Of a stretch of DNA of 64,000 nucleotides, positions 1 to 64,000 are shown one piece after another. The notes under the pieces are model-generated. The model was not told where the DNA came from. It searched no databases and saw only the letters and a program-made list of their open reading frames with translations. How positions within the stretch are numbered: position 1 is the first letter of the stretch; the number at the start of each line of letters is the position of its first letter. The translations under genes were made by a program, and so were the position numbers. This DNA comes from Blasia pusilla (lineage: Eukaryota), in assembly GCA_050084515.1 (NCBI GenBank), contig CM114271.1:7316001-7380000 (forward strand). The letters are read 5' to 3'.

Positions 1-1654
1 CCAAGACTACTCCATCATCATGAATATCTCGGCCACCTGTCGTCTCCTCACCGGCCTTGGGATACAAGGACTCTCCACTAGACTTCGCCATCAAAGTCTC
101 CACAGTCTGGCTCTCTATAGCCAACATGCCTAAATAGGCTGAAACGTGCCATCCTCGCACTGACTCCTCATCACTCTCTCCATGCCATCGAGCTCTAGTC
201 GCATCTCACTGACTCTGGCATGGGTTACGACTCAACCCATCTGCATCCTGGTTGAGCATCCCAAGTCTACGTACCACCTAAAAATCATACTCTTGCAACA
301 CCAAAGCCCATCTCGCAAGCTTCCTTGTAAGCTTGTCGGACTACATCAACCACTTCAGTGGTTGATAATCAGTGGTGATGGTAAAGGGGTTGCCGAATAA
401 GTAACACCTAAAATGCACGATAGCCCACACTGTAGCCAAGCACTCGCCCTCATACGAGTTGTACTTCACCTCTACAGCGTTGTTCGAGCGGCTAGCGTAA
501 GCCACCATGAACTTTCTACCCTCATCATCATGTTGGGTGAGCACTGCTCCAAGCCCCAACATGCTCCAATCTGTGAGCAACTGGAAAGGACGCCCCCTGA
601 TCGATCTCCTCAAGATGGGCGCGGACATCAACCTGTCTCTGAGCAACTGAAATGCTCGCTCGTGCTCATCCCCCTAGTGCCACTCGTGATCCACCTTGGT
701 CAGTAAGGTTAAAGGCTTCGCAATCAAACTGAATCCCTTGACGTACCGCTGATAGAAGTTTGCCAATCCCATGAATGCGCGAACACGGCTTAGATCTGTA
801 GGGCATGGAATGCGTGATATAGCCTCTACCTTTGTCTGCTGAACATCAAGGCCACCTGGGTATATTGTATGATCCAAGTACTCAATCTGGTCGTAGAAGA
901 ACTTGCACTTGCCTGGATGTAGCTTCAGCCCATGTAATTGCAATCGTCGAAATACCTCCTCTAGATGTCACTCATGCTGCTCAACCGTGGCACTAAAGAC
1001 TACGATGTCATCAATATTACACCTAGCAAAATTCAGACCATCCAAGATCTTATCCATGACCCTTTGAAATTCAGTCGGGGCATACTTTAAACCAAATGGT
1101 AAGAACGCCACCAGTACAAACAATCCTTCCTGTGAGGATCGATGCCCCAAAATGCCGTCTTCTACCTGTCATCCAATCTGATAGGTAGTTGATGGTATCT
1201 GGCTCGCAAATCCAATGAATTGAAGACCTTTGCGTGACCAATCGCATCAAAGATCTCCTCACGGGTGGGCATGGCATACCTATCGGACTTCGTCTGTCGA
1301 TTGATAGGTCGGTAATCCCCACTTATCCGTCCAATTGCCATCCACATCCTTCTTGGCGGGCATGACAATGGCAGATGCATACTCCCCATGCGACATCTCC
1401 ACTAGTTCTGCTCTGACCAAGTCTTGGCTCCTACTCTGAATCAGAGCCCTCTCCATATCACTGTACTTTTGGCGTACTTGCAAATCATCCCAAGAAGTCC
1501 AAGGGTATCTCTCCCGATCACCCCTGGTGTATCAATCTGCTCGGGTCTCGCCCCTAGCCACTGCCTCAACTATCTCGATAAGCATGGGGCTCACCAACGC
1601 AACAACTATGATGTGTCGTATCCTCAAAAGACGTTGCTCAGCTTCTCCTAAGCT

Positions 1655-2598
1655 AAAAATCCATGTCAAGCAGTTCACGTCCATTGGCTAACCCAAAACA
1701 TGACGTCGTGATGCCTTCGATAGTGACGATACTATCGTCACTCCTGTGGGGAATCCCATCTCTTGCTCTCGCTCATAGGCGTTCGGCTCCACCAACCTCT
1801 GTACCTGGTCATACCAAACCAAGCCAGGTCCGGCCTCCTTGAATGCAGAGAAAGCGGTCGAACTCACCAATGTGGGAAAGGCGGCTTGTGGCATGCTAAT
1901 CATGTTGACCATAGTCAACGGCGGTTGATCATCGTGCCTCACTCCCTATGATCAACGGCCTGGATCTAATATAGAATCTACCAACAAATCAGAGGGATGC
2001 TCCACTCTTGCGTAAGCCCTCCGCAATACCTCATGTGGTACCAAGTTGGTCCATCAAAGATGCGGGCGATGTGCTCGTGAACCCACACTCGCTGGATCTA
2101 ACAACACTACCGGGCCGATCCATGCGCGCACCTGATGTACACTCGTCACCATGCGAGACCTTGAATCGCCCAAAATTGGCACATTCTCCAAAATATATGT
2201 TGGAGAACAATATTGATGCTCATGTAAATGTCGCAAGATCCACTTCATCTCCCAAAACAACATGGATCGAGTATCAGCTAACCCGCTACTTCATCCAACA
2301 CTCGATTGGCCTTGACGCGGCCAACCAGCAATGACCAAGTCTATGGTCCCTACCCGCTCCAAGTCTTGCGCCCCCAACAGTGAAATGTCCCTTGGTAGGG
2401 AACTCTGGTAACCCTGAATGGAGACGCACACAACAAGTCGGGAAAACATAAGCGTAACTGCGCCACATGGTGAAGTGAAGCGCACCTCACAACATCATCA
2501 ATCTCCACATACAGGTACTACTGCACGCGCACTCCAGCGTGCAAAATAGTAGCTAACCCAATGTTGATCCCTCCAAAGAGATCCAACACCCGAATACC
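1655..2598 (-). pseudogene. C5 cytosine methyltransferase domain (DNMT3-like) of element A, frameshifted
   Basis: Motifs in order: IRVLDLFGGI (I), DLVIAGWPRQG (IV, catalytic Cys replaced by Arg), YILENVP (VI), LDPASVGSRAHRPHL*WTNL (VIII), EREQEMGFPTGVT..LSKASRRHVLG (IX/X). Confidence 0.9.
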
Positions 2599-5500
2599 CT
2601 TCTCTGGGATGCACCACACAATCGGGATGGTGTCCAAAGGGGTCATAGCAGCACTCTTTCCTACTTGGAGTTCCTCTAACCAATCACACTCTAGTGCAAA
2701 TGTCTCATTCCACGCTGTCTACACATGCTCAATGGCTAAGCGTCAAAGCTCCTCAGTCAAGCCCCATAGCAGCAACTCTCCTTTACGGAATGATGCGGCT
2801 ACCATAACACTCCTCTCCATATAAATGTCAGGAACGGGAGTATCCTCTGCATGGACATGTCCCTCAATCAAATCACTAGGCCAAGTGATGGCATTACTAA
2901 ATGTTGCTAAGGTCGCCATCTCTCTTGGCCGTTGCTCGATCATTGCACCTGTGAATCGAACGGGTAATGAGATAAGGTGCCCATCACCTGACTACCATCC
3001 TGGTCTGTAGGACGCTGACTCCTTCCAGTTGTCCACGAAAAACCCCATCGGGTATAACATTGCTCCACCAACCAAGACGTCGTAGGACTTTGCATCAGTC
3101 ACTATTGCCTTGGCTCGCACCACGGACTCATCTGTAGGATGTCCCGGGCGAATCCTCACCACGACCTCCTGTCGGGTGATATATTGTGTGGTACTCGCTC
3201 CACCCAAGGATATCTGTATCCGGAATGGACAGCGCTCCACATCGGCTCTCGTCAAGCCCAATCCTCTGAATGACGCTTTCCCCAACATCACGGGTTGCGC
3301 TCTTGAATCCAACAAGACGCGTTGCGGACTAAAAGCTCTACCTCCGGGACTCACCAACTCGAAGACCTCTCCTCGGTTATCCAGCAACACAACACCAAGA
3401 GAAGCCATGGCACACTCTATCGCGGGTTTAGCGGGCATCTCCGCCATCCTAGCAACCGCACCCTGACATAAATCTGAAGTGGACGGCCCAAGCATCCACT
3501 CCAAGGGCAGGTCCATCACCTCCTGTGCAATCACCTCTAGACGTGATGCAAGAACTCCAACTCCGCGCTCACATAGTGAAGCGGCCAGCCAAAAAGCCTC
3601 GGCGGGCATACCCCCCAGCGTCATAACATCGGAAGCAGAAAATAAAGAAGTTGCGATACACAAGGGTGACCATAGAACCCCAACTACTATGTGCTCGAGG
3701 CTTTTTGCCCCTCACTTTTTGGCATCAACAATAGGAGTCGCTTCACTTGTTGAGGCGGTCTTCTCCCATCGCCCTCCGTGCCTGCACACCAACAACATCA
3801 CCAACTCTCGAGGAACTTTGATGAGGACCCATCGATGGGATCCTCATCATTTCGTACAACGTGAAAGACTGAGGAAGCCTAGTCTGTTTTCTGGATTCCC
3901 CTTGTTGTGAATCCAACTCTACAATTACTCCACGGGTCACAAGTCCGGCGGCCTCCATTTGGGCTACCCCGCACATCCAACCAGGATCCTCCATATCTCT
4001 GGCTGCTCCATATGATGTTGATGCCACGGATCCGGAATCGGGTAACCTCAATGCCATAGTAGCAATCAGATATTGTAGCTGCTGTATCTGAGCAGCCATC
4101 CCATCCTCACGTCCGGCGTCTCCCTCGGCCCATCTAGGTGGTGGTACTCTACCTTCTCCACGGGCAGCTCCACCACCCTGTCGGGCAACACCAGCTCCTT
4201 ATCCCCCAACGGGACCACCTGTTGCACGATCTCTAGGCCCACCCGGACCGGCTACTCGCTCTAGTGCCCTCTATGGCCCTCGGTCCGGACGTAACTCAGG
4301 ATGTAAACTGAAATACTAGGCGCGTGTATGACCATACCTCTAACAATAGTCATACTCATAACCTCTTGGTCCAGCACCATCTCCTCCTCCATGATGAGGC
4401 ACACATCCATAATCCTGACGAGTGCAATGGGGCTGATGATGGGCTCCACCATATGACCAACAAGTAATAGTAGGCGACTGCTGCTAAGTCGCATATGAAG
4501 GTGCAGGTCTGTGTGGCACGGCCTCCGGATATCCTCCTTGAGCTCGTGGTGCCATAGTTGACCTATCTCGGAGTCCACGTTATTGCACAGGTGGTGCAAC
4601 CAATCGTGACTCCTCTTGCCCGGAACCCATGGTGGCTACGCTCTCCTCCCCCATGTTGCGCTCAATGTTCTCGGTGGTCCTAAAAACATCTCTCAATGTG
4701 GGGGAGGTGTTCATAAGAAGCACCCGCACCCGTGTCCGCAGGGTCCGGTCCAACATCGCGTACCATGACTGGATAGCCTAAGCCTTCGTCACCCTTTGAG
4801 TGACGTTGATCAACCAATGCAAGCAAGTGTAAGCCTCACGTAAACTCTCATCCAGGCGCCTCTGGAAGTCGTGGATGCTCCGCAACTTCTCCGTCCATAC
4901 TCCTTGGTAGCTGGCCCTCAACTCAACAAAGAACTCAACCACGGGGTTGAACTTAGGACAAACCCGACTAGATGGTCCAAGTGCTCCCGTGTAAGTGACC
5001 CCTCCTAAAACATCACTAGTGGAAGAGGAAGTATCCTCTCTTGACTCCTCCTCCTCATCTGGGAACGGCTCCGTCCATGACACATAGTGTGGGTCATAGT
5101 AGAGTCGCCATGCCTCAATCTCCTAGGCATATCTGTGGGAGAACTCATGGTAATCGTCCATGGGCGCCCCCTCTAAATGGTGGAACATACCGTTCCATGC
5201 TGTAAACGGGTTGAACTCTCTAGAGGTCCTGACCCGCAGGGGGTCGCACCAACTCCTAGACTCTGCTATGAAATCATGCAACTCAATCGTGCCTACTACA
5301 CCTGAAAACCTACGCGGTCTTCTATCCCGGTCATCCATCTTGTACGCCCAACTGGTAGGACCACTCACAATGTATGGCGATGTGCTCACAAACTCCTCTA
5401 CACACTCCTCCTTGTCTGACGATGACACAGAAGGAGGTTGAGGTGGTCCCTCACGTGGAGACCCTCAGAACCTCTTGCCACTCCGCGTAAAACCTCTAGA

Positions 5501-7089
5501 GCTACTCTCGGGTTCACCACCTTGCCTCTCAAAGTCTCGAATGGACGCCGTGATGACCCTCGTGCCCCTCTCACCCGATCACTCCCAACCTCGTGAGTAA
5601 TCCCTCAATCACTCATCCCAAAAATACGTCACTCGATCTACACTCTCCCTCCTCTAGACATGTAGCGTGCGGTAACACGCGGCGTTGTGCGGAAAATTCA
5701 CCAGACTATCATCTCATCGACAACCTACCCTCAACTCCGGACATCCCACACAAGTCTATGTCCCCTAAACCACATACATGAATGATGCTCTCAACATCCA
5801 TACAACCCAATGTCCCCAAATAAACTATCCAAATATCATAATCCCTCACACGTGGAGGGTAAAGGACCAGAATGGGTAACCTGAACACATGTCAATGTCG
5901 CTCCTCAACAACTGCAAATCTCAACCCCAATTTGGTCGTGAAGACAACTCCTCCAATCAGCAAGTTGTACTCCTCTGGTACTGACGCTCCTCAACCTCCT
6001 TGATGTGCGGTGCAAGTCGAGCGGTCCGGTGCGGCACTAGCGGCACGGAACGGCTACAAAACAGCACAGCACTTGGCGGCATATCCTCCTCAATCAGCAA
6101 TTCACACGCTCTGCTCCTTAGTGAAGGAGCGGTTCCGTGATCAAGATGGTGCGGTGCGGCCACGAGCGGCACGGCACAGCAATCGGCGGTGCGTTGCGGC
6201 TACAGGCATTACGGCACGGTACTTGTTCGTCATCGATCGGCTACCAATCACAACATAGCAGCAAGAAATCAAAACTCAAACACCACAATCGGAGGTCATT
6301 TGCTATCAGTGGTTGATGACAAAACAGCGATGACGGTTGCGTCCAAAACAAAGTACGTGGTGGCAACGCAAGTCAGAGAATCAACTAACGTCGTGGAAGA
6401 TCCTCCACTCCCTAATGGCGGCAATGGCAACCAAAGGGTGGACGACGGACGGTGGATCATTGATGGTGACGGTTGACCATCGACGGCGGACTTTTGACGG
6501 TGCCTATGATGGTAACGGCCGCTGTTGGCATGGCGGCTGGTTTAGGGTTTGAACAATTTAACCCTAAAAATTCCCTAACAATGGCAGTTTTGCAAGATTG
6601 ACCATAACTTTTTGCTCGCAACTCCAAATTACGCATTGTTTGTTGCACAAGAGGCACAACTTCATAATCTACGACAACGTCAAAAATATTTAGAATCAAA
6701 CATTCCATTAAAAAATGACGGGGACTGTCATAAAGCCTAATGTCTCTTCCTCCTACATAATATTCGGCAGCGCTTGCGCAGTGATTTCTCCCGACGAAAA
6801 TGTAAAACCTATAAAATTACAAATTAGCAAGCTACATGGTGCTCCGAAGAGCACCGGCATAGGGCAACCCGCCCCCATAATCAATCCCTATCAGAAATTG
6901 GGCAGCGCTTCCGTGCGCCACTCTTCCACACGAAAAAACGGCAAATGCAAAGAACAATCAAAGGAGCCCTTGCTCCGGTCAGCACTCCCATGAGCCGTTG
7001 AACAGGGAACACAGTCCTCAACCTGCAAAAACAGGGAGCGACGAGCAAGCTCTCCCTTGAAGCTCTCTCACTCTCTCATTCTCCCTTTG

Positions 7090-7574
7090 TAAAGTAAGAT
7101 CCAATATCTCTACACCATCTCACACCATAGCTCTCAAAGGTGTGCACTCTCTTAATGAAAGGCTTGGGTTACACTCACAAGGAAAGGGACCATAGCTCCG
7201 CCGCCTCATGCCAAGAGGTTCAACAAAGAGAGAATGAGCTCTCAAGCTCTCTCTCCTTGAGGTATACCCCCTTCCCTCTCCCAAGCCCTCTCAACGATAA
7301 CCTATGCTCGCAGGTCACCTCCTTCGCTCTTGACCAGCTGTAGCGGGTCAAGGGCCACTTCCCAAAGTGTAAAGTCAACTATCCCCAACATGGAAACTTA
7401 CCCAAAATAGTAAGTTTTGCTATATGGCTCCAAATGAGCCGAAACGAAGGGGAAACCTGCTCTCTCAGGTTTCCTGGGGCCTGAACAAGTCATCCTCGAC
7501 CTCCTGGGCGTGTCCTCCACTACTTGTGCAGACGCTCTGCTAGATCCCACCGATCTATCCTAACAGTCGTGACA
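7090..7574 (-). repeat. 5' terminal 'A' repeat of element A (same subfamily as element C's A repeat)
   Basis: Aligns by eye with 43845-43924 plus 53519-53953, and with 21965-22152. It is not preceded by a B repeat and not followed by a canonical PBS. Confidence 0.85.
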
Positions 7575-7604
7575 CTGTAGGTAATATGGTAAGATAAAAA
7601 AAAA

Positions 7605-7900
7605 TTGCGCCTACTCCCCGTGAACGTTGGTCTAAAGTATTGCAAAAGCGTACACTCAATGCTCTCCTTATTGATCTACATCCAAACACACTCATGTTAG
7701 CTTATATTTGGGTCAACCGGTCCTACACATCAATCCCAAGTCCAGGACTTGTGCTATCCTTCAAGCTCAAAATATCTAAGTAGAGTCAGATATAGACCTA
7801 ATCCCTCACTCCGCAATACAAGCAAGTCCTTCAAGATTTGGGACACACTTCCTTGCTTGGCCCGCTAATAGGCTTAACGGACAAAGAAAATACAATAGGA
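7605..7900 (-). repeat. Diverged LTR fragment related to the LTR of element D
   Basis: tgcgcctactccccgtgaacgtt...tgatctacatccaaacac resembles 55588-55680 (tgcgcctactctccttgaacgtt...tgatctgcatcctaacac). The distal boundary is approximate. Confidence 0.5.
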
Positions 7901-9033
7901 CGCAACCAATGGTGATTATCCAGCTAGGAGGGAAGGCAAGCCCGACGCACACTAGAATGTAGATGCCCGAAAATGTAAGATGGGTTGTTGGGTTGAGGTG
8001 CAGGTTGGCTGTGCAAGATTGTGTTGTGCGAGCGGCGCGGCCCGCACAAATATATTCGTCCTTGGGACGTACGGAAGTTTGCCAATACGGGCATGACTAC
8101 TTGTAGCGTGAACTCAACATATCCCATTGATTATATTAAACTTGGGTTTATTTTTTACTTTAAGATCTATGAATTTCGTGTCTTTTCTGTTTTTGCTATT
8201 ATATGACTATGGATAAGTCTCAAGGTTAGACCTTCCAAAAAATGGTAGATACGAGTCGATATATGTACTTTTCTCATGGCCAATTATATGTGGCCTTATG
8301 TAGGGTAGGTTCTAGGATTTTGATCATTATGATGATTTAGAGCGAACATATGATGAGCAAAAAAAATTTACTCACAATTTTATGTATAAAATTTTTTTAC
8401 CAAAATAATAATTTCAAATTCGTTTAAAAAATCACACTAAGTTTGTTGTATAAGCACTCATATCATAAACAAAATTTTCAAGAGAGATTAAATTTTATCA
8501 ATATAGAAGGAGAATAATTTTATTTGGGTATCACATGGACATTCTTTTGTTCTCCATGAGGAAAATCCATCTAATTTTTTTTCTGAAATTTCATGCACTT
8601 TTTGTCTTTGTTTTAAATTCGGATTTTCCCCATATATTTAATATCTTCCATATTTATTAATTTAAAAAAACCCAAATAACAAATCATCTAAAAATAGAAA
8701 AATCCCTCTATTAATGACCGCCCTCTTCAATTACCTTCACCTTCCTTATTTTGGAAAAAGAAATTACTTTCACTTCTGAAATTAGTTTCTTAACCAATCC
8801 TTTGTGAAACTTTATCTCAAGGTACTAGCCTCATAATAATATATTGTCACACAATGATAATCTATATTATTATTTCAAGATGGCTCCTTGATTTTCAAAC
8901 TTCTTCATATTTACATCTACACCCAGGAAATACGATTGATCCAAATTGATTTAACATGTTAAATCATTCGATTATGTAGTATTATTGATCAGTTATTTTG
9001 ATGGATCATTCAAAATCACACATTATTTTTAAT

Positions 9034-9085
9034 CCCACGCATCTCACGGACACTGACTAGTCTATATTATTGCAAAAGGAGCTCT
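9034..9085 (+). mobile_element. Possible Helitron 3' end (degenerate hairpin + CTAG) abutting a Helitron-like 5' start (TCTATATTATT)
   Basis: cccacgcatctcacggacactgaCTAG|TCtatattatt within AT-rich non-coding DNA. Confidence 0.4.
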
Positions 9086-12000
9086 TGTGTAGGTGACATG
9101 GATCCTTTAAGGACATGTATGAAAGTGACTTGTTCCATTTTAAGGCAAAAAATAAATAAATTTTAAGTTGGTGAAAGGGTGGTTAATTTCAACAAAATTA
9201 AGGTTTACTAGCAAGGGAGGGAGATTCTTCAGATTTTTTATTTTATGCATTTTGGGATAAACATAACATTTACTAAAATTTCCAATTTTTTATCTTTGAT
9301 GTAAGACAATTATATTTCTTAAAAATATTAAGGGGTAATAAATTTTTTTAATTCATCAAAATTCATTCTTCTTAAGTTTTAAACTCCATTAAATTTTGAA
9401 ATTATAACAAATTTGAGCATTTATAGGATAGATAAATTCCTCTTCAAGATTGAATTTTTTTTTTTAAAATCTCAAACCCAGAAACATGGTCGCACAAAAA
9501 CAAACATGTCTGTCCCGAGGTGAACATGGACGGAGAAGTTTAGAGATGTCCATGGACATGGATTGCAAGAGGTGGGACATACAATTATAACTATTGATGA
9601 AAGGCATATCAAGGGCAAGAAGGGAAATAAGGAAGGTGGAGGGAAGCAGAAACTGGAGAATATGGAACATGAAGACAAGTGAGGGGAATGAGAAAGAATA
9701 TGAAAGTGGGGCCCACATGGACAAGTCCTTCCATAGGACGTACGTAAGTCACGGACATGAACATGTTCGTGACTTACGTACAGACTTTGTCCATAAGCAA
9801 CTCTGGCCAAAAAGATGTACAAATATTTCCATAACTTATCATGCATTCATCTAGCTTTTTTTTAATCTTCTTTTCATTTTTCTCTTCATCTTTTTAAAAA
9901 TAAATAAATTTATCCCTACAATATTTTATGTTTCCTATTTAATTTTCATTTTTTTTAATTAGATTAGCATTGAGCAAAAAATACAAATAAATATATCTTG
10001 TTAACAGAATAGAGAATATTTGGAACTAACTTCTAATATTCATCATGAGTATTACTCGGCTAGTAATTCGAATTCATATTCTATTAATTAGATAAACTTA
10101 ATTTTTCTCTCTCCAAAGGTGATATATTCTTCTCAACAATTATTTGAATTTTTGGGATTCTAAGCGGAGGAATATTTCCAAAGTATCAACTTACAAGAAT
10201 TGACTCAGAGATGTGATTCCATCAAGATAACCATTGTTACTCTTTTCTAAGTTATAAACGATTCTCCCATTTTCTTTCTTTTAATTTTATGGATCTTTCT
10301 TTGTTTCTTGTTTGATGGGTCTCTTATCTCTTTTTACATATGATCAATACCTTTTCCTATCTTCCAAGTTACCATAAAAATATTACGAAAAGCACCATCA
10401 TTTCTCAAAATTTCACCAACAAATCCATTCTTCATTATTCAATCTTAAGATATTATAAGAGAGACTTTAACGCTTTATGCTTATATTAGGCTTCTCTTAT
10501 AAAGAACACCTATATTTCAATCAAATGTTTCTTCTTATATGTGGGCTTTTTTCCTTCTTCTTTTTTCATGATTCTTTTCCCACTTTCTTATCATCTTATG
10601 ATTCAAATATCTTGTATTTCATATCTATCTTGTCCTTTTCTTTTATCATTTTCCTTTCCACTTTTATATATTTATATATATATCTCTCTCTTTTCCCCAC
10701 CTACCCTAAATTAGTTTATGTGTATTTGAGTGACATTTATAGAACCCTTAATCGAATAATTTCTTATAAATTTGATATGCTAAGGAACCCTCTTTTAAAT
10801 AAGGAAAACCAATCAAAAAATACATGTTAAAATTGGACTTAAATTTAATAAGATCTTAAATTCGTTTCTATTCATATTAATTATTTATTTCTGATAAAAA
10901 TATTTTCAAGTTTTAAATAAGTTAGATTCTAGCCAGGGATAATCTAGGGTGAAAATTATCTTTTTGTCATAAAATTGACTCTTATCATACTTTAAGAGGC
11001 GAGTCATTTTTCCCAGTCTATTCAAAACAAAATTCCATGTAACTAATCTTTCTTTAAATATCTAGTTAATGGCAAGGGGAAAAAGACACATGAAGTAAGT
11101 CTAAGGGAAAAAATAGTGTGAATATATTAGATTTAACGATGAGAAAAGGACAACATAAAAAGAAGAATATCTAAGAACTCCATATAACTAAAAATAAGAA
11201 TATAAAGTCCACCAACAATAATGGTTTCAAAGGCTAACCAAAACAACTATGAGTAGCTTACTTAAAAATAAAAGGGAATCATGCCTAATAGCTCACATGC
11301 CCAAAAATAGATAAGGATTCCAATTATTTTATTTTTTTTATGAATAGTGTTCCTTCATGATAGTGAATTAATTCAATAACAAGTGTCTTATCATCACAAT
11401 GGTGACTCCAAAATAATGGCTCCGAAATAAATGAGTTTTTCTTATTTCTATAGGTAAATGCATGTGTAACTTGTCGTGGGCATACATATCGCAACATTGC
11501 CTACATCATTCACATGCATACACTAACATAACATTGACATGACAGAAAATATATGCATATCACATCCATATGTACACCATCACATATGAAGACTACTAAA
11601 TCAAAATTATATGAGAAACACAATGTTATCCAATAACATTGAATAATTGTCAAGCCAAACCCACTCAAAACGTGAGGGAATATAGGTCTAGTGCATGTTG
11701 ATAACACCTTACCCTAGCCTCTACTACGAAGACTCAATTTCGGAAAGATAATTCTCTCCAAACCTCTTGGAGTATAGCCCTCTCAAGGCCCCCACAACTC
11801 CAAGAAGATGATATGTGCACACACATTACATACACAATATGTTTCAACATAATAAAGAAAGTCCAAAAACCTCAAAGAACGTCCAAGGAAAGCTCCCGGA
11901 GGTTGCCATGTGCACACAAGTCGTCAAACCACACCAGTTGGTCACTCTTGACCTCTCTATATATAAGTACACACAAAGCTTTCTTATTGGGGCCTATTAT

Positions 12001-12675
12001 TTACTCTTGCTCTTAACTAAACATATCATGAAAAATTCTAAGACAAGTAAGTTCTTAGGAGGCGATTTAAGATAGAAAAGAAGAAGGATTTCCTCTTTAA
12101 GATAAGGAGATGATGAATTTAAGAAGAGTACAATGGGGATCTGAATTTTATTATACTAGTTAGGACCCGTAAGGGCCCGTGCCTATGTAGAAGTCCCTAT
12201 AATTCATATTTCCATGTTTATCTAACCCCATTCACGTGAAAAAATTCTTTTTCATCACATTAGGAATTAAGAGTGGGATTAAGGGAGGGGAGTGAATTAA
12301 TTTTCCCAAAAATAAGGAAGATGAAGCGATTCAAAAATTTCTTTTAATACGGGGTCTTTCTTCTTCTCTATCTAAAACAAAGAAGTAGGTTGTAGAGTTC
12401 AACCTTTTCTCCTCCTTACTTCATTCCAAATCACTCTTGACCCTCAGCTTTGCATGTGGAATTTTTGGGTTAATTCTCGAAGATCCAATTAGTTTAGCCT
12501 TATGTATGTAGTCGATAAGTCGAGAAGCGCTAATCAAGTTTGAATATCCCCAAGTGCAAATATTCTCCCTAGGAAACGTCTTACCCAAGCCTTGACCAAT
12601 ACATCCAAGTTGCTTCCCTATACCAAAGTGTTTAGGGCACAATTTATCACGGGACTTATGCAAGGCAAGACGGGC

Positions 12676-13030
12676 TGTAACTCTCCAGCTGACGGAACCA
12701 CTCTAGAGTTGCTCAACGGTAGAATGCCCCTCGAGGCCTCTCCTCTTCCTTTGTATACTTAGATATAGGTACAATGAAGATAAATTAGCTCTATCTATAC
12801 TTATGTTACGTGTCTTACTCTCATAACATGAGAGAATCTCTTTTGGACTCTAATGTCCCAACCTCATCTTCCTCAACCTCATCCTTATCTTCATTTTCAC
12901 TAACCTATGGCCCCACTCTCATCTTTATCTCATGTATCTTGTCTTTTTCTCTTTTTGGTTGATTCTTTTCCACTTATGCACTTCATGTCATAGATTCTAA
13001 CTTAACTATCACTAACAAAGGATGGTTACA
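12676..13030 (-). repeat. 3' LTR of element E
   Basis: 355-bp direct repeat of 18462-18815 with TG..CA ends. Confidence 0.96.
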
Positions 13031-13074
13031 AATATCCTCCCATTTGAGACATAACATCCTTGTTATGAGAACTT

Positions 13075-13245
13075 TCAAACTCTTGCACTATTAGTGGTGC
13101 GTTGGCCAAGTTGGCTAAGGGTTCCCATGTGGCCTCAAATAGTGGATATCCTTTCTATTGGACCAAGTATTCAACTTGTTGGTAATGAGCTCCTCGAGTG
13201 CGTTTCTTCAAGATACATTCCACTTCAAATTCTTCATGATCTTCT
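13075..13245 (-). pseudogene. Chromodomain at the integrase C-terminus of element E
   Basis: EEFEVECILKKRTRGAHYQQVEYLVQ*KGYPLFEATWEPLANLANAPLIVQEFE. Confidence 0.9.
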
Positions 13246-16200
13246 CACTATTTGAGGTAGTGGTGGAGTGACAATATTATCCTCAAAATCTCTTAGGGCA
13301 TGGAATAAACAATCGAAGAAGAGAGACATAAAACACATTATGGATTTTCATATGCATCGGTAGATCTATAGCTTATACGCCACGGCGTCCACTTTTTGTA
13401 GGATAGTGAAAGGCCCAATATAGCAAGGATTAAGCTTACGAACTCCTACTAATGTTAATAGGAGTTTGTAAGCCAGTTCGTAAGCTTAATCCTTGCTATA
13501 TTGGATCTTTCACTATCCTATAAAAAGTGGGCGTCGTGGCGTATAAGTTAGACCTACCAATGCTTAAGAACTGGCTTCATGAACTCCGACTATTTGAGGT
13601 AGAGGTGGAGTGACAATGTTGTCCTCAAATCTCTTAGGGCATGGAATAAACGGTCGAAGAAGAGAGACATGAAACACATGATGGATTTTCATATGCATTG
13701 GTAGATCTAGCTTATACGCCACGGCGCCCACTTTTTGTAGGATAGTGAAAGGCCCAATATTGCAAGGATTAAGCATAAAAACTGATTTGTGAACCAATTG
13801 GTTTGAAGCCCAATATAGCGAGGATTAAGCTTACGAATTGGTTTGTAGGTTGTTGCTAGCCAATTGGTTCGCAAACCAGTTTGAAGGGGACAAGGTTTGG
13901 TTAGCAACAACCAACAACGAGTTGGTTGTTGCTAACCAAACCTTGTCCCCTTCAAAAAACTCGACATCTCGACGATGAGCATCTGCATGTTGTTTTTGTC
14001 AATTTTGGGCAATAGCGAACTTCTCCTTAGCAAGTTGAACCCCTTTCTGAATCAGGTCTACAATCTCATTAATTGAAGCTACCTTTGTATGTTCCCTCAC
14101 ACTTTTCCCTATTCGAGTGAGACTAGAAGGAATTGAGGGATGCTCGTCATTCATTAAAAAGAATGATGTGGCCTTGGTAGAAGAGTTCATGGAGTTACTG
14201 TATGAGAACTCTACTAAGGGTAATAATGAGTCCAATCCTTGTTGATCCTCAATGGTACGGTGGGCCCTTTTAGTTTGTCCATCAGTTTGAGGGTGATAAG
14301 CTATAGACATGGCTAGTTTAGTTTGGAGCAATCCGAATAAAGCCTTCCAAAATAGACTCGTGGAATGGGTTTCCCTATCAGTGATAAGCGCTTTAGGAAG
14401 ACCATGATGGATAAAGACTGTCTCGATGTAGATCCTAGCTAACTTTGGTGCATTCACAATCTTCTTGGTAGGACAAAGGGGTATCATCTTGCTTAGTCTA
14501 TCCACAAAGATCAAAATAGAGTCATATCCCGTGATCGTACATGGTAGCTCACAAACAAGATCCATAGTGACTTGTTCCCAATGTTTTTGAGGTATTGGGA
14601 TGGACTGCAACAATCCTGCTGGTTTTGTGTTACTAGCCTTGATTTGTTGACAAATCCTACAACTTCTTACATATTCGTCGACATCTTCTCTCATTTTGGA
14701 CCAATAGTATGACCCGTAATGATTGTGTCGTGAGCTTAAGATAATACTTCAGTGCATAATTCTGGATCTTGTGGGATCCATACTTTACCTTTATGGAAAA
14801 CCAATCCTTGAGCCTTATATACTCTGTTGGCATGAATAGCAACTACAATTTCTTCATCCTCCTTTGTGGCTTTGGATAACTTTTTCCACCAACTAGAGTG
14901 AATCTCCACTTCAGATATGTTATTCATCTTTGGCATACGAGTCATGGCATCTTCCAACTACTTCTTCCTTCTATATAGATAATTTTCATCATGAATTTTT
15001 GTCGCCATTCTGCCCATCGAATTTGGCGTTTGGAGAGCTCCTTTTGGGACTCTAAGTAGAGCAAGGGCTTCTGATCAATCTCCACCACAAACTTCTTTTC
15101 GCCCAAGTAATATTTCCAATGCTTGGTTGCCAATACAATATCGAGTTATTCTCGCTCAATTGTATGGTAGTTTTGCTCCGCTGGAAATAGCTTGCGAGAA
15201 AAGAAGGCAATAGGATGTCATCCATCCTCCTATTCTTGTTGTAGTACTCCTCCAATGTTAGTACCTGAAGTATCTATGGCCAACTTGATCGGTCGATTAG
15301 GATCATACCACTTCAAAATAGGGGCTTTGATCAAGGCATCCTTTAATGATTGAAAAAAATCTCTTGTGATGTGCCCCAATTCCATTTTTTTTTCTTTCCC
15401 TAGTAAAGTTGTCAAAGATTGTACAATTTGAGCAAAACCTTTGACAAATCTTGGATAGAATCCTGTTAAATTTAGAAACTTCTTTAATTGAGTTTGATCC
15501 TCAGCTGCAGTCCATTTTTTTATCGCTTCTACCTTCTCACTCATCACTTGAATGCCTTCTACGCTTACTCGATGCCCTAAATAATCAACTTCTATCTTAC
15601 CGAACTCATATTTTGAAGCTTTAGCATACAACTCATTACAATAGTATTTTTCTCCTTGTAGGTGGTCGAACAAATCATCCATTCTTGGTTATGGATATTT
15701 TCTTTTGACTATTTGTTGATTCAGTGCTCGATAGTCGATACACAGTCGCATGCTTCCATCCTTATTTTTCAAAAAAAGGACAAGGGCTCCATATGGCGAG
15801 ATGCTTGGTTGGATAAAGCCTTTCTGCAACATCTCCTCCACTTGGACTTTGCATTCTTCGAATTCCCTTAGATTTAAGCGATAAGGAGCCTTACATGGTG
15901 GTGTGCTTCTTGGAAGGACCTCAATCTTGTGGTCTACCCTTTGTTTGGATGGTAACCCTCATGGTAAATCATTTAGGAATAAATCTTTGTATTCCTCCAA
16001 TACTTCTCTCAACTCGTCTGATATCTCTGAATATTTTTCAAACCACAAACATCTCTTATTAAACCTAGAAAACTTACATTTTGATGTTTGATGGAAATTT
16101 TTCCTATTACATATAGGGGTAGGGTTCTAGGACGTGATTTGACTCTATCTTCGTAAATCTTCCACTCTTGGGTCTTCACAATCTTTTTTCTCCAATCTAC

Positions 16201-17617
16201 CTCTGGATTATACTATTCCATCCAAGGCATTCCCAAGATAACATCATAACGTGCTAATCTAATGACTTTCATCTCCAAATCTTCCAGATACTTTCCTATC
16301 CTCAACTCTACCCTTTGAGGAAGCTTCTCAATCTTTTCTGTTTGCCCGTTGGGCAATTCTACCTCTTCGTTTTGATCCCTCTCTAAAGCTAAGCCCAATT
16401 TCATGGATATGGCTCTTGAAAGGAAGTTTTTGTTGCCCAAGGATCAATCAACACTCTAACTTGGGATCCTTATACTTCCCCATCTATAACAATGAGACGT
16501 GTTTCTCCTCTCTTCAAACCATTTACCTACACATATTTGTGTCGACCCTTGCCTTTCCTCCTTTTGTTAGAACCAATATATGCGCGAGGCGCGATTATTG
16601 GTGGTTGGCGTTTCCCTGAGGTCCACCTTCTTCATCATTTTCTTGCATGTGTCGTTGTTTAAGATGATTAAGGGGGCGACGATATGGCCTATTTTTGAGC
16701 TTACAAAGATGATAATTCATGGTTATATGACCATATCTACCACACTCAAAATATTGGCGTGTATCTCTTTGGACTCTCAACTCTCTCCCTCCTCTAGGAA
16801 TCCCGATCTCGTCGGTTCGACGAGAAATCCCTTGTAAGTTGGGATTTTGATCTCTCTCCATTGGCACCCTTCCATTATACCTTTGTGGCGCATAACCATC
16901 TCGTGCTCGAAGGTTACCCAACTCCATGGGTATGGGTCCGTAGTGGTTGTTCATGGAAGCAACCACCCCTCCTCCTCCTTCATACATGTTTGCCATACGT
17001 TGGGCACATGCCATTGCTTCATTGATATCTTTTGGGTTGTCTTGAATCACCTCTTGACACACCTTCCTCTTCAAACCTCTCTTGAACAGATCGAGAGCTT
17101 CAAGCCCGCTCATGTCGCGGAATTCTATCTGCAAGTCACAAAACTCTTCGATGTAGTCCTCCATAGTGCCTTTCTGGTCGAATCGCCATAATTTTATTCT
17201 AGCTGTGAGGATTGGATCTACAACTTGGAAATTTTGCAGCAGCCCTTGCTTCATTCCGCTCAATGTGATTTCTTGAGTTGTTTCAATCAAGGATCTCTCC
17301 CATCCTTGATATCATGTCAATGGTCGATCGATTAACCAAGATCTTACGAACATCCCTGCAATATGATCATCAATGTTGAAAAGGGATAAATGGATTTCCA
17401 TTTGAGTGATCCAATCCTCTAATAATCTCATGGCTCGATTTCTTTTGTACGATTCTACCTTGCATGCCTTTGTCATTTTCAATATCAATGATGCTTGAGC
17501 ATTCATCTCCATCACTCTTTGTGTTGCTTCGGCCTCTAATGCTCGTGCCCTTAAGGTTTCGTCACTCTTCCCATAAATCACAACACTCGTGGTTTTTGTC
17601 TCCATCCCACCTCTCGG

Positions 17618-17717
<100 letters not shown>

Positions 17718-18461
17718 TTCTAACCGAAGCAACTTCTTGCTCTAATTCTTGGACGTGGTTTTGATTTTGATCAAATGCAACGCTCAACTCTCTCAATTCA
17801 CGAATCATATCCCTCAAAGTTTCTTCCATGATCGCTCCTATTTTCCCCTGACCCTTTACTATCACTCTAATATAAGATCAAGATATACACTTGCCAATTT
17901 TGCACAATAGGGACTATAAAAGGCAGTGTCGACGCAATGACTTCATCATAATACTCTTGGCCAAACTTCCTCACCATAAACTTTCAATATACTATCTTAG
18001 GTTGACAAACCACATGGACTATACATTGAGTGTTAAAAAATAATTTTGGAGGCCTATTCAAATCCATTCCCCATATCTCCTCTAAAATATATATATAAAT
18101 AGTGCAATCCCACACACGATCATACGTAACAATAGGGAGGATCATCGGAAAGTGAGACTCCATCACTTACGTCATAAAAACTTTACCAAAGTGATATACG
18201 AGATATCTTGTGAACTAGTGTCTATCTACATATAAGAGTTTGATGGTGAACGGATTAAGAAATGGAAAATTAGGAGCCACTCTTGCTCCCCCTCCATCCA
18301 TTACCTGCAAAATAGCCCTTCCTCCTTACTTTACTTGCAACTCAATAGCCATTGCCAGCCTCTAACAACCTATCTACTCTCAACAGTGTATCATCACTTG
18401 GTCATCCTTCTAAGAGGGGTAATCCACTCTCGTTGGAAGAGCAACCTTGCTCTGATACCAT

Positions 18462-18815
18462 TGTAACTCTCCAGGTCACGGAACCACTCTAGAGTTGCTC
18501 AACGGTAGAATGCTCCTCGAGGCCTCTCCTCTTCCTTTATATACTTAGATATAGGTACAATGAAGATAAATTAGCTCTATCTATCCTTATGCTACGTGTC
18601 TTACTCTCATAGCATGAGAGAATCTCTTTTGGACTCTAATGTCCCAACCTCATCTTCCTCAACCTCATCCTTATCTTCATTTTCACTAACATATGGCCCC
18701 ACTCTCATCTTTATCTCATGTATCTTGTCTTTTCTCTTTTTGATTGATTCTTTCCCACTTATGCACTTCATGTCATAGATTCTAACTTAACTATGACTAA
18801 CAAAGGATGGTTACA
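18462..18815 (-). repeat. 5' LTR of element E
   Basis: 354-bp direct repeat with the PBS immediately adjacent. Confidence 0.96.
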
Positions 18816-21800
18816 CGGGCACGTAAGGAACCAAACCAAGTGAAGGGCGAGGAGCAAAGAACACAGATGTACTCAAGAAGGGCTAGACGTGACGGGACTA
18901 GCCAATCATAAAGCACAAAGGGCGATAAGACAACCATGGGTTACCAAATAGCGTGAGTCAAGACGGATGCTAGCCATGAGATACATGAACCACGGATCTT
19001 AGCTCCAAGATACGTTTGGGGAGTTGGAAGTTGCATGATATGTAGGAAGACTCCACCAAGTCATCTTGGGGGATTACTCGTCAAACGTGGATCTACGGCC
19101 AAAATTAATGGGCCAAAATTAAAGATTATGGGCCAAAATTAAAGATCCATGATGGATGATGGGGAAGGTTTAGGGTTTAGGGTTTAGAGATCCCAAAAAG
19201 TATTTGTAGGGGAGGATCCTCAACATTAGAGTTGAAAATTAAGAAGAAAGCATATAGGACTTGAAGAGAAATTAAGGTTTTTCTTAATACTATTCTATAT
19301 TAAATGAGAAAGTTCATACTTAGTTATAAGGAAATTTGATAATTTAAACTTCAAGGAAAGATAAGAGCGAAAGGAAAAAAAATCGGATTTTTGTTGAATG
19401 AAAAAAGGACCTATGAAGATAACCTCTCCAACTATATAAAAGTGCCTTAGAGTCTCATTTAGTTATGCATGTTGAAATCTATTACAAAGAAATATTTCCT
19501 CCAATAGAATTAAAGAGTTGCATATGACAATTTGGTCCCTAAATAAAACAGTTCTACGCATCCATGCAGAAGAGTTTTTGATTATTTTAATTTCCTCCCA
19601 ATCTATTTCGTTATCCTCATGTGTTCTACAAAATGTTACTTCCATATGCATGCTGTCTTTTTTCTTGGGATTTCTTGTCTACTTTTCATATTCAATTTTT
19701 TTTCCTATATTTTTTGGGACTGTATATTCACAATGATACTATGGGTGCAGCATGCAGCCTCAAGATCTGTTTTCAGATTATATAAATAAGATAAGATATA
19801 AAAAAAATCTCCAAAAAATTCCCTTGTTATCTATGATTGAGATTTTTCATTTTGATTGTGTTCGATCAATATATTTCTTGTATGGTTTTTTACCTCTATC
19901 CTTTATTTCTTTAGTTGGGTTTGTTGTGCATAAATATTTCAACTAGGCAGGGAACTAAGAGAAGAAAATATGTAATCAACATCGATATCATAAAACATGA
20001 AAATGGTCAATTTCCAAATTTTGACATTGTGACAAATAGTGGTATGGTTGATAGCAATATAAAAATGGATATTTGCAATTTCATCACATTTTGAGAAATT
20101 ATCAACAAAATTAAGTTTCAAATTTTATAGAATAGATTTATATCCACTTTATTATCAAAAAAATTTCAGAAAAGGATTTCAAGAATTCTACAAGAAACAA
20201 AATGTAGATGCACTTAATCTCATAAGAAGACAAAAAAGTCAACAACACCCCAAGAAGATGGGATAAAAATGAAAAGAAAAAGACATGAAACAAACACAAC
20301 AATAATTCAACCACTTCTGGAAAAGAAAGCTTATTTTTTATTTTTCAAATTATTTGTTAAATAATTTTAATGTATATTTTTCCCACGGGATATATTTCCT
20401 ATATTTTTCATTAAATTAAAGAAATCAGGGTAGTCTTTCCTTTCTATGAATCAAAATATCCACATTAATTTTAATTTTATATCACTTCTGAGTTTAAAAC
20501 ATAAGACATAATCTCGAATATTGAATCCGGGTTGCATTATAACATGTCTTTTTGTTTTTTAATGCTGCAAATACTAGTTTAAATTAAAAGAAAACGTCCT
20601 GAACAGAGAACCTAACCCATATCGTGTCTTTCTTTGGCCGATCCACATGTCGCCTAGTCGAACGCCCTGCAAATCTTTCGTGCTGACGACGATTATACTA
20701 TGTAGCCCACAAAGGGATTATGGGCCGGAGGTTCTCATGATCTCATCTTGGCCCTCAGCCTCTAGATCTTTTCACCACATGACCGCTCATTGTTCCAACG
20801 CACCAGATTGCCGTTGATGGCTTGCAACTTTAGACACTAAAGTTACCAAGATCTTGGCCGATGCCACATGCCGTGCCCGTATTGGTTTGTAATCACACGA
20901 GAGCGCCGCGATGTATGACTGACTTCCAACGTCGCGAGCTTTTCAGCGGCTCAGCCCACGTATCCCCACGAGTAACCTTCATGAGACTAATCCACGTATT
21001 TACTGTAGTGAGTAAATAAAAAAAAATAAGATAAAAAAATAAATGATCCCCCACCCCACCAGCACTAGTGGTCTTGTGTAGACTCTAGACTCACTGACTG
21101 AGTGGGCTTGCTTTTGTCGTTTCACTGGCGGCTATAATAACAAGACTTGACTTTTCGTTTTTATTCGTAAAATCCCTTGCTTTTCTCCCATGCCATCCAT
21201 CACCAACAACTAGTCCGCTGCACGCTTCACCATTTTTCCTTCGCTCCGGTCTTTCTCCGTTGGTTCGTTCCCCGGGAGGGTTTTGAGAGAGATTTCGACG
21301 CGCTTGCCCCTCCACGGCTCCACGCGCTTGCCACCCTAAACTGAGCTCAACCGCCCCCCAAATCTGTAATTCGCGTTATTCGCTTCCCTCCTTGTCCAGC
21401 GAGGCATACGGCATAGGGAAGGCCACGAGATGGACGAACATATGACACGCGTGAACGCATACCAATGTGCGACACTTTTCAAAGAAATATAAATTTTAAT
21501 AGAAACTTGGATGGAAAATCCATAGGATGCAAAGGAGGGGGGGCATAGAGAGGCAAAAAAACCCACCGGCCATAATCGGTCCCAAGAGACATACGGGGCT
21601 TCCCCTCTTTAACGACCAAACTCACCAACAGCAAAGACCATATCAACAACACCTAGAGAATTATGACTACTACTAAGCGGGCCTCTAGCATTGGCGTCTC
21701 CAACCGCCTGAGCCCGCCGCAAAGTTATGGAGATCCGTTGCCTACAATAAAGTATCACAATGATTAAGGACAATCCATTTCTTGACTAGAGTTGATGGGC

Positions 21801-21835
21801 ACAATCCGTAAGGAATGAGTCAAACCTCTCCCCCA

Positions 21836-22152
21836 TATCGTGCGCATACACATCGCTACACAACATACATCGATGTCACCAAACACACACATACAAACAC
21901 GCACGATCCCATGCTAACTCATAACATCCAAACAACGAGACAAGAAGTACCAAAATATCTCCAATTAAAATAAGATCTAATCTCTCTCACAACACCATAG
22001 TTCTCACATGTGTGCACTCTCACATGTCTCTCTCAATGTCAAACCAAACCCTCTCTCCTAATTAGAGGCTTGGGTTACACACACAAGGTAAGCAAGAACA
22101 TAGCTCCGCCGCCTCATGCCAAGAGGTTCAACAAAGAGAGAATGAGCTCTCA
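21836..22152 (-). mobile_element. 3'-terminal fragment (B repeat + part of A repeat) of a fourth DNMT-Gypsy family copy
   Basis: tatcgtgcgcatacacatcg...ccaaaatatctccaat followed by the A repeat; homologous to 42680-42888 and 53519-53600. Shows the uninterrupted site aaaccaaaccc where element B inserted in element C. Confidence 0.85.
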
Positions 22153-22789
22153 AGGAAGAGCGTCCAGGATTTTTCTTTTTAACTATTTTCATTATGTTCC
22201 AATTTTTTCAATCTAAAGCTCAACGTGTTTATCTTCTCAAATTTGAATTTTGGGGTCTTTTTTTTCTAATTAAGTTGGGGTTTTCCAAAATTCTTGGGAT
22301 TTTTGGACTTGCTTCTCTCTTGAATACGCTCATAGATTTTTAAACGCAAATTCACGCAAAGCGCTCTTCTTATAGTGTGATTTCGGGTTACCATCGGTTC
22401 AAGGGATTTCTCTTTCTTTTTTCCATCTTTTGCTATAGGATAGTCCCAACATTATGACCTTATTCCCTCATATCAATCATTTGTGCGTGATTCACTTTCT
22501 CTTCACATCCTCTTTCTAGATGTTTCTAATTTCTTTCGTAACTTTCTCTCGTAGTATCGGTTTTGGGCATGTTTGTTCTTATTTTGATCATCTTGACGAG
22601 TTCCTTCTTTTCATACCAAGTAGGTTTTTTTTTTTTTTTTTCCCTCCTTCTCCGTAGGCGCCTATTTTTCATATGGGTTTATTTTAAGTCGATTCCTCTT
22701 AAAAGTCTTCCTTGTTCTTTCTACTCTTTATCGACTACTTCGCCCCTCCATACATTTGCTATCTCCTTAAGGGAATTATAGATTAATAT

Positions 22790-24327
22790 TCTTGAGCGAC
22801 TTCTTTTGATACCATATAAGTCACTTCGTAAGCTCTTATGGGATAGGGTGCAAGCCATTGAGTACCACCAAATCTTCTAGCAGTCGTGGGCACGTTATAC
22901 CATTCCGTTCGGGCCAAGATCAAAGGTTCACAAACTCAAGAGATCTTGAGTACCATCGGAGTCATTCAAGGTTGCCCTCTCTCCCCTACTCTATTTGGAG
23001 TTTCATAGATGATATCAAAAAGTGGTTGGAGGAATGTGATAGTGAAGGTGTGAGCTTGGAGACTTTGTCATCAAAACTCTATTGTATGCAGATGATATCA
23101 TATTACTAGCACGTGATGACTTAGTTTACAAAAACACCTCGACACTTTGGCAAGGTTTTGTACCCAGAATCAGATGGAGAGTAATATGGAGAAGTCTAAA
23201 GTCTTTATAGTGGGTATAGATCCAAGTTCTCGTTCTTTTACAAAGGTCTACAATTAGAACAAGTGAAGAGTTACAAATATCTAGGCATTGATTTCTCTCA
23301 TACTATAGTTGGACACTTTGCGTGCAAAAGAGAGAAGAAGTTGTTTACAAAGCTCTATCTTTACTTTTAAGTCGGTATATAAGAGCTCATCTTGTGTCTT
23401 GGGGTCTTAGTAAGTTCTTATTTAGGAGCTTAGTGTTGCTAGTGGTCTTATATGGGATCCAAGTTTGGGGCCCTAGTTGTAAGAAGACAGGTTATGAGCG
23501 CATAGAAAGGGTGCAAAGATCTTTCTACAAGAAGAATTGGGTATAAGAAACCAAACTCCTTATGCTATTCTTCTTGAGGAAACAGGTTGTCTTTCTCTAG
23601 AGGTTGAAGCTCTTTACTTGACCATCACTTATATCGCAAGGGTGAGATCTCTTGATGTTTCTCGCTTGCCTCATCAAGCTTTGCGAGCCTCACGTTCCAT
23701 ATGGTGGATGGCGGATGTGGTGACTTGGTCTTCAAAGTGGAATGTGGCGGAACGCGATTGGGACTTGAAATCGATGGCACTACGTGAGCATCTTCAAAAG
23801 TAATTTCTCAACACTATTTGGAGCAGCCCGGGCAGAAAAATGGAGTTTTATCAACTTCATGTTAATCCTATGCTTGTATATTGTGAACAAGGATACATAC
23901 TTGCGGGGATCTCCACGTTCTTACGACATATTATCGCACGGCATAGAATTGGGTCTCATAGGCTAGGAATTGAGGAAGGGCAATGGTTTAATATTGATAG
24001 AAGTGAACGAATTTGTAGGTAATGTGACGGAGAAAATATTGAGGATGAAGAGCATGTGTTTCTTACATGTCCAAGGTATGAAGAGATTAGACTAGCTCAT
24101 AAAATAGACGTGGAGAATTTCTATTCTTTACTACAACTAGTGCCTTATGATTTAGGTTATTATATTAGGGATGTCATTATTCATCGCTCAAGTGCTCTAG
24201 GCAATAGCTACGAGAAGGTCTTTAGGATCTTTTTCCGGGTCAGTGAATGAATGCCATGTAATGGGTTTTTCAACCTTTTGAACCTTTGGGTCCCACGTGC
24301 TTGATCTATTTACCATTTACCATTTAC
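22790..24327 (+). mobile_element. Degenerate 5'-truncated non-LTR retrotransposon (RTEX-like LINE)
   Basis: GVIQGCPLSPTLF, LLYADDIILL, EQVKSYKYLGIDF, C-terminal RHRIGSHRLGIEEG..ERICR*C..EDEEHVFLTCPRYEEIR, and a short (TTACCAT)n-like tail at ~24310-24327. Confidence 0.85.
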
Positions 24328-25879
24328 TTCGCCTTCTCAATTTCTTTTTATATTTCTTAAAGAAACTTTCAAATACAGTGGAATGTCTTTAGGTGTATGA
24401 GAATCCAACATATCAATGTACATATTTTGGGAAGGTAATTAATTTTTTTGGGTGAGATTTGCATAATTGTGGATCGATTTCTTGATATGGAACTCAAGAA
24501 ACCCTTCGCAATATGTGGAAATCCCCTTTGGATTTGCAACACTGTGATAGAACAACCACACATTCTACCCGACTTTCCTAAAGAGGGAACCTAGGATTAC
24601 CTCTACGAGAAGTGCTTCATTTTTGGAAGCCCCATTTCCCTAATAAATAACCTTCCCATGATTCATTTATTGTGTGTGCGTGTGTGTGTCTATCTGTCTA
24701 TCTATCTATCTCTATATATACCTCCTCAGTATAAAAAAAAATTTGTAACAAAAAATAAATCTAAATGATCTTTGATAATTTTGAGGAATCATATAGTCAA
24801 ACATTTTAGAACAATAACAGCGTACTCAGTTTCACTGAAAGCACTATTACATTATTTGTAGTGAATTCTTATTAAGAGAATTTGCAAAGTTGGAGTCATG
24901 TTTTTCAAATACTTGGATATTATGCCACCATATTCCTAAATGTATTTATTTCCAATCATTTATGTTCTTTCTCATTCATAATAATGCATGGTCCTACATA
25001 CTCTGATTGATTACACATTGCAAGAAATGCAAAGGTACCCATACTCCCTAAAAAATGCATTCAATCTTAGGGAGGCCTAAGCATGTCCATAGGTTAGGTA
25101 GTAGTCCACTACAATAGAATATTATTCTTATGTTGATGCGCAAAGCTAAGTACAAGTATATATGAGCATTTGATAAGATTTCATTGGACTTCATCTTTCA
25201 TCCTCTGTCTAAGTATGATTTAGTTGTTGGTCCTGGCACACTTGATGCATTAAAAATATTACATAAAAAATCAATGAAAGCACACAAATATTTTCAAAAA
25301 AGAGATTATGGACTTGGTGGATGAGATCCACCATATACCAAATAAAATGGAGGAACAACACTAGATATTGCCATCCTTATCTAGATGGAGCAATAAGAGC
25401 ATAAGCTTATTACTATGACCATGATGCAGTTGGACCTTGATTAGAAGTTAGAGGGCATCTACTTCATCGAAAAAATATACAACATATTATGATGCGAGCA
25501 TTACCTTGTGATGAATGAGATTTATAAGTAGTGCTAAAAAGGTTGATGTTATTAAAGTGATTCAAGATATGTGTCACAAGAATGAATAAGTGGTAGGGAA
25601 ATGATAGTTATACCCATAGTTGGAGATAGATGGAGGCACTTATGACACTTGTGATGATGTCAATGCAACCAAAAATTGCATAATCATGCATTCGGTGCAT
25701 CAACATTACAAGAGTTTGAGAGGGGACCCTTGAGTAAATCTTTAGAGAATAAGAGACTCTCTCTCTCTCTAAAAAAAGTTGGTTGGACCTCAGTCTTCTC
25801 CCCAAATTCAAAGCCCATATCTCACCTAGAAACACAAGTTTGTTGCTTGTAGCAATGTCAGACCTACCTTCTAATGATG

Positions 25880-26480
25880 TGGAAGCCTCTATGGAGTCCA
25901 ACAACCGCTTCACCAAGAAGTACTGCAGTACAAGCATGGAACTCATCAATTTAGATGCCTTTGTTTTCCAAACTAAGTCGGGGTTCAAGATTGAATCCCA
26001 CTACCAATAAAAATGGTGTGTATCCTATTGCTAAATGAATGAAAATACTATACTTAAACTCTATCATAGGCAAATATTTTTCCCTATCTTTTTGACCCAT
26101 CGAGACGTAGTTTCGCAAATACTCCTCAAGCTCCAAGTTTATATGTTTTGCTTGACCCGCCGTGTTCGAGTGATAATCCGAACTTAGAAGAAAACCCGCT
26201 CCTAGTGCCTTAAGCGCACACATCCAACAATTAGAGACAAACTTAGTTTCTTGATTGGATATTAACTCACTTGAAAAATCCCAATGTTTGAAAATATCGT
26301 CAAAGAAAAAATGAGCTCCTTCCAATGTCCTAATTGTATTTTGAGTCACTATAAAAACTCCCATCTTAGAAAATCGATCACCACTACCATGATCAAATTG
26401 AATCCTTCCGATTCAAGTAATCCCATGATGAAATCCATAGCAAATCTTTCCTATGGCCCACATGGATTGGCTTCGTCTTG
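25880..26480 (-). mobile_element. Degenerate Gypsy integrase fragment
   Basis: LIMVVVDF..AHFFFDDIFKHW..LISNQETKFVS..SSDYHSNTAGQAKHINLELEEYLRNYV. Confidence 0.8.
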
Positions 26481-29400
26481 TATTTAGCATTTATAATCTA
26501 CCTTATATCCTTTGAAGTGTTTAATTTTCAGTAAAGGAGGAGAAGAGAGAAAATGATACAGTTTAAACGAGGGAGAACTTTTATAAGGAATTTTTGTTTA
26601 AAGTCTTATATTGTAGATACAAGGTTAAGATTTCAATTACGGGGGCCGAGAGACATGGCAAGATATTTTGAAGAAGGGAAGGATTCATCAGGATTTAAAA
26701 GAAAATTAAACATGAGAGTTTTAAATAGGTCAAGGGAGATGAAATATGGGAGGAGGTCATGATTATAGACGAGGAACAAGCCGACCTTCTTACTATCCTA
26801 TTTGTTTCTCTAGGAACGAAATTCCGTTTTCTCCACCGAATTGCCATTTCCTCTCACCGTAAAATGGAGAGGTACTATGAGGCCAAGCCTAAGTAGCCAC
26901 CTCTTTACGCCTCATGAACAGCCATTTTTTCTTTCTCACTCTACACCGGGGGGGTTTAGGGTTTAGTTCGCCACCTGGGCTTCAAGTTCGATCATTCGGC
27001 TTTGCTCCCAAGAAGTGCTAAGTCTCATCAGGAAAGTCTAAGGAGGTGGCTAAACTTGTGGGTTGGCACCCAAGCGTAAACGACTTGGGCCCGGAGGACA
27101 GAACACGGAATATGAATAGGCAACGGAGACCAATAAGAAGTACGTGACAATCACGGCAAGAAAAGGTCATCCAATGACGTACAAACAAGTGCTCGAGGGA
27201 GCTCGGGGCCAGCTTACTCACTCACTCATTCGTTCTTTCCTATGCATGGAATTTCTAGAAACCCACCCAATATTCCAGTGGCTCCACCGTTATGGCCGAT
27301 CCATGATTGTCGCCATGAATTGTGCCTCGCAATTCACACATTAGAAGCATCCTCGCACCCCATGTAAAATAAAGGAAGAAGTAGATAGAATGAAACGAAA
27401 ACCCCCAAGAAGGCGCGTCTCAAGAGCATGGGACTGAATACCACCAGCCCAAACAAACGACCCAACATGATTAGCATCTTTCTTTTCCTTTCCTCTCGAG
27501 TAGGGCCCAAGTGCTTAAGGCTACCTAGCCCCGTGTCCAAAGTGGATGAGGATGGAACCCTCTAAATTTGACAGTTTTGGGTGCGTGACGTGACTATGTA
27601 GTGCTACGGAACAAAGGAATAGGTTCCGAAAGTGGGCTACTGTAACAGTAAGTTTGATTTCGGGCTAAGGACTTGTGGTTCTTTTTATGCTGTTCCAAAG
27701 ACATCTGGATTTTATCGGATTTTCGAGTTCTTCCAACTTAATGTTTTGGACGCTTTGTGGGACTATTGAGATTCGAGCTGAAAATGAGGGTATTAGATTT
27801 GGCGACAAAATTTGACATGTAGTTGGCGATAAAACAAAATAGGTATACCTAAAGTAACCTGACCTTTGACGGGAATTTTTTTTACGAGACAATCTTTTTT
27901 TTTTCTACCAAATCATTAGCGGTTTTCTTCGTCACGGAATCCATGGTTTCTATTTACTGCCTATCATTTTGATGAACATTCCCATCAAATCCAAAAGTTC
28001 AGGGCGGAGTTTGGAAATCTACATAGATTAAATTGGATGGGCCATGGACCTTTGCGTCTTACACACCCCAACTATCTCTATCGATTGAAGGAATTGATCA
28101 ATTGAAGAAATATCATTCCGAGAGATCTGAATTCAGTTTGGTGAACGTAATGAATTTATTTATTTATTTTTATGGTTGCTAAGTTGACCGTTATACCCGG
28201 AGTTGTGAGTGTTCCACATGCGGGGGCAAGTCAACTCGATGGTCCCTCTACATTCAATTCAAATCTTAGGTTCACTTCATGAGATGAGACGATGACACAT
28301 CCATTTTGAAGCAAAAGTAGTTTCGACTAGTCTGCACTCGGTCTTAGAGGAAGTTTTGGCTAATTCCTGGACTTTTTAAACCCGAGCCAAGGAATTCATA
28401 GATTTCCACTCGGAGCTTGAAACTTTGAAACACTTTAGCGGAAAAGGTTATTTTTATGAAACCTTCACTTTTTCCTGAATAACGAAATCATAATTATTTA
28501 GGTTCGGCTAATTATATAATTAGCCGAGCCAGCCATGTGGTTAAGAGATCTTGCGTGGCATCAACGTTTGCAAATGGGGTGTTGTGAGTGTCGCTGGAGA
28601 TTGTATTTAACGAAATTTTAATTTGTGGCGAATACAGTTTTAATAATTGTGTATGTCGTTAACCAAATTTCGGAGATTTGGAGAACTAGGACTTAGTGGG
28701 GGAAATTAGGAATTAATGCATTAAACACTAAGAAAATTGTGTTCTTTAACGTGCAAGTGTATGGTCATTATGTGAAAATTAGGTAAGACGACAAGGAAAA
28801 TATTTAAATCAAGAAAAAAAAAGAAATTAAAATCGAATCTACTAGCCTCTAATTTTACGTGCATTTTAGGTTTCGAGATAATTTCGACGAAATCGATATT
28901 AATCGCCCTATTTTTAGTGGATACTAAACCATGTGGAGGACAAACGACGGTCAGAGTAGACAGCGTTCATGATGTCACCATAAATACTCAGGCACCTATT
29001 CGCGTGTCTGCTCGTATTAAATGGGGAAAGGAGGAAAAATATCTTCGATTTTTTTTCTTAAATGCCCATCAAAGTGGGGACTTGGAGCGAATTGAATCTA
29101 ACACATAAAAAAAGAAGAATACTAAAAAATTTGCTATCATAAAACCAACCCCCAAGACGGAGTAATAGTATGTATATTTCTAGATTGGATAACGGCTTTT
29201 TGATTTTAGAATACTTTCCCTATCAATATTAGAATTTTGGCCTATTGCTTGTCTTTAAATTTGGGTTCGATTTCAGAGGTTAGTCACGTGGAGGTCGACC
29301 CCATGAGTCATTCAAATACGGGATAACATAATGATAAGTGGTTCAAATTATTCATCATCACTCAACATCGAAAGTGCAAAGACTAAATATTATATTTCTG

Positions 29401-31018
29401 GTGTTCATCGATAAAAACGAGTGATGGAAAACCCATCGGAAGTACAAAAGAGGGGGACTCAAAGAGTCAAAACCTGAAGGCCACAACACGACATTCCGAA
29501 GAAGGGGGCATTCCCCCCTAACGACGAAACTCACCAAGTGTTCATCCGGTGCTCGTCGCATTTAAGTGAAAAATCGTTTTTTTCTACTAATATATGCTAA
29601 AGGGGATTTAGTTCCCTGATGTTCTCCCGTGCAAATATGTCTTTCATGACCGACTCATTTAGGCGTGGGAAAAATTATTCGGGATTCATTATCCCGTACA
29701 TCGCACGGGCACCTCCCTTTTCTTCAAAGTTCTCGACCATACAGGTCCACCTATGCACAACTCAAAACCTGCGAGAGTACAAAACCCACAGATTCAGAGG
29801 GCAGTCGAGTTCTTCAACGAGAACGGAACCCAATTTGGTGGGATCCCCAATGTAGGGACGACCCTACATTTAGTGCATCTTCCCAAATGGCCTCGTCACT
29901 TGTGGGACTCGACATTGCGGGCTGCGGGCAGCATCGGCAGGAGTCTCAATCCTCGCACGATCAGCAACTCGATCCATGATAATATTAATCTATCCGTTCG
30001 GTCTCTAAATAATTAAAATGAAAAATAAATAAATGTGAATACATAAATAAGCGAAGAAACCTCGCGTTCAAGCAGCGCGCTCGCGAAAAGGAAGAAAGAT
30101 AGAGAACTACGGGTTGATTCCTTCCTCTTCTTGCCACGCGTTGACGGGGCAAGGAGGGTGGAAGAAGATTGACCCGACCCATCGCAGCCCTAGGGAAAAA
30201 GCGGAAGTGAGAGAGAAAGGGGTAGGAAGGAGGAGAGAGGGTTTCATTCAGCACGCACCGACACGCGGATGCTAAGAGGGAGCACACTATAGGAATTGTA
30301 GAGTCTAGAAGACGGGTGGATTCCGTGGGGCTAGTTGAGGAGGGGGGTTCTGGAAACGAGACGACGGTGGTGGCGACCCGAGGGACCGGAAGGAAGGACG
30401 GAGGATGGGGGAGGGGCGGACGGACTCGAGAGCGCTCAGGCCGCGGACAGCGAAAGGAAGCACGCGGGAAGAAGCGTTGTTTTGTAGAGTGATGATGTCG
30501 TGCGGTGGACGAACGAATGAATGATAGTGCTCTCGCCCTTGGTGTGTGCGGGGAATTCCGGGGAGCTGCAGCGGTAGTAGTAGTGGAAGAGCGGTACATG
30601 AGTGAAGCGTCTAGTGCTTTGAAGACGAGACCGAGAGGAGTTCACATTCCGGAGGGAGGGTATGAGGCTTCATTGATTGTTGTTGATGATTCGGAGGAGG
30701 AAGAGGAGGAGGAGGAGGAGGAGGAAGAAGAGGATGCAGCGAGCGCATAGTGCAGTGGAGGATTAGCAAGATGGGGCCGGATATGGGGCGGGGCGGTTGT
30801 TGTTTGATTACTGTCAGGTTGTGAGCGATGCTGATATCTTCTAGGACGAGAGGAGTGGGTATTGCTTTGCCGGGATTTGGTGCGGGTGCCAAGCACGGCG
30901 GAGGGGAGTGGATCAGTGACGGAAGGGAGAGGAGGAAGTTTGTGACAGCTGAGCGCAGGACGGGAGTTTGTCTTGGGCGAAGGGGAAGCGAACGGAAGCG
31001 AACTCTGCACATAAGGAG

Positions 31019-31022
<4 letters not shown>

Positions 31023-31082
<60 letters not shown>

Positions 31083-31096
31083 TAGAAAGAGAGAGC
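31023..31096. repeat. GA microsatellite in the kinase upstream/5' UTR region
   Basis: (GA)n tract seen directly. Confidence 0.9.
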
Positions 31097-31494
31097 TGAA
31101 GGGAATGGCCGTTTAGGGTTGGGAGACAGTATTGCCCTTCGAGGTTTCTTCAGTGCACGGTCTTTCTTTCTCGGTGGTGGGATTCGCTGTTGTGAGTGAC
31201 AGAATCTTCCGACTGGTCTTAGATGCATGTGCGGGAATCGAGGAAGGCAGTTTGGGAAGTGATCGAAGGTGCGCCGCTTTTTTTGGCGACGAGGAGATTA
31301 TTGTCTCTGCTGAGAATTGAAGACGGGGGAAGGGTTGAGACCCAATTCGATTCCCGACCTCGGGGTGAAGTAAAGGATGGAGTTTCAGCGGCATGGGTAT
31401 GCAGGCCGAGGCTCGACGGTGTCCTGAAGGCAGGCTTTGGTATCAAGGATGACAGTGGTGTGTTGGTAGGTGTACGGGAGAGTGGATATCAGTA

Positions 31495-32679
31495 ATGGGT
31501 TCTGACGAGAAATCCTTGAGAAGGAAAGAGACGGCGAGAGGCGCACGAATTCTTCCGGAAAACTTCCCGAAAAATGGTTACGGGGGGATGGATAGTCCGG
31601 GGGGTTCGAATAATGGGTCGGGTGAGTTTGTGTTGGAGGAGCGCTGGTTGATCGATCCCGCACTTCTGTTCGTAGGTCCGAAAATTGGAGAGGGCGCACA
31701 CGGGAAAGTATACGAGGGTAAATATTTGGACCAAAATGTCGCAGTCAAGATCCTCCAGACGCCAGATACTCCCGAGGAGATGTCAAAAATGGAGTCTCGG
31801 TTTGCCAGGGAAGTGGCGATGCTGTCCAGGGTGGAGCACAAGAATCTTGTGAAGTTTGTGGGAGCATGCAACGAGCCTGTGATGGTCATTGTGACAGAAC
31901 TACTCGGGGGCAAGTCCCTCCGTAAGTACATGGCCAGCCTGAGGCCTAAGCAGTTGGATATCAAGCTAGCTGTCAGCTTTGCCCTCGATATTGCTCAAGC
32001 AATGGACTGCCTCCACTGCAACGGTATCATCCACCGCGATCTCAAGCCCGATAACCTGCTGTTGACCGACGACCAAAAGACAGTGAAACTAGTCGATTTT
32101 GGGCTGGCGAGAGAAGAGACGCTGACTGAAATGATGACAGCAGAAACTGGGACTTACCGGTGGATGGCCCCCGAGCTCTACAGTACAGTCACTCTGAGGA
32201 ATGGTGAGAAGAAACACTACAACCACAAAGTCGATGTTTACAGCTTTGGCATTGTTCTGTGGGAGCTCCTTGTCAATCGCTTACCCTTCGAGGGAATGTC
32301 CAACCTGCAAGCCGCGTATGCCGCAGCTTTCAAGAAGGTCAGGCCGGGGCTTGCGGAGAATTTACCAGAGGACCTAGTTTTCATCCTTCAGTCTTGTTGG
32401 GCCGAAGACCCTGAGGTCCGTCCCAACTTTGCCCAAGTCGTCCGAATGCTGAACACCTTCATGTCAACACTTCCCTCACCGGCCCTCCCAAGTTCTCCCC
32501 TCCTGCCCGTGATTCCCATGCAAGTCGTGGAGGCGACCCCGAACATCAGCAGAACAGGTCAAACAGGCGCGAGTGATCGTAGCAGCAATGGTGGCATCAC
32601 TACGAAGTCTCGAAAGTTTTTTATGTGGTTTGGCCAATGTTTCCTGTCAGGGGCAGAACGAGATGATTCGACTGGCTAA
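31495..32679 (+). CDS. Raf-like group C / STY protein kinase (ATN1-like), single-exon CDS, 394 aa
   Basis: Intact ORF with IGEGAHGKVYEG, VAVK, HRDLKPDN, DFGLAREETLTEMMTAETGTYRWMAPELYSTVTLRNGEKKHYNHKVDVYSFG, GMSNLQAAYAAAF, as in plant ATN1-family kinases. Confidence 0.96.
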   Translation: MGSDEKSLRRKETARGARILPENFPKNGYGGMDSPGGSNNGSGEFVLEERWLIDPALLFVGPKIGEGAHGKVYEGKYLDQNVAVKILQTPDTPEEMSKMESRFAREVAMLSRVEHKNLVKFVGACNEPVMVIVTELLGGKSLRKYMASLRPKQLDIKLAVSFALDIAQAMDCLHCNGIIHRDLKPDNLLLTDDQKTVKLVDFGLAREETLTEMMTAETGTYRWMAPELYSTVTLRNGEKKHYNHKVDVYSFGIVLWELLVNRLPFEGMSNLQAAYAAAFKKVRPGLAENLPEDLVFILQSCWAEDPEVRPNFAQVVRMLNTFMSTLPSPALPSSPLLPVIPMQVVEATPNISRTGQTGASDRSSNGGITTKSRKFFMWFGQCFLSGAERDDSTG

Positions 32680-33689
32680 TGCCTCGAGATCTTTCGCGTT
32701 ACTTTCTAATCGGCATCAAGGAGGACAGGACTTGGAACTCGAACCTGGTGAAGAAAGATGATGGTGACGGTGATGATGATCCAAGAGGAACAGACATTTA
32801 ACGCGCAGATACTTGCTTTGCATTTGTCAGCTTTGGAGGGCTGCAGGTTATCAATCAAGGGTGGTGATACTGTCTAATGTCGATTCATTTTCCACCGGTG
32901 TACAATACCCAGATGTGAGGCCCGGAACCTTTCACACAAAGCTGTCCATTGATGCCATCACCGTTATCTCCGTCATGTGGGTCCCCTATGGCAGAGAACG
33001 GTTCAGGACCGAAGAAGGGCACATTGGAAACTTGTGCCAGCGCCTTAGACTAACTGAAGGAGGCCCCGTTATCAAACTGCTTCCTGCTTGACTTGCCGAG
33101 ATTGGACATCTATAATGACATGTAGAGATATGTACAGAAGTAGGCGACGTTTCAAGTTTAGTTGGGAGTGATAAAATTGGATCTCAAAGTTGTAGGTGTC
33201 CATTTTATGGTAAAAGTGTAGTCCCTAGCACCTAGGAGTAAAGAGATGCCGGCTAGATGGGCAGAGTTCTAGCTTTGTACAGATATGATGCCAAATGAAA
33301 AGTGGGTGACCCTTTGATGGTTTGTCTCACAGGAACTTAGATTCAAGAAACCGGATGAACCATAACTATGTCCTCAGAATCGTTATGTTGAACACTGCAA
33401 ATGTGGGGAACTTCTCAAATATCTGAAGTTCACAAAGAGCATACCGTAGGTTGTCGATTTAAGTTTCACCAATATGCCAAAGTGTACAGGTGGGTGGCTT
33501 TGAACTTAGATCGTGCAGTGCATGCACATGTCATTTTCAGATTGATTGAAGGAGTCCCTATTACTTGAAATAAAATGGATGGGGATAAAAGCTCTCAATC
33601 ATTCTCTCTGTGAGAACCATATGCTAGATATGCAGAAATCTAGTTGGTACATAGAAAGCAGGTGCAGCACGCGGTAAAGCTGCTGCAGA

Positions 33690-35390
33690 ATATGTCAGCA
33701 GCAATTGATGGATAGCTCGTTCAATTGAAGTGCAGACCTGTGGAGACTATCTTTGGAGGGAAAGGAGTCTGGAGATAGTTTGGAGGGCAAAGCTTGAGGC
33801 AGGATAGCAAACAGCAATAACATCGCTCTCTGTACAGTCAGGGCTCTTCCCTCTATCTCCTCTCTTGGGTCTGCACCCAGCCACCCCTCTCTCAATTCTT
33901 GTTGACTCCACTTTTATTAATCCTGTCTCAGGAATTGAGATAATTTTTGAGTACTTGTTTAGAAACAATGGATTTTGGAGGTCTCGCCTACGGTGTTTTC
34001 AAGTCATGGTACTAAGTTTGAACTGGTAATTGGATGTCCAAGTCAATAAGTAAACTTTGTTGGGTACTAAGATGCAATTGGTTACCACACAAATGACCCC
34101 TTGGGCACCGCATGTTCTCTTTTGGTTGTCATCCTCTCTTTTAACTCTTTTCATGTCTGAATGTCCTCAGTAGACCCTCAGTAACTTTGCAAGTTTAGGT
34201 CTGAAACATGTGAATGGTTAACGCCGAACTGTTAGAAAGAGCTACAGGTCTTTGAATTGTATGAGTGAATTGTTTGCAATCGTTCTTAATCTTACATCTA
34301 CGGTCACCAGGACTCAACCAAACCCTGTGAGCTCTAGAACTCACCGTGTAATACCACACGCCTAACGAATGGATGAAATCACATATAGTTTCCTCGTGTA
34401 TGTCGCGGCTCACAACCAACCTTGTTAGGTTCACCATTTACCAAGACGATCTGGGACTCCAGCCATCTGGGATGTGGCTATGTACCTTCATATTGTCACC
34501 CCACAAATCTGGCTACTATGTGCAAATGCATCTCGTCTCCAGGGTCTACGGAGGGAATAGGTGCCTGCGAAGACCCTGTTCCCGGCGATTGTCCCCGCGA
34601 AGTGAATTTGCAAAGGCAGAAAGTGTCAGATAGCAGACTTGATTGGCCAGATCGCAAATAGAGACGTCACCCAATAGATTTATGTCGTGCATCCTCCCCT
34701 CCTGACCGCACTTGCATCTTGATTTCCCAGCTCGGAGAATCAGATGGCTCTCTGGATAGACTCTGAAGTGATGCTTCTTCCTCACGAGATCCCATCTTAA
34801 ATCTATGCCAGAACGCCTGTGGGGACAGATGTGAGTGGAGGCCGTCATCTGCTGCTAATCTGGCCCCCCCCGCCTATACTCAACTCAAAGTGTGACCTGA
34901 AATTGTCACACTAGAGATGATAGCAAGCTCTACTGTATGATTGTAGTTTGTATACACCTGCATGTACACCCTAAATGCGAGCGAGGTTTGAGAAACACGT
35001 GTAAACGCTTCATCAGACGAACATCCCAAGCACTGCAGGAAGGAATTCCTCTTTTTGAAGATAAAGTTCCCGAGTTAGACTCTCCCAGCTCTTTCCAGGT
35101 GATGTGGAGCACTGCCAAGGACGAAGAGGAGGCTAAACCCAATCCTCGTCCCCGCTGATTCTCTGGAGCACAATTAAGGCGAATGTCAATAGCAAATTCT
35201 GGTTGTACTTTCCAGACGTGCGCAACATCCAACTCTTAGTCATACGATTCGTAAGAGATTCGGCAATGTCAGGACTACAACAACGTCTAAGGCGCATTCA
35301 GACCCGGGATGTACAATTCATGTGAACGAATTCATACATGTCACTCCTTCCCGGTGATCCTATCCTTCCCATCGCACATCAAAGAAGCAT
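33690..35390 (-). pseudogene. Heavily decayed NB-ARC-LRR (NLR) pseudogene
   Basis: Degenerate motifs in canonical order: P-loop-like CAMGRIGS (~35360-35380), kinase-2-like LLFVLG (~35110-35135), frameshifted GL-PLT (~34830-34845), RNBS-D-like SICDLANQVCYLTLSAF (~34610-34665), MHD-like CDFIHSLG..HRVW (~34320-34385), LRR-like QLNELSINCC (~33700). Confidence 0.45.
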
Positions 35391-38299
35391 CTCCCGGCCT
35401 CTCCACGACGTTTCTGGCACCGTGCACATCAGTTCCGGATACCACTTTTGGTCGTGTCAGTGAGCACACTGAGAAGTAAAGAGCTTACACCTTTTCTGTC
35501 ACGGAAAGGTTAGACCCGCACGGATCTGAAACCGACGGTTTAGGGTCCACGCGGAAGTTGCCCGTCAAATCGACCGATCAGAAGTTGAGAGGTCTCCAGC
35601 TCTTCACATGAGAAAGGTCCCCTGCGCAGCGCTGATCACGACGGTTCCTCACCGAAGTGGCCCGTCTCTCCAGGGAACGAGGCTTGGAAGTTGAGAGTTT
35701 CTCCAGCGCTCCACCCCTCTCCCTATCACGCCCAATAGTGAAGGGATGAAGCGTTGATAGCGAGAGGGGTTTAAGCCATAGCTATCGCGATCTCGCTTCT
35801 CAATTGTGATACTGTCATGCCGAAGTTAATCATGGGAGCAGATGACTTCATGCTCTGATTTCCCCAACGGTGCTATCTTTTGCTGAAATCTGTCAAACAT
35901 AAAATGTGCACGCACTTGCGTGACGTTCCTCTTGGGGCTCATCCTTCCTAAGGTCTTTAATCAAGAAACTAAGAACAGTTCTTTGCACCGTAGTATATCT
36001 AGCGGGTCATGAAGGGGAAATGACATGCGCAAGAGAGACTACATGAGTTCCACAATGTCCGATTGATGGTATTTGGGACAAGGAGAAAATATAGGAGCTC
36101 TCCGTGGACAATTTTTTTGCCAAAAAGGCTCACATAAGAGAGGTACAAAGGAGAAAGCTACGCTCCATTAAGATATGCTCGATCTTGTTTGTCGAATCCA
36201 ATATTTTGGTTCCAAAAATCAAAGTGTCAAGTTATCCTCGACTACGATGAAGAAGATATTGTATCTGCATATAGACGAATCAAAATATTGTTACGGTATT
36301 CTTGTAGTTGATAAATCAAATGTATTTTGAAAACCTCCATGTTGTTGATTCAAAATGGTATTATGAGTCAAATAAAGCTTTAAAGCCAAATGCATTACCT
36401 ACAATAGAAGTAAATAGATTTGTAACATAACCTTCTTCAAATACTGAGAGTCATAGGAGGAGATAAAAGCTCTCAAACAACTGATGGGAGGAAGTTGATA
36501 GACAAGGGTTCACAAGAATCCTAAATCCTTCTCAAACTCAAAAGGTTATGTCAAACTCATCATCCCCGCTTGAGACCGGAATGATCATTGAAATATGATT
36601 TCAGGGTCCATTAGATGCTTCGCAGAAACATAGATGAAACTCCTATTTCCACCCGATTGGCGATCTCTTCGTAGATAGAATTTCCATAAAATTTGAAACG
36701 ATGCCGACCAAAAATCACCAGTATCAATATTATGAAGCCTTCGTAACTTCATATTACTATTACGCATGACACAATTTTATCAATAGAAGGGTCTTCAGAG
36801 CAAGTGTCAGTAATATTTTTGAAAAATTATATGTAAATTTTGAAATTGTGATTAATTTCAAAAGTTTAATATATTTTTATTTTTTAAATTTTAAAAGAAT
36901 AAGAAAATTTCATTTAAAAATAATATCCATTTCTCTTAAATAATTTCACTCTTCCGTAAAAATTTAAATAATAAATATTTTCCCCCTTCCACTTTTCTTA
37001 TGAAAATAATCTTCACTAATTAAATTATTGATTTTTTCATTCAAATTAAATTTATTTTCCCAAAATATCACATGTGAATTAATATGATTATTTTTTAAAA
37101 CAATTACATTATTTATTTCAAAATTTCAATCTAATTTTTATTTTCTAAAATCTTAGAAGAATAGTAACATTTCACTATTCTAGGTAGTGACAATCTCTGT
37201 TCAAATTTAAATGATATTCTTTCCCTTAAGTAATTTTATCTTTCCATAAAATTTAAATAAAATATTTTTTTTAAAAATATTATTTTTTTATTTTATCAAA
37301 TATGAATTAAGACATAAAATTTAAAATTTTGGTTATTTATCGTAATTATTCCACTTTTTAAATATTTATAACCATCCATTACAACATCAAAACAATTCAT
37401 TAATTAAAGTTTTTTTATTTCATTATGATCCATTTTTTTTTAATTTTTACCAATCTAGTATGATTCAAAACATGTTGCCTATCTTGTCGCCAAATTATTT
37501 ATTAAAAGGGAACTAGATTTGATAACTTTCATATGGCATCCACAAATACTTTTTTTCCCTTGTTGACATGTCTAAAACATATTTAATTAAGTGCTAACAA
37601 GAAGAAATAAAATTTTCTTACACGTCTGAAACATATTTAATTAAGTGCTAAAGAAATAAAAAACTTTTTCGGATACCACTATTAAAACATGAGAATATTT
37701 TTACTATATGTAAAGAATTATCCCCATTTGAATGATCCCCAACCACCCTATTAGGGTTAAGTGCCCATATTAACCCGAGGCATATTACTCATGCTCCAAA
37801 CTAGCCGTTCATTAGGAGAGTCTCACTTCATGGACGCTTCCCTTATGGGCACGACCGTGAAGAACCCTATTAGTTATGAGCGACAATGACATCTTATTAC
37901 TCGAGTAGCCCTATTAACATCATCCTTAGCACGTGTCCACAACGGATCCATTAATTAGGCGTGTCTCCCTTCGCGGGACCCTTCGCTTCAGGGGACACCA
38001 ACCCCATGGGATTCGCTCCGAGATTCCGAAGGTGAAGAATCGAGGAACCTATGACCGAATTAAAATTCGCGCACAAATTATGACCCATTTGGGAGAGTTG
38101 TTACGGAGGGCTGGTTAAGTTTCCGACACTAGGAATTTGATGTACAAGTACTCACGTGAATCTGACCTGTTTCCCACATGATGTAGTGGATAAGTAACTG
38201 CAGCAGTGCAGCCGGGAGTATTCGTGGGAGATCATGTGGGCACACTTGCGGGGATGCAGAGGCGACATCGAATCAAACTCATTCTGTATCTGTACATTC

Positions 38300-39640
38300 A
38301 TTCAGCTGGAGCCGATCTCTTCAATCGGAGAAGCTTGTCTGCATTTGTCTTGGAGAGTTGTGCTGTGTGAAATGCTTGACTGTAACTCTGAGGACGGGGC
38401 GGCACGGAGTGGAATTGGTTTATCCCGGGACTCATTGCCACCGTCATCTTCACGCAGCCTGAGAAAGCGCGTTCCGATTGTAGGTCGAACGAGATCCTGC
38501 AGAAATCTTCTTCTTCCTGCCCCTCCTCCTGTTAGTTCGCTGTTCCGTTCTACAAGCGCCCGATGGCAACTTTGGCGATGCTTCTTGCGAAGGATTCTGA
38601 GACGGAGTTGTAGTCAGAGAAGAGTTTGTTGTTGTCTTTGGCCGTTTCGTTCCTGAGAAGCTCCGCTAGGATGTCGCCTGAGACGGGCGGCCTTCTTGAA
38701 GGCTTGCCAAGCGTTTCGGAATCGCTCACATCAATCCCAGACAGGGATTGTTTCCAGACCCAGCGGACGTGGCCAAGGTAAGAATACTTAGGGTGGAATA
38801 AAACCATTTCCCAAAGACTCTGCAACAATTTCTCCGTTCCAGTCTATCTGCACAATTTGCAAACTCCTCAACAGGTTAAGCAAGCTCTCCGAAGACTGCT
38901 CGAACTGTCCCGTTTTGTTGATCCCCGCTTCCAACTTCGCAGGACTCGAGAGCTGAGATCTGAGAGAAGACTACTATTACATTCAAGTGAGGCGAGGACG
39001 GACGAAAAGAAGTCGGACGATCATGGCGTGTTACTTCTTACTCCGGGAGAAGCCATTCTGAGCTTTCAGAATGGCTAAGTGGTAATCGTCCAGAGTTCGT
39101 AATTGCGCACACAAGCGCCGCCACTCAATCGCCTGGATCTCTCTAGAGAAATGTAAGGTGTCTGAGGGTATTGGTATCCTAGCCGAAGAGGAGGAGCTTC
39201 GTCAAGTTGCAAGTTATTTGGACAAATGCTGCAGTCGTTCCCTCGCTTATTTTTATAGGTATTCCACATTTGACAATCGGCGGCCAAGTCGGGCCCTAAT
39301 TTCTGCAAGTTGTCAGCAACAACAGGATAATCCTCTCTTCCAATCAATCCGAAAACGGTTGAGAATTTCCGGGCAAGTCTGAGCCCAACTTCTGCACAAT
39401 AGAATCCTCAATGGGTCCCGAGAATGTCCAATGGCTGTCCACGTTGCGCCAGTGCTATCTGCTTGCGGTTGTTTACAGCTAGCAACAACAAACCTTACAG
39501 ACCTTCACGCTGGTCGAATTCATCAGGGATTGAGAGTCTGAATCGGTCACTAATCGTTTTTCCAAAACCAGATGTCTACTTTGCAATTGGGAGCTTGCAA
39601 TCGCAGACACAAAATAAATGGTCAAGTTATTCTAGGATCA
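38300..39640 (-). pseudogene. Possible decayed LRR(-kinase) gene remnant
   Basis: Scattered extracellular-LRR-like fragments (NNLT, RFRLSIPDEF..L*GLLL, FSGPI, ITCNLTKLLLF), followed by weakly kinase-like text (ILAELL..RSIAKVAIG). Confidence 0.25.
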
Positions 39641-41014
39641 CCGATGCAACCGAGGTGGTAAGCCTGCCATAGCTTCCGACCAGGCATGCTTGTGGCTGAC
39701 GGACATTGGCAATGTAGGTAAGTGGCAATTAGAGAGCTGCACAAATTTCAAATTCCAAGAAATACGAGGTCGGTGATAAATTGCTCGAAAGGGAAGGGCA
39801 CGACGACTTACCTCATCAGCGATCGTAAAAGTTCCGCACTACTTCCAGTCAAAATTGTATCAATTTATTTGTCTATCTATTTAGCTATCAATCAGCTGAT
39901 GGAGTGAGTCATCGCGAAATTCTGCAAGATAGACGGTAGTCAAAACCACCTGAGGATGAGAACTTTATACTTTTTCCGCCTTGCTTCTATCCTCGGACGG
40001 ATAGATGCATGGCGGACTTCCTGGACGACATGCTGACCTAAAGCTGAGAATTTTTGCAGCGGTCCATGTGCGACCGTGAGGAGCTGCTGGAGCCGCGGCT
40101 GGATCCGGAGAAATCACTCCGAGCATGATGTTTGAACAGTTTGTTTATTTCGCAAATTGTGTTCAGAAGCCGTGACATTTGAATGGCTTTGGAAACATGC
40201 GCAGAAATCACTCGGGGCATCATGGAATAGTTGTAACCCGATAGGAATTCGACGAACAGTTTGGTTTGAACGTTTCGCAGGCTGTATGTGGAGGTCGCGA
40301 AATCTGGAAAGCTCGGGAGAAACATCTGGAGAAATCACACGGAGCAGAAATAACAGTAATCGAATGATGAGGAGACCGGTTTGCAATCTCGATCAAACTA
40401 GTTTTCCACGATGCTGTTCAACGATCGTGAAATCTCGACATCTTCGGAAACGCCTCCTAAATCGCCCCTGAAGCCCCCACGTTACACGTTCTTCCGCCTA
40501 ACGATGCACACTGCCCGGTCCCTGCGATGTCGGCGATCCGAGGTAGTTTATGAGTTCCAATAGTCTGCAGTCTCTTTTTTCTCCACCACGCTCCCACAAA
40601 AGTCACCACACCCCTTATTTCATCCCTCGAATTCCTGCCGTCTTCAGCTCCCGCATCTGTGAAAGCGCCGCTGATTGGGAGACAACATTCTGCGGTTTCC
40701 AACATTTCTATTCCTCTCCCACGTCCATTCCGGATCTCATTGGTTGGGGACGCGTGCGATCGACGCACCATTCCTCGCATCCAAATCGCCTCTCCGGATT
40801 TGATTAAGCACGCACGCGCGGAATCCACGATCTCGTGATCGAGGTACTCCGCCTCCGCTTGCGGCGCATATTCAGTCATTTCAGTCGCTTCCTAAACCTG
40901 ACTCACCGCAACCGCCACCACTCCCGGCCCCGCACCCAATTAAGAGCCGGGTCCCATGCGCGGGAGTTCGCGGCCACCATCATGGGTCCCAACTTTTTTT
41001 AAAAATATTCTTTC

Positions 41015-41640
41015 TCATAAATTGTCTAACGGTTTCACGACATCATCTTCTACAAATGCTTTAAGATAATTTTTGTACATATTTTGGTTTTCCATATATG
41101 GTGCATTTTGATTCATAGGTCCACATGGGTCATGACTTATAAAATAAAATCGTGAATGAATACATTGATTAAAGGTTTTTACTAAAATTATTTGGTCATA
41201 TTGGGAAGTGGTATTTGATTTATCCTCACGATCTAAAATAGTAGGGACATGCACATGTGGTAGACCCTTCTTTTCTAATTTCACCACATGAATGCATCCT
41301 ACAATTGACCCTCATATTTTCTTTTTGACGATAAGTTGTAACAATTCCTTCTTCTTCTTCGTCTCAAAGACACATATAACCAAATCCGATCTATCAACAG
41401 GTGACTAACCAGGTAAAAATGATATAAACTTTTCCCACTTCGGATTGCATGTCATAGTCAATAAGTAATAAGGGTTTCCAAGTGCCTCACAATTGCCATT
41501 GCATCTTGATACAATTGATGCATATGATGTGGCTCTTCGATGAACGAAGAGGGTAACACAACACGTCTTCCAACCCTTGTGTTATCCACATCATGACGAT
41601 ACATGACATCCTTTACACCTTGATATAAATTATCCCTCAA
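41015..41640 (-). mobile_element. Helitron Rep (HUH) domain fragment, interrupted by element C
   Basis: QLRDNLYQG..VGRRVVLPSSF..MHQLYQDAMAIVR..MTCNPKW..EKKGLPHVH..HDPCGPMN, matching Helitron Rep motifs (LPSSF..YQDAMA, FTCNPKW, QKRGLPHAH, HGPCG). Confidence 0.88.
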
Positions 41641-44607
41641 CGTGTAAATGCGCATACACATCGTTACACAATATACATCATTTGTCACGAACACACACAC
41701 ACAAACACACACGATCCCATGCTAACTCATGGCATCCATACACAGAGGCGAGAAGTACCAAAATATCTCCAATAAAGTAAGATCAAATCTCTCTCTACAC
41801 CATCTCACACCATAGCTCTCAAAGGTGTGCAGTATCTCTCATGTAAAACCAATGTCATGACCATACGGATTATGTCGTAGAGTATGGTGTCTTTGGTAGA
41901 GGCCATTCCTTATGTAGGACCGTAGTGGCTTGGTAGAGATGCGGTTCCATACATAGGGTTGGGGTTACTCACTTGGGGTGACTTTCCCAGAGGGCCCGCT
42001 CTTAGGTTGGAGGATATAAGGTGGCTTGCCCTCAAAGAATAGTCAGTTCTTTGAGTTGAGCTGTGCGTTGGGAGTTAGCCTTGGTAGTGAGTAGAGCTCT
42101 TGGCTATGATGTTTCCAAGCTAAGCCGACCTAGATTCTCCCATCGTGGAGTGGGTTTGGCTCGATTGTATGTGATTGTAAACGTGTTTTATGACATGAGG
42201 TCTTTCACGGATTTCACTCAAAGAACTGGAGTAGATCGATGGTAGCTTCGATTGTAGATCAGTAGGATCTGGTTAGGGCTGATTGTGTACTCAGCCGTGG
42301 ATGTTCGTGGCTTGTGGCCTATGTTGGAGGTGTGAATCTGGTGCGCGGTTGGTTGGGAAAGAAGCGCCTTGCTGAGAGCTTTCCAATGGGCTTTAGATCG
42401 CCGGATTTCGTCAAGGGAGTTGGAAGTTATCAAGGATTGAAGATTCTGGTTCGTGTTCGACGGTTTTCTGATGTGGAGAGCTTGGAGCGCGGAAGCTGTG
42501 TTGAAGTTCATCCAGATCGGGTGAGAGGTTCCCATTGCATCTTGATACAATTGATGCATATGATGTGGCTCTTCGATGAACGAAGAGGGTAACACAACAC
42601 GTCTTCCAACCCTTGTGTTATCCACATCATGACGATACATGACATCCTTTACACCTTGATATAAATTATCCCTCAACTGTGTCGTGCGCATACACATCGT
42701 TACACAATATACATCGCTGTCACCGAACACACACACACAAACACACACGATCCCATGCTAACTCATGGCATCCATACACAGAGGCGAGAAGTACCAAAAT
42801 ATCTCCAATAAAGTAAGATCAAATCTCTCTCTACACCATCTCACACCATAGCTCTCAAAGGTGTGCAGTATCTCTCATGTAAAACCAATGTCATGACCAT
42901 ACGGATTATGTCGTAGAGTATGGTGTGCTGGTAGAGGCCATTCCTTATGTAGGACCGTAGTGGCTTGGTAGAGATGCGGTTCCATACATAGGGTTGGGGG
43001 TTACTCACTTGGGGGTGACTTTCCCAGTAGGGCCCGCTCTTAGGTTGGAGGATATAAGGTGGCTTGCCCTCAAAGAATAGTCAGTTCTTTGAGTTGAGCC
43101 TGTTGCGTTGGGAGTTAGCCTTGGTAGTGAGTAGAGCTCTTGGCTATGATGTTTCCCGCAAGCTTCGACCTAGATTCTCCCATCGTGGAGTGGGTTTGGC
43201 TCGATTGTATGTGATTGTAAACGTGTTTTATGACAGTAGGTCTTTCACGGATTTCACTCAAAGAACTGGAGTAGATCGATGGTAGCTTCGATTGTAGATC
43301 AGTAGGATCTGGTTAGGGCTGATTGTGTACTCAGCCGTGGATGTTCGTGGCTTGTGGCCTATGTTGGAGGTGTGAATCTGGTGCGCGGTTGGTTGGGAAA
43401 GAAGCGCCTTGCTGAGAGCTTTCCAATGGGCTTTAGATCGCCGGATTTCGTCAAGGGAGTTGGAAGTTATCAAGGATTGAAGATTCTGGTTCGTGTTCGA
43501 CGGTTTTCTGATGTGGAGAGCTTGGAGCGCGGAAGCTGTGTTGAAGTTCATCCAGATCGGGTGAGAGGTTCCCATTGCATCTTGATACAATTGATGCATA
43601 TGATGTGGCTCTTCGATGAACGAAGAGGGTAACACAACACGTCTTCCAACCCTTGTGTTATCCACATCATGACGATACATGACATCCTTTACACCTTGAT
43701 ATAAATTATCCTCAACGTCGTGCGATACACATCGTTACACAATATACATCATTTGTCACCGAACACACACACACAAACACACACGATCCCATGCTAACTC
43801 ATGGCATCCATACACAGAGGCGAGAAGTACCAAAATATCTCCAATAAAGTAAGATCAAATCTCTCTCTACACCATCTCACACCATAGCTCTCAAAGGTGT
43901 GCAGTATCTCTCATGTAAAACCAATGTCATGACCATACGGATTATGTCGTAGAGTATGGTGTGCTGGTAGAGGCCATTCCTTATGTAGGACCGTAGTGGC
44001 TTGGTAGAGATGCGGTTCCATACATAGGGTTGGGGGTTACTCACTTGGGGGTGACTTTCCCAGTAGGGCCCGCTCTTAGGTTGGAGGATATAAGGTGGCT
44101 TGCCCTCAAAGAATAGTCAGTTCTTTGAGTTGAGCCTGTTGCGTTGGGAGTTAGCCTTGGTAGTGAGTAGAGCTCTTGGCTATGATGTTTCCCGCAAGCT
44201 TCGACCTAGATTCTCCCATCGTGGAGTGGGTTTGGCTCGATTGTATGTGATTGTAAACGTGTTTTATGACAGTAGGTCTTTCACGGATTTCACTCAAAGA
44301 ACTGGAGTAGATCGATGGTAGCTTCGATTGTAGATCAGTAGGATCTGGTTAGGGCTGATTGTGTACTCAGCCGTGGATGTTCGTGGCTTGTGGCCTATGT
44401 TGGAGGTGTGAATCTGGTGCGCGGTTGGTTGGGAAAGAAGCGCCTTGCTGAGAGCTTTCCAATGGGCTTTAGATCGCCGGATTTCGTCAAGGGAGTTGGA
44501 AGTTATCAAGGATTGAAGATTCTGGTTCGTGTTCGACGGTTTTCTGATGTGGAGAGCTTGGAGCGCGGAAGCTGTGTTGAAGTTCATCCAGATCGGGTGA
44601 GAGGTTC
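41496..44607. repeat. Three tandem copies of a ~1036-1040 bp unit
   Basis: Units start at 41496, 42532 and 43572. Each contains a Helitron piece, the element C terminus and the first ~680 bp of element B; copies are near-identical apart from small indels. Confidence 0.95.
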
Positions 44608-47600
44608 CTGTTGCTACTCATATTGTGATCTCCTGTGAATCTATCTGCTCAAGTGTGTGGAGCGTTGCGGATTTCTGCGTGCATGAAACTTGGCGGAAGC
44701 GCTGTCGGATTTGCGATTCTGGAGGTGTATGGACAGCAAGTTTGTTTGATTTTTAGCTCGGAGTACAGAGCTCGGTTGTAGCTGATTTTTTGTGGAGAGA
44801 TAGCTATGGTGGTCAATTGATCGAAACAGATTTGATTTCGGTCACGTATTTGTGAAGTAATTTCTGATCGAAATTTCGCGGACTAGCTCAAGGTGTGGCT
44901 ATGGTGGACAGCGGATCGGAGGGGCTGGTTGGTTGGTGACTCGTTCATTTTTGGAGACGCCTATCCCGTTGGGGGCGCCCTGGTTGGACCTCTCTCCATA
45001 GCGAAGCATGGCGAGGCTTTGAGGCAACTCGTGGTAGCTCGGGGCGAGTGGGCGTGAGAGGCGGAGTAAGGAGCAAGCAAGCAAGCTTGCTTGCTTGGGC
45101 GTAAGGCAATTTTTGCAGGATTTGGGATTTGAGTTTTGCATAACTGGTCACCCATCTTTGGGCTATTTGCTGGAGGACGCTTAAGCGCCGAGTTCTTAAC
45201 TATGCCGGTGTCTGTTGTTGTAGCTCATTTGGTCTTTGTTAGGAGATGTGTTAGGCGCTTTATGCATCTCAGGTTTTTGGTTGATGTACCTCTAGCGCGC
45301 ATAGTACGGTGTAGCCTCTCCATGCGGTGATATTTTCAGGTCTTGCGCGATTCGACTAGCACGTCATCGACCCGGCGGAGTAGCTATTGCGTTAGAATTG
45401 TGTGGTGGGTTTTGTGGATTCAGAGGGCACCACGTTTGGTGGATTGTGTTACCTTGATTTCTATTTGCGATTGGAGGATTGTCGTTGGATTTCTGTGTTT
45501 GGATCCCCTCCATCGTGCTTCTTGCTTGCGCGCCCATTGTTAGGGTTGACGCTGATTTCGAGTAGTGTTACTCTGTGTGCTACCGGTAGTGAGGTGGAGG
45601 GATGACGAGTAGATTGTGGGAGACTTCTTGTGGTGATGACAAGTTAGGTTGCCTACACCCATAGCTAGTAGAGCTAGAATAGTATAGCGACATCGGCGTC
45701 ACTTGGTAATTTGGTGGTGGTGCGGCATCGGCGTTGGTCATCACGGAGTGTCAAGTGGTCGGTTGGGGACCGTGGTGCGGCGGTGGTGGTTTCACACGGA
45801 GTGGATTTAGGTATCGGCTACCTTTTCCACGCCGACGGTTGATGAAGAGGAGGGCGAGGTGTTCCAAACACCGAGTCTTCTACGTTGTTATCGAGTGTTG
45901 CATCTCCATTGATTTGGGACATGGACGGTGGATATGGGGCCATGAAGGGCCCCTGACGATACTCGGGTGCAAAGTGGGTACCATTGAGTTGGAGGACTTC
46001 ATGCAGGAGTTTGATACGTGGTGTGATATGCAGATGTTGCGTGAACGCCACGTTGTTTACACCCTTCTTGGCTTGGAAGGGTTGTTTCAAAGACTTGGAA
46101 GGACCACCCATGGATGATTACCATGAGTTTAGGAAGGACCATGTTGTTGAGATTGAGGCATGGAGACAATATTGGTCTCAGGCTATGTGTCTATCACCCA
46201 TGGTGGTATTGGTAGTAGTGCTCCTACTATGCCCGGCCCCGACGCCCGAGTGGTACGAGTCGAGCCGGAGTGGGGGTACCGGTGGAGGTACTAGTGGGGG
46301 TACTAGTGGAGGTACTAGTGCCCCACCATCGTTTAGCCCGATTTGCAGAGAGTTCTTCAAGAGGTTGAAGAAGAACTATCAAGGAGTGAAGACGGAGAAG
46401 TTGAGGAATCTTCAGGACTTTGAGCGAAAAGGCGGTGAGAGTCTTCGTGAGGCATACACGCGTATGCGACGCTTGATTTCAGTTATCCAGGGGGTGTGAC
46501 CGAGGATCAGGCGATCAGTTTTGGTATGGGATCTTGGACAAAGATTTGCGCCGTAGGGTACGTGATGCTACTCTTATGAGTGATGATTCACCCACATTGA
46601 CCCATGTGTTTGCTCTATCTCGAGAAGATTGAGCTTAACATGGTGAAGGAGAGAGTGGTGACATCCGCATTCAAAGAGGGATACAACTACTACTTTCGTG
46701 TTCACCGCCCACCTCACAATCTCGTAGTAGTGGTGGTGGTAGTAGTAGTGGGAGTCGTGGGGGTACACGCGACCTCAATCAAGTCCTAGAGGGACATTTG
46801 TGCAGAGACCATTGCCTTCATTTGCTGCCCCGGCAGCAGGGCGATCATGTTGGACATATGGAGGTGATCATGTTAGGAAGTTTTGTCCCCAAGAGGATGG
46901 GAGACGGACTGCGGAGGATAGGCCTCGGTCGGCCCCAACTCGGTGTGATCATTGCGGGAGACTAGGTCATCCTCAAGAGCGTTGCTTTGATCTTCATCCG
47001 AGTTGAGATCAGGCCGTGGCCGTGGTGGGAGTAGCTCCGAGAGGCCAAGGTGGTAAAGGTGGTAGGGGTGGTAGAGGTGGACCGGTGGTTGGAGAGCCTA
47101 CGGTGGCTACCCCTACCACTATGACAGAGTCGACTATGGTCGCTAGGGTTGAGCATTGGAGCGAAGTTGGCTACTATGGCGGTATCCAAAGATAGATCGG
47201 GTTCGGGAGCAGGGGCTTCCACCTCTTATGGAGGGGATGATCTCTCTTATATGGCGAGTGCAAAGACAAAGTTGAGGCATCAGCTGCGATTCAGAGGAGC
47301 CACTCGAGCGTCGAGCCACGTGGTGCTCTTGTGGAGTTGGACCCCTGAGAGGGGTGAGGGGGAGGCAAGGCTAGGCTTCCCCAGTCATTCTTGTTGTATG
47401 AGGTGCTTAGGACTCCATCCATGGTTCCTCGCAGCCTATTGAGCCGACAGTGGGGATCGAGGCATCTACATCGCGTGTAGTAGAGACACGGATGCAACAT
47501 CCAATGCAAAGATTGCGGATGGCAACCGGTGTTGGGATCCCCATTGTTTTCGCCACGGAGCGATGGCTTTAGGAGTTGACTTAGCTCCTGTATTTCCCGA

Positions 47601-48458
47601 TTAGCGACCACGTTGTGTGAACGTGGGGTGTATTCTTGCTACACGTGTTGAGGTGGATGAGGGTGTTGCGGTGGAGCGACCCTCTATGTCGGAGTAGCAT
47701 TGAGTACGGTGCTACTTGGCAAAGCGGCGGGCGAAGATGGATGCATTACCACCGGCCAGCCATTGATCGTGAGAGGCTTACACTGGTGTATGTATGTTGG
47801 ACAACTGGAGTGGGATCTTCCGATTGGTGAGTCCTACAGGACAGGTGTATAGACCAGATAGAGTCTTGTTAGACTCTGGTGCCCAACCTTTGATGTTGGG
47901 AAAGGCGGCATGTATTGGTTTGGGTATTCGGAGGTCAGAGCTTGAGCCTTGCCCATTCCAGATTCAAACATCACTTGGAGGAGCCAATGATAGGTCTCAA
48001 TTCATGACACGGGAGAAGTTTTCTGTACAGTTGAGACCAAATCATGCGACTGATAGCTCCCGGTTGGGAGTATCTGCGGTAGTCACATCAACTGAGTCGT
48101 ATGATGTACTAGTTGGAGGAGCAGTATTGTACCCGATGGGTTTTCAGATGGATTACTAGACCGAGACAGCGTCTTATAGACCAGGTTGGCGGTCCGGGAT
48201 GGACGTATGAGCCAAGTTCTTGTGAGATTTATTTCTGGGGCTCGACCAGGAGGGTCTTCCCCAACAGTGTTAGCATCTGTGGCTGGTTTTAGTGGAGTAG
48301 TCACTTGGCCAGGAGACTTTTTGGAGGGTAATGTTTCTGCTATGGATTCTCCTGCGCATGACGAGGAAGAGGAGGCCCCACGGCGGACTCCTACTTCTGG
48401 CCCAGTTGGGTTATCCCCTTTGGATACTACACCCATTGTATGGCAGTATTCGTCGGAC

Positions 48459-49392
48459 GGCATTTGTGTGTTAGATCTCTTTGGTGGGATTAGCACTGGT
48501 TTGGCTGTAGTGTTGCAGGCCGGTATTCCTGTGCGGAGATACGTGTATGTGGAGCGAGATGAGACGGCCCACAGAGTCTCATCCCGACATATTGGTCGAT
48601 TGATGCGGAGATATCTGAGTTGTTGCCGCCATCAGCTATTCGTGGGTACCAGCGTGCTTTACCATCACACATTGCATTGTTGGGGGCGCAGGACCTTGAG
48701 AGAATTGGTCCTGTGGATTTGGTGATTGCTGGATGGCCATGTCAGGGTCATACACGTGCTGGTGGGGGTGAGGGATTACATGACCCTAGGTCTCGATTGT
48801 TTTGGGAGATGTTACGGGTGTTACGACATCTTGAGTTCATCGAGCACGTGCTCTAGCTTACATTCGGAGAATGTTCCATTGTTGGGTGACACTCGGACCG
48901 GATGATGGCGAGTGTTCATGAGGTGCGCTCTTGGATTGGACCAGCGGTGTTGTTGGATGGAGCGCGAGTTGGCTCAGCGTGTACATAAATCCACGCTTGT
49001 GGTGGACAAACTTGTTGCCTAGGGAGGTTCTCGTCGAGCATATGATGCGATGGCGGTATCCTCGCTTCGATGGATAGTATCTTGAATCTTGGCGACTTTC
49101 CCAAGTGGTGAGGGTTATTGATCGGTCACCCATGGCGGTGGTGAACCGTGTGGGCCAGCCTAGGATGGCACTACCCACATTTGTGAGTTTTCCTCGTCAC
49201 ATGCCTACAGGAAGGTGGTCGGGGCTTGTATGGGATTCTCATGTGCGGCGAGTTGGTGGAGCCTAACGCTGATGAGAGAGCGTGCGATGGGATTTGCTCT
49301 TGGTGTGACAACGGTTGCTTCTATTTTCGAGGCTTCACGACGTCATGTGTTGGGTCAGGCCATGGACCTGAATTGTTTGACTTGGATTTTTA
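48459..49392 (+). pseudogene. DNMT3-like C5 cytosine methyltransferase domain of element B (frameshifted as assembled)
   Basis: GICVLDLFGGISTGL (I), YVYVERD (II), DLVIAGWPCQG (IV, catalytic Cys intact), GLHDPRSRLFWEMLRVL, ENVP (VI), WWTNL (VIII), ERAMGF..SRRHVLGQAMD (IX/X). Confidence 0.93.
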
Positions 49393-49973
49393 GTCTTGGT
49401 ATGGCGAGCAAAGCGTCGACTTTGGACTATGTCTGTGGGTCTTCCACCCCTTGTAATGAGCTCGATGGCTCTGGGGACGGTAGAGGCATCGGCTGAAGCG
49501 AGGAGAGTAGTATTTTGCATCCTTGGAGTAGATGGGATGTAATGGTGGGCATGTGGAGTTGGTTGCTCATCTTTGCTGGTGGATGAGTTATTTGCTCGAG
49601 ATGATGGTGTAGCTAAGGGTGTACCATCTTGTGAGGGGGTTATGAGCGACCAATGGCATCGCCCTCTCCCTCTAGTGTGCCAGTGGAGGAGACTTGGGAG
49701 CCATTACTTGGGCCCAAGCTTACGGGAGGTGAGAAACGACGCTTGACACACTTCCTACGTGCTTATAGGAGTTGTTTTGCCTTTAGCATGAAGGAGTTGG
49801 GTTCTCTGGTTGGACCTGGTATACGGATTGATTTGGCTAGTGATACGCCAATCTTCCGTCATCCCTACCGATATAGTGATATGGAGAGGGACTTGATTCA
49901 GAGTAGGACGTTGGACCTTTTGGAGGCTGGATTAGTGGAGTTGTCCCATGGAGAGTATGCATAAGCCACTGTC

Positions 49974-51107
49974 ATGCCTGCTAAAAAGGATATGCATGGC
50001 AACTACACGGATAGGCGGATGTGTGGAGATTACCGTCCTATCAATCGGCAAACCAAGGCCGATAGGTATGCCATGCCTACACCTGAGGAGATCTTTGATG
50101 TGGTGGGACAAGCAAAGATTTTCAGTACTTTGGATCTTCGGGCAGGATACCATCAATTGCTGATTCGGGAGAGTGACAAGGCCAAGACAACATTTTGGGG
50201 TGTCAACTCTCATGGCAAGGATTGTTTGTACCAGTGGAAATTCTTACCCTTTGGGTTGAAGAATGCACTGCCGAGTTTCAAGAGTGATGGATGGAGGATC
50301 CTAGCAGGGTTGGATTTTGTTCGGTGTTACATTGATGATATCTTGGTGTTCAGTAACACGGTGGAGGAGCATCAGATACATTTGCAGATGGTGTTTGAGC
50401 GGTTGAAAGCTCATGGTCTACGTTTGCATCCAGGAAAGTGTAAGTTCTTCCATGAGGATGTTGAGTACTTGGGTCATGTGATCTATCCAGGTGGTTTGGG
50501 AGTTCAGCAAGCAAAGGTGGAGGCTATTGCACTTATTCCGCGTCCGATAGATGTGAGTAGAGTTCGAGCATTCATGGGATTGGCGAACTACTATCGGAGG
50601 TATGTGAAGGGATTTAGTGCTATGGCAAAGCCTTTGAACCAATTGCTGAAATCAGATCAAAAGTGGCACTGGGGAGATGATCAGGAGAGAGCTTTTGTGG
50701 AGCTTAAGGCCCAGTTGGTGGCGGCGCCTATCTTGAGGAGACCTATCAGAGGGTGCCCATTTCAGTTACACACTGATTGGAGTAGGTTGGGACTTGGAGC
50801 GGTGTTGACACAACATGATGATGAGCACATGGAGTTTGTGGTGGCCTATGCAAGTCGTTCGAATAATGCAGCAGAGTCGCGCTATAGTTCATATGAGGGA
50901 GAGTGCTTGGCAATAGTGTGGGCTGTGGCACACTTTAGGTGTTACTTGTTTGGCACAAAATTTACCCTTGTTACTGATCACCAGCCGCTCAAGTGGTTGA
51001 TGGAGTCGGACAAGCTTACAGGGAAGCTTGCACGGTGGGCTCTTATCTTACAGGAGTATGACTTCCAGGTGGTACATAGACCTGGAGTTGCCAACCTTGA
51101 TCTTTGA
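49974..51107 (+). CDS. Reverse transcriptase + RNase H segment of element B pol
   Basis: CGDYRPIN, LDLRAGYHQL, LPFGLKNA, YIDDILVFS, TDWSRLGLGAVL, TDHQPLKWL. Confidence 0.95.
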   Translation: MPAKKDMHGNYTDRRMCGDYRPINRQTKADRYAMPTPEEIFDVVGQAKIFSTLDLRAGYHQLLIRESDKAKTTFWGVNSHGKDCLYQWKFLPFGLKNALPSFKSDGWRILAGLDFVRCYIDDILVFSNTVEEHQIHLQMVFERLKAHGLRLHPGKCKFFHEDVEYLGHVIYPGGLGVQQAKVEAIALIPRPIDVSRVRAFMGLANYYRRYVKGFSAMAKPLNQLLKSDQKWHWGDDQERAFVELKAQLVAAPILRRPIRGCPFQLHTDWSRLGLGAVLTQHDDEHMEFVVAYASRSNNAAESRYSSYEGECLAIVWAVAHFRCYLFGTKFTLVTDHQPLKWLMESDKLTGKLARWALILQEYDFQVVHRPGVANLDL

Positions 51108-52618
51108 TGGGTTGAGTAGGAACCCATGTACTAGCCAAGAGGATACAAGCGGGGCTAGATGGCATGGCGAGGTTGATGAGGAGATGGTGCCAGGTTGGCA
51201 TGCATCCGCCTTTTATGTTGGTTAGGTGGACTCTAGTATGGAGGACCACATGATATCTTACTCTAGTCGAGGGTAGATGGCCGGCCTTGAGATCCTAAGG
51301 TTGGAGATGGTGGTACGGATCACCGTGATATTCATGATGATGCGTTGGTGTTGGAGTTCCCTACGGATCAAGTAGGGTGCGGACATAGTGAGTGCCAAGG
51401 AGCGAGACCGTGTTCTTCAACGTGCTAAGAGGTATCGATTGGAGGGAACACATATTCTCCGCGTATGGGAGGATGGTAGAGTACAGTAGTGCCACATTTG
51501 ACTCGAGAGAGAGCGCATTGTGCGACATGCCCATGAGGAGTTGGGACATTTTGGGGTAAAGCGCACGTATAGCTTACTCCTTGGCGATTGGTGGCGTGGC
51601 ATGCATACTCAGGTGCAGCGATTGGTGTCACGTTGTATGGTTTGTGACCGGGTGAGGGCATCATTTAATGCCCCTACACCACAATTATACCCCTTGCCTA
51701 TTATAGGGTTGGGTTACCGTTGGAGTGTGGACTTTTTGGGACCGTTACCTTTTTGACCGACATCATCGATATGTGTTGGTGATGGTGGAGCACTTCTCCA
51801 AGTGGATTGAGTTGGTGGCATTACCGGACAAGGCAAGTGAGGAACGGCGTATGCGTTTCTGGATAGAGTGCTTAGTCATTTTGGTGCACCACCGGCTGAA
51901 GTCTTTGACCGACCACCGAGGTCTGAGTTTCAAGGTGAGTTTCAGGTCTTGTGTGACAAGGGGTTGATTGATCATCGGACCACGTCTCGAGATCATCCAG
52001 AGGCGGATGGTTTGGCTGAGCGTGTGGTTCAGACGGTGAAGAGGGCATTGCGCAAGTATGGCCTATAGAAGGGGCATCTTGGAGACTAGGATATTCAGTT
52101 GCCATGGTTAGCCATCGGGTATAGGTTGATCGCCAAGCATCCTTGGCTTCCTTCTCACCTTATTTTTGTTATCGGCCGAGATCCGGACTTGCTAGCAAAG
52201 CAATTCGTTGGGAGTCTAGTGAGGTGGTGAACCTTGATGACCCGAGAGATGTGGATGAGGGTGTGTTCTCGGGCGGAGCTCTTCGGAGAGTTATGCCAAC
52301 GGCCTTTGAGAATCTTGCCATTGCTCAACACGGGGATACGTTGCGGTATGCAACCATTGGGTGGAGGTTATCGACCATCGATTCAGAGGTTCCATGTGGG
52401 GACTATGTCTTTGGCAGCACATTGCCCGACAACGTTGGATGTGACGACAGGCCGCACTATTTTACGAGTGCGTGAGGTGTTAGCTTCTGGAGTTCTCATG
52501 TTGGAGGGTCGTGATGGAGTTGTTTGGAAGGACCATGTGCGTAATTGTGCGCCATATCATCTTCCAAATGTGGATGGTACTGTTGACCCAAGCTTAGCCA
52601 TGATACGTGCTAGCTAGC

Positions 52619-52765
52619 TTGAGGTGCATGTTGTGTGGATATGCTGGTAACGCAGCCTGTATGTTGGTGTGTGATCGGTGTTCTAGGGGTTGGCACATGA
52701 TGTGTTTGACTCCACGTTTGGATGTTGTTCCTACTGGAAGGTGGGTTTGTCCTCGATGTACTTAG
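52619..52765 (+). other. PHD finger at the pol C-terminus of element B
   Basis: LRCMLCGYAGNAACMLVCDRCSRGWHMMCLTPRLDVVPTGRWVCPRCT* (C4HC3). Put out of frame here by a 4-bp TAGC duplication; in frame with the integrase tail in element C. Confidence 0.93.
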
Positions 52766-54675
52766 GAGAGGTAGATGACTTGATCTTTGCATGATATGGA
52801 TTACAGATGTGCGACTTACGATGGGGCAACCTAGCACCCGGCCTTCTGATTTGGGCATCCAAGAAGGTGTATAGCATGTAGTAGATGTATAGGGCTACCA
52901 GGAGTTAGAGGACCTAACCGCTTGATTAGGGGGCGAGTTGTGGTACACTTGCGTTTGTGGATACTCTCGTCTATGTTATGTATGTATGTGCGTATGGTAT
53001 GTCAGCGATGTATGTTGTATGACGATGTGGATTCGCACGACAGCTGTCATGACCATACGGATTATGTCGTAGAGTATGGTGTGCTGGTAGAGGCCATTCC
53101 TTATGTAGGACCGTAGTGGCTTGGTAGAGATGCGGTTCCATATATAGGGTTGGGGGTTACTCACTTGGGGGTGACTTTCCCAGTAGGGCCCGCTCTTAGG
53201 TTGGAGGATATAAGGTGGCTTGCCCTCAAAGAACAGTCAGTTCTTTGAGTTGAGCCTGTTGCGTTGGGAGTTAGCCTTGGTAGTGAGTAGAGCTCTTGGC
53301 TATGGTGTTTCCCGCAAGCTTCGACCTAGATTCTCCCATCATGGAGTGGGTTTGGCTCGATTGTATGTGATTGTAAACGTGTTTTATGACAGTAGGTCTT
53401 TCACGGATTTCAGTTGTGGTACACTTGCGTTTGTGGATACTCTCGTCTATGTTATGTATGTATGTGCGGATGGTATGTCAGCGATGTATGTTGTATGAAG
53501 ATGTGGATTCGCACGACACCAAACCCACTCTCCTAATGAGAGGCTTGGGTTACATTCACAAGGCAAGGGACCATAGCTCCGTCGCTTCATGCCAAGAGGT
53601 TCAACAAAGAGAGAATGAGCTCTCTCCTCTCCCCTTGAGGTATACCCCTCCCCTCTCCCAAGCTCTCTCCATGGTAACCTATTCTCCCAAGTCATCTCCT
53701 TGGCTCTTGACCCGATGTAGGAGGTCAAGGGCCACTTACCAAAAATAAAAATTCGATCATATACTCAAAATGGTACTTACCTAAAATAGTAAGTTCCTCA
53801 ATATGGCTCCAAATGAGTTGAAACGAAGGGGAAACCTGCTCTCTCACATTTCCCAAGACCTTAGCAAGTCATCCTTGACCTACTGAGCCTGTCCTCCACT
53901 ACTCACGAAGGTGCTCTACTACATCTTACCGATCTATCCTAAAAGACGTGACAGTTGTCGTGCGCATACACATCGCTGTCACCGAACACACACAAAAACA
54001 CACACGATCCCATGCTCACTCATGGCATCCATACATAGAGGCGAGAAATACCAAAATATGTCCAATCGCCCCTCTAGTTGGTGGTTAGGTCACTGTAACT
54101 CCAAATAGCCATCTATCCCTACCTACCACGACATACACCTCTAGGACGCTAAGAGCAGAAAGATCAAGTGCTCATGTGGCCCCATCGTTAGTCGCCTTTC
54201 TGTCATCCATGTCACAAAAAAATTCGGAATCGAAACCTACCTAGTATCTCCTCTATGTACATCTGGGACACATCCATCGTCCCCGAGGAACCCTAGTGAG
54301 AGGTGGTGTCAGACATGCCATATGCCAACCTCTCAAACATCCATCACAGACTAGCATCCTGGCCGCACCACCAGGAGATCCACATAACATACAACGCAAA
54401 CTTGCAGGAACTACTGCTGAGCTCACATCTACTGTACCATCAATGGTAGGAAGGTGACATGGCGCATAATTATGCACATGGTCCTTCCATACCATACCAT
54501 CGCGTCCCTCCAGCAAGAGAACACCAGAGGGCAAAACGTCACGCACTCTCAGGATAGTGCGCCTTGCAGTCACATCCAACATCGTCAGTGCCGTCTGCTG
54601 CAAGTAGACATAATCTCCCTGATGAAACCTCCAGATAGTTGGTCGATAACCACCACCCCGAATAGTTGCGCGCAC

Positions 54676-56614
54676 GTCTCTAGGATGTGAGGCATACGAA
54701 AGAGGGCCTTTTCGGCGCTCGGTTTAAGTCCACTTAAGAAGATCACCTTTTTCATATGTTCATCCGTGGAAAGTGCACTCATGAGTGCACTAAACTCTTG
54801 CACATAAGCGCCAAGGGATCCGCTCTGGCGTAACCTCACAACCTCCATGCCATTGCAATACTCCTGATATTCCAGAGTGAATCGGTTCCCAATCAACTCC
54901 TTGAAATCTTCCCAACTCAACGTTTTCCCACGGCCTAGATGTTCTTTACGGTGAGCCGTCCATCAATGGAGAGCGTGATTCTTCAGAAACGTAACGTGAC
55001 CGCCACAGTTACCTTGTCTTGTTCATCTGCCTTTTGTGCTTCGAAATAAAGTTCGAGTTCCGTTAGAAACTCGCTCACTTTCCAAGGACGCCCCATTCCT
55101 GTGAATGGCGTTGGCAAATTTGTCTTACAAAGCTTCTTGTCGAAACTAGAGGCTCCATTTGACTTGAATTCCATTATCACCTTGCTGTGTTCGGCCATCT
55201 GGTTCGCCATCACCTTCATCAATCCCATCATTTGGATATAAAAGGCCGGATCGTTTGAGTTTGGAATCGAAGGTCCCGCGGAAAGATTTTCGGTTGGAAC
55301 ATCCTCATGTCTATGACTTGGCACTTTGGGAGTCGCCATTTCCACCTTTGGCTCTCGGTCCGTCATTGATTCGTCTCTTGGTTTTTTTGCTTTGACTCGC
55401 GGTTTCCTCAGTTCTTCGCCCTTGGTCGCCATTTGCAAGTCTTCCCTTTCTCAGATCTCCTCCCCGCCTCTTGTGTTCCTCCTTGGGCGTCGCGGTCTTC
55501 CGGCTACCTTGAGTTCTCCCCAAACGTCCAGATCTTCTAGGACCCCAAGCTCACGCTCATCAAGGATTAGCTCTGATACCACGTGCTGTGCGCCTACTCT
55601 CCTTGAACGTTAATCTTGTTTGTTGCGGAAGCGTGCGTTCAGTAGGTCACGCTCTCAACGCTGATCTGCATCCTAACACGTCCTCTGGTTAGTCGGGTCT
55701 TGGATCAATCAACGGGCTAACTTTTTGAGTTCTCGTCTCGGACTCTCATCAAGCTCAACCTTCCTAGTTTCGCGGTTTACAACACGGGCAAGTCTCGAAA
55801 GACTTGGGACAGACTTTCTGGTCGGTTCAGGAACCTAAAACGGCGTTTCGCGCCTGGCGATTCCAACTGTCTGATGGACATCCAATTAGTTCCTCACCAA
55901 GACTCGCACGAAGTGAATCTCGGGTTGGAATCCAAGTGTGGCGTACAAAGTCTACTCCCTTGGATCAGGTTTGGGTTTCGAGTTCCAACGCCAAACTCCC
56001 ATTCCATCACGTGCCTTTGAAACGCCGTTTGGTGCCCAAAGTGGGGATTCGTGTTCCAAGACATCTTGGAGAGATTCCTCCCTTACTAGTACTTCTGGGG
56101 ATCTCCGGGGCCCCCCTACATTTAGGGAAAGACACCCGGGCCTCTCGAATTGGCCCTCAACCCGATTGCTCTCACAATTTTTTCTGGCCAATATCTCAGC
56201 ATGTACGTATGATTTTGCTAAGATCTTTAATGAGTTGGAAGCATCTCAAGATAAGCTTTCCAACGTGCCCTTACTTGTTCCGAATGCAGCTTGGAGCTCA
56301 ACGTTATGGTCCTAAACACAGTCACATTCTCCCAAACGCTAGTCGTGTTCCAAATTGGTTCTCACCTCTTTGGCAACCAACCTCCCAAGACTCAACTCAT
56401 CTCAAGTCTTGGTTCGCGTTTGGTCTAGGTTTCCTGGTCGCGATCACTAACGCATGAAACGCACAACTCTGTTCCGCATTTCGTCTCTTAGACTTTTCCA
56501 AGAGACTTTTCCAAACGCCTCTCCAAAGCGCAAACCTCGCAGCGTGAGTTCACTTGAGTTCTGATGTTTCGCTTGGCGCCTATTTGGTGTTGTTTGGTTA
56601 TGAGGGTCGCGACA
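54676..56614 (-). mobile_element. Element D: truncated Gypsy element (5' LTR, PBS, gag)
   Basis: LTR-like 56614 (TGTCGCGACCC) to ~55584, PBS TGGTATCAGAGC at 55570-55581, retrotransposon gag (PTPFTG..FLTELELYF; SWEDFKE..LRQSGSLGAYVQEF..FLSGLKP). Fused directly to the element C integrase tail. Confidence 0.85.
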
Positions 56615-59600
56615 ATGTGGGAGGTAGCTTATCTCTTGGTGTGGTTGTAGAGGTATGCCAAAGTGGGATGCAAGGCAACTCAACTCTTGACGACACAATC
56701 ATGGAAACATCTTGGGCATGACGTGTAGAATCATCTTGAATGAATTGATCTTCGCTAGCTCCTAGATGAATATCATGATTTTCTTCTACCAAAACTCCAT
56801 CCACATTGAAAGGTTTGAAATAAGATCAAAAGCTAACAAATATTAGAAGGAACATCAATATGACTGTTCAATGGTTTAGGGTAAGAATGGGTAAGACATG
56901 CGTTGGAATATGACCTTATGATTGGGCTTCCAATAATTGGCTGGTGGCATTGATAATGGGGATACTTGGAATGGCATGTACTATTGGAGTAGATCCAGAG
57001 AGAAATTTAACAAACTAGTTTGGTCTCTTGTACTCTTGTTGATAGGTCTTTTTTTTTCTTCAGAGAACTGCCATTTTTTTAGCATGAAAGGCCGGTTTCT
57101 ATTTTTGCGCTTTGCCTCGCAAAAGCTTACAAAAATCCCGTATATCTACATGATGCGGTGCAATTTGAGTCAAGAAGAACATAGGAATTATAAATCAGTG
57201 AAATCAAATGTAAGCGAGGAATAGTTTGGCATGGGGAAAGATCATGGATGGAATGAACTTACGTTAGAGACATGTTGAAGGAAGCATGTTCTACTTCCAA
57301 TTCGCGTGCAAAATTCTCTACTCAACAGGCATGATGTCATTTTTGAGCCTCTGCACGAGCCAATTTGCAAAAATCACGTAGATTTGTATGTGTAGGATTT
57401 GATGGAAAAGGAAGTACGTAAAAAAATTGGGGAAATATGCAAGATTTAAGTCATGAAGGAAGATGTCATAGAAGAAAGGATACTATGGAATGAAACATTC
57501 TTACGATGTAGCAAAGAAGCATTGTGCTTACATTGGAGAATGGTGCTTCAATATGCCGAGATGTTCCCCAATTCTTGAAGATGCGATAGGTATATTTGTG
57601 ATGGGAGTCAATAGTCGTCTCTCCACGTCCATCAATACGTGATTGAGACTCGATATCTGCATTGTAACGAAACATTGGAGAGAATAAGAAAATAATACAT
57701 TTTATGAATAGCCTACCATCGCACAAGCCTGAGGACGACGGTCTCAATTCAAGGAAATTGTGGTCATGATCAATTCTCATGCCTAATGCTATTATGCTTA
57801 GCATAGGCATGTGGTAGGACTCAAAGTAGCATAGCCATAGCAAAGATGATCATCTCCTTGCATGTGCAATTGTACTAACACTACCCGCCGCCGCTCCTAA
57901 GATCCGAAATAGTGAGAGGCGGCTGCCACTAGCAATGGCATAACACCATGTAGGTAGGCTTCACTCTTGGATGGTCTCTACGTCGAGAGCCAAAAATAGG
58001 GACATGGAGCCGCCAATGTCTAGCAATAATATTCGACCGCACTTGTAGAGGCCATAATGAGAGCCCCGTCCAATGGGGTGAATCCTCCTTGGCGATGGTA
58101 GCATGGATGAATAAGATTTATATCTAAAATGGTTATGGCCCCCAAAGTAAGTGCAAGGATTTTAAACTTTTCATTTTCATTAAGTGATTGAACTTGGATG
58201 TAGGTCCATTAGAGGAGAGAGTTATTGGATGTATATATAATGCATTTTTGGATAAGGATGTATGATGTGTAGATGGGTTTGAACCAATGTATTGTACACC
58301 TTTGGAATGAATGATTATAGAAATTTGCATTGAGATAAGGCAAGGTTGTGTAATAGAGATTGAGTGATTGAACCAAGGTTGCACGGAAATGAACATGCCT
58401 AACGGGTCCCCCACATGCACCAAGCCTGCCTGTGAGCCCGTGGAGCCTCTAATGTAGTCTCACGCTCGCACGGGACCCACAAGGCGAGTTGGGCCCCTAT
58501 TGGACCAGCTCAAGCAGGGCCTGCCGTTCAGGCCGCCATGTGAGCGTTGTGCGCGCTTGCCGCGGGATGCTCAAGCCCACACAACGTCCGCAGCTAAGCT
58601 CGCATGTGTGGAATTAGCTGCGGACCTTGCGTGGGCTTGAGTCTCTCATGCGGGGCTTGTGTGGGCTCATCTATAGGCCTTGCGCGGACGTGAGCCCGAC
58701 CATCCAATGGGGGCCCATCCTGCCCTATGGGCCGTGCACAGGCTTCATGCAGGCTTCAAAATGGGTGTGGATTGGCCAAGCCTGCCTCTACGTTACAAGC
58801 TTGGTGCGCTGAGGTGCAGGTCGTGAAAACCCGAGCCCGCACGGACATGTTTGTCCTAGGTTTAGACATAAGTCCGTAGACATGAAGATGTCCACGCACA
58901 CAGACCTGGACGGTTTGTGTGCAATCTTGGATTGAACACTAATCCAGATGTAAGTTTGTCTGATTTCATGTATGCCTTCAAAAGCGAGGTATTGGGCTTG
59001 CACAGATTTAGTATTGATGTCTAGGACGTCTGTTCGTTTACATATAAGGGCATACTTGACCAAGTAGAATGATCAATCTGCATCAATAACATTCAAAATG
59101 TTAATGTATGCTCCCCGAAGAAGCAAAATGACATGATGAAAGGGAATTATATCTCTATGTACGTGTGGCGGCATGTAGTATGTCTATCATATTGTTTATG
59201 GGTCAATTGATGGGATAATAGAATTCTTTACATGAGTAAGAAATCCAAGACGACAAGGGCGTTTTTGTATCTTCTTATGTACAATACACACATTCTCCTT
59301 GTATTTTTGAAGTTGTATGCGTGTAAAATAAGTATTCAAGAGGAAATGACAATTAGATGTTATGGTGTGTAGGTTAGGGGAAAAATATAATTGTGTGTGA
59401 TGGGGAATATAGATGCAAATCTCAGATGTTATGCATCAATATTATTGTTGTCAACCCTAAGAATCAACATGGCAATGGAAACTACTATTGCCTTGCAACT
59501 CATACATACCTAAGTACGTAGTCTTTAGATCTCGGTTTAAAATAATAATCCTTGATGACACACAAAGATTCGTTGGCCAAACTAGTGCATCCTTAAAGTA

Positions 59601-61019
59601 AAATAATTTCGCAAGCAGAGAAACATTCTTAGTCTAGATAAGTATAAATGTCTCTAAGCAAAATTTGTTTGCAAACTGAAAGTTTCTCTATAGGTGAATA
59701 TACTAGAAATCAAAATAACACCATCACATGATTGCACCCTATTCAAATTTGGAGAAATACAGTATTTCAAGAACCTTTTCAAACATATCTTTCGGGCAAA
59801 GAAGTTTCAGAGAGAATATTTCAAATGAGCACAGCAAGTAAAATATTTCAATTGGCTATTTTCAACAAGCACTTACATGAGAAGATCACAATGAAGTAAC
59901 TATGATTTCATCACTTCATGGGATGGCTAATTACAAGAAGATTTTCCAAAATATGATCTATTACAATTTTTTCCCATGTGGAAGGCAATAATAGTTGTGG
60001 ATATTTCCAATCACAAAACTCAGACCTTGCACTCTTTAACCTCGAGTTTTCACGGAGAGAATTGTTGACACAAATTTGGCCTAAACATTTCCCTCTCGTA
60101 GATAATCAAAAGCACTGAATTATCGCAATATGCCAAACCTTTAGAAACCTTTCATCTTTTTACCATCTTGAGGGTACCAGCAAAGTTATTATTAGAGATC
60201 TCTCACCTAACAGCTAAAATACAAATTTGAACACCAAATGATAAAGAACAAAACTTTAAGTGTACCTCAGAGACACATAAGAAAATTTAAGATGAGAATA
60301 TTCAAAGTGGAAAGGTCACCTCAAGAAAAATTTGAGTAGTTTAAAATGAACAAAAATGAGAACAAACATATGCATTTTTATTATTCTTCAAATAATCCTT
60401 CCCTCATTGTCTTCCCACTCTCAAGTTGTGTATGGCACTTTTGCTCAATTTAATGATGGGGGCCTATTTACAGTCTTTTTGTCTTTAATGTAAGTCTCTG
60501 AAAATTCTGAGACTTACATTCAGAGAATACTTCCTTGATGTGCAATCACCTATCTAACTAACACCTTTCAATTTTGGGGCAGTATGATTACGGGTATGAA
60601 TTGCATGGCTACACAAAGTATAATAATTCTCTGAAGTGGTAAAATCTTTGTGGACGACAATATTATCATTTTATCCAACATGACGCCTGAGTCTCCTCCC
60701 ATCAACTTGAAGACATAGCGTACTGACTTAACATTTCTGGAATAGATCAACTTAGTCGTGGTGTGGAAATCATGTGGGCAAATCAACGTGACACAAAAAT
60801 TCAAGAAGGATCTTTTAATCAAAGACGAGATCCAAGGTTCTCACATATTGCCCAAATCCCTCTACACTACAAGGTTGGATATGCAAAGCCACACTCTTTC
60901 TTGAAGCCAAACAAAATGGCAAGCTCTGTAACCTCACTTCAGTGGAAACACTGGTGATGTGGTTAAACCAGGTTTCTCATGTCCAAAATACCACAAAAAT
61001 GTTGTGTGGGTGAGTGGAG

Positions 61020-62397
61020 AGAGACTATACTCATTTAGTAGTGCTTGTCGTAGCCTTGCGACCATAAACACCTCGCTCTGGTTGGACGGTGCAAGTGGAG
61101 AGAGTGTACTCATTAAGTAGAGCCTGTCGTAGCCTTGCGACCTTAGACCCTGCGCTTTGGTTGGCCTGTGCTTGAGACGGATGGGTGTAGAGAGAGGAAG
61201 AAGAGAAGACGGTACCATTTGAGAGGAGGGAGACACTCTCATATAGTGTGAGTGCTGACCAAACGTGCATGTCATAGCCTTGCAACCATAGACCCTACAC
61301 CATCATTGGACAGTGCTTGAGATGGGTGTAGAGAGGGGAAAAAGTGAAGAAAGTGCCAAATGAGAGGCGGGAGACACTCTCGTAGAGTGAGAGAGCTGAC
61401 TACACGATGTGTTGGACAATAAGCCCAGCGCCCTGGTTGGACTTTGAGAGAGAGAGATTCTACTCATTGAGTAGTACCTGTCGTAGCCTTGCGACCATAG
61501 ATCCTGTGCCCTGGTTGGACGGTGCTTGAGACTGGGATGGGTGTAGAGAGAGAAGTGAAGAAGGTATCATATGAGAGAAGGGAAACACTCTCATATAGTG
61601 TGCGCCCTGGGGGAGAGAGAGATTGTACTCTTTAGGCAGTGCCTGTCGTAGCCTTGCGACCATAGACCCCCACCATGGTTGGAAGGTCCGTGAATCTATA
61701 CTCATTAAGTAGTGCCTGTCGTAGCTTTGCACCCATAGACCCCGCGCCCTGGTTAGACGGTGCTTGAGACAGGGATGGGTGTAGAGAGAGGAAGAAGTGA
61801 GGGAGGTACCATATGAGAGGAGGGAGACACTCTCATATAGTGTGAGTGCTGACCAAACAACGTGTTTGTGCAGAGCTTCCAAGAGTCAACCAAGAAACTC
61901 TTCACCACACCATCTACTTTCCCTGATTGGGATCCCCAATAGACATTACTTACCAGTGAGGCAGCTTTGGGCAATGGATCAAGGCTACTGAGAGAGAGAC
62001 TATGCTCATTAAGTAGTGCCTGTCGTAGCCTTGTGACCAAAAACCCCACGCCCTGGTTGGATGGTGCTTGAGACCGGGATGGGTGTAGAGAGAGAAGCAA
62101 GTGAAGAAGGTACCATATGAGAGGAGGGAGACAGTCTCATATAGTATGAGTGCGAGAGAGAGACTGTACTCATTAAGTAGTGCCTGACGTAGCCTTGCGA
62201 CCATAAACCCCGCCCTCTGGTTGGACGGTGCTTGAGACTGGGATGGGCGTAGAGAGAGAAGCAAGTGAAGAAGGTACCATATGAGAGAGAGAGAGACAGT
62301 CTCATATAGTATGAGTGCGAGAGAGAGACTCTACTCATTAAGTAGTGCCTGTCGTAGCCTTGCGACCATAGACCCCGCGCCCTGGTTGGACGGTGTG
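61020..62397. repeat. Irregular tandem array of a ~165-bp unit, followed by (GA)n at ~62410-62467
   Basis: Core ctcattaagtagtgcctgtcgtagccttgcgaccatagacccc recurs at ~61030, 61109, 61463, 61628, 61701, 62005, 62169 and 62334. Confidence 0.9.
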
Positions 62398-62405
62398 TTT
62401 AGAGG

Positions 62406-62470
<65 letters not shown>

Positions 62471-62477
62471 TTTCAGG

Positions 62478-63777
62478 CTATTTCAACTTTGTGCAAAAGT
62501 CAGGTAGATCCACCACGTGTACCCGAGGAATTGCAGCAGCTGAGACCCTTTCTTTCTCAGTGTTATAACCCCATGAAGCTGAGTAGATATGCAATATGAC
62601 AGCATTTGAAGACACGATCACAAACGAGCGAAATGGAGATGGGTTAATTAGACTTCTCTGTGCCACAAACTACAAAGCTGCCTATTATCAAACAATCTTA
62701 GAACTTGGATTCTTTCTGATTACTAGTGATTACTCTAGCTAAAGTCTTCCTATCTCTAACGTAAGCATTCATCAATCAATGAGAATAGTTAAATGGAATT
62801 GCATGTATGGAGATAGGACGTACCTAGATACAGGTTCCAACTGTCCAATTCAGAATCTTTTATAACATTCTGGAGAGTGGCGAGCCGATCTTCTACAAAG
62901 CTGCAGCAAGGGATTAAATCAATATATATATTCTGCCCTAAAATATTCTGCTTGACTGATCTAGTTAATCCATAAAGTTCTCTGTCATAAACGGCAGTTC
63001 ATCAGAGACTTACTGTAGAGTCATGCCCTGATGCTCAGGACGGGCTTGTAGCTGCTTCAAAATCTCTACTTTCGGCCTGTTGCCATACAAACATGTACAC
63101 CCACTTCTTTATGAGAGCTGAGATCCTAAGATATCATTCACATCAAACAAAGCATTGAAACATTCCTACTGTAGTTGGAGTTACATTCCACCTGCTTCGT
63201 TTATGTGCTTAACAAGCATTATACATATTTCCAAATTCAAAGGATGATAAAAAGAGCAGCAGATTGTATCACTCTAATCAAATTGTTTCCACATCATTTT
63301 TCGTACCAATGCTTATTTCCTAATTGTCTTGTTTACTGATGCACCGTAGGACCAAATTGGATACCATTACATGAAAGTCGATCTGCACATCCAATTCTTT
63401 TAAATAAGTCACAGTTCTACATTTAGACAATTATAGAGAGAGATGAATAAGCCCACCCTGAGCCCAATCCATATATATGTTCAGGAGGAATCTCCACTCC
63501 AGCAATCTCTTTGAGCAGCAAAGCAGCAAATCGTGCCTGGAACAGGATATCAAGAGTGACGACAATTTCAATGAGAATAATTCAAAGCCCATTGAGGAAA
63601 AGTATGAGGCATCCATCCTCCTACTATGTCGGAACCCAAAGCAAGCATAAAAATTAAGGCAAAGGGAGCTCCTGACAAGTTTGGAGCACTACCCAGCTTT
63701 GGCCTACCTGCTTGGTTGTAACAATGTACAAGGATGAAGTTGCAAATTTAATTGCATCTCCTGTTCCTGGATAGAAC
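62478..63777 (-). CDS. 3' five exons of a HAD-like hydrolase gene (At2g45990-like); 5' exons probably beyond the window
   Basis: GT-AG exons 63777-63708, 63536-63457, 63076-63014, 62900-62824 and 62578-62478 splice in phase to FYPGTGDAIKFATSSLYIVTTKQ-ARFAALLLKEIAGVEIPPEHIYGLGSG-PKVEILKQLQARPEHQGMTLH-FVEDRLATLQNVIKDSELDSWNLYL-ASWGYNTEKERVSAAAIPRVHVVDLPDFCTKLK*. Confidence 0.92.
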
Positions 63778-64000
63778 CTGCCAATGCAGTAACCATATTG
63801 CATGTTGAGGCCAGGCTCATGTTGGTGCAAGGTCATTGTTTTGCTCCCAATAATTGTCTCTCACTGGATGCACTACATATTTCCTGCTAACCAACCTTTC
63901 AACAATCTCCACATCCATCCATATGCTTCCATGCTAATCCAAACCATCCAAACTGTTTTTCGTCTCACTATTACCAGTCAGCTTGGGCAAATTCAAGAGA

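Follow-up and report, generated by a model that had tools for sequence, protein, structure and literature searches.

Introduction

In textbook LTR retrotransposons, both ends of the linear cDNA are integrated, and split direct repeats serve as a diagnostic of tyrosine-recombinase elements. Elements of the DIRS order typically generate no target-site duplication. In the available descriptions of PAT, TOC1, Ngaro and DIRS elements, the split direct repeats are arranged as A1..B1-A2-B2, and the internal B|A junction mirrors joined termini. A DIRS-like repeat arrangement together with Gypsy domains has been described for KnitGypsy-Dnmt3 of Klebsormidium nitens (de Mendoza et al. 2018, Nat Commun, PMC5890265, Fig. 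4c legend). That paper gives one sentence to the repeats, and its main text, in the parts that concern this element, contains no mechanism, no analysis of the primer-binding site (PBS) or polypurine tract (PPT) and no target duplication. The Tf1/sushi group and the plant Tcn1 clade are self-priming Ty3/Gypsy elements; in the section of Neumann et al. 2019 (PMC6317226) that deals with them, their PBS is complementary to the 5' end of their own RNA and not to a tRNA. Lastly, retroviral integrase is reported to cleave the palindromic LTR-LTR circle junction in foamy virus (PMC1180852) and HIV-1 (PMC1905944).

Here, we analysed a 64,000-nucleotide stretch of the Blasia pusilla genome (the window), in which an element with a DDE integrase, element B, carries split direct repeats. 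The original prediction had regarded this combination as unreported, which does not hold, as the legend in de Mendoza et al. 2018 (PMC5890265) already shows it. KnitGypsy-Dnmt3, as depicted there, and element B are alike in having a Gypsy-type pol, a C5 cytosine DNA methyltransferase (DNMT) inside the polyprotein and repeats in the order A-coding-B-A-B. Among the matches listed, liverwort proteins come nearest to the window copies (82-83% identity), whereas PF00145 proteins of Klebsormidium nitens have 48-54% identity to the RT-RNase H of the window; the likeness of the element B DNMT to the Gypsy-DNMT3 lineage is at the level of the Pfam family (PF00145). In our literature search for the split-repeat layout in integrase elements, only de Mendoza et al. 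2018 was found; the search on Marchantia returned nothing specific, and a 2026 preprint on DAM-encoding LTR elements mentions neither split direct repeats nor Klebsormidium. What is new here is the PPT beside B1, the self-complementary site adjacent to A1, the reading of B-NN-A as the LTR of reverse transcription and that of the integrated copy as permuted.

Results

Element B is a Ty3/Gypsy-type element

All coding remnants of element B (43925-53518) lie on the plus strand. They comprise gag remnants in a broken frame (45957-47006; Retrotrans_gag with a CCHC-like knuckle), an aspartic protease with the motif LLDSGA (PR, 47773-48159), a C5 DNMT domain in several frame pieces (48180-49496), a reverse transcriptase (RT) with a Ty3-type RNase H (49635-51107, including a 380-aa open piece at 49965-51107), an integrase with an HHCC zinc domain, a DDE core (rve) and a C-terminal part in a broken frame (IN, 51388-52584), and, last in the polyprotein, a PHD finger (52616-52762). 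The domain order gag-PR-C5 DNMT-RT-RNase H-HHCC/DDE integrase-PHD was obtained with tblastn and places the DNMT between PR and RT within a Gypsy polyprotein. Pfam matches were found to Retrotrans_gag, DNA_methylase, RVT_1, RT_RNaseH, RT_RNaseH_2, Integrase_H2C2 and rve. The DNMT match (PF00145, 1.5e-7) covers 48563-48856, and the DNMT parts of P0037 and P0076 also align. The Integrase_H2C2 match is clear (4.8e-13); the rve match is weak because the integrase frame is split. The closest solved structure for the RT is that of Ty3 (4ol8, E 1.6e-65), with 7q5b similar (E about 1e-65).

The named species among the 120 listed relatives are Marchantia polymorpha (83%), Calypogeia fissa (82%), Klebsormidium nitens (48-54%) and Closterium; PF00145 and PF00628 are present in many relatives. 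No tyrosine recombinase (PF00589) was found when 20 ORF pieces from the two strands of element B were searched, and the precomputed Pfam annotations of the 120 listed relatives contain none either. Thus, a DDE/HHCC integrase and a Ty3-type RT do occur together with split repeats, as originally predicted from the letters, and the proposed search for a tyrosine-recombinase domain came out empty.

Within the Ty3/Gypsy-type retrotransposons, element B belongs to the streptophyte 'Gypsy-DNMT' lineage. It has the pol order PR-RT-RNase H-IN, an HHCC and DDE integrase, TG..CA ends and a short target duplication. It departs from Ty3/Gypsy elements in that no identical LTR pair bounds the integrated copies, which read A..B-NN-A-B or A..B; a conventional LTR pair would exist solely in the cDNA that we infer. 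With PAT, TOC1, Ngaro and DIRS elements as described, element B shares the split direct repeats and the internal B|A junction. It differs from them by its HHCC/DDE integrase, TG..CA ends, 4-bp duplication and Ty3-type RT and by having no tyrosine recombinase; of the features of the DIRS order, only the split repeats are present, and neither a tyrosine recombinase nor the absence of a target duplication was observed.

Repeats, termini and target duplication

Element B has the order A1-internal-PPT-B1-GC-A2-B2, with all repeats on the plus strand. Repeat comparison places A1, which begins with TGTCATG, at 43925-44292 and A2 at 53045-53412, with 98.9% identity over 368 bp. B1, which terminates in CACGACA, lies at 52937-53042 and B2 at 53413-53518; these two are 98% identical over 107 bp (52936/7-53042 and 53412/3-53518). 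Between B1 and A2 are the two bases GC, whereas B2 adjoins A2 without extra bases. The junction CACGACA-GC-TGTCATG (junction J, 53036-53051, plus strand) is a near-palindromic pair of facing integrase end sequences, and the outer ends of the element are TGTCATG...CACGACA. The same four bases, CCAA, flank the element on the left (43921-43924) and on the right (53519-53522, both plus strand).

A shortened fragment of a second family in the window (minus strand, 21838-22154), in which A' and B' are contiguous, is a paralogous empty site for element B. In this uninterrupted target (21838-22151), the alignment of the left flank stops at 22047 and that of the right flank begins at 22044. As the two flank alignments overlap by exactly CCAA, we conclude that CCAA is a genuine 4-bp target duplication and not a chance 4-mer. 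Furthermore, contigs of other sequencing runs contain direct joins of 43919 to 53518 (two in X3, one in X13).

The target of element B was the A'2 repeat of element C, which also belongs to the second family. The 3' end of element C (53519-54708, minus strand) contains the integrase C-terminus, a PHD remnant, a PPT, B'1 (54066->53956), AC and A'2 (53953->53519). A'2 is interrupted at 53519 and continues at 43924 on the far side of element B, where the remainder (43718-43924, minus strand) contains the rest of A'2 and then B'2 to about 43718. Element A (1-7574, minus strand) is cut by the window start and has the coding order gag-PR-DNMT-RT. Its 5' end consists of A' alone (A'1, 7574->7090), followed by non-B sequence. 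The TATA of this element lies at 7266, its self-primer site at 7238->7224 and its PBS at 7089->7075.

Most of what had been read from the letters was borne out by these comparisons. The split A1..B1-NN-A2-B2 layout is real, given the repeat identities, the GC spacer and the direct A2|B2 join, and the TG..CA ends with a CCAA duplication are seen on both sides and backed by the empty site. Element C, when read through the element B insertion, has the predicted B1-AC-A2-B2 end with different repeat sequences, and repeat comparison also confirmed the lone A repeat at the 5' end of element A and the contiguous A-B of the fragment at ~21838.

The layout recurs across relatives

Full A..B-NN-A-B copies, each with its own flanks, were found in the window (element B, CCAA) and at three further loci with the duplications AAGG (L021), CATA (L024, the same as L026) and AATC (L031). 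An additional locus, L037, has a B-A-B 3' end. This brings the independent metagenome loci with the split layout, counted as complete copies or 3' ends, to four, and the 4-bp duplication can be verified in three. A third lineage with 53-58% RT identity (L033, L040, L046) reads PPT|B..CA-NN-T(G/A)..A|B. The spacer between B1 and A2 is 2 nt in all 12 readable junctions, and the 4-bp duplication is perfect in six of seven complete copies and matches at three of four positions in the seventh. The layout is thus a family trait and not a one-off rearrangement, as had been proposed, since independent copies, element C and the third lineage share it. Within the window, three members of the second family, elements or fragments, show it in whole or in part.

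Another form, A-internal-B, occurs at nine independent loci, compared to seven with a B-A.. arrangement. Some of these copies have their own duplications (TGTG in L010, TACA in L035 and three of four matching positions in L025). The mirror isomer A-B-NN-A-internal-B was found at none of 12 independent 5' ends. Ordinary paired LTRs, which the original prediction had named as one finding that would speak against it, are absent from all relatives examined; many relatives are A-internal-B and lack A2-B2. Every copy examined is degenerate, and none of eight complete metagenome elements is intact. No relatives were found in viral contigs, and a more sensitive self-comparison of 17 loci of distant relatives (40-51% RT identity) gave no interpretable terminal repeats. 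Five contigs of the distant relatives (L041, L051, L073, L074, L075) have identical ends of 99-141 bp, which we attribute to repeats collapsed during assembly and do not count as evidence of circles.

One locus (L054) has a different end: PPT-B-GC-A is followed by the PBS sequence and then by an inverted A, which begins exactly at the self-primer site and terminates in ..CATGACA|flank.

Priming sites

A TATA box (TATAAG, 44089-44094) lies within A1, 29 nt upstream of CAGTTCTTTGAG (44118-44129), which is the predicted transcript 5' end and self-primer. CAGTTCTTTGAG is the exact reverse complement of 44293-44304, where the putative PBS, CTCAAAGAACTG, follows immediately after A1. At the other end, the polypurine tract AGGGGGCGA (52928-52936; all four features on the plus strand) is immediately next to B1, and a purine run adjoins B1 in every copy read (sets of 6, 3 and 12 rows, and element C). 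TATAAG, TATAAAG or TATACC is found 28-30 nt upstream of the self-primer site, and complementarity of the PBS to a site in A, 28-29 nt downstream of the TATA at the predicted start, is present in two families.

The self-complementarity in element B is 12 nt long and exact, with a duplex energy reached by 5 of 300 shuffles. In L021 it extends over 16-20 nt (0/300), and in element A, whose sequence is quite different, over 15 nt including one G.U pair (0/300). It is partial in L031 (3/300) and weak in the decayed copies L024 and L026 (30/300 and 115/300). Between the window and L021, we observed a compensatory G:C -> A:T change. The predicted 5' end pairs with the PBS in both the MFE and the centroid fold; the stability of the whole window fold is unremarkable (z -0.94). 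A sequence adjoining A1 that is complementary to a site in A just downstream of the TATA suggests Tf1-like self-priming, and the minus-strand primer is likely the RNA's own 5' end, as in Tf1. The likeness to the Tf1/sushi and Tcn1 elements, as described, would concern this priming feature, namely a putative PBS that matches the element's own predicted RNA 5' end; those elements have ordinary paired LTRs, whereas element B does not.

In each of the seven readable copies (5 + 2), A2|B2 joins exactly the last base ahead of the PBS to the first one behind the PPT. A conserved candidate for a tRNA-type PBS (GGAGTAG preceded by TGG, 10-19 nt after A1) was rejected, as a primer at this position would add bases at the A2|B2 junction, where none are present. 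Contigs from four sequencing runs, none of them recorded as RNA, showed no starts or ends of molecules when compared with the window, and neither RNA ends nor cDNA forms or circles were seen. One contig, whose run was guessed to be of RNA, extends from A2 through 64 nt into B2; if it is truly RNA, transcripts may reach past A2.

Discussion

On balance, we think that the odd end repeats of element B represent an ordinary LTR pair in circularly permuted form, which would arise when the cDNA ends are joined and integrase cuts the internal CA-NN-TG. The minus strand would start directly after A1, where the sequence is complementary to a site of 12-16 nt inside A, and the plus strand directly before B1, at the conserved PPT. 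With these two starts, the LTR of reverse transcription would be B-NN-A, the linear cDNA [B-NN-A]-internal-[B-NN-A], and A1 would correspond to the 3' part of U3 plus R/U5. In such an LTR, the B end (..CACGACA) and the A start (TGTCATG..) would face each other across two bases, resembling the junction of a retroviral two-LTR circle. Joining of the two cDNA ends would give the scar-free A2|B2 junction, and integrase would then cut CA-NN-TG of one LTR and insert those ends with a 4-bp stagger. The outcome, A-internal-B-NN-A-B, would be the shortest linear form that allows renewed transcription of a terminally redundant RNA, with R within A.

Copies with A-internal-B could result from the use of both internal sites or from later B1/B2 recombination and would be dead ends; they do not discriminate, because they fit both the model and a simple B1xB2 deletion. 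The end of L054 is what one would expect if a plus strand with the PBS at its end had folded back onto its own A before integrase cut junction J. In the retroviral work as reported (PMC1180852, PMC1905944), a DDE integrase likewise cuts the internal CA..TG of facing LTR ends; there, however, cleavage is a side route on a by-product, whereas here each LTR carries the junction, and integration would depend on it. The distinct replication and integration route of the original prediction is plausible from the sequences compared, with the integration step itself as the part that we infer.

In a symmetric two-LTR circle, CA-NN-TG occurs twice in identical form, so that the mirror isomer is expected as often as the observed form. 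As it was found at none of the 12 5' ends, the joining-and-cutting step needs an asymmetry, which our model leaves unexplained. Alternatively, integration may come first: integrase would cut only the CA-NN-TG of the left LTR of the linear cDNA, ~110 bp from the end, and insert both resulting ends. A break would be left between the A end of the cDNA and the freed B fragment, which host end-joining would turn into A-internal-B-NN-A-B and single-strand annealing of the two B copies into A-internal-B, making a free circle unnecessary. This order of events would account for the two forms being about equally common and, if integrase reaches only sites near a DNA end, for the missing mirror isomer, and it draws on the PBS, PPT and junctions just as the circular permutation does. 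We nevertheless consider it rather unlikely, as it is a purely conjectural scheme and needs transposition to leave a double-strand break behind.

Both observed forms without a mirror isomer are also predicted if the RNA runs through B2 and the minus strand starts from the B2 3' end. The cDNA would then be [B-NN-A]-internal-[B-NN-A-B], with its natural right end and the internal TG..A of the left LTR used for integration. The contig that spans A2 into B2, if it is RNA, is in line with such a transcript. However, the end of B2 has no primer site, as the flank follows directly, and both the conserved self-complementary site beside A1 and the PBS sequence after an A end in L054 are left unexplained, which makes this reading improbable in our judgement.

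We give very little credence to the view that A-internal-B is the basic unit and that A2-B2, lying alongside, is a short element in its own right or a partial tandem copy. The A-internal-B copies with their own duplications would fit; however, B1 and A2 are invariably 2 nt apart and not separated by a 4-bp duplication, the outer duplication flanks the entire A..BAB, and a unit without a downstream R cannot restore the portion of A upstream of its own transcription start. Scarcely credible is an ordinary element (LTR = A+B) that was rearranged once or misassembled, or a DIRS/PAT-type element with a tyrosine recombinase in trans: the layout is identical to that of PAT/Ngaro elements, but it recurs across independent copies, contigs and lineages, with TG..CA ends, 4-bp duplications, a Ty3-type RT and no PF00589 in the ORF pieces or listed relatives.

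Returning to the circular permutation, it is possible, and we suggest it tentatively, that the streptophyte DDE-integrase lineage (liverworts, Klebsormidium, Closterium and others) integrates obligatorily via joined cDNA ends, cutting the built-in CA-NN-TG and not the termini. If true, the split-repeat architecture would be a consequence of the logic of reverse transcription and junctions, reached independently with a DDE enzyme, and these elements would be a natural system in which the idea of the circle junction as an integration substrate holds. The proposed route, with a self-primed minus strand, a B-NN-A LTR and an internal palindromic junction as the integrase substrate, is testable. It is relevant to a long-standing question, namely whether integration can use LTR-LTR junctions as substrates, and may inform how PAT/Ngaro elements, which have the identical layout, rebuild their ends.

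Here, the split-repeat architecture belongs to an element that has a classical integrase and makes target duplications. Annotation pipelines built on LTR pairs and a duplication check will mis-bound or drop such elements, and classifiers may label them DIRS. Furthermore, the element's own DNMT and PHD finger provide a link to the epigenetic conflict between transposable elements and their hosts in early land plants.

Lastly, the 5' end of element B lies in a tandem triplication with a period of 1036 bp (41493-44608, plus strand). Its three units are 97.7-98.5% alike and run from the 5' flank across A1 to ~316 bp into the interior; the tandem duplication is later than the insertion of element B.

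Structure of element B and its neighbours

Element B is a Gypsy-type retrotransposon at 43925-53518 that carries split direct repeats. Its 5' end consists of the repeat A1 (43925-44292), and its 3' end contains, in this order, B1 (52936/7-53042), GC, A2 (53045-53412) and B2 (53412/3-53518), with no bases between A2 and B2. Comparing the window with itself, we found 98.9% identity between A1 and A2 over 368 bp and 98% between B1 and B2 over 107 bp, which agrees with the repeat coordinates of the original prediction. The predicted outer termini (TGTCATG...CACGACA) were recovered as well, and CCAA flanks both. An uninterrupted paralogous target is present at 21838-22151, where the alignment of the left flank stops at 22047 and that of the right flank starts at 22044. 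Because the two flank alignments share exactly CCAA, this empty site proves that CCAA is a true target duplication. The direct join of 43919 to 53518 occurs in contigs of other sequencing runs (two in run X3, one in run X13).

Element B is flanked on the minus strand by the 3' end of element C, a member of a second family with repeats A' and B'. This end starts with an integrase C-terminus and PHD remnant (54708 to 54268), followed by a purine tract, B'1 (54066 to 53956), AC and the first part of A'2 (53953 to 53519), which is then interrupted by element B; the rest of A'2 and B'2 lie on its far side, down to ~43718. Element A, which belongs to the same second family, has its 5' end at 7574 (minus strand), with A' alone and non-B sequence next to it, and a truncated A'-B' fragment lies at 22154 to 21838 (minus strand). 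Sequence comparison thus upheld all four structural statements, on elements B, C and A and on the fragment at 21836.

A 1036-bp unit occurs three times in tandem at 41493-44608, the copies being 97.7-98.5% alike. Each comprises element B flank, one A copy and ~316 bp from the start of the interior, and the joints between the units have 13 bp in common (GGTGAGAGGTTCC). This looks like a duplication after insertion, across the 5' boundary of element B.

Coding content and previously described relatives

Element B codes for gag with a zinc knuckle, a protease (LLDSGA), a C5 DNA methyltransferase (DNMT, PF00145), a reverse transcriptase (RT), a Ty3-type RNase H (PF17917/PF17919), Integrase_H2C2, an rve core and a PHD finger at the terminus. 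The frame is broken at many places, and only a 380-aa RT-RNase H piece is open, whose best solved relative is the Ty3 RT (4ol8, E 1.6e-65). The search for a tyrosine recombinase that had been suggested as a check gave no match among 20 ORF pieces of element B on both strands, and PF00589 is absent from the precomputed domains of the 120 relatives listed. The nearest named proteins among these relatives are from liverworts (Marchantia polymorpha, 83%, with a DNMT domain; Calypogeia fissa, 82%), followed by Klebsormidium nitens (48-54%) and Closterium (~50%); DNMT and PHD domains are present in many of them.

The original prediction knew of no DIRS-like layout combined with a DDE integrase. Such a combination has already been published: KnitGypsy-Dnmt3 of K. 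nitens was described with repeats as in DIRS elements by De Mendoza et al. 2018 (PMC5890265), in one sentence on the repeats, in the legend of Fig. 4c, that gives no mechanism, primer-site analysis or target duplications. Beyond that paper, we found no description in the literature of this layout on integrase elements. Element B adds a new member, on the liverwort side, to this published Gypsy-DNMT lineage with its DIRS-like repeats.

The split layout is a lineage trait

A metagenome scan yielded 80 loci with 40-88% RT identity, all of which were annotated with A and B probes; the probes matched 24 of them. Three duplicate loci were dropped from the count (L022=L021, L026=L024, L047=L018). The complete arrangement A..B-NN-A-B, where NN stands for two nucleotides, was found in L021, L024 and L031 with 4-bp duplications (AAGG, CATA and AATC, respectively). 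Every complete metagenome copy, of whichever layout, is decayed. B-A-B was seen at the 3' end only in L037, B-A with the rest cut off by the locus end in L036 and L008, and a variant layout in L054. A-internal-B without A2-B2 occurs in L010 (duplication TGTG), L025 (GGTA/AGTA, 3/4 match) and L035 (TACA), and 3' ends with B only in L002, L003, L012, L018, L023 and L038. In total, B-A.. is present at seven loci of the element B family vs B only at nine. Ordinary paired LTRs, which the original prediction had named as the contrary outcome if most copies had them, were found at none of the annotated metagenome loci of the family.

A third lineage (L033, L040, L046; 53-58% RT identity) has the same architecture at its 3' end, PPT|B...ACA-NN-T(G/A)TTAGG...A|B, where PPT is the polypurine tract. 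The presence of the layout in metagenome copies and in this third lineage confirms that the DIRS-like split layout is a lineage trait, as had been claimed. No interpretable repeats were detected in the more distant loci.

Some loci depart from these arrangements. At L020:3260-3602, PHD coding sequence is joined to the part of A that begins near position 180, just past the self-primer site described below, followed by B and flank, and L008:6852-7107 has a ~30-bp deletion over the B/A junction with ATGA microhomology; both are probably later deletions. Five contigs of distant relatives (L041, L051, L073, L074, L075; 9-13.7 kb long, 40-47% RT identity) carry the same 99-141 bp at both ends and look circular, which most likely reflects assembly repeat collapse.

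Predicted priming landmarks

In every copy read, a purine run adjoins the first base of B1 (TAGGGGGCGA, TAGAGGGGCGA, CTAGGGGGGCGA, ATAGGGGGGTA, ATAGAGGGGGG, ATAGGGAGG). The 12-16 nt adjoining the last base of A1, the putative primer-binding site (PBS), are the reverse complement of a site within A. In element B, CTCAAAGAACTG pairs with CAGTTCTTTGAG (44118-44129); in L021, the pairing is exact over 16 nt; and in element A, CAAAGGGAGAATGAG pairs with CTCATTCTCTCTTTG including one G.U pair, these sequences being quite unlike those of element B. Out of 300 shuffles of A, the duplex energy was reached by 5 for element B, 0 for L021, 0 for element A and 3 for L031, and by 30 and 115 for the decayed L024 and L026. 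At one paired position, element B vs L021, G:C is changed to A:T on both sides.

In both families of the window, the self-primer site lies 28-29 nt 3' of a TATA box, and in aligned metagenome copies ~30 nt; because of this spacing, it is likely the transcript start. The first 13-17 nt of the predicted leader are paired with the PBS in the MFE and centroid folds; the stability of the whole-leader fold is not unusual for element B (z -0.94) and unusually high for L021 (z -2.64). Judged from the sequences, the A1-adjacent complementarity and the leader fold would be the signature of Tf1-type self-priming, the likeness being that the putative PBS of element B would pair with its own predicted RNA 5' end. 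Some Gypsy and Copia clades of plants have been predicted to self-prime (PMC6317226).

A local palindrome, CTCAAAGAA..TTCTTTGAG, is present within A in the window (44103-44129) and in aligned metagenome copies, which puts a PBS-like copy downstream of the TATA box and upstream of the predicted transcript start. The heptamer GGAGTAG, with TGG in front of it, is conserved 10-19 nt past A1 (window 44303-44310; L021 ~2036-2045). We rejected the reading of GGAGTAG as a tRNA-type primer site in view of where A2 meets B2.

A possible route of replication and integration

With the minus strand starting past A and the plus strand before B, the cDNA would have the form [B-NN-A]-internal-[B-NN-A], which we infer by applying established knowledge of reverse transcription to the PBS and PPT landmarks. 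The integrated element would then be this cDNA circularly permuted: A2|B2 would represent the right cDNA end joined to the left one, and the termini of the integrated element would be the two halves of an internal CA-NN-TG. A2|B2 joins the base before the PBS exactly to the base after the PPT in all seven readable copies, all 12 readable junctions have an NN of 2 nt (GC, AC, TC or AT), and the B-NN-A junction is near-palindromic, in which it resembles the retroviral two-LTR circle junction. Because of the A2|B2 joint, the CA-NN-TG halves, the fixed NN and the near-palindrome, we propose that the cDNA ends get joined and that the internal CA-NN-TG is cleaved by the DDE integrase, which inserts the resulting ends with a 4-bp stagger. 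For foamy virus (PMC1180852) and HIV-1 (PMC1905944), integrase has been reported to cleave such junctions. The product, A-internal-B-NN-A-B, would be the shortest linear form that can again give rise to RNA with terminal redundancy, R lying in A. The distinct replication and integration route originally suggested is reasonable. For reverse transcription, a specific reading is supported by the sequences and is probably correct; joining and cutting are put forward tentatively. We have moderate confidence that both halves together are the best explanation overall.

A free symmetric circle with two identical junctions would be expected to give the mirror isomer A-B-NN-A-internal-B equally often, and none of the 12 independent 5' ends, counting the window, has this form. 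One may conjecture that only the end-proximal left junction is cut, on linear cDNA, and that host joining or annealing follows later, which would predict the absence of the mirror isomer. A minus strand begun at the end of B2 would predict the same absence, but this rival lacks a primer site and leaves the A1-adjacent complementarity out of account. The A-internal-B copies fit double cutting, one-LTR circles and a later B1xB2 deletion alike and do not discriminate between them. Neither transcript ends nor cDNA forms were seen in the sequencing runs searched, which consisted of contigs and of which none was listed as RNA.

One aberrant fossil copy fits the proposed route. L054:3244-3879 reads internal-PPT-B-GC-A(1-342), PBS sequence and A in inverted orientation, the latter beginning exactly at the self-primer site and stopping at ...CATGACA, with unrelated flank next. 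This single case looks like what would be expected if a PBS-ending plus strand had folded back onto its own A and been elongated, with integrase then cleaving it at the junction.

Other observations in the window

At 53496-53852, within repeat A' of the second family, the summed contig depth in DNA runs is several-fold above that of the element B interior, which hints at numerous extra or solo copies of A'. A remnant of another Gypsy-type RT-RNase H-integrase on the minus strand (13882-15949) is 26-34% identical to relatives of element B and belongs to a different family. Lastly, 30001-32000 forms a block of 53% G+C with a strong G-over-C skew (0.38), unlike its surroundings.

What the first reader, a model, noticed from the sequence alone, without database searches (positions are those of the whole stretch)
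48459..49392. DNMT3-type cytosine methyltransferase embedded in pol between protease and RT
Seen: all main C5-MTase motifs occur in order, at the same position, in two diverged copies (B here; A at 1655-2598). The C-terminal motifs (LDxAxVGSxAHRxxLxWTNL; ERxMGFPxGxT..SxASRRHVLG) resemble DNMT3 (IDA..VSAAHRARYFWGNL; ERVFGFPVHYT..RQRLLG) rather than DRM/CMT/MET1, and the motif order is not permuted as in DRM. From memory, retrotransposon-borne DNMTs have been reported in dinoflagellates (DNMT5-type) and the charophyte Klebsormidium (DNMT3-type). The cargo is therefore not unprecedented, but a recently active family in an apparent land plant is notable. Inference: the enzyme is packaged with pol and methylates new cDNA or insertions.
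Basis: partly seen in the sequence, partly recalled or inferred. Interest (0 to 1): 0.88.

Follow-up and report, generated by a model that had tools for sequence, protein, structure and literature searches.

The report
Liverwort retrotransposon carrying DNMT3-like methyltransferase
Two broken copies of a jumping gene that carries its own DNA-methylating enzyme sit in this liverwort DNA; such elements were described in a freshwater alga, and here they prove widespread in liverworts and mosses.

Summary
Copy B (+ strand, 48405-49400) and copy A (minus strand, 2655-1532) carry C5-methyltransferase motifs I, IV, VI, VIII, IX and X in canonical order between protease and RT of a Ty3/gypsy element. 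One B piece hits PF00145. Solved DNMT3A/B/C are the closest structures by sequence, profile and fold.

Neither copy is coding-competent as assembled. B has about 50 frameshifts and 10 stops. A has about 6 frameshifts and 21 stops, with the catalytic PCQ changed to PRQ.

A host kinase places the window in a complex thalloid liverwort. Relatives occur in Marchantia, Calypogeia, Sphagnum and 142 metagenome stretches.

Intact relatives show this plan: ORF1 Gag-protease-DNMT, a conserved in-frame TAG, then ORF2 RT-RNaseH-integrase-PHD. Repeats follow the A...B-A-B order that de Mendoza 2018 describe for KnitGypsy-Dnmt3 of Klebsormidium.

DNMT dN/dS falls to 0.2-0.3 between distant copies, which indicates purifying selection.

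This is a new member, in new hosts, of a known kind. Methylation of the element's own cDNA remains inference.

The parts
43925..44293 (+). Copy B, 5' terminal repeat R1 ('A1'); starts TGTCATGACC and ends ..GGATTTCA
   Evidence: 98.9% identical to 53045-53412 without gaps. The left end is fixed by the empty-site comparison.
43920..43924 (.). Target-site duplication ACCAA, left copy (right copy at 53518-53522)
   Evidence: A related unoccupied W repeat at 22028-22047 holds a single ACCAA.
45921..47521 (+). Copy B gag-like region with two CCHC-type knuckles (about 46845-46998)
   Evidence: 64% identity to Marchantia P0008 residues 1-520, with 18 frameshifts and 3 stops. The CxxC..H..C strings are visible in ORF 46749-47006.
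47770..48160 (+). Copy B aspartic protease-like region (VLLDSGAQ)
   Evidence: ORF 47773-48159 aligns to the protease region of P0008. This piece has no Pfam hit. Relative L079 scores PF13650 at 22.4 bits, below the 24.3 cut-off. PF13650 is precomputed for P0076, P0077 and P0085.
48405..49400 (+). Copy B DNMT3-like C5 cytosine methyltransferase domain (the finding), broken
   Evidence: PF00145 on 48563-48853. Read-through alignment gives 65% identity to P0008, with 12 frameshifts and 1 stop over 48405-49644. 14 B-specific frameshifting indels against 9 relatives.
49620..49660 (+). Copy B: the place of the ORF1/ORF2 boundary, noisy
   Evidence: Relatives have ..KVFA-TAG-CAA-CCC-ATG-GCA here. 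B reads ..TAT-GAG-CGA-CCA-ATG-GCA, with a TGA four codons upstream.
49806..51313 (+). Copy B reverse transcriptase and RNase H. ORF 49965-51107 is open for 380 aa and holds YIDD.
   Evidence: PF00078 8e-25, PF17917 4e-37, PF17919 1e-31. 2 frameshifts and 2 stops over the whole span.
51294..52620 (+). Copy B integrase (H2C2 zinc domain and DDE core), broken
   Evidence: 58% identity to L079 ORF2, which carries PF17921 and PF00665. 12 frameshifts and 3 stops over 51294-52807.
52625..52762 (+). Copy B PHD finger at the integrase C-terminus
   Evidence: PF00628 at E 7e-10. Best PDB matches are the PHD fingers of CHD4, MLL3/KMT2D, ATXR5, DPF2/3, KDM5A and PHF21A.
52938..53042 (+). Copy B repeat X1 ('B1'), preceded by the G-rich tract AGGGGGCGAG
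   Evidence: 98% identical to 53412-53518.
53045..53413 (+). Copy B repeat R2 ('A2')
53414..53517 (+). Copy B repeat X2 ('B2'), the 3' end of the element (..CGCACGAC)
   Evidence: It is followed by the ACCAA target duplication.
1532..2655 (-). Copy A DNMT3-like domain, broken; catalytic PCQ reads PRQ
   Evidence: 55% identity to P0008 in one frame over 320 codons. 3 frameshifts and 7 stops over 2655-1410. ORFs.
2626..5347 (-). Copy A gag and protease regions
   Evidence: 42-44% identity to P0008, with 1 frameshift and 9 stops.
1..1465 (-). Copy A RT and RNase H, running off the window start. About 100 codons spanning the ORF1/ORF2 boundary are deleted.
   Evidence: 73% nt identity to B 49872-51214. 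2 frameshifts and 5 stops in RT. The sequence reads ..YPWTSWDDLQVRQKYSDMER...
54083..54723 (-). Copy C: fragment of a third family member (integrase C-terminus and PHD finger), abutting the W-repeat flank about 565 bp beyond B's 3' end
   Evidence: 70.6% nt identity to B 52350-52919 in inverted orientation. A 156-aa ORF holds the PHD cysteines.

Best explanation
The window holds two decayed full-size copies (A, B) and one fragment (C) of a Ty3/gypsy-type retrotransposon family of bryophytes. The family carries a DNMT3-like C5 cytosine methyltransferase and is of the same kind as KnitGypsy-Dnmt3 of Klebsormidium.

Shown from intact relatives:
- The element encodes ORF1 = Gag(CCHC)-protease-DNMT.
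- A conserved in-frame TAG follows it.
- ORF2 = RT-RNaseH-integrase-PHD finger comes next.
- Repeats are ordered A...B-A-B, and insertion makes a 4-5 bp target duplication.

Inferred:
- The TAG is leaky. Most ribosomes would make Gag-protease-DNMT and a minority the full fusion. The methyltransferase would then be made in Gag-like amounts and enter the particle as part of the Gag-containing precursor.
- There, or in the pre-integration complex, it methylates the newly made cDNA.
- The PHD-integrase steers insertion to H3K4-unmethylated chromatin.
- The new copy therefore arrives already marked and is kept by host maintenance enzymes.

The domain is under purifying selection in the family's active lineages. 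The copies in this window cannot make it as assembled.
For: Identity of the domain:
- PF00145 hits: the B piece at E 1.5e-7, L079 ORF1 at 1.8e-13, P0008 at 8.9e-9 and P0069 at 9.1e-12.
- DNMT3A/B/C are 25 of 27 PDB hits, the first 29 of 52 profile hits, and every Foldseek match listed to rank 50 at TM 0.39-0.77 by target (the AF2 model has pLDDT 62.5 and pTM 0.70).

Family size and spread:
- 71 proteins found with the B piece. Of these, 12 are named Marchantia polymorpha, 3 Calypogeia fissa and 2 Sphagnum troendelagicum.
- 142 of 243 metagenome stretches are confirmed relatives.
- 394 clusters at 50% identity reach E<=1e-30.

Architecture:
- L079 has open ORFs of 1369 and 1047 aa in one frame, split by one stop. 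It is the only one of 32 loci of at least 9 kb with both ORFs open.
- Their Pfam domains are PF00145 in ORF1, and PF00078, PF17917, PF17921, PF00665 and PF00628 in ORF2.
- 25 database proteins are Gag-protease-DNMT ORFs that end less than 220 aa after the DNMT.
- The stop is present in 32 of 33 motif matches: TAG in 25 and TAA in 7. It is followed by CAA CCC in 28, and by CAA CCA, CAA CCT, CAA CTC or CAG TTA in one each.

Selection:
- DNMT dN/dS is 0.88 at dS<0.1, 0.31 at dS 0.7-1.2 and 0.21 above that, over 2828 pairs.
- The RT control on the same pairs gives 0.59, 0.22 and 0.11.
- winB against 39 loci gives 0.29 for DNMT and 0.20 for RT.
- Pairs of open DNMT frames, L004 or L006 against L036, give 0.17-0.18.

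Kinship with the Klebsormidium element:
- The A...B-A-B repeats are seen in B, L080 and L041, with target duplications ACCAA/ACCAA, ACATA/ACATA and AAACA/AAATA.
- The paper gives 'A-coding region-B-A-B' as the DIRS arrangement and says the K. nitens Gypsy has that repeat structure.
Against: - Both window copies are broken. In A the catalytic cysteine is replaced.
- No enzyme activity is known for any Gypsy-DNMT3. The K. nitens domain gave no methylation in yeast (PMC5890265 section 10).
- No Klebsormidium sequence was compared directly here, and none appeared by name.
- No host DNMT3, DRM, DNMT1 or CMT sequence was in my tree. 'DNMT3-type' therefore rests on similarity to solved animal enzymes, not on a rooted phylogeny.
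- Leakiness of the TAG, packaging of the enzyme, cDNA as its substrate and the histone mark read by the PHD finger are all inferred.
- The TRD-equivalent part of the model is of low confidence: pLDDT below 50 for residues 245-255 and 260-305.
Confidence: 0.8

Rival explanations
1. Copy B belongs to a defective, non-autonomous sub-lineage. Its roughly 50 frameshifts were inherited from a broken master copy, and intact relatives amplified it in trans. In that sub-lineage the DNMT would be dispensable in cis.
For: - B has a perfect target duplication and repeats 98.9% and 98.1% identical with no gaps. Yet it has about 50 frameshifts in 6.9 kb of coding sequence. Decay after insertion at that indel rate should also have put about 4 indels into the 950 bp of repeats.
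- None of the 12 indel rows shown (of 40) in the read lay coincides with B's frameshift sites or approaches full share, while many substitutions do.
Against: - Natural decay in this family is dominated by stops: 0-10 stops and 0-4 frameshifts per DNMT in 80 loci, and 7 stops to 1 frameshift in A. B shows 9 frameshifts and 0 stops.
- Once frames are bridged, B looks conserved: 76% identity to P0001 and dN/dS 0.24-0.29.
- 28 indel rows were not shown, and the tool says some differences in X1 were not counted.
Confidence: 0.35
2. B's frameshifts are assembly errors: small indels left unpolished in a young, high-copy repeat. The real copy B would then be largely intact and the family currently active.
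For: - The lesion spectrum is dominated by indels, mostly 1-bp deletions (10 deletions against 4 insertions among the 14 frameshifting events). There are almost no stops in the bridged frame.
- The best-holding run has only 70% of B's sampled 31-mers.
- Contigs of other runs differ from B by gap counts similar to B's frameshift load in the same spans. X2 record 21 has 13 gaps over 49253-50035. X10 record 10 has 2 gaps over 48361-48865.
Against: - Copy A in the same window has the normal stop-dominated pattern.
- Indels are very uneven along B: none in the 1143-bp RT ORF or between the repeat pairs.
- No indel row with near-full share appears among those shown.
Confidence: 0.4
3. The enzyme acts on RNA, giving m5C on the element's genomic RNA or its primer, or serves only as a nucleic-acid-binding module. 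It would not methylate cDNA.
For: - It is fused to Gag, an RNA-binding protein.
- The K. nitens domain gave no DNA methylation in yeast, and de Mendoza 2018 raise RNA methylation for the LINE-borne DNMT.
Against: - Similarity to DNMT2 (tRNA methyltransferase) is far weaker than to DNMT3: 23 against 41-55 bits.
- Catalytic motifs IV, VI and VIII are invariant or nearly so in 10 aligned relatives, which argues against a purely structural role.
- SymbioDIRS-Dnmt3 domains do methylate CG in DNA.
Confidence: 0.15
4. The DNMT is a piece of a host DNMT3 gene that lies next to retrotransposon genes by chance, through nested insertion or local capture limited to these copies.
For: Bryophytes have host DNMT3 genes (PMC6453930 and 10.1101/2021.02.12.428880, passages read).
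Against: - The same order Gag-protease-DNMT-stop-RT recurs in continuous open frames in L079 and in 25 ORF1-type proteins.
- It recurs in two window copies that share only 65% nt identity.
- It recurs in 142 metagenome stretches.
- No PWWP or ADD domain is found.
- dN/dS is well below 1.
Confidence: 0.02

Closest known systems
KnitGypsy-Dnmt3 of Klebsormidium nitens (de Mendoza et al. 2018, PMC5890265; abstract, sections 9-11 and figure legends read; figures and supplements not seen)
   Same: - Gypsy-type domain set with a non-permuted, intronless DNMT3-like domain in the polyprotein.
- Repeats in the DIRS-like order A...B-A-B.
- Purifying selection on the DNMT: Ka/Ks below 0.2 in the paper, 0.17-0.31 between distant copies here.
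   Different: - The hosts here are land plants: a complex thalloid liverwort, plus Marchantia, Calypogeia and Sphagnum by name.
- Copy number appears very high.
- I could not compare sequences directly, nor see whether the K. nitens DNMT sits before RT or after RNase H, or whether it has the stop and the PHD finger.
SymbioDIRS-Dnmt3 of Symbiodinium (same paper)
   Same: A retrotransposon-borne DNMT3-like domain with A-coding-B-A-B repeats. It is shown to methylate CG de novo in yeast.
   Different: A DIRS element with a tyrosine recombinase and no target duplication. The elements here have a DDE integrase (PF00665 in relatives) and 4-5 bp target duplications.
Host DNMT3A/3B/3C of animals (solved structures)
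   Same: The closest catalytic domains by sequence, profile and fold, with about 20-24% identity in structural alignment. The motif order is the same.
   Different: The TE enzyme has no PWWP or ADD domain. It is fused to Gag-protease. A PHD finger lies elsewhere, on the integrase.
RT-RNaseH-DNMT-integrase-PHD elements (unnamed proteins in the representative library)
   Same: A homologous DNMT domain (at least 207 bits to the same profile) and the same integrase-PHD module.
   Different: The DNMT sits between RNase H and integrase. This holds for 72 of 250 proteins that hit the DNMT profile. In an unrooted FastTree these form a separate 114-row group (support 93, not starred). The group with the DNMT ahead of RT has 63 rows (support 88) and holds the window copies.
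Chromoviruses (Ty3/gypsy with a chromodomain on the integrase; recalled, and cited in 10.64898/2026.05.21.726589, passage read)
   Same: A histone-reader module at the C-terminus of the integrase.

Membership tests
C-5 cytosine DNA methyltransferase (Pfam PF00145) | Profile match above the gathering score | tested here: met
   Window piece 48563-48853 scores 31.6 bits against a cut-off of 22. L079 ORF1 scores 51.1 bits, P0008 35.6 and P0069 45.5.
C-5 cytosine DNA methyltransferase (Pfam PF00145) | Catalytic motifs I (FxGxG), IV (PCQ), VI (ENV), VIII, IX and X present in canonical order | tested here: met
   They are present in order in B, A and 10 relatives. In the window copies they are disrupted: PRQ in A, and frameshifts within motif VIII in B.
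DNMT3 family | Catalytic domain closer to DNMT3 than to DNMT1/CMT, DNMT2, DRM or bacterial enzymes | tested here: met
   Among solved structures only. DNMT3A/B/C score 41-55 bits, chain 4onj_A ('DNA methyltransferase') 27, HaeIII/HhaI 24, DNMT2 23 and chains named DRM2 18.7. No DNMT1 or CMT at E<=1. All Foldseek matches listed to rank 50 are DNMT3.
DNMT3 family | Placement inside the DNMT3 clade in a rooted tree with host DNMT3, DRM, DNMT1, DNMT5 and others | not tested
   No named host DNMT sequences could be fetched. De Mendoza 2018 place the K. nitens TE copies in 'a more divergent clade' of Dnmt3.
DNMT3 family | N-terminal PWWP and ADD reader domains of canonical DNMT3 | tested here: not met
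   Pfam on L079 ORF1, P0008 and P0069 finds only PF00145, plus a weak protease hit. This is a TE-borne catalytic domain, not a canonical DNMT3 protein.
Ty3/gypsy (Metaviridae) LTR retrotransposon | Order protease-RT-RNaseH-DDE integrase | tested here: met
   The DNMT is inserted between protease and RT.
Ty3/gypsy (Metaviridae) LTR retrotransposon | Two identical LTRs flanked by a short target duplication | tested here: inconclusive
   A target duplication is present in 3 of 3 copies with both ends seen. The repeats, however, are A...B-A-B rather than LTR...LTR.
Gypsy-DNMT3 of streptophytes (KnitGypsy-Dnmt3) | Gypsy domains, a DNMT3-like domain in the polyprotein, DIRS-like A...B-A-B repeats and purifying selection | tested here: met
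   set against the paper's text.
Gypsy-DNMT3 of streptophytes (KnitGypsy-Dnmt3) | Sequence-level monophyly with the K. nitens elements | not testable with these tools
   No K. nitens sequence was reachable. None is named among the hits. The paper's supplements are closed.

The most novel reading that the evidence does not exclude
Gypsy-DNMT3 is not a Klebsormidium oddity. It would be an ancient streptophyte-wide retroelement lineage, diversified to hundreds of 50%-identity clusters and two domain orders. In bryophytes, including the model Marchantia polymorpha, it makes a DNMT3-like enzyme as the C-terminus of the Gag-protease ORF, upstream of a leaky TAG, and so in Gag-like amounts. In liverworts where it reaches very high copy number, this TE-borne enzyme would contribute measurably to de novo methylation of TEs, or of the genome in the tissues where the element is expressed.
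Probability: 0.3. Interest if true: 0.75.

Novelty: new member of a known kind. Interest (0 to 1): 0.55.

Why it matters
Retrotransposons that carry the enzyme normally used to silence them are a paradox. So far it has been documented experimentally only in dinoflagellates, and the single streptophyte case (Klebsormidium) gave no activity.

The same kind of element is abundant in liverworts and mosses, and open Gag-protease-DNMT frames are annotated in Marchantia polymorpha. That moves the question into a genetically tractable land plant with methylomes and DNMT mutants.

The ORF layout suggests concrete tests of how such an element uses methylation. The DNMT sits at the end of the Gag-protease ORF, a conserved TAG-CAA-CCC lies before RT, and the integrase carries a PHD finger.

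The specific copies in this window are dead relics and are not remarkable in themselves.

Tried and rejected
- Whole-genome search: no genome is held for this window. No census of copies in the source genome was possible.
- Earlier findings of this scan: nothing by place or by sequence.
- Pfam on single MTase pieces: 4 of 5 gave nothing, so I moved to read-through alignment against intact relatives.
- CpG observed/expected: 0.69-0.83 in A and B, 0.51-0.85 in background. This is not informative on methylation-driven decay.
- Finding Klebsormidium relatives by name: none among 71 hits or 49 hits.
- Finding host DNMT3s through the representative library: the best 150 all score at least 207 bits over most or all of the domain. 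Of the 250 family proteins held carry retroelement context. No outgroup could be drawn from the list.
- Expression: no RNA holder listed. Four rows were only guessed to be RNA, and their contigs cannot show transcription.
- Read lay as a test of B's frameshifts: no verdict. Only 12 of 40 indel rows were shown, and the tool says some X1 differences were not counted.
- Search for A's terminal motifs (TGTCATGACCATA, ATTCGCACGACA): only B's own repeats and W-repeat look-alikes turned up. A's 5' end was not defined.
- L079 and L077 contigs show no terminal repeats, so the repeat plan of that distant clade is unknown.
- Primer-binding site: the sequence after R1 (CTCAAAGAAC.., conserved in L080 and L041) does not start with TGG, and I did not identify a primer.
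- Literature: searches found no paper that describes DNMT-bearing retrotransposons in liverworts or mosses. PMC12344493 and preprint 10.64898/2026.05.21.726589 (passages read) only cite 'streptophytes (Gypsy-DNMT3)' from de Mendoza 2018. Subscription journals and supplements were not searchable.
Full report
**1. What is at the coordinates**

The + strand around 48459-49392 has no long open frame; the region is split over all three frames. One 97-aa piece, 48563-48853, holds ..DLVIAGWPCQGHTRAG..RSRLFWEML.. and hits Pfam PF00145 (E 1.5e-7, 31.6 bits, cut-off 22). The other four MTase pieces give nothing alone.

Downstream lie an open 380-aa RT/RNase H frame at 49965-51107 (PF00078, PF17917, PF17919) and a PHD finger at 52604-52762 (PF00628).

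B 48638-49393 matches A 2419-1653 at 65.5%, and B 49872-51214 matches A 1465-133 at 73%. A therefore runs off the window start. A third, inverted fragment (C, 54083-54723) matches B's integrase end at 70.6%.

**2. The domain read through its breaks**

I aligned the intact Marchantia protein P0008 to the DNA with a frameshift-aware aligner. The translation is the window's own codons, with marks at the breaks.

- B gives 65% identity over 406 codons with motifs I, IV, VI, IX and X readable. It has 12 frameshifts and 1 stop between 48405 and 49644.
- A gives 54% identity with 3 frameshifts and 7 stops. Its motif IV reads PRQ instead of PCQ (tblastn view).

Across the coding region B has about 50 frameshifts and 10 stops:

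| Region of B | Frameshifts | Stops |
|---|---|---|
| gag | 18 | 3 |
| protease-linker (further to gag) | 6 | 1 |
| DNMT | 12 | 1 |
| RT-RNaseH | 2 | 2 |
| integrase-PHD | 12 | 3 |

A has about 6 frameshifts and 21 stops over what is visible.

**3. What family this is**

- The 97-aa piece finds 71 proteins (E<=1e-3; 336 candidates scored). Twelve are named Marchantia polymorpha, three Calypogeia fissa and two Sphagnum troendelagicum, at 71-84% identity. More distant unnamed proteins of 1331-1775 aa are at 47-61%.
- The full sequences show Gag with CCHC knuckles, a D-S-G protease and the DNMT. The ORF ends about 90-150 aa after the DNMT.
- A scan of JGI metagenome contigs with an alignment of ten relatives (A1) gave 243 pattern matches. 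Of these 142 were confirmed and 80 kept. B matches them at 76-80% nt identity over 4-8.4 kb.
- A profile search of 1.84 billion representatives gave 6005 hits at E<=1e-3, 1358 at <=1e-10 and 394 at <=1e-30. The best 150 all score at least 207 bits.

The domain is therefore not a local capture.

**4. Host**

No genome is held. The intronless kinase ORF at 31498-32676 is 84% identical to MpMAPKKK24 of Marchantia polymorpha. It is 82% and 79% identical to Riccia proteins, 72% to Calypogeia and 64% to Sphagnum. The window is thus from a complex thalloid liverwort other than M. polymorpha.

**5. DNMT3-type?**

- phmmer of P0008 against all PDB chains gives 27 sequences: 25 are DNMT3A/B/C, one is M.HaeIII and one is 4onj.
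- The A1 profile gives 52 sequences. The first 29 are DNMT3A/B/C (41-55 bits). Then come 4onj at 27 bits, HaeIII/HhaI at about 24, DNMT2 at 23 and DRM2 at 18.7. No DNMT1 or chromomethylase appears at E<=1.
- An AlphaFold2 model of P0001 is of middling quality (pLDDT 62.5, pTM 0.70, core well predicted, TRD-like part poor). Every Foldseek match listed to rank 50 is DNMT3A/B/C, with TM up to 0.77 by target.
- Motif order is canonical, not permuted as in DRM.
- No PWWP or ADD domain is present.
- I could not add host DNMT3/DRM sequences to a tree. Clade membership therefore rests on de Mendoza 2018 for the Klebsormidium copies, and here on similarity only.

**6. Plan of the intact element**

Among the 32 loci of at least 9 kb, only L079 has both long frames open: 976-5082 (1369 aa) and 5086-8226 (1047 aa). 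They are in the same frame and split by one stop.

Pfam gives PF00145 (plus a weak aspartyl-protease hit) in the first frame. The second has RVT_1, RT_RNaseH, Integrase_H2C2, rve and PHD.

In every copy whose frame can be followed, a single in-frame stop lies at the same place..SPKVFA*QPMASS....APKVAA*QPVLK.. or ..LSATD*QLEAV... A motif search finds it in 32 of 33 matches, as TAG in 25 and TAA in 7. It is followed by CAA CCC in 28, and by CAA CCA, CAA CCT, CAA CTC or CAG TTA in one each.

From memory, UAG-CAR-YYA is the leaky-stop context of tobamoviruses. L079 and L036 fit it exactly and the main clade fits in five of six bases. Readthrough is my inference.

Twenty-five database proteins are ORF1-type: at least 600 aa lie before the DNMT and the protein ends less than 220 aa after it.

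In A about 100 codons spanning this boundary are deleted. In B the site is noisy.

**7. Ends of the element**

B is bounded by a 5-bp duplication, ACCAA. A related repeat elsewhere in the window (W, 21838-22154) is unoccupied and holds one ACCAA. This fixes B at 43925-53517.

Its repeats are R1 (43925-44293), X1 (52938-53042), R2 (53045-53413) and X2 (53414-53517), that is A...B-A-B. R1/R2 are 98.9% identical and X1/X2 98.1%, both without gaps.

The same plan and a target duplication recur in L080 (ACATA/ACATA) and L041 (AAACA/AAATA). The X|R joint reads GACA-GC-TGTC in B, a palindrome that joins the element's two termini. In L080 and L041 it reads GACA-GC-TATC. A G-rich tract precedes X1.

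De Mendoza 2018 define 'A-coding region-B-A-B' as the DIRS arrangement. They state that the K. nitens Gypsy has that repeat structure with Gypsy domains. This shared oddity is my strongest link to KnitGypsy-Dnmt3. How a DDE-integrase element maintains such repeats is unexplained.

**8. Selection**

I took codons from the bridged alignments of 78 copies.

| Synonymous distance (dS) | DNMT dN/dS (2828 pairs) | RT dN/dS (864 shared pairs) |
|---|---|---|
| below 0.1 | 0.88 | 0.59 |
| 0.7-1.2 | 0.31 | 0.22 |
| above 1.2 | 0.21 | 0.11 |

- B against 39 loci gives 0.29 for DNMT and 0.20 for RT.
- A against B gives 0.22, though dS is saturated.
- Open frames L004 or L006 against L036 give 0.17-0.18, and L077 against L079 gives 0.14.

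Values near 1 between close copies are what decay after insertion produces. The low values between distant copies show constraint on the transposing lineages. The values are Nei-Gojobori estimates from my own script and include post-insertion decay, so the true constraint is stronger.

**9. Two domain orders**

Of 250 proteins that hit the DNMT profile, 72 have the DNMT after RT and RNase H and before the integrase (Pfam on P0250 and P0235). Thirteen have it before RT and 25 are ORF1-type.

In an unrooted FastTree of 182 rows, the rows with the DNMT ahead of RT (including A, B, Marchantia, Calypogeia and L079) form a 63-row group with no RT>DNMT member (support 88). The RT>DNMT rows form a 114-row group (support 93). 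Neither support is starred.

A and B lie in a 20-row clade with support 100, together with Marchantia, Calypogeia and the moss-like loci. I left out domain rows covering less than about 280 profile positions and all kinase hits.

**10. Is the family recently active, and why is B so broken?**

Public runs hold very many pieces at least 95% like B 47700-51200: 68,849 from X1, 1,129 from X5, 102 from X2 and 21 from X10. All 30 bins are covered in X1 and X5. These are contigs, so depth is not copy number.

B's lesion spectrum is odd. Its DNMT has 9 frameshifts and no stop. The 80 loci have 0-4 frameshifts and 0-10 stops, and A has 1 and 7. Fourteen B-specific frameshifting indels, mostly 1-bp deletions, are seen against nine relatives. 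None falls in the repeats or the RT ORF.

Two readings fit: unpolished assembly indels in a young repeat, or inheritance from a defective master copy. The read lay could not decide between them. Decay after insertion alone is unlikely, because the repeat pairs have no indel.

**11. How it most likely works**

Shown: the domain plan, the conserved stop, the constraint on the DNMT, the PHD finger and the target duplication.

Inferred:
- Leaky TAG readthrough gives much Gag-protease-DNMT and little full fusion.
- The DNMT enters the particle with Gag and methylates the new cDNA.
- The PHD finger guides integration. Its best PDB matches are the PHD fingers of CHD4, KMT2C/D, ATXR5, DPF2/3, KDM5A, PHF21A and AIRE. 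From memory these are mostly readers of unmethylated H3K4.

I put the cDNA-methylation step at about 35-40%. The only tested relative, from K. nitens, was inactive in yeast, which the authors call inconclusive. SymbioDIRS-Dnmt3 domains do methylate CG.

**12. Novelty**

Gypsy-DNMT3 is known from K. nitens, and later papers speak of 'streptophytes (Gypsy-DNMT3)'. Five full-text searches found no description in liverworts or mosses, nor of the Gag-protease-DNMT ORF with its conserved stop, nor of the integrase PHD finger. Supplements and subscription journals were out of reach.

I file it as a new member, in new hosts, of a known kind. The window copies themselves are relics.

Noticed in passing
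window 41507-44614: A 1036-bp segment spanning B's 5' junction (W-repeat flank, R1 and 321 bp of leader) is present three times in tandem at 95-100% identity. It is either a duplication after insertion or an assembly artefact.
   Followed up: partly
window 52938-53517; L080 14634-15203; L041 14621-15163: The repeats are ordered A...B-A-B although the element has a DDE integrase and makes a target duplication. The internal B|A joint (GACA-GC-TGTC in B, a palindrome; GACA-GC-TATC in L080 and L041) joins the element's two termini, as a two-LTR circle junction would. A G-rich tract sits just before B1. The replication mechanism is unexplained.
   Followed up: partly
window 7090-7574, 21838-22154, 43718-43924 with 53518-54082: An unclassified repeat 'W' occurs at least three times. 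B is inserted into one copy. Its left part resembles the reverse complement of the element's X end (74%), so W may be a relic of related element termini.
   Followed up: partly
L001-L080, e.g. L004 1470, L079 5083: A conserved in-frame stop lies between DNMT and RT: TAG or TAA followed by CAA CCC in 28 of 33 matches, and by CAG TTA in L079. It resembles the tobamovirus-type leaky context CARYYA (recalled).
   Followed up: partly
proteins P0250, P0235, P0246: A large sister group of elements carries the homologous DNMT between RNase H and integrase instead of between protease and RT. Either the module moved within the element or it was acquired twice from close sources.
   Followed up: partly
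window 13999-17719 (minus strand): An unrelated, AT-rich Ty3/gypsy element (integrase, RT/RNase H and gag ORFs) with no sign of a DNMT. It is flanked by (GA)n/(CT)n runs near 17312-17745.
   Followed up: no
window 31453-32679 (+): A 408-aa open frame without introns, encoding a Raf-like/STY-type protein kinase. It is 84% identical to MpMAPKKK24 and is the only clear host gene seen.
   Followed up: partly
window 54585-55450 (minus strand): Gag-like ORFs of another retroelement lie directly beside fragment C, so this area is a nest of insertions.
   Followed up: no
window 60934-62398 (minus strand): A tandemly repeated ORF-like sequence (recurring ..RLRQALLNEYSLS.. units) of unknown nature.
   Followed up: no

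Follow-up and report, generated by a model that had tools for sequence, protein, structure and literature searches.

A junction in which two inverted 7-bp ends meet across a 2-nt spacer is confirmed at positions 53036-53051 of the window (the whole 64,000-nt stretch of Blasia pusilla DNA analysed here), inside an element of the Ty3/gypsy type, hereafter element 1. We consider it likely that this junction is a Ty3/gypsy attachment site, with the recognition ends of the integrase lying inside the LTR and not at its tips. The accompanying proposal, that a cDNA with B-NN-A LTRs (NN, the spacer) was circularly permuted to give the genomic copy, is largely supported.

Repeat anatomy and the junction

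Element 1 has the order A1-internal-B1-GC-A2-B2, with the following repeats and boundaries:
43921..43924, plus strand: left target-site duplication CCAA, 4 bp, matching the right copy
43925..44292, plus strand: repeat A1, left end of integrated element 1, starting TGTCATG; 99% identical to A2
52937..53042, plus strand: repeat B1, ending CACGACA; 98% identical to B2
53036..53051, plus strand: B1/A2 junction, with B-end CACGACA (53036-53042), spacer GC (53043-53044) and A-start TGTCATG (53045-53051)
53045..53412, plus strand: repeat A2, 99% identical to A1
53412..53413, plus strand: A2/B2 joint, ..GGATTTCA/GTTGTGG..
53413..53518, plus strand: repeat B2, right end of integrated element 1, ending CACGACA; 98% identical to B1
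53519..53522, plus strand: right target-site duplication CCAA, 4 bp

The identities of B1 with B2 and of A1 with A2 bear out the claim of an earlier, sequence-only reading that the B1/A2 boundary consists of the right terminus of the element, two nucleotides and its left terminus. That reading had also pointed to a perfect palindrome, and the window copy of the junction does contain one of 10 bp (GACAGCTGTC), but it is not conserved. Position 53044 is T instead of C in 46/107 and 65/160 majority-direction RNA reads of two runs, 30 contigs of run X1 likewise carry T there, and the spacer dinucleotides among the relatives are GC, GT, AT, TA, AC and TG. The conserved features are the two 7-bp inverted ends and their 2-nt spacing, while the palindrome itself varies. 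No indel is listed at 53036-53051 in the mapped runs. Allowing at most one mismatch, the pattern CACGACANNTGTCAYG was matched twice in the window, against a mean of 0.04 in shuffled sequence and with at least two matches in 0/100 shuffles.

Two further elements lie on the minus strand of the window:
53519..54657, minus strand: element C, a 5'-truncated relative with integrase C-terminus/PHD, polypurine tract, B1', junction and A2'
1..7574, minus strand: element D, of the same family as C, with A1', primer site and gag to RNase H, running off the window

In element C, B1' (54065-53956) leads through the junction CACGACA-AC-TGTCACG (53962-53947), the equivalent that the sequence-only reading had described, into A2' (from 53953). 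A2' is split at 53519 by the insertion of element 1, and the remainder of A2' together with B2' is found at 43924-43718. The A1' of element D (7574-7090) begins with TGTCACG beside unrelated flank, and its body is colinear with element 1. The region is full of nested copies and also holds a 1036-bp tandem triplication.

Junction and copy forms in related loci

For comparison, a set of 80 related metagenome loci was used together with the window. The 7-bp att-like motifs, earlier noted as being kept across dissimilar subfamilies, were found in element 1, element C and the relatives. A widely variable spacer length had been named as the outcome that would speak against the junction model; the spacer was 2 nt in all 17 B/A junctions read by eye (two in the window and 15 distinct loci), with varying sequence, and a strict-pattern scan gave 14 matches at spacing 2 and no true junction at other spacings from 0 to 12. 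The order A-internal-B-NN-A-B recurs in the two window families and in 12 distinct metagenome loci (RT identity within the clade 46-86%), and A-internal-B copies are common among the related loci. These class counts omit L005, L013, L016 and L019, which gave no clean classification, L019 reading B-GT-A and then continuing into unrelated sequence; L021 and L023 are cut short by the ends of their contigs beyond A2, and L029 and L014 are duplicates of L028 and L011, respectively.

Termini and target duplications

The termini of integrated copies are exactly TGTCAYG and CACGACA, with 4-bp target duplications on the outside. As the sequence-only reading had stated, the junction dinucleotide is absent from the integrated ends: GC is missing on both sides of element 1 (CCAA/TGTCATG, 43921-43931; CACGACA/CCAA, 53512-53522), and a single CCAA is present at the paralogous uninterrupted site (22044-22047) and likewise in the loose ends of reads. 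Duplications of 4 bp were also read in the relatives L020 (TTTA), L018 (TACA) and L027 (TTTT). In total, four of the seven complete elements examined have a perfect duplication, that of L025 is imperfect (3/4 positions matching) and two, L037 and L031, have none. In the sequencing reads, loose ends begin exactly at 53045 and after 53042, with flanks of low agreement (diverse); 10 contigs of run X3 show diverse flanks after the B end, and the loose ends before 53519 read ...CATGTCAA/CCAAACCC in four runs. Element 1 and its relatives combine an HHCC/DDE integrase with a short target duplication, as is typical of Ty3/gypsy elements, but lack the identical LTRs that such elements carry at both ends, since A alone forms the left end and B-NN-A-B the right one, an unequal order shared by 12 distinct related loci.

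Coding content and clade placement

The coding region of element 1 contains:
45957..46499, plus strand: gag-like ORF piece (Pfam Retrotrans_gag, E 0.0016, 19.1 bits, below the cut-off of 24.1)
48180..48856, plus strand: C5 cytosine DNA methyltransferase domain, frameshifted over two overlapping frames (Pfam DNA_methylase)
49965..51107, plus strand: reverse transcriptase and RNase H (Pfam RVT_1, 88.2 bits; RT_RNaseH, 127.1 bits)
51502..52065, plus strand: integrase, HHCC zinc finger and frameshifted DDE core pieces (Integrase_H2C2, 49.5 bits, cut-off 25.5)
52604..52762, plus strand: C-terminal PHD finger (Pfam PHD, 39.2 bits, cut-off 24)

These Pfam matches follow the Ty3/gypsy order of Pol (protease, RT, RNase H, integrase) with gag upstream, the protease being weakly supported by a DSG motif seen by eye and a weak match (E 0.22). 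The methylase match (31.6 bits, cut-off 22) covers 48563-48856 and is accompanied by FGG and PCQ motifs read by eye. The rve match of element 1 is under the cut-off (17.5 bits on a fragment), and PF00665 is present in intact relatives. With frameshifts in methylase and integrase, the window copy is defective. The sequence-only reading had taken an integrase as the enzyme acting on the junction, in keeping with the HHCC/DDE type found here; a tyrosine recombinase (Phage_integrase) gave no match in the 25 plus-strand ORF pieces scanned and was likewise not found in the 1.6-kb 5' region.

Element 1 is a Ty3/gypsy-type member of a streptophyte clade bearing PHD and putative DNMT3 domains, and a relative of KnitGypsy-Dnmt3. 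Its best named RT relatives are liverwort proteins (82-83% identity), with Klebsormidium nitens proteins also among the relatives (47-54%), and the RT groups with those of Ty3/gypsy elements carrying rve. In an RT tree (quick search, midpoint root), one branch (SH-aLRT 99) splits all split-repeat rows from all nine plain-LTR rows, the latter carrying primer sites of the tRNA-Met type and lacking DNMT and PHD matches. By tblastn, DNMT was matched in 31/80 loci and PHD in 26/80, none of these loci being in the plain-LTR part of the tree (31 rows). The two traits of KnitGypsy-Dnmt3-like elements, a C5 methylase in a Gypsy Pol and a DIRS-like repeat order, are both seen in element 1, the methylase being assigned as C5 only. 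Of the traits of DIRS-order elements, element 1 shows the split direct repeats A1...B1A2B2, but not a tyrosine recombinase replacing the DDE integrase.

Priming sites and transcripts

The predicted priming sites of element 1 flank A1 and B1:
44293..44304, plus strand: predicted primer-binding site CTCAAAGAACTG, directly after A1; perfect complement of 44118-44129 in A
52928..52936, plus strand: polypurine tract AGGGGGCGA, adjoining B1 directly upstream

Element C has a matching polypurine tract (AGAGGGGCGA, 54075-54066) before B1', and G-runs stand directly upstream of B1 in 10 of the 13 loci displayed and also before B1 in L027, L023, L019, L026, L003, L018 and L021. The stretch within A1 that complements the primer site (CAGTTCTTTGAG, 44118-44129) lies 29 nt downstream of a TATA-like box (44089-44094), and this 12-nt perfect complement was matched at 0/300 control positions. 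Equivalent complementarity of other sequence is present in L020 (10 nt; 1/300 controls), in the A2 of L003 (10 nt, by eye) and in element D, whose primer site CAAAGGGAGAATGAG (7089-7075) pairs over 15 positions, 14 Watson-Crick and one G-U (by eye). The complementarity covaries between families. Among old copies, L037 and L025 have no perfect complement, and that of L027 (7 nt) is no better than controls. The positions after B and before A yielded no primer site. The minus-strand primer is probably the 5' end of the RNA itself, in a Tf1-like manner, with the transcript start being a predicted one.

RNA evidence came from raw runs of the same species label, using the majority read direction in two stranded runs. 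Transcripts extend from inside A1 across the coding region, polypurine tract, B1 and the 2-nt spacer into A2, and stop in A or at its end; in run X22, 26 reads pass from the A end into the primer site. In the two stranded runs, the RNA depth was 129 and 185 at the junction bin and 37 and 24 at 53382-53412, falling to 0.84 and 1.7 in the first B2 bin (53413-53443). The A2/B2 joint is thus essentially missing from RNA, whereas DNA contigs cover it and extend across 53413-53474. The sole pile of read starts, at 53206 and in one run only, is 32 nt upstream of the predicted start. As the polypurine tract precedes B1, the primer site follows A1 and RNA covers B1-GC-A2 but not A2/B2, the LTRs of the cDNA would be B-NN-A, which sustains the earlier suggestion that the genomic copy permutes a molecule with B+A 'LTRs'. 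The A2/B2 joint is predicted to be the U5 tip of this cDNA abutting its U3 tip.

Proposed mechanism and alternatives

In the proposed route, minus-strand synthesis would be primed just after A and plus-strand synthesis at the polypurine tract just before B, giving a linear cDNA with B-NN-A LTRs. The DDE integrase may then cut 3' of CA on both strands of ...ACA-NN-TGT..., the putative internal attachment site, to leave a staggered break with 2-nt 5' overhangs that would amount to two 3'-processed retroviral ends in one complex. These ends would be inserted with a 4-bp stagger, and the NN overhangs would be lost in repair. The host would connect the original cDNA tips (A end and B start), either as a 2-LTR circle ahead of the cut or by broken-chromosome repair after it, and the A2/B2 joint and the arrangement A-internal-B-NN-A-B would result. 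Opening a circle has the same outcome as cutting a linear cDNA at its left-LTR junction and then joining the ends. The A-internal-B copies may arise when the integrase cuts at each of the two LTR junctions, or at the single junction of a one-LTR circle; they could equally stem from later B1/B2 recombination. As the evidence consists of genomic DNA and RNA sequence, the integrase cleavage step is one that we infer.

Of the permutation model put forward by the sequence-only reading, the permuted cDNA is upheld by the priming sites and the extent of RNA. Random opening of a symmetric circle with two identical junctions predicts the mirror permutation A-B-NN-A-internal equally often, and this was seen at 0/17 informative 5' sides (canonical 3' sides, 14); therefore, it does not fit, and the model needs an as yet unexplained bias toward the junction on the primer-site side.

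The deterministic arrangement, with the mirror form at 0/17, would suit an alternative in which the junction is a template bridge only, as proposed for DIRS, PAT and Ngaro. Here, reverse transcriptase would switch on B1-NN-A2, the cDNA, linear or circular, would already be A-internal-B-NN-A-B, and the integrase would act on ordinary tips. The A/B joint, directly abutted in 11/14 copies, is also in its favour. However, the remaining 3/14 carry indels (+1 in L009, -3 in L031 and +18 nt in L028/29), which fit a joint remade at the DNA level, and a comparison of the A end with the B start at the loci examined revealed no homology to direct a template switch. The priming sites, moreover, adjoin A1 and B1 in the manner of a standard LTR element and so indicate B-NN-A LTRs, with no such site after B or before A, and A2/B2 is essentially missing from the RNA that would serve as template. 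We regard this alternative as unlikely. Routes by reverse transcription alone (alternative primers, junction nicks and rolling synthesis), worked through on paper, were rejected, as they gave A-internal-B or concatemers without the A/B joint; therefore, end joining of the tips seems required.

Taken alone, A2-B2 resembles an ordinary LTR of 475 bp with inverted ends of 7 bp, and the surroundings are rich in nested copies and tandem repetition, as would be expected if a conventional LTR element (LTR = A+B, TG...CA) had been rearranged, or if nested or tandem insertion or an assembly artefact were involved. This is very improbable, given that the order recurs in two window families and 12 distinct metagenome loci and that RNA reads and contigs from independent runs cross the junction. 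An A+B LTR with a rearranged 5' LTR was ruled out by this recurrence and by the polypurine tract at B1 and the primer site at A1, which are not A+B borders. Still more remote is a DIRS-order element whose tyrosine recombinase inserts a closed circle at the B/A junction, which would match the repeat order of PAT/Ngaro types and, according to PMC5890265, of SymbioDIRS-Dnmt3, but stands against the lack of a Phage_integrase match in 25 ORF pieces, the HHCC/DDE integrase, the 4-bp target duplications and the grouping of the RT with rve-bearing Ty3/gypsy relatives.

Comparison with known systems

Elements of the PAT, Ngaro and SymbioDIRS type use a tyrosine recombinase and are not known to make target duplications. 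With these DIRS-order elements (PAT, Ngaro and SymbioDIRS-Dnmt3), element 1 has in common the order A1-internal-B1-A2-B2 as well as a copy of the joined ends in its interior, and it differs from them in its DDE integrase, TG...CA ends and 4-bp duplications. KnitGypsy-Dnmt3 of Klebsormidium nitens has "DIRS-like repeats with Gypsy domains" according to the legend of Fig. 4c of de Mendoza et al. 2018 (PMC5890265), and like element 1 it has a Gypsy-type Pol with a C5 methylase, which in element 1 is putatively Dnmt3-like. Its host is K. nitens, whereas the closest named relatives of element 1 (82-83%) come from liverworts; therefore, the host lineage differs. For KnitGypsy-Dnmt3, section 9 of that paper and the Fig. 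4c legend contain neither a junction sequence or spacer nor a target duplication, and they describe no priming sites and no mechanism.

According to the respective reports, palindromic LTR-LTR junctions are cleaved by the integrases of PFV (PMC1180852) and HIV-1 (PMC1905944); head-to-head recognition ends are cut internally to yield 3'-processed ends, as proposed for element 1. In retroviruses, the junction is made from cDNA tips as a side route, whereas in element 1 it lies within each LTR, is transcribed and has 2-nt spacing, and the cDNA tips would not be the integrase ends. Like the self-priming Tf1/sushi elements, as portrayed in a plant LTR survey (PMC6317226), element 1 has no tRNA-type primer site, and a stretch near the (here predicted) 5' end of its RNA complements the sequence after U5. 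The group of element 1 is not that of the Tf1/Tcn1 chromoviruses, and the transcript start compared here is predicted only. That survey never mentions Marchantia, methyltransferase or PHD.

In the literature searched, no description of the mechanism or of such a structure in liverworts was found, and KnitGypsy was named only in the 2018 paper. What is already known is the repeat order, from one 2018 figure legend; what is new here is the anatomy and a testable mechanism.

Implications

It is conceivable, although we stop short of favouring it, that the whole streptophyte Ty3/gypsy clade has moved its integrase sites inside the LTR, so that host joining of the tips became required, a transcribed end-to-end junction is cut, the 2-LTR junction form is obligatory and a DDE element has converged on DIRS architecture. 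In retrovirus textbooks, integrase acts on the tips of the linear cDNA, and LTR-LTR junctions count as by-products. The logic of priming sites, RNA extent, termini and target duplications suggests that the opposite arrangement is normal for a widespread plant and algal lineage with its own cytosine methylase. Such an arrangement would explain how annotation tools that rely on LTRs would overlook these elements or delimit them wrongly, and would provide a natural test system for internal palindrome cleavage by integrase and for host end joining in retrotransposition. If true, a form that is a dead end or side route in retroviruses, the 2-LTR junction, would be an obligatory intermediate in this clade.

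Anatomy of the B1/A2 junction

Element 1, a retrotransposon of the order A1-internal-B1-GC-A2-B2 in which A and B are split repeats (43925-53518, plus strand), carries three features at its B1/A2 boundary, as read directly from the window:

53036-53042, plus strand: B end, CACGACA
53043-53044, plus strand: spacer, GC
53045-53051, plus strand: A start, TGTCATG

According to repeat searches and BLAST confined to the window, A1 (43925-44292) and A2 (53045-53412) are 99% alike and B1 (52937-53042) and B2 (53413-53518) are 98% alike, borders which define the junction as the final base of B, a dinucleotide and the initial base of A. At the outer borders the sequence reads ...AAAACCAA/TGTCATG on the left and CACGACA/CCAAACCC on the right, and the spacer GC is absent from both integrated ends. 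The sequence-only reading, which had described the boundary (53036-53051) as right terminus, 2 nt and left terminus, with the dinucleotide absent from the integrated ends, is borne out by repeat coordinates and direct read alike; the equivalent junction that it had described for element C, a 5'-truncated relative interrupted by element 1, was recovered as CACGACA-AC-TGTCACG (53962-53947, minus strand). With its spacer left free, the 16-mer is found at two places in the window, compared with a mean of 0.04 in shuffles and at least two occurrences in 0 of 100 shuffles.

Coding content and nearest relatives of element 1

A Pfam search of the plus strand between A1 and B1 gave the following domains:

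45957-46499, plus strand: Retrotrans_gag, weak (19.1 bits)
48563-48856, plus strand: DNA_methylase (C5), 31.6 bits
49965-51107, plus strand: RVT_1 and two RNase H models, 88-127 bits
51502-51753, plus strand: Integrase_H2C2, 49.5 bits
51707-52065, plus strand: rve pieces, below cut-off
52604-52762, plus strand: PHD, 39.2 bits

Frameshifts in the methylase and integrase make this copy defective. None of the 25 plus-strand ORF pieces scanned, including ten from the 1.6 kb upstream of gag, matched a tyrosine recombinase in Pfam. The RT/RNase H ORF shares 82-83% identity with named proteins of the liverworts Calypogeia fissa and Marchantia polymorpha, the related M. polymorpha protein containing PF00145, and 47-54% with Klebsormidium nitens proteins; rve, DNA_methylase and PHD co-occur in many relatives. 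Element 1 is the same kind of element as the published KnitGypsy-Dnmt3 of K. nitens, for which one sentence of the Fig. 4c legend describes a DIRS-type repeat arrangement with Gypsy-type domains (PMC5890265).

Spacer and A/B joint among relatives

Scanning metagenome contigs with the RT alignment yielded 80 related loci (L-numbers), which were classed from self-comparisons and from annotation using libraries of A and B. Seventeen junctions, two in the window and one in each of 15 distinct loci, were read by eye:

GC: element 1, L021, L026, L008, L009, L032
GT: L019, L020, L023
AT: L022, L025, L037
AC: element C, L003, L031
TA: L017
TG: L028

Spacer length, on whose constancy the earlier reading had been staked beforehand, was 2 nt in 17 of 17, always between ...A(C/T)A and T(G/A/T)TCAT-like sequence. 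A strict pattern run over 923 kb at spacings 0-12 gave 14 matches at spacing 2 and five at spacing 5, the latter representing a subterminal repeat within B; the remaining matches are unrelated sites. Comparison of sequencing runs listed no junction indels within element 1's own family, in which position 53044 is C or T. The A/B joint, with the A end defined by A1 plus the primer site and the B start by the polypurine tract, is a direct abutment in 11 of 14 copies, the exceptions being L009 (+1 nt), L031 (-3 nt) and L028/29 (+18 nt).

In the last ~30 nt of B, moss-like families repeat the terminal motif 15 nt upstream (GTCACGACA-CTACAC-GTCACGACA; L008, L009, L017, L020, L022, L032 and L037), a duplication absent from the window's B. 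The upstream GTCACGACA copy may be a second, putative integrase-binding site.

Copy classes and RT phylogeny

With L029 (duplicate of L028) and L014 (duplicate of L011) each counted once with its partner, the 3' side reads B-NN-A-B and then flank, NN being the 2-nt spacer, in elements 1 and C and in 12 distinct loci (L003, L008, L009, L017, L020, L022, L025, L026, L028, L031, L032 and L037). Eight distinct loci read B and then flank (L002, L010, L011, L018, L027, L030, L053 and L056), of which L018 and L027 also possess A1 and target duplications (TACA and TTTT, respectively), indicating that A-internal-B copies exist. L019 reads B-GT-A followed by unrelated sequence, and L021 and L023 run off their contigs. 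The 5' side is flank-A-internal region in element 1, in element D (a copy of the element C family, 1-7574, minus strand) and in 15 loci (L003, L012, L016, L018, L020, L021, L023, L025, L027, L031, L037, L052, L054, L074 and L077), with no A-B-NN-A 5' side among them.

In a quick IQ-TREE search of 66 RT rows (midpoint root), one branch with SH-aLRT 99 divides the rows into 35, including all 13 split-repeat, six A-internal-B and two B-NN-A rows, and 31, including all nine rows with plain LTR pairs. The A-internal-B rows are interspersed with split-repeat rows, showing that both are products of the same families. By tblastn, DNMT was matched in 31 and PHD in 26 of the 80 loci, and neither in any of the 31 plain-LTR-side rows. 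Among the eight plain-LTR loci shown, TGTA... starts both LTRs in five, four of which have a purine-rich tract 5' of the 3' LTR; the tract is also seen in another two loci, whose boundary as printed lies a few bases earlier, and a TGGTATCAGA-type primer site is present in seven.

Other repeats in the window include ~355-bp direct repeats (12676-13030 and 18462-18815; 97% alike, 5.8 kb apart), which look like an ordinary LTR retrotransposon unrelated to element 1, an array of ~165-bp units (61017-62500; 76- to 154-nt repeat families, 60-91% alike) terminating in a long GA microsatellite, and more GA and TC tracts (31000-31100 and 17620-17720).

Insertion sites and target duplications

Element 1 lies within the A2' repeat of element C (primes denote repeats of the C/D family). 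CCAA ends its left flank and starts its right flank, while a single CCAA is present in the uninterrupted paralogous site at 22030-22050 (...GTCAAACCAAACCC); in other copies matching 53519 onward, ...CATGTCAA precedes CCAAACCC (reads or contigs from four sequencing runs). CCAA is a 4-bp target duplication, and element 1 inserted in the manner of a DDE-integrase element. Beyond the B end (53042), ten contigs of run X3 continue into mutually unlike sequence, and nine reads in each RNA run pass from unlike sequence into A precisely at 53045, showing that the same termini are used at many sites. Target duplications are perfect in four of seven complete elements (CCAA, TTTA, TACA and TTTT) and match at 3 of 4 positions in L025; none was found at the ends of L037 and L031, which are old copies (repeat identity 81-86%).

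The 'empty site' for the CCAA duplication belongs to a C/D-family fragment (21838-22155), in which the last ~190 nt of A', cut off at ~22155, are joined to B' and then flank; the fragment may be either a solo A-B unit or a 3' end that was truncated. Across the left insertion border, a 1036-1040-bp unit is present in three tandem copies (41493-44600), each containing ~150 bp of flank, B2' and the A2' tail of element C, the entire A1 and ~310 bp from the start of the internal region. The triplication postdates the insertion; its copies 2 and 3 are nearly the same (99-100% alike), whereas copy 1 has diverged further.

Predicted priming sites and RNA extent

AGGGGGCGA and AGAGGGGCGA lie directly 5' of B1 in element 1 and of B1' in element C, respectively, both tracts preceded by GACCTAACC. 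Directly 3' of A1, CTCAAAGAACTG is the perfect complement of CAGTTCTTTGAG (44118-44129), located 29 nt downstream of TATAAG in A, a match equalled by 0 of 300 control positions of element 1. Different pairs occupy the equivalent places in element D (CAAAGGGAGAATGAG after A1' and CTCATTCTCTCTTTG ~34 nt after GTATAC; read by eye as 14 Watson-Crick pairs plus one G-U), L003 (TTCGAAGAAC after A1, GTTCTTCGAA within A2) and L020 (TCTAGAAAAA and TTTTTCTAGA, 33 nt downstream of a TATA-like box); several old copies have a perfect complement of only 7-8 nt, or none. Self-priming is known in Tf1/sushi elements, and the four pairs resemble the signature described there (PMC6317226). If plus-strand synthesis is primed before B and minus-strand synthesis after A, standard reverse transcription would yield B-NN-A LTRs.

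Two stranded RNA runs (X22 and X23) with the same species label were placed on 52700-53600 at 90% likeness. Depths are for the majority read direction, consistent with sense-strand RNA of element 1:

Internal region, B1 and junction (53041-53071 bin): 129 (X22), 185 (X23)
End of A2 (53382-53412): 37 (X22), 24 (X23)
B2, three bins: 0.84, 0 and 0 (X22); 1.7, 1 and 1 (X23)

Coverage is unbroken from the internal region through B1 and the junction into A2, indicating that the junction is transcribed as part of U3, and falls across the final ~120 nt of A. Twenty-six X22 reads continue beyond A into CTCAAAGAACTAGAG..., sequence of the A1-to-primer-site context. Read starts pile up only at 53206, and only in one of the two runs. 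DNA contigs of X1 and X3 cover 53413-53474; the A2/B2 joint, present in DNA and essentially not in RNA, must therefore be remade at the DNA level each cycle.

Ten X22 and seven X23 reads skip 95 nt comprising the polypurine tract and B1 start (52889-52985), which probably reflects a subfamily copy with a deletion and not splicing. A further subfamily, dominant in RNA, is recognizable by its insertions and substitutions near 52900-52928. Strong opposite-direction RNA (53506-53600, depth 75-146) over A' sequence indicates that element C's family is also transcribed in the sampled material.

Proposed integration mechanism

The termini, target duplications, RNA extent and constant 2-nt spacing form the established part of the mechanism. 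On cDNA with putative B-NN-A LTRs, integrase would cleave 3' of CA on each strand of ACA-NN-TGT, which would leave two recessed CA-3'OH ends with 2-nt 5' overhangs, a geometry identical to that of 3'-processed retroviral ends. Removal of the overhangs during repair would explain why NN is missing from integrated ends, and ligation of the cDNA tips would give the A2/B2 joint. Internal cleavage of an LTR-LTR palindrome is described for PFV (PMC1180852) and HIV-1 (PMC1905944) integrases. Joining of the tips may precede the cut, in a 2-LTR circle as the sequence-only reading proposed, or follow it, the left LTR of a linear cDNA being cut, the new ends inserted and the free tips joined by the host; the two orders fit the data equally.

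The opening point is always the primer-site-side junction, with 14 canonical copies versus 0 mirror permutations (A-B-NN-A-internal); possibly, the left LTR is the first to become double-stranded, and integrase would therefore commit there. A-internal-B copies could derive from cutting both junctions, one-LTR circles or later B1/B2 recombination.

The repeat order and domain set are already known, in that figure legend for K. nitens only (PMC5890265). In openly accessible main-text literature, we found no account of the junction anatomy, 2-nt rule, target duplications, priming sites, RNA extent or A-internal-B class, nor a report of the structure in liverwort- and moss-like sequences. The proposed integration mechanism is a new hypothesis that lends itself to direct testing.

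Follow-up and report, generated by a model that had tools for sequence, protein, structure and literature searches.

The window, a 64,000-nt stretch of the Blasia pusilla genome, contains three decayed members (A, B and C) of a retrotransposon lineage marked by a PHD finger, together with an unrelated chromovirus at 12600-17311 (Table 1). The 3' end of A, with the integrase and any PHD, lies beyond the window edge. Five in-frame stops and a single frameshift interrupt the DNMT3-like domain of A, in which PRQ stands in place of the catalytic PCQ motif. CpG observed/expected ratios of 0.65-0.74 in A, B and C fall within the 0.50-0.92 of the rest of the window, so CpG depletion is uninformative as a trace of self-methylation. 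The short repeats of A and C yielded no consistent order or orientation. The three copies sit in a repeat-rich stretch, and as three decayed copies they are uninformative on targeting.

Copy B preserves the full layout of gag, DNMT, RT-RNase H, integrase and PHD, including the Ty3/gypsy order of RT, RNase H and integrase (H2C2 + DDE core), yet it is a frameshifted relic with stops throughout. Its methyltransferase region matches PF00145 at E 1.5e-7 on the ORF at 48563-48853, and the motifs DLFGG, GWPCQG and ENV are visible in the frame translations. The stretch 52610-52762 (+) matches PF00628 over the whole profile (1-47 of 47; E 6.2e-10, 39.4 bits against a cut-off of 24) and keeps all eight zinc ligands in the same C4HC3 pattern as C. 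The preliminary description had placed a PHD finger at 52619-52765; the range is correct, but the finger is out of frame with the integrase tail of B, and a stop lies between them.

Copy B has direct repeats of 368 nt, 9.1 kb apart. The 3' copy (53045-53412) is 98.9% identical to the 5' copy, so B or its array has undergone recent rearrangement or copying. A 107-nt repeat flanks the 3' copy, at 52936-53042 and again at 53412-53518 (98%), and the same terminal layout occurs in two related loci (L061 and L062). For the 1036-bp repeats at 41.5-44.6 kb, we considered an origin as Helitron debris with no tie to B and rejected it in part, because the array contains the B 5' repeat. Matches to Helitron_like_N are weak, one reaching 30.3 bits against a cut-off of 28.9 and the others falling below it.

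Table 1. Features of copies A, B and C and of neighbouring elements in the window.
Feature	Coordinates	Strand	Evidence
RT + RNase H of A	133..1465	-	Pfam; 73% nt identity to B
DNMT3-like domain of A	1625..2631	-	PF00145 E 5e-7
Chromodomain of the unrelated chromovirus (positional comparison)	about 13071..13229	-	PF00385 E 2.2e-10
368-nt direct repeat of B, 5' copy	43925..44292	+	blastn
gag of B	45957..46496	+	PF03732 E 0.0016, below Pfam cut-off
DNMT3-like cytosine methyltransferase region of B, frameshifted	48415..49393	+	PF00145, motifs, similarity to A
RT + RNase H of B	49965..51104	+	PF00078 E 8.1e-25; PF17917 E 3.7e-37
Integrase fragments of B (H2C2 zinc domain, rve core)	51502..51964	+	PF17921 E 4.8e-13; PF00665 E 0.0049
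Integrase C-terminal tail of B, ending in a stop	52351..52614	+	blastn to C
PHD finger of B	52625..52759	+	PF00628
3' terminal repeat block of B	52936..53518	+	blastn
3' untranslated stretch of C	54083..54252	-	alignable with B 52766-52919 (blastn)
Stop-to-stop ORF of C (156 aa + stop), integrase tail + PHD	54253..54723	-	
PHD finger (C4HC3) of C, residues 111-155	54259..54393	-	PF00628
Integrase C-terminal tail of C, residues 8-110 (small beta-barrel, then linker)	54394..54702	-	homology
Ty3/gypsy-type gag fragment adjoining C, unrelated to the PHD family	54720..55450	-	Retrotrans_gag PF03732 E 2.5e-6

Only the 3' end of copy C survives, beside a foreign gag

Copy C retains only about the last 150 codons of pol, aligning with B at 70.6% (C 54083-54669 against B 52919-52350, blastn). 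The fragment is devoid of RT, protease, DNMT and the catalytic core of the integrase, and the first ATG of its ORF does not come before residue 48. A Retrotrans_gag match at 54588-54962 (-) meets the integrase tail at about 54702-54720 in a different frame. This gag has no tblastn match (E<1e-3) to A, to B or to any of 80 related loci, all drawn from a small number of related metagenome sets, so that copies may share hosts. Given this lack of matches, we reject an internal deletion within a PHD-family member as the origin of C.

What survives of the integrase is its C-terminal end. Residues 8-110 are homologous to the C-termini of Ty3/gypsy integrases with rve and H2C2 domains, and AF2 predicts five strands in this tail. 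For residues 28-95, VIA returned Tudor/KOW/SH3-like barrels as matches, along with the PFV integrase CTD (Z 5.7). Between the barrel and the PHD lies a linker of about 18 aa that shows little conservation.

A complete PHD finger follows the integrase barrel

The ORF of copy C closes with a PHD finger in frame with the integrase tail, as the preliminary description had stated. The finger matches PF00628 along its entire length (profile 1-47 of 47, E 1.2e-11, 44.9 bits, Pfam cut-off 24), and all eight zinc ligands (C111, C114, C126, C129, H134, C137, C152 and C155) occur at canonical spacing. The translation ends in SLRCMLCGSPGGAARMLVCDGCLRGWHMACLTPPLTRVPRGRWMCPRCT, and the stop codon (54253-54255) comes directly after the PHD coding sequence. 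AF2 modelled the finger at pLDDT 78-87 within a model of moderate overall confidence (mean 66). The best VIA matches of the modelled finger are the H3-bound ATXR5 PHD (Z 9.7, 51 residues at rmsd 1.1 Å) and the ORC1b BAH-PHD in complex with unmodified H3 (Z 8.0). Foldseek superposed it at 0.5-1.3 Å rmsd on the DPF2/3, MOZ, BAZ2A/B and BHC80 fingers and at 2.1 Å on KDM5B PHD1. By ligand pattern, Pfam score and modelled fold, this is a genuine PHD finger, predicted to bind two zinc ions.

The finger occupies the site at which chromoviruses carry a chromodomain. It follows the integrase C-terminal tail, just as the chromodomain of the window chromovirus lies downstream of an SH3_Tf2-1 domain. That chromodomain element had been described as a neighbour; it exists but is 40 kb away. 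The C ORF protein itself has no match to the chromodomain profile PF00385.

The PHD is a conserved module of an old green-lineage retrotransposon family

Searches with the integrase tail and PHD established the finger as a conserved C-terminal integrase module of an old Viridiplantae Ty3/gypsy lineage. The pair matched 391 representative proteins at E<=1e-30, and a word-indexed search returned 361 proteins at E<=1e-10. Of 29 retroelement-type matches in the first search, 25 carry PF00628, mostly with rve, H2C2 and RT; no chromodomain (PF00385) occurs among the relatives listed in the protein searches. Hosts include Marchantia, Calypogeia, Sphagnum, Klebsormidium, Volvox, Pleodorina and Chromochloris, and many of the relatives are annotated as Marchantia polymorpha 'hypothetical proteins'. 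The lineage comprises two clades, one streptophyte (Klebsormidium, liverworts and mosses) and one chlorophyte (Volvox, Pleodorina and Chromochloris). Klebsormidium nitens proteins with integrase and PHD fall in clade I, alongside the window copies. Because position and sequence are conserved in hundreds of relatives, chance occurrence of the PHD can be dismissed.

Intact relatives display the complete domain order. Two metagenome loci (L030 and L035) encode ORFs of 1047 aa with RT-RH-IN-PHD, and two others run RT-RH-DNMT-IN-PHD (L041, 2034 aa; L049, 3609 aa). RT, RNase H and integrase (H2C2 + DDE) follow in this order in the intact ORFs of L030, L041, L049, L060 and L067. In alignments of 17 and 27 rows, each zinc ligand is either invariant or conserved in 90% or more of the rows, and 27 of 33 stop-free copies have the full set of eight. 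Pairwise dN/dS (NG86) is 0.26 for the PHD (171 of 528 possible pairs), 0.19 for the barrel (124 pairs) and 0.69 for the linker (186 pairs), the pairs being non-independent and saturated or near-identical ones dropped. Judged by these ratios, the PHD is under purifying selection.

The finger resembles readers of the histone H3 tail

The nearest solved structures are histone readers. The best 60 of 92 PDB sequence matches include fingers of KMT2C/D, CHD4, KDM5A/B/D, PHF12, KAT6A/B, DPF2/3, ATXR5 and BHC80, as well as WSTF, AIRE, BAZ2A/B, UHRF1/2 and ORC1b, with no ING, BPTF or TAF3 finger among these 60. Readers of the unmodified H3 tail among the nearest solved PHDs are ATXR5, ORC1b, KDM5A/B PHD1, BHC80 and BAZ2A. 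By sequence and modelled fold, the PHD belongs with fingers that, where solved, recognize the N-terminus of H3 when K4 is unmodified. Residues M123, D127, G132, W/Y/F133, P140, P146 and W150 are conserved as in this H3-tail-reader group. By rule, an aromatic cage has a Trp two residues before the zinc histidine; here that residue is Gly, and the loop at 115-125 of C contains no aromatic residue.

The loop ahead of the first strand is where the window copies depart from this pattern. Acidic residues at this position hold K4 and R2 of H3. Distant relatives have PDDEDR, MDEEDK and PDDEDRMLLCD-type loops, resembling GNDEDRLLLCD of KDM5B PHD1. The loop of the window sub-lineage is non-acidic, SPGGAARMLVCD, reading SPGGAAR in C and YAGNAAC in B. 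With the acidic loop lost, the ligand in this sub-lineage may differ from H3K4me0. The earlier statement that fingers of this sequence type commonly read H3 tails, often unmodified H3K4, agrees with the nearest solved fingers by sequence and fold but not with the loop of the window lineage.

Most relatives also encode a DNMT3-like enzyme

PHD and methyltransferase travel together across the family. A DNMT3-like domain lies upstream of the PHD in 30 of 34 assessable related loci, bearing out the co-occurrence that the preliminary description had singled out for checking, and the DNMT of a close intact relative matched 29 PDB entries, every one of them DNMT3A, 3B or 3C. The PHD is the sole reader domain that Pfam detected in the ORFs scanned. 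The proposed pairing of reader and writer within one element describes B and these 30 loci, all of which encode a DNMT, but not C, which has neither DNMT nor integrase core.

The two clades place the enzyme differently. In the streptophyte clade, DNMT lies in ORF1 (gag-PR-DNMT) and the PHD ends ORF2 (RT-RH-IN-PHD). An in-frame stop between the two ORFs is conserved in 18 of 20 streptophyte copies, and is also present in L030 and L035, the sequence at this stop reading TAG CAA CCC or TAG CAR YYA; DNMT and PHD hence form no obvious physical unit in this clade, and any direct coupling of reader to writer would be hypothetical. Chlorophyte members encode DNMT, integrase and PHD without interruption in a single ORF. 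Among 43 proteins spanning RNase H to PHD, 13 have the DNMT directly before the integrase, and six rows nested within the DNMT-bearing chlorophyte clade keep the PHD with no DNMT between RNase H and integrase. DNMT at two different places in two PHD-sharing sister clades constitutes a natural experiment on module assembly.

Proposed role of the PHD finger

We lean towards a role for the PHD as a conserved integrase module that tethers the integration complex to nucleosomes. In active elements the finger would be attached to integrase through the beta-barrel and short linker and would hold the integration complex to nucleosomes by the N-terminal tail of histone H3. The favoured state is likely H3 that is not trimethylated at K4, and tethering to it would bias insertions away from active promoters. 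Such a tether would be analogous to the action of the chromodomain in chromoviruses. What we infer is that the finger binds histones, along with the identity of its ligand and its influence on integration. A non-histone partner, of the kind bound by some PHD fingers, is an improbable alternative: a host chromatin or replication protein, nucleic acid or part of the intasome, contacted for assembly, nuclear entry or stability. It would suit a window sub-lineage without the acidic loop of its relatives and of KDM5B PHD1, and the top Foldseek rows are Tudor-PHD cassettes (PHF1, UHRF1), although at 12-15 Å rmsd this two-domain arrangement is uninformative. Against a non-histone partner, almost every solved finger that is nearest in sequence or in fold binds the H3 tail, and the residues that the family conserves are those of H3 binders.

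The frequent company of a DNMT raises the question of which enzyme the finger serves. In cellular DNMT3, the ADD is a PHD-like zinc module that reads unmethylated H3K4 and lies adjacent to, and regulates, the catalytic domain. The PHD could replace the ADD, serving the DNMT in preference to integrase, and so direct or license de novo methylation, in the new copy or around it, at H3K4-unmethylated nucleosomes. Like the ADD, it is a PHD-type zinc module encoded together with a DNMT3-type catalytic domain; unlike the ADD, it sits on the integrase at the distal end of pol as one simple finger, and in the streptophyte clade in the other ORF. This partnership draws on the co-occurrence in the related loci, the placement of DNMT immediately before integrase in some proteins, the exclusively DNMT3-type PDB matches, the lack of another Pfam reader and the contiguous chlorophyte ORF. 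We nevertheless think it unlikely, given that the clade of the window copies has separate ORFs with a stop and RT, RNase H and integrase between the two domains, that the PHD persists in the six relatives that have no DNMT between RNase H and integrase, and that a short linker joins it to the integrase barrel. Equally doubtful is the broader view of a self-contained module in which the PHD does for the element's enzyme what the ADD does for cellular DNMT3, so that the new copy and its neighbourhood would be methylated when and where integrated. DNMT, integrase and PHD would form a single mature protein in the chlorophyte clade, and in the streptophyte clade DNMT and PHD would meet via a read-through polyprotein or in the particle. 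If true, it would amount to a transposon-encoded de novo heterochromatin system persisting into land plants.

The window copies themselves very probably have no present function, B and C being dead relics and the 156-aa ORF of C open by chance. B is full of stops and frameshifts. C, which has lost RT, protease, DNMT and the integrase core, adjoins a foreign gag in another frame and has no early ATG. Only the near-identity of the B 368-nt repeats, with the recent rearrangement or copying that it implies, points the other way. This reading applies to the window copies and not to the family, and is compatible with the nucleosome tether. The window is in itself ordinary, with two dead PHD-bearing copies; the family makes the role of the PHD testable in Marchantia, for which chromatin-modification studies exist, as in PMC10952607.

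Comparison with known systems

In chromoviruses, which are Ty3/gypsy elements, the integrase carries a chromodomain C-terminally (Gao et al. 2008, cited in PMC6673714). The family described here likewise appends a histone-reader-type domain after the integrase C-terminal barrel, with a PHD finger in place of the chromodomain. PHD integrases would thus be a second, independent kind of chromatin-reader integrase. A term search of the main text of PMC6317226, the plant LTR classification that defines REXdb, returned no PHD, methyltransferase, Marchantia or Klebsormidium.

The PHD feature belongs with known PHD-bearing green-lineage LTR elements and with streptophyte Gypsy-DNMT3. REM1 is reportedly a PHD-bearing green-algal transposon. 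Gypsy-7a_cRei is described as a PHD-bearing green-algal LTR element in PMC9940879, and PMC8557442 calls the PHD 'a common accessory domain' in C. reinhardtii. As in these elements, the PHD here is an accessory domain of green-lineage LTR retrotransposons, and our chlorophyte clade may overlap the families of REM1 and Gypsy-7a_cRei. Unlike the green-algal elements as described in PMC9940879 and PMC8557442, the present family has a DNMT alongside the PHD and land-plant hosts.

Reports of retrotransposons with a cytosine methyltransferase of their own concern dinoflagellates and the alga Klebsormidium, and a 2019 opinion paper (PMC6338049) describes such elements as absent from land plants 'such as tracheophytes'. 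The streptophyte Gypsy-DNMT3 elements, or KnitGypsy-Dnmt3, have an intronless DNMT3-type domain in the Gypsy coding region (de Mendoza et al. 2018, PMC5890265). A and B resemble them in a DNMT3-type domain (PF00145) inside the Gypsy coding region, the terminal repeats appear likewise unusual and non-LTR-like, and the K. nitens integrase-PHD proteins share a clade with the window copies. The main text and one supplement of PMC5890265 do not mention a PHD, and no publication in the literature searched links a retrotransposon PHD with a DNMT. Unlike the PMC5890265 account, which places the DNMT3 acquisition in the K. nitens lineage, our results place a methyltransferase-bearing retrotransposon family in liverworts and mosses. 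A further parallel in composition comes from EpiLTRs of Cymbomonas and Euglena, described as combining a chromodomain with a DAM adenine methyltransferase and a DNMT4-related DNMT (bioRxiv 10.64898/2026.05.21.726589). Both families unite DNA methyltransferase and histone-reader domains in a single LTR retrotransposon, EpiLTRs with the domains just named and the present lineage with a PHD finger and a DNMT3-like enzyme, in streptophytes and chlorophytes.

The integrase tail of fragment C ends in a PHD finger

Sequence and structural comparisons confirmed that fragment C, one of three decayed window members (A, B and C) of a PHD-bearing Ty3/gypsy family, encodes a PHD finger in frame with an integrase tail, as the preliminary description had claimed. 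The last 45 residues of its 156-residue open reading frame (ORF) form a complete C4HC3 PHD that covers the full PF00628 profile (Pfam; E 1.2e-11, 44.9 bits, cut-off 24). In frame with it, residues 8-110 share homology with the part of Ty3/gypsy integrases that lies beyond the rve core. An AlphaFold2 model from a 15-row alignment (mean pLDDT 66; finger 78-87) predicts a small barrel of five strands, followed by a linker and the PHD. In a structural comparison of all against representatives (VIA), the modelled finger best matched the H3-bound PHD of ATXR5 (Z 9.7, rmsd 1.1 Å over 51 residues); its further matches included ORC1b BAH-PHD in complex with unmodified H3 (Z 8.0) and the UHRF1, Lid and CHD4 fingers. 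The modelled barrel scores Z about 6-7 against Tudor, KOW and SH3-like barrels and Z 5.7 (rmsd 5.3 Å over 70 residues) against the C-terminal domain of prototype foamy virus integrase, middling values that show no more than a shared small-barrel arrangement.

Features of the window and of related metagenome loci (L handles)
Feature	Position	Strand	Basis or remark
Element A	1 to about 7000	-	integrase end beyond window
DNMT3-like domain of A	1625-2631	-	
Chromovirus	about 12.6-17.3 kb	-	PF00385 chromodomain, E 2.2e-10, after SH3_Tf2-1
gag of B	45957-46496	+	Pfam, below cut-off
DNMT3-like domain of B	48415-49393	+	GWPCQG kept
C-5 cytosine methyltransferase fragment of B	48563-48853	+	Pfam
RT and RNase H of B	49965-51104	+	Pfam
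Integrase H2C2 and rve of B	51502-51964	+	Pfam
Integrase tail of B	52351-52614	+	
Second PHD, element B	52625-52759	+	E 6.2e-10; next frame, past a stop
ORF of C, 156 residues	54253-54723	-	translation
Stop codon of C ORF	54253-54255	-	one further codon between PHD and stop
PHD finger of C	54259-54393	-	Pfam PF00628
Retrotrans_gag directly upstream of C tail	54588-54962	-	Pfam; other frame
Chlorophyte-type elements with DNMT between RNase H and integrase	L041:699-6800; L049:55-10881; L060:5903-11620; L067:2-4729		
ORF1/ORF2 stop	L035:5083-5085; L030:4661-4663		contexts TAG CAG TTA; TAG CAA TCA

Dead copies of the family in the window

A Pfam scan of 140 ORFs from 43-60 kb and 149 from the rest of the window identified the three related elements, all of them dead. 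Over DNMT and RT, A and B are 65-73% identical at the nucleotide level. The methyltransferase of A has five stops, and its catalytic PCQ has become PRQ; in B the motifs DLFGG, GWPCQG and ENV are discernible across shifted frames. The PHD previously reported in B is indeed there, but its frame differs from that of B's tail, with a stop between. C aligns with B only at 54083-54669 (70.6%) and lacks RT, integrase core and DNMT. Because the adjacent gag and its upstream ORF match nothing in A, B or any of 80 related loci (tblastn, E<1e-3), C is a 3'-terminal piece of a PHD-family element, with a foreign gag abutting it at about 54702-54720, a junction that may stem from recombination, template switching or nested deletion.

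The chromodomain element offered earlier as a neighbouring comparison exists but lies 40 kb off. This chromovirus is itself decayed, and its tail (12600-13830, minus strand) has two SH3_Tf2-1 matches, an internal duplication, before the chromodomain. Elsewhere, three tandem 1036-bp units (41493-44614; 97.5-98.4% identical) include the 368-nt 5' repeat of B, run into B and give weak Helitron_like_N matches on their minus strand. The intact 408-aa ORF at 31453-32676 (plus strand) encodes a protein kinase domain (PF07714, E 1.5e-55) and is probably a host gene among repeats. G+C is about 30% at 8000-12000 and 36000-38000 versus about 50% in the retroelements; ORFs of at least 72 aa in the former have no Pfam match, and the latter has no ORF of that length. 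At about 59500-62400, read-through translations reveal a repeating unit together with a (CT)n-like tract (SLSLSL...), and six frames gave no Pfam match.

The integrase-PHD fusion is real and old

Searches well beyond the window established the fusion as real and old. A word-indexed search among longer proteins with the 156-aa ORF of C returned 30 matches, 29 of retroelement type and one BAZ1A. PF00628 was present in 25 of the 29, mostly alongside rve, H2C2, RT and RNase H, and the named sources were Marchantia polymorpha, Calypogeia fissa and Sphagnum fallax. Searching with a profile built from 15 diverse tails retrieved 361 proteins at E≤1e-10, adding Klebsormidium nitens, Volvox reticuliferus, Pleodorina starrii and Chromochloris zofingiensis; no chromodomain occurs among the matches listed from either search. 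HMMER, run in full against 1.84 billion representatives, gave 391, 3995 and 16083 matches at E≤1e-30, E≤1e-10 and E≤0.001, respectively, the looser counts certainly taking in cellular PHD proteins. Many annotated M. polymorpha 'hypothetical proteins' are ORFs of this family (e.g. Mp_4g09160, Mp_8g17980, MARPO_0091s0058).

In alignments of 17 and 27 rows, conservation is complete or at least 90% at the eight zinc ligands, along with G132, W133, P140, P146 and W150 (numbered by the C ORF). Among 33 copies with a single stop-free match across tail and finger, 27 keep all eight ligands (exceptions L001, L012, L021, L029, L070 and L072). Median pairwise Nei-Gojobori dN/dS was 0.26 for the finger (171 usable pairs of 528 possible), 0.19 for the barrel (124 pairs) and 0.69 for the linker (186 pairs), from non-independent pairs left after those with dS ≤0.1 or saturation were dropped.

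Our sample of 80 metagenome loci includes some apparently intact elements. L035 has an ORF1 of 1369 aa (976-5085) and an ORF2 of 1047 aa (5086-8229) with tblastn matches to RT-RNase H and tail-PHD queries; the equivalent 1047-aa ORF2 of L030 carries RT, RNase H, H2C2, rve and PHD (Pfam). Single ORFs in L041 (2034 aa) and L049 (3609 aa) both hold RT, RNase H, DNMT, H2C2, rve and PHD (Pfam), the DNMT match in L049 falling under the cut-off (19.6 bits versus 22). Very long open frames, up to that of L049, characterize the chlorophyte-type clade; several run hundreds of residues beyond the PHD, and L060 has an extra G-patch domain ahead of the integrase.

PHD and DNMT co-occur across related elements

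The co-occurrence check proposed earlier was mostly positive for PHD and DNMT in related elements. We searched the 80 loci by tblastn with the read-through DNMT of A, RT-RNase H of B and tail-PHD of C, judging the 34 with more than 4.5 kb upstream and leaving out 46 with too little. A same-strand DNMT lies within 5 kb in 30 of the 34, a count that covers the PHD family only, and is absent from four (L014, L028, L057 and L070). It precedes RT in 23 loci and follows it in four (L041, L049, L050 and L060), while L001, L005 and L007, with DNMT and no RT, are internal deletions. A close intact DNMT relative has 29 PDB matches, every one of them DNMT3A, 3B or 3C. Database proteins spanning RNase H to PHD have DNMT between RNase H and integrase in 13 cases of 43; the other 30 start near RT, so DNMT upstream of RT is mostly not judgeable in them. 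The picture of PHD and DNMT in one element holds for B and 30 judged loci, but not for C itself.

Phylogeny separates two DNMT arrangements. An unrooted RT-RNase H tree of 40 rows, built in IQ-TREE's quick mode with SH-aLRT as its only support measure, has two halves, both supported at 100. Window B and every row with known DNMT before RT fall in one; the other contains all 14 rows in which DNMT follows RNase H and, nested among them, six rows lacking it there. In an integrase-PHD tree of 44 rows, also unrooted, C joins Marchantia, Calypogeia and Sphagnum (support 95). Three K. nitens proteins sit in the first, streptophyte clade (86% identity to tree row P0074, 79% to P0096), and Volvox, Pleodorina and Chromochloris in the second, chlorophyte clade. 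With both trees unrooted, the two DNMT positions fit one capture and a later move as well as two captures. Both clades share the PHD, which is kept where DNMT is missing.

A putative read-through stop separates DNMT from PHD

In L035 and L030, ORF1 comprises gag, protease and DNMT, and ORF2 comprises RT, RNase H, integrase and PHD, with a single in-frame TAG between the two. We surveyed 20 liverwort-type loci, picked as close DNMT-bearing relatives; 18 share a homologous stop site (..KVFA*QPMA..), for example at L017:7338. The stop is TAG in 12 and TAA in 6, with CAA CCC next in 15 of the 18; L001 and L007 had no match to the stop-region pattern, and window B reads GAG CGA CCA at the homologous place (49644-49652). 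The context appears to resemble the leaky UAG-CAR-YYA signal of plant viruses, and the conserved stop looks like programmed read-through. If so, DNMT would be made mainly within an abundant ORF1 product, and the PHD only at the end of a rarer read-through product, beside the integrase.

What the finger may read and do

The best 60 of 92 PDB sequence matches comprise fingers of KMT2C/D, CHD4/5, KDM5A/B/D, Lid, PHF12, KAT6A/B, DPF2/3, ATXR5, BHC80, WSTF, AIRE, BAZ2A/B, UHRF1/2, ORC1b, EHD3, Cph1/2 and Rco1, and none from ING, BPTF or TAF3; Foldseek and VIA concur on finger type. Cage-type PHD fingers generally carry Trp where this one has Gly, and the loop before its first strand has no aromatic residue. 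In distant relatives the loop is acidic (PDDEDRMLLCD, MDEEDKMLLCD) and resembles that of KDM5B PHD1 (GNDEDRLLLCD), whereas the window sub-lineage has SPGGAARMLVCD or similar. Our best guess for the family's ligand is an H3 tail without K4 trimethylation, a family-level guess that does not extend to the exact ligand of the liverwort-type finger.

Tethering integration to chromatin is the likeliest role of the PHD, at slightly better than even odds. The preliminary description had envisaged PHD and DNMT as a reader and writer pair, with the PHD steering integration, methylation or both; the integrase fusion and DNMT co-occurrence support part of this interpretation, but C is no such pair. Coupling of the PHD to DNMT instead is a live alternative. 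Separate ORFs and the putative read-through, if that expression pattern is real, make a function alongside the integrase likelier than one alongside the methyltransferase, for the streptophyte clade at least.

Comparison with known elements

Passages of PMC6673714, citing Kapitonov and Jurka 2003 and Perez-Alegre 2005, describe PHD as an accessory domain of retrotransposons, and a passage of PMC8557442 calls it common in Chlamydomonas transposons; a legend in PMC9940879 lists it for Gypsy-7a_cRei. A term search of the main text of PMC6317226, a plant LTR classification paper, yielded neither PHD nor methyltransferase, and PMC6338049 states in one passage that methylase-encoding transposons are absent from land plants 'such as tracheophytes'. 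EpiLTRs, as outlined in a 2026 preprint (10.64898/2026.05.21.726589), combine chromodomain, DAM and DNMT domains, so a reader and writer in one element is already in print for other domains. We found neither the PHD and DNMT combination in bryophytes nor a discussion of the conserved integrase-PHD fusion of the bryophyte Gypsy-DNMT3 family in the open-access texts that we searched.

Gypsy elements that combine a DNMT3 domain with DIRS-like repeats have been described in K. nitens (PMC5890265); PHD goes unmentioned in that paper's main text and one supplement, and its figures or PDF supplements may show one. The 3' ends of B, L061 and L062 have a short-long-short repeat layout (window 52936-53518, L061:10626-11195, L062:10588-11135), with the long repeat again at the 5' end. 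Rather than a plain LTR pair, this layout recalls the 'DIRS-like' repeats of KnitGypsy-Dnmt3. The family is best filed as a bryophyte branch of the streptophyte Gypsy-DNMT3 lineage.
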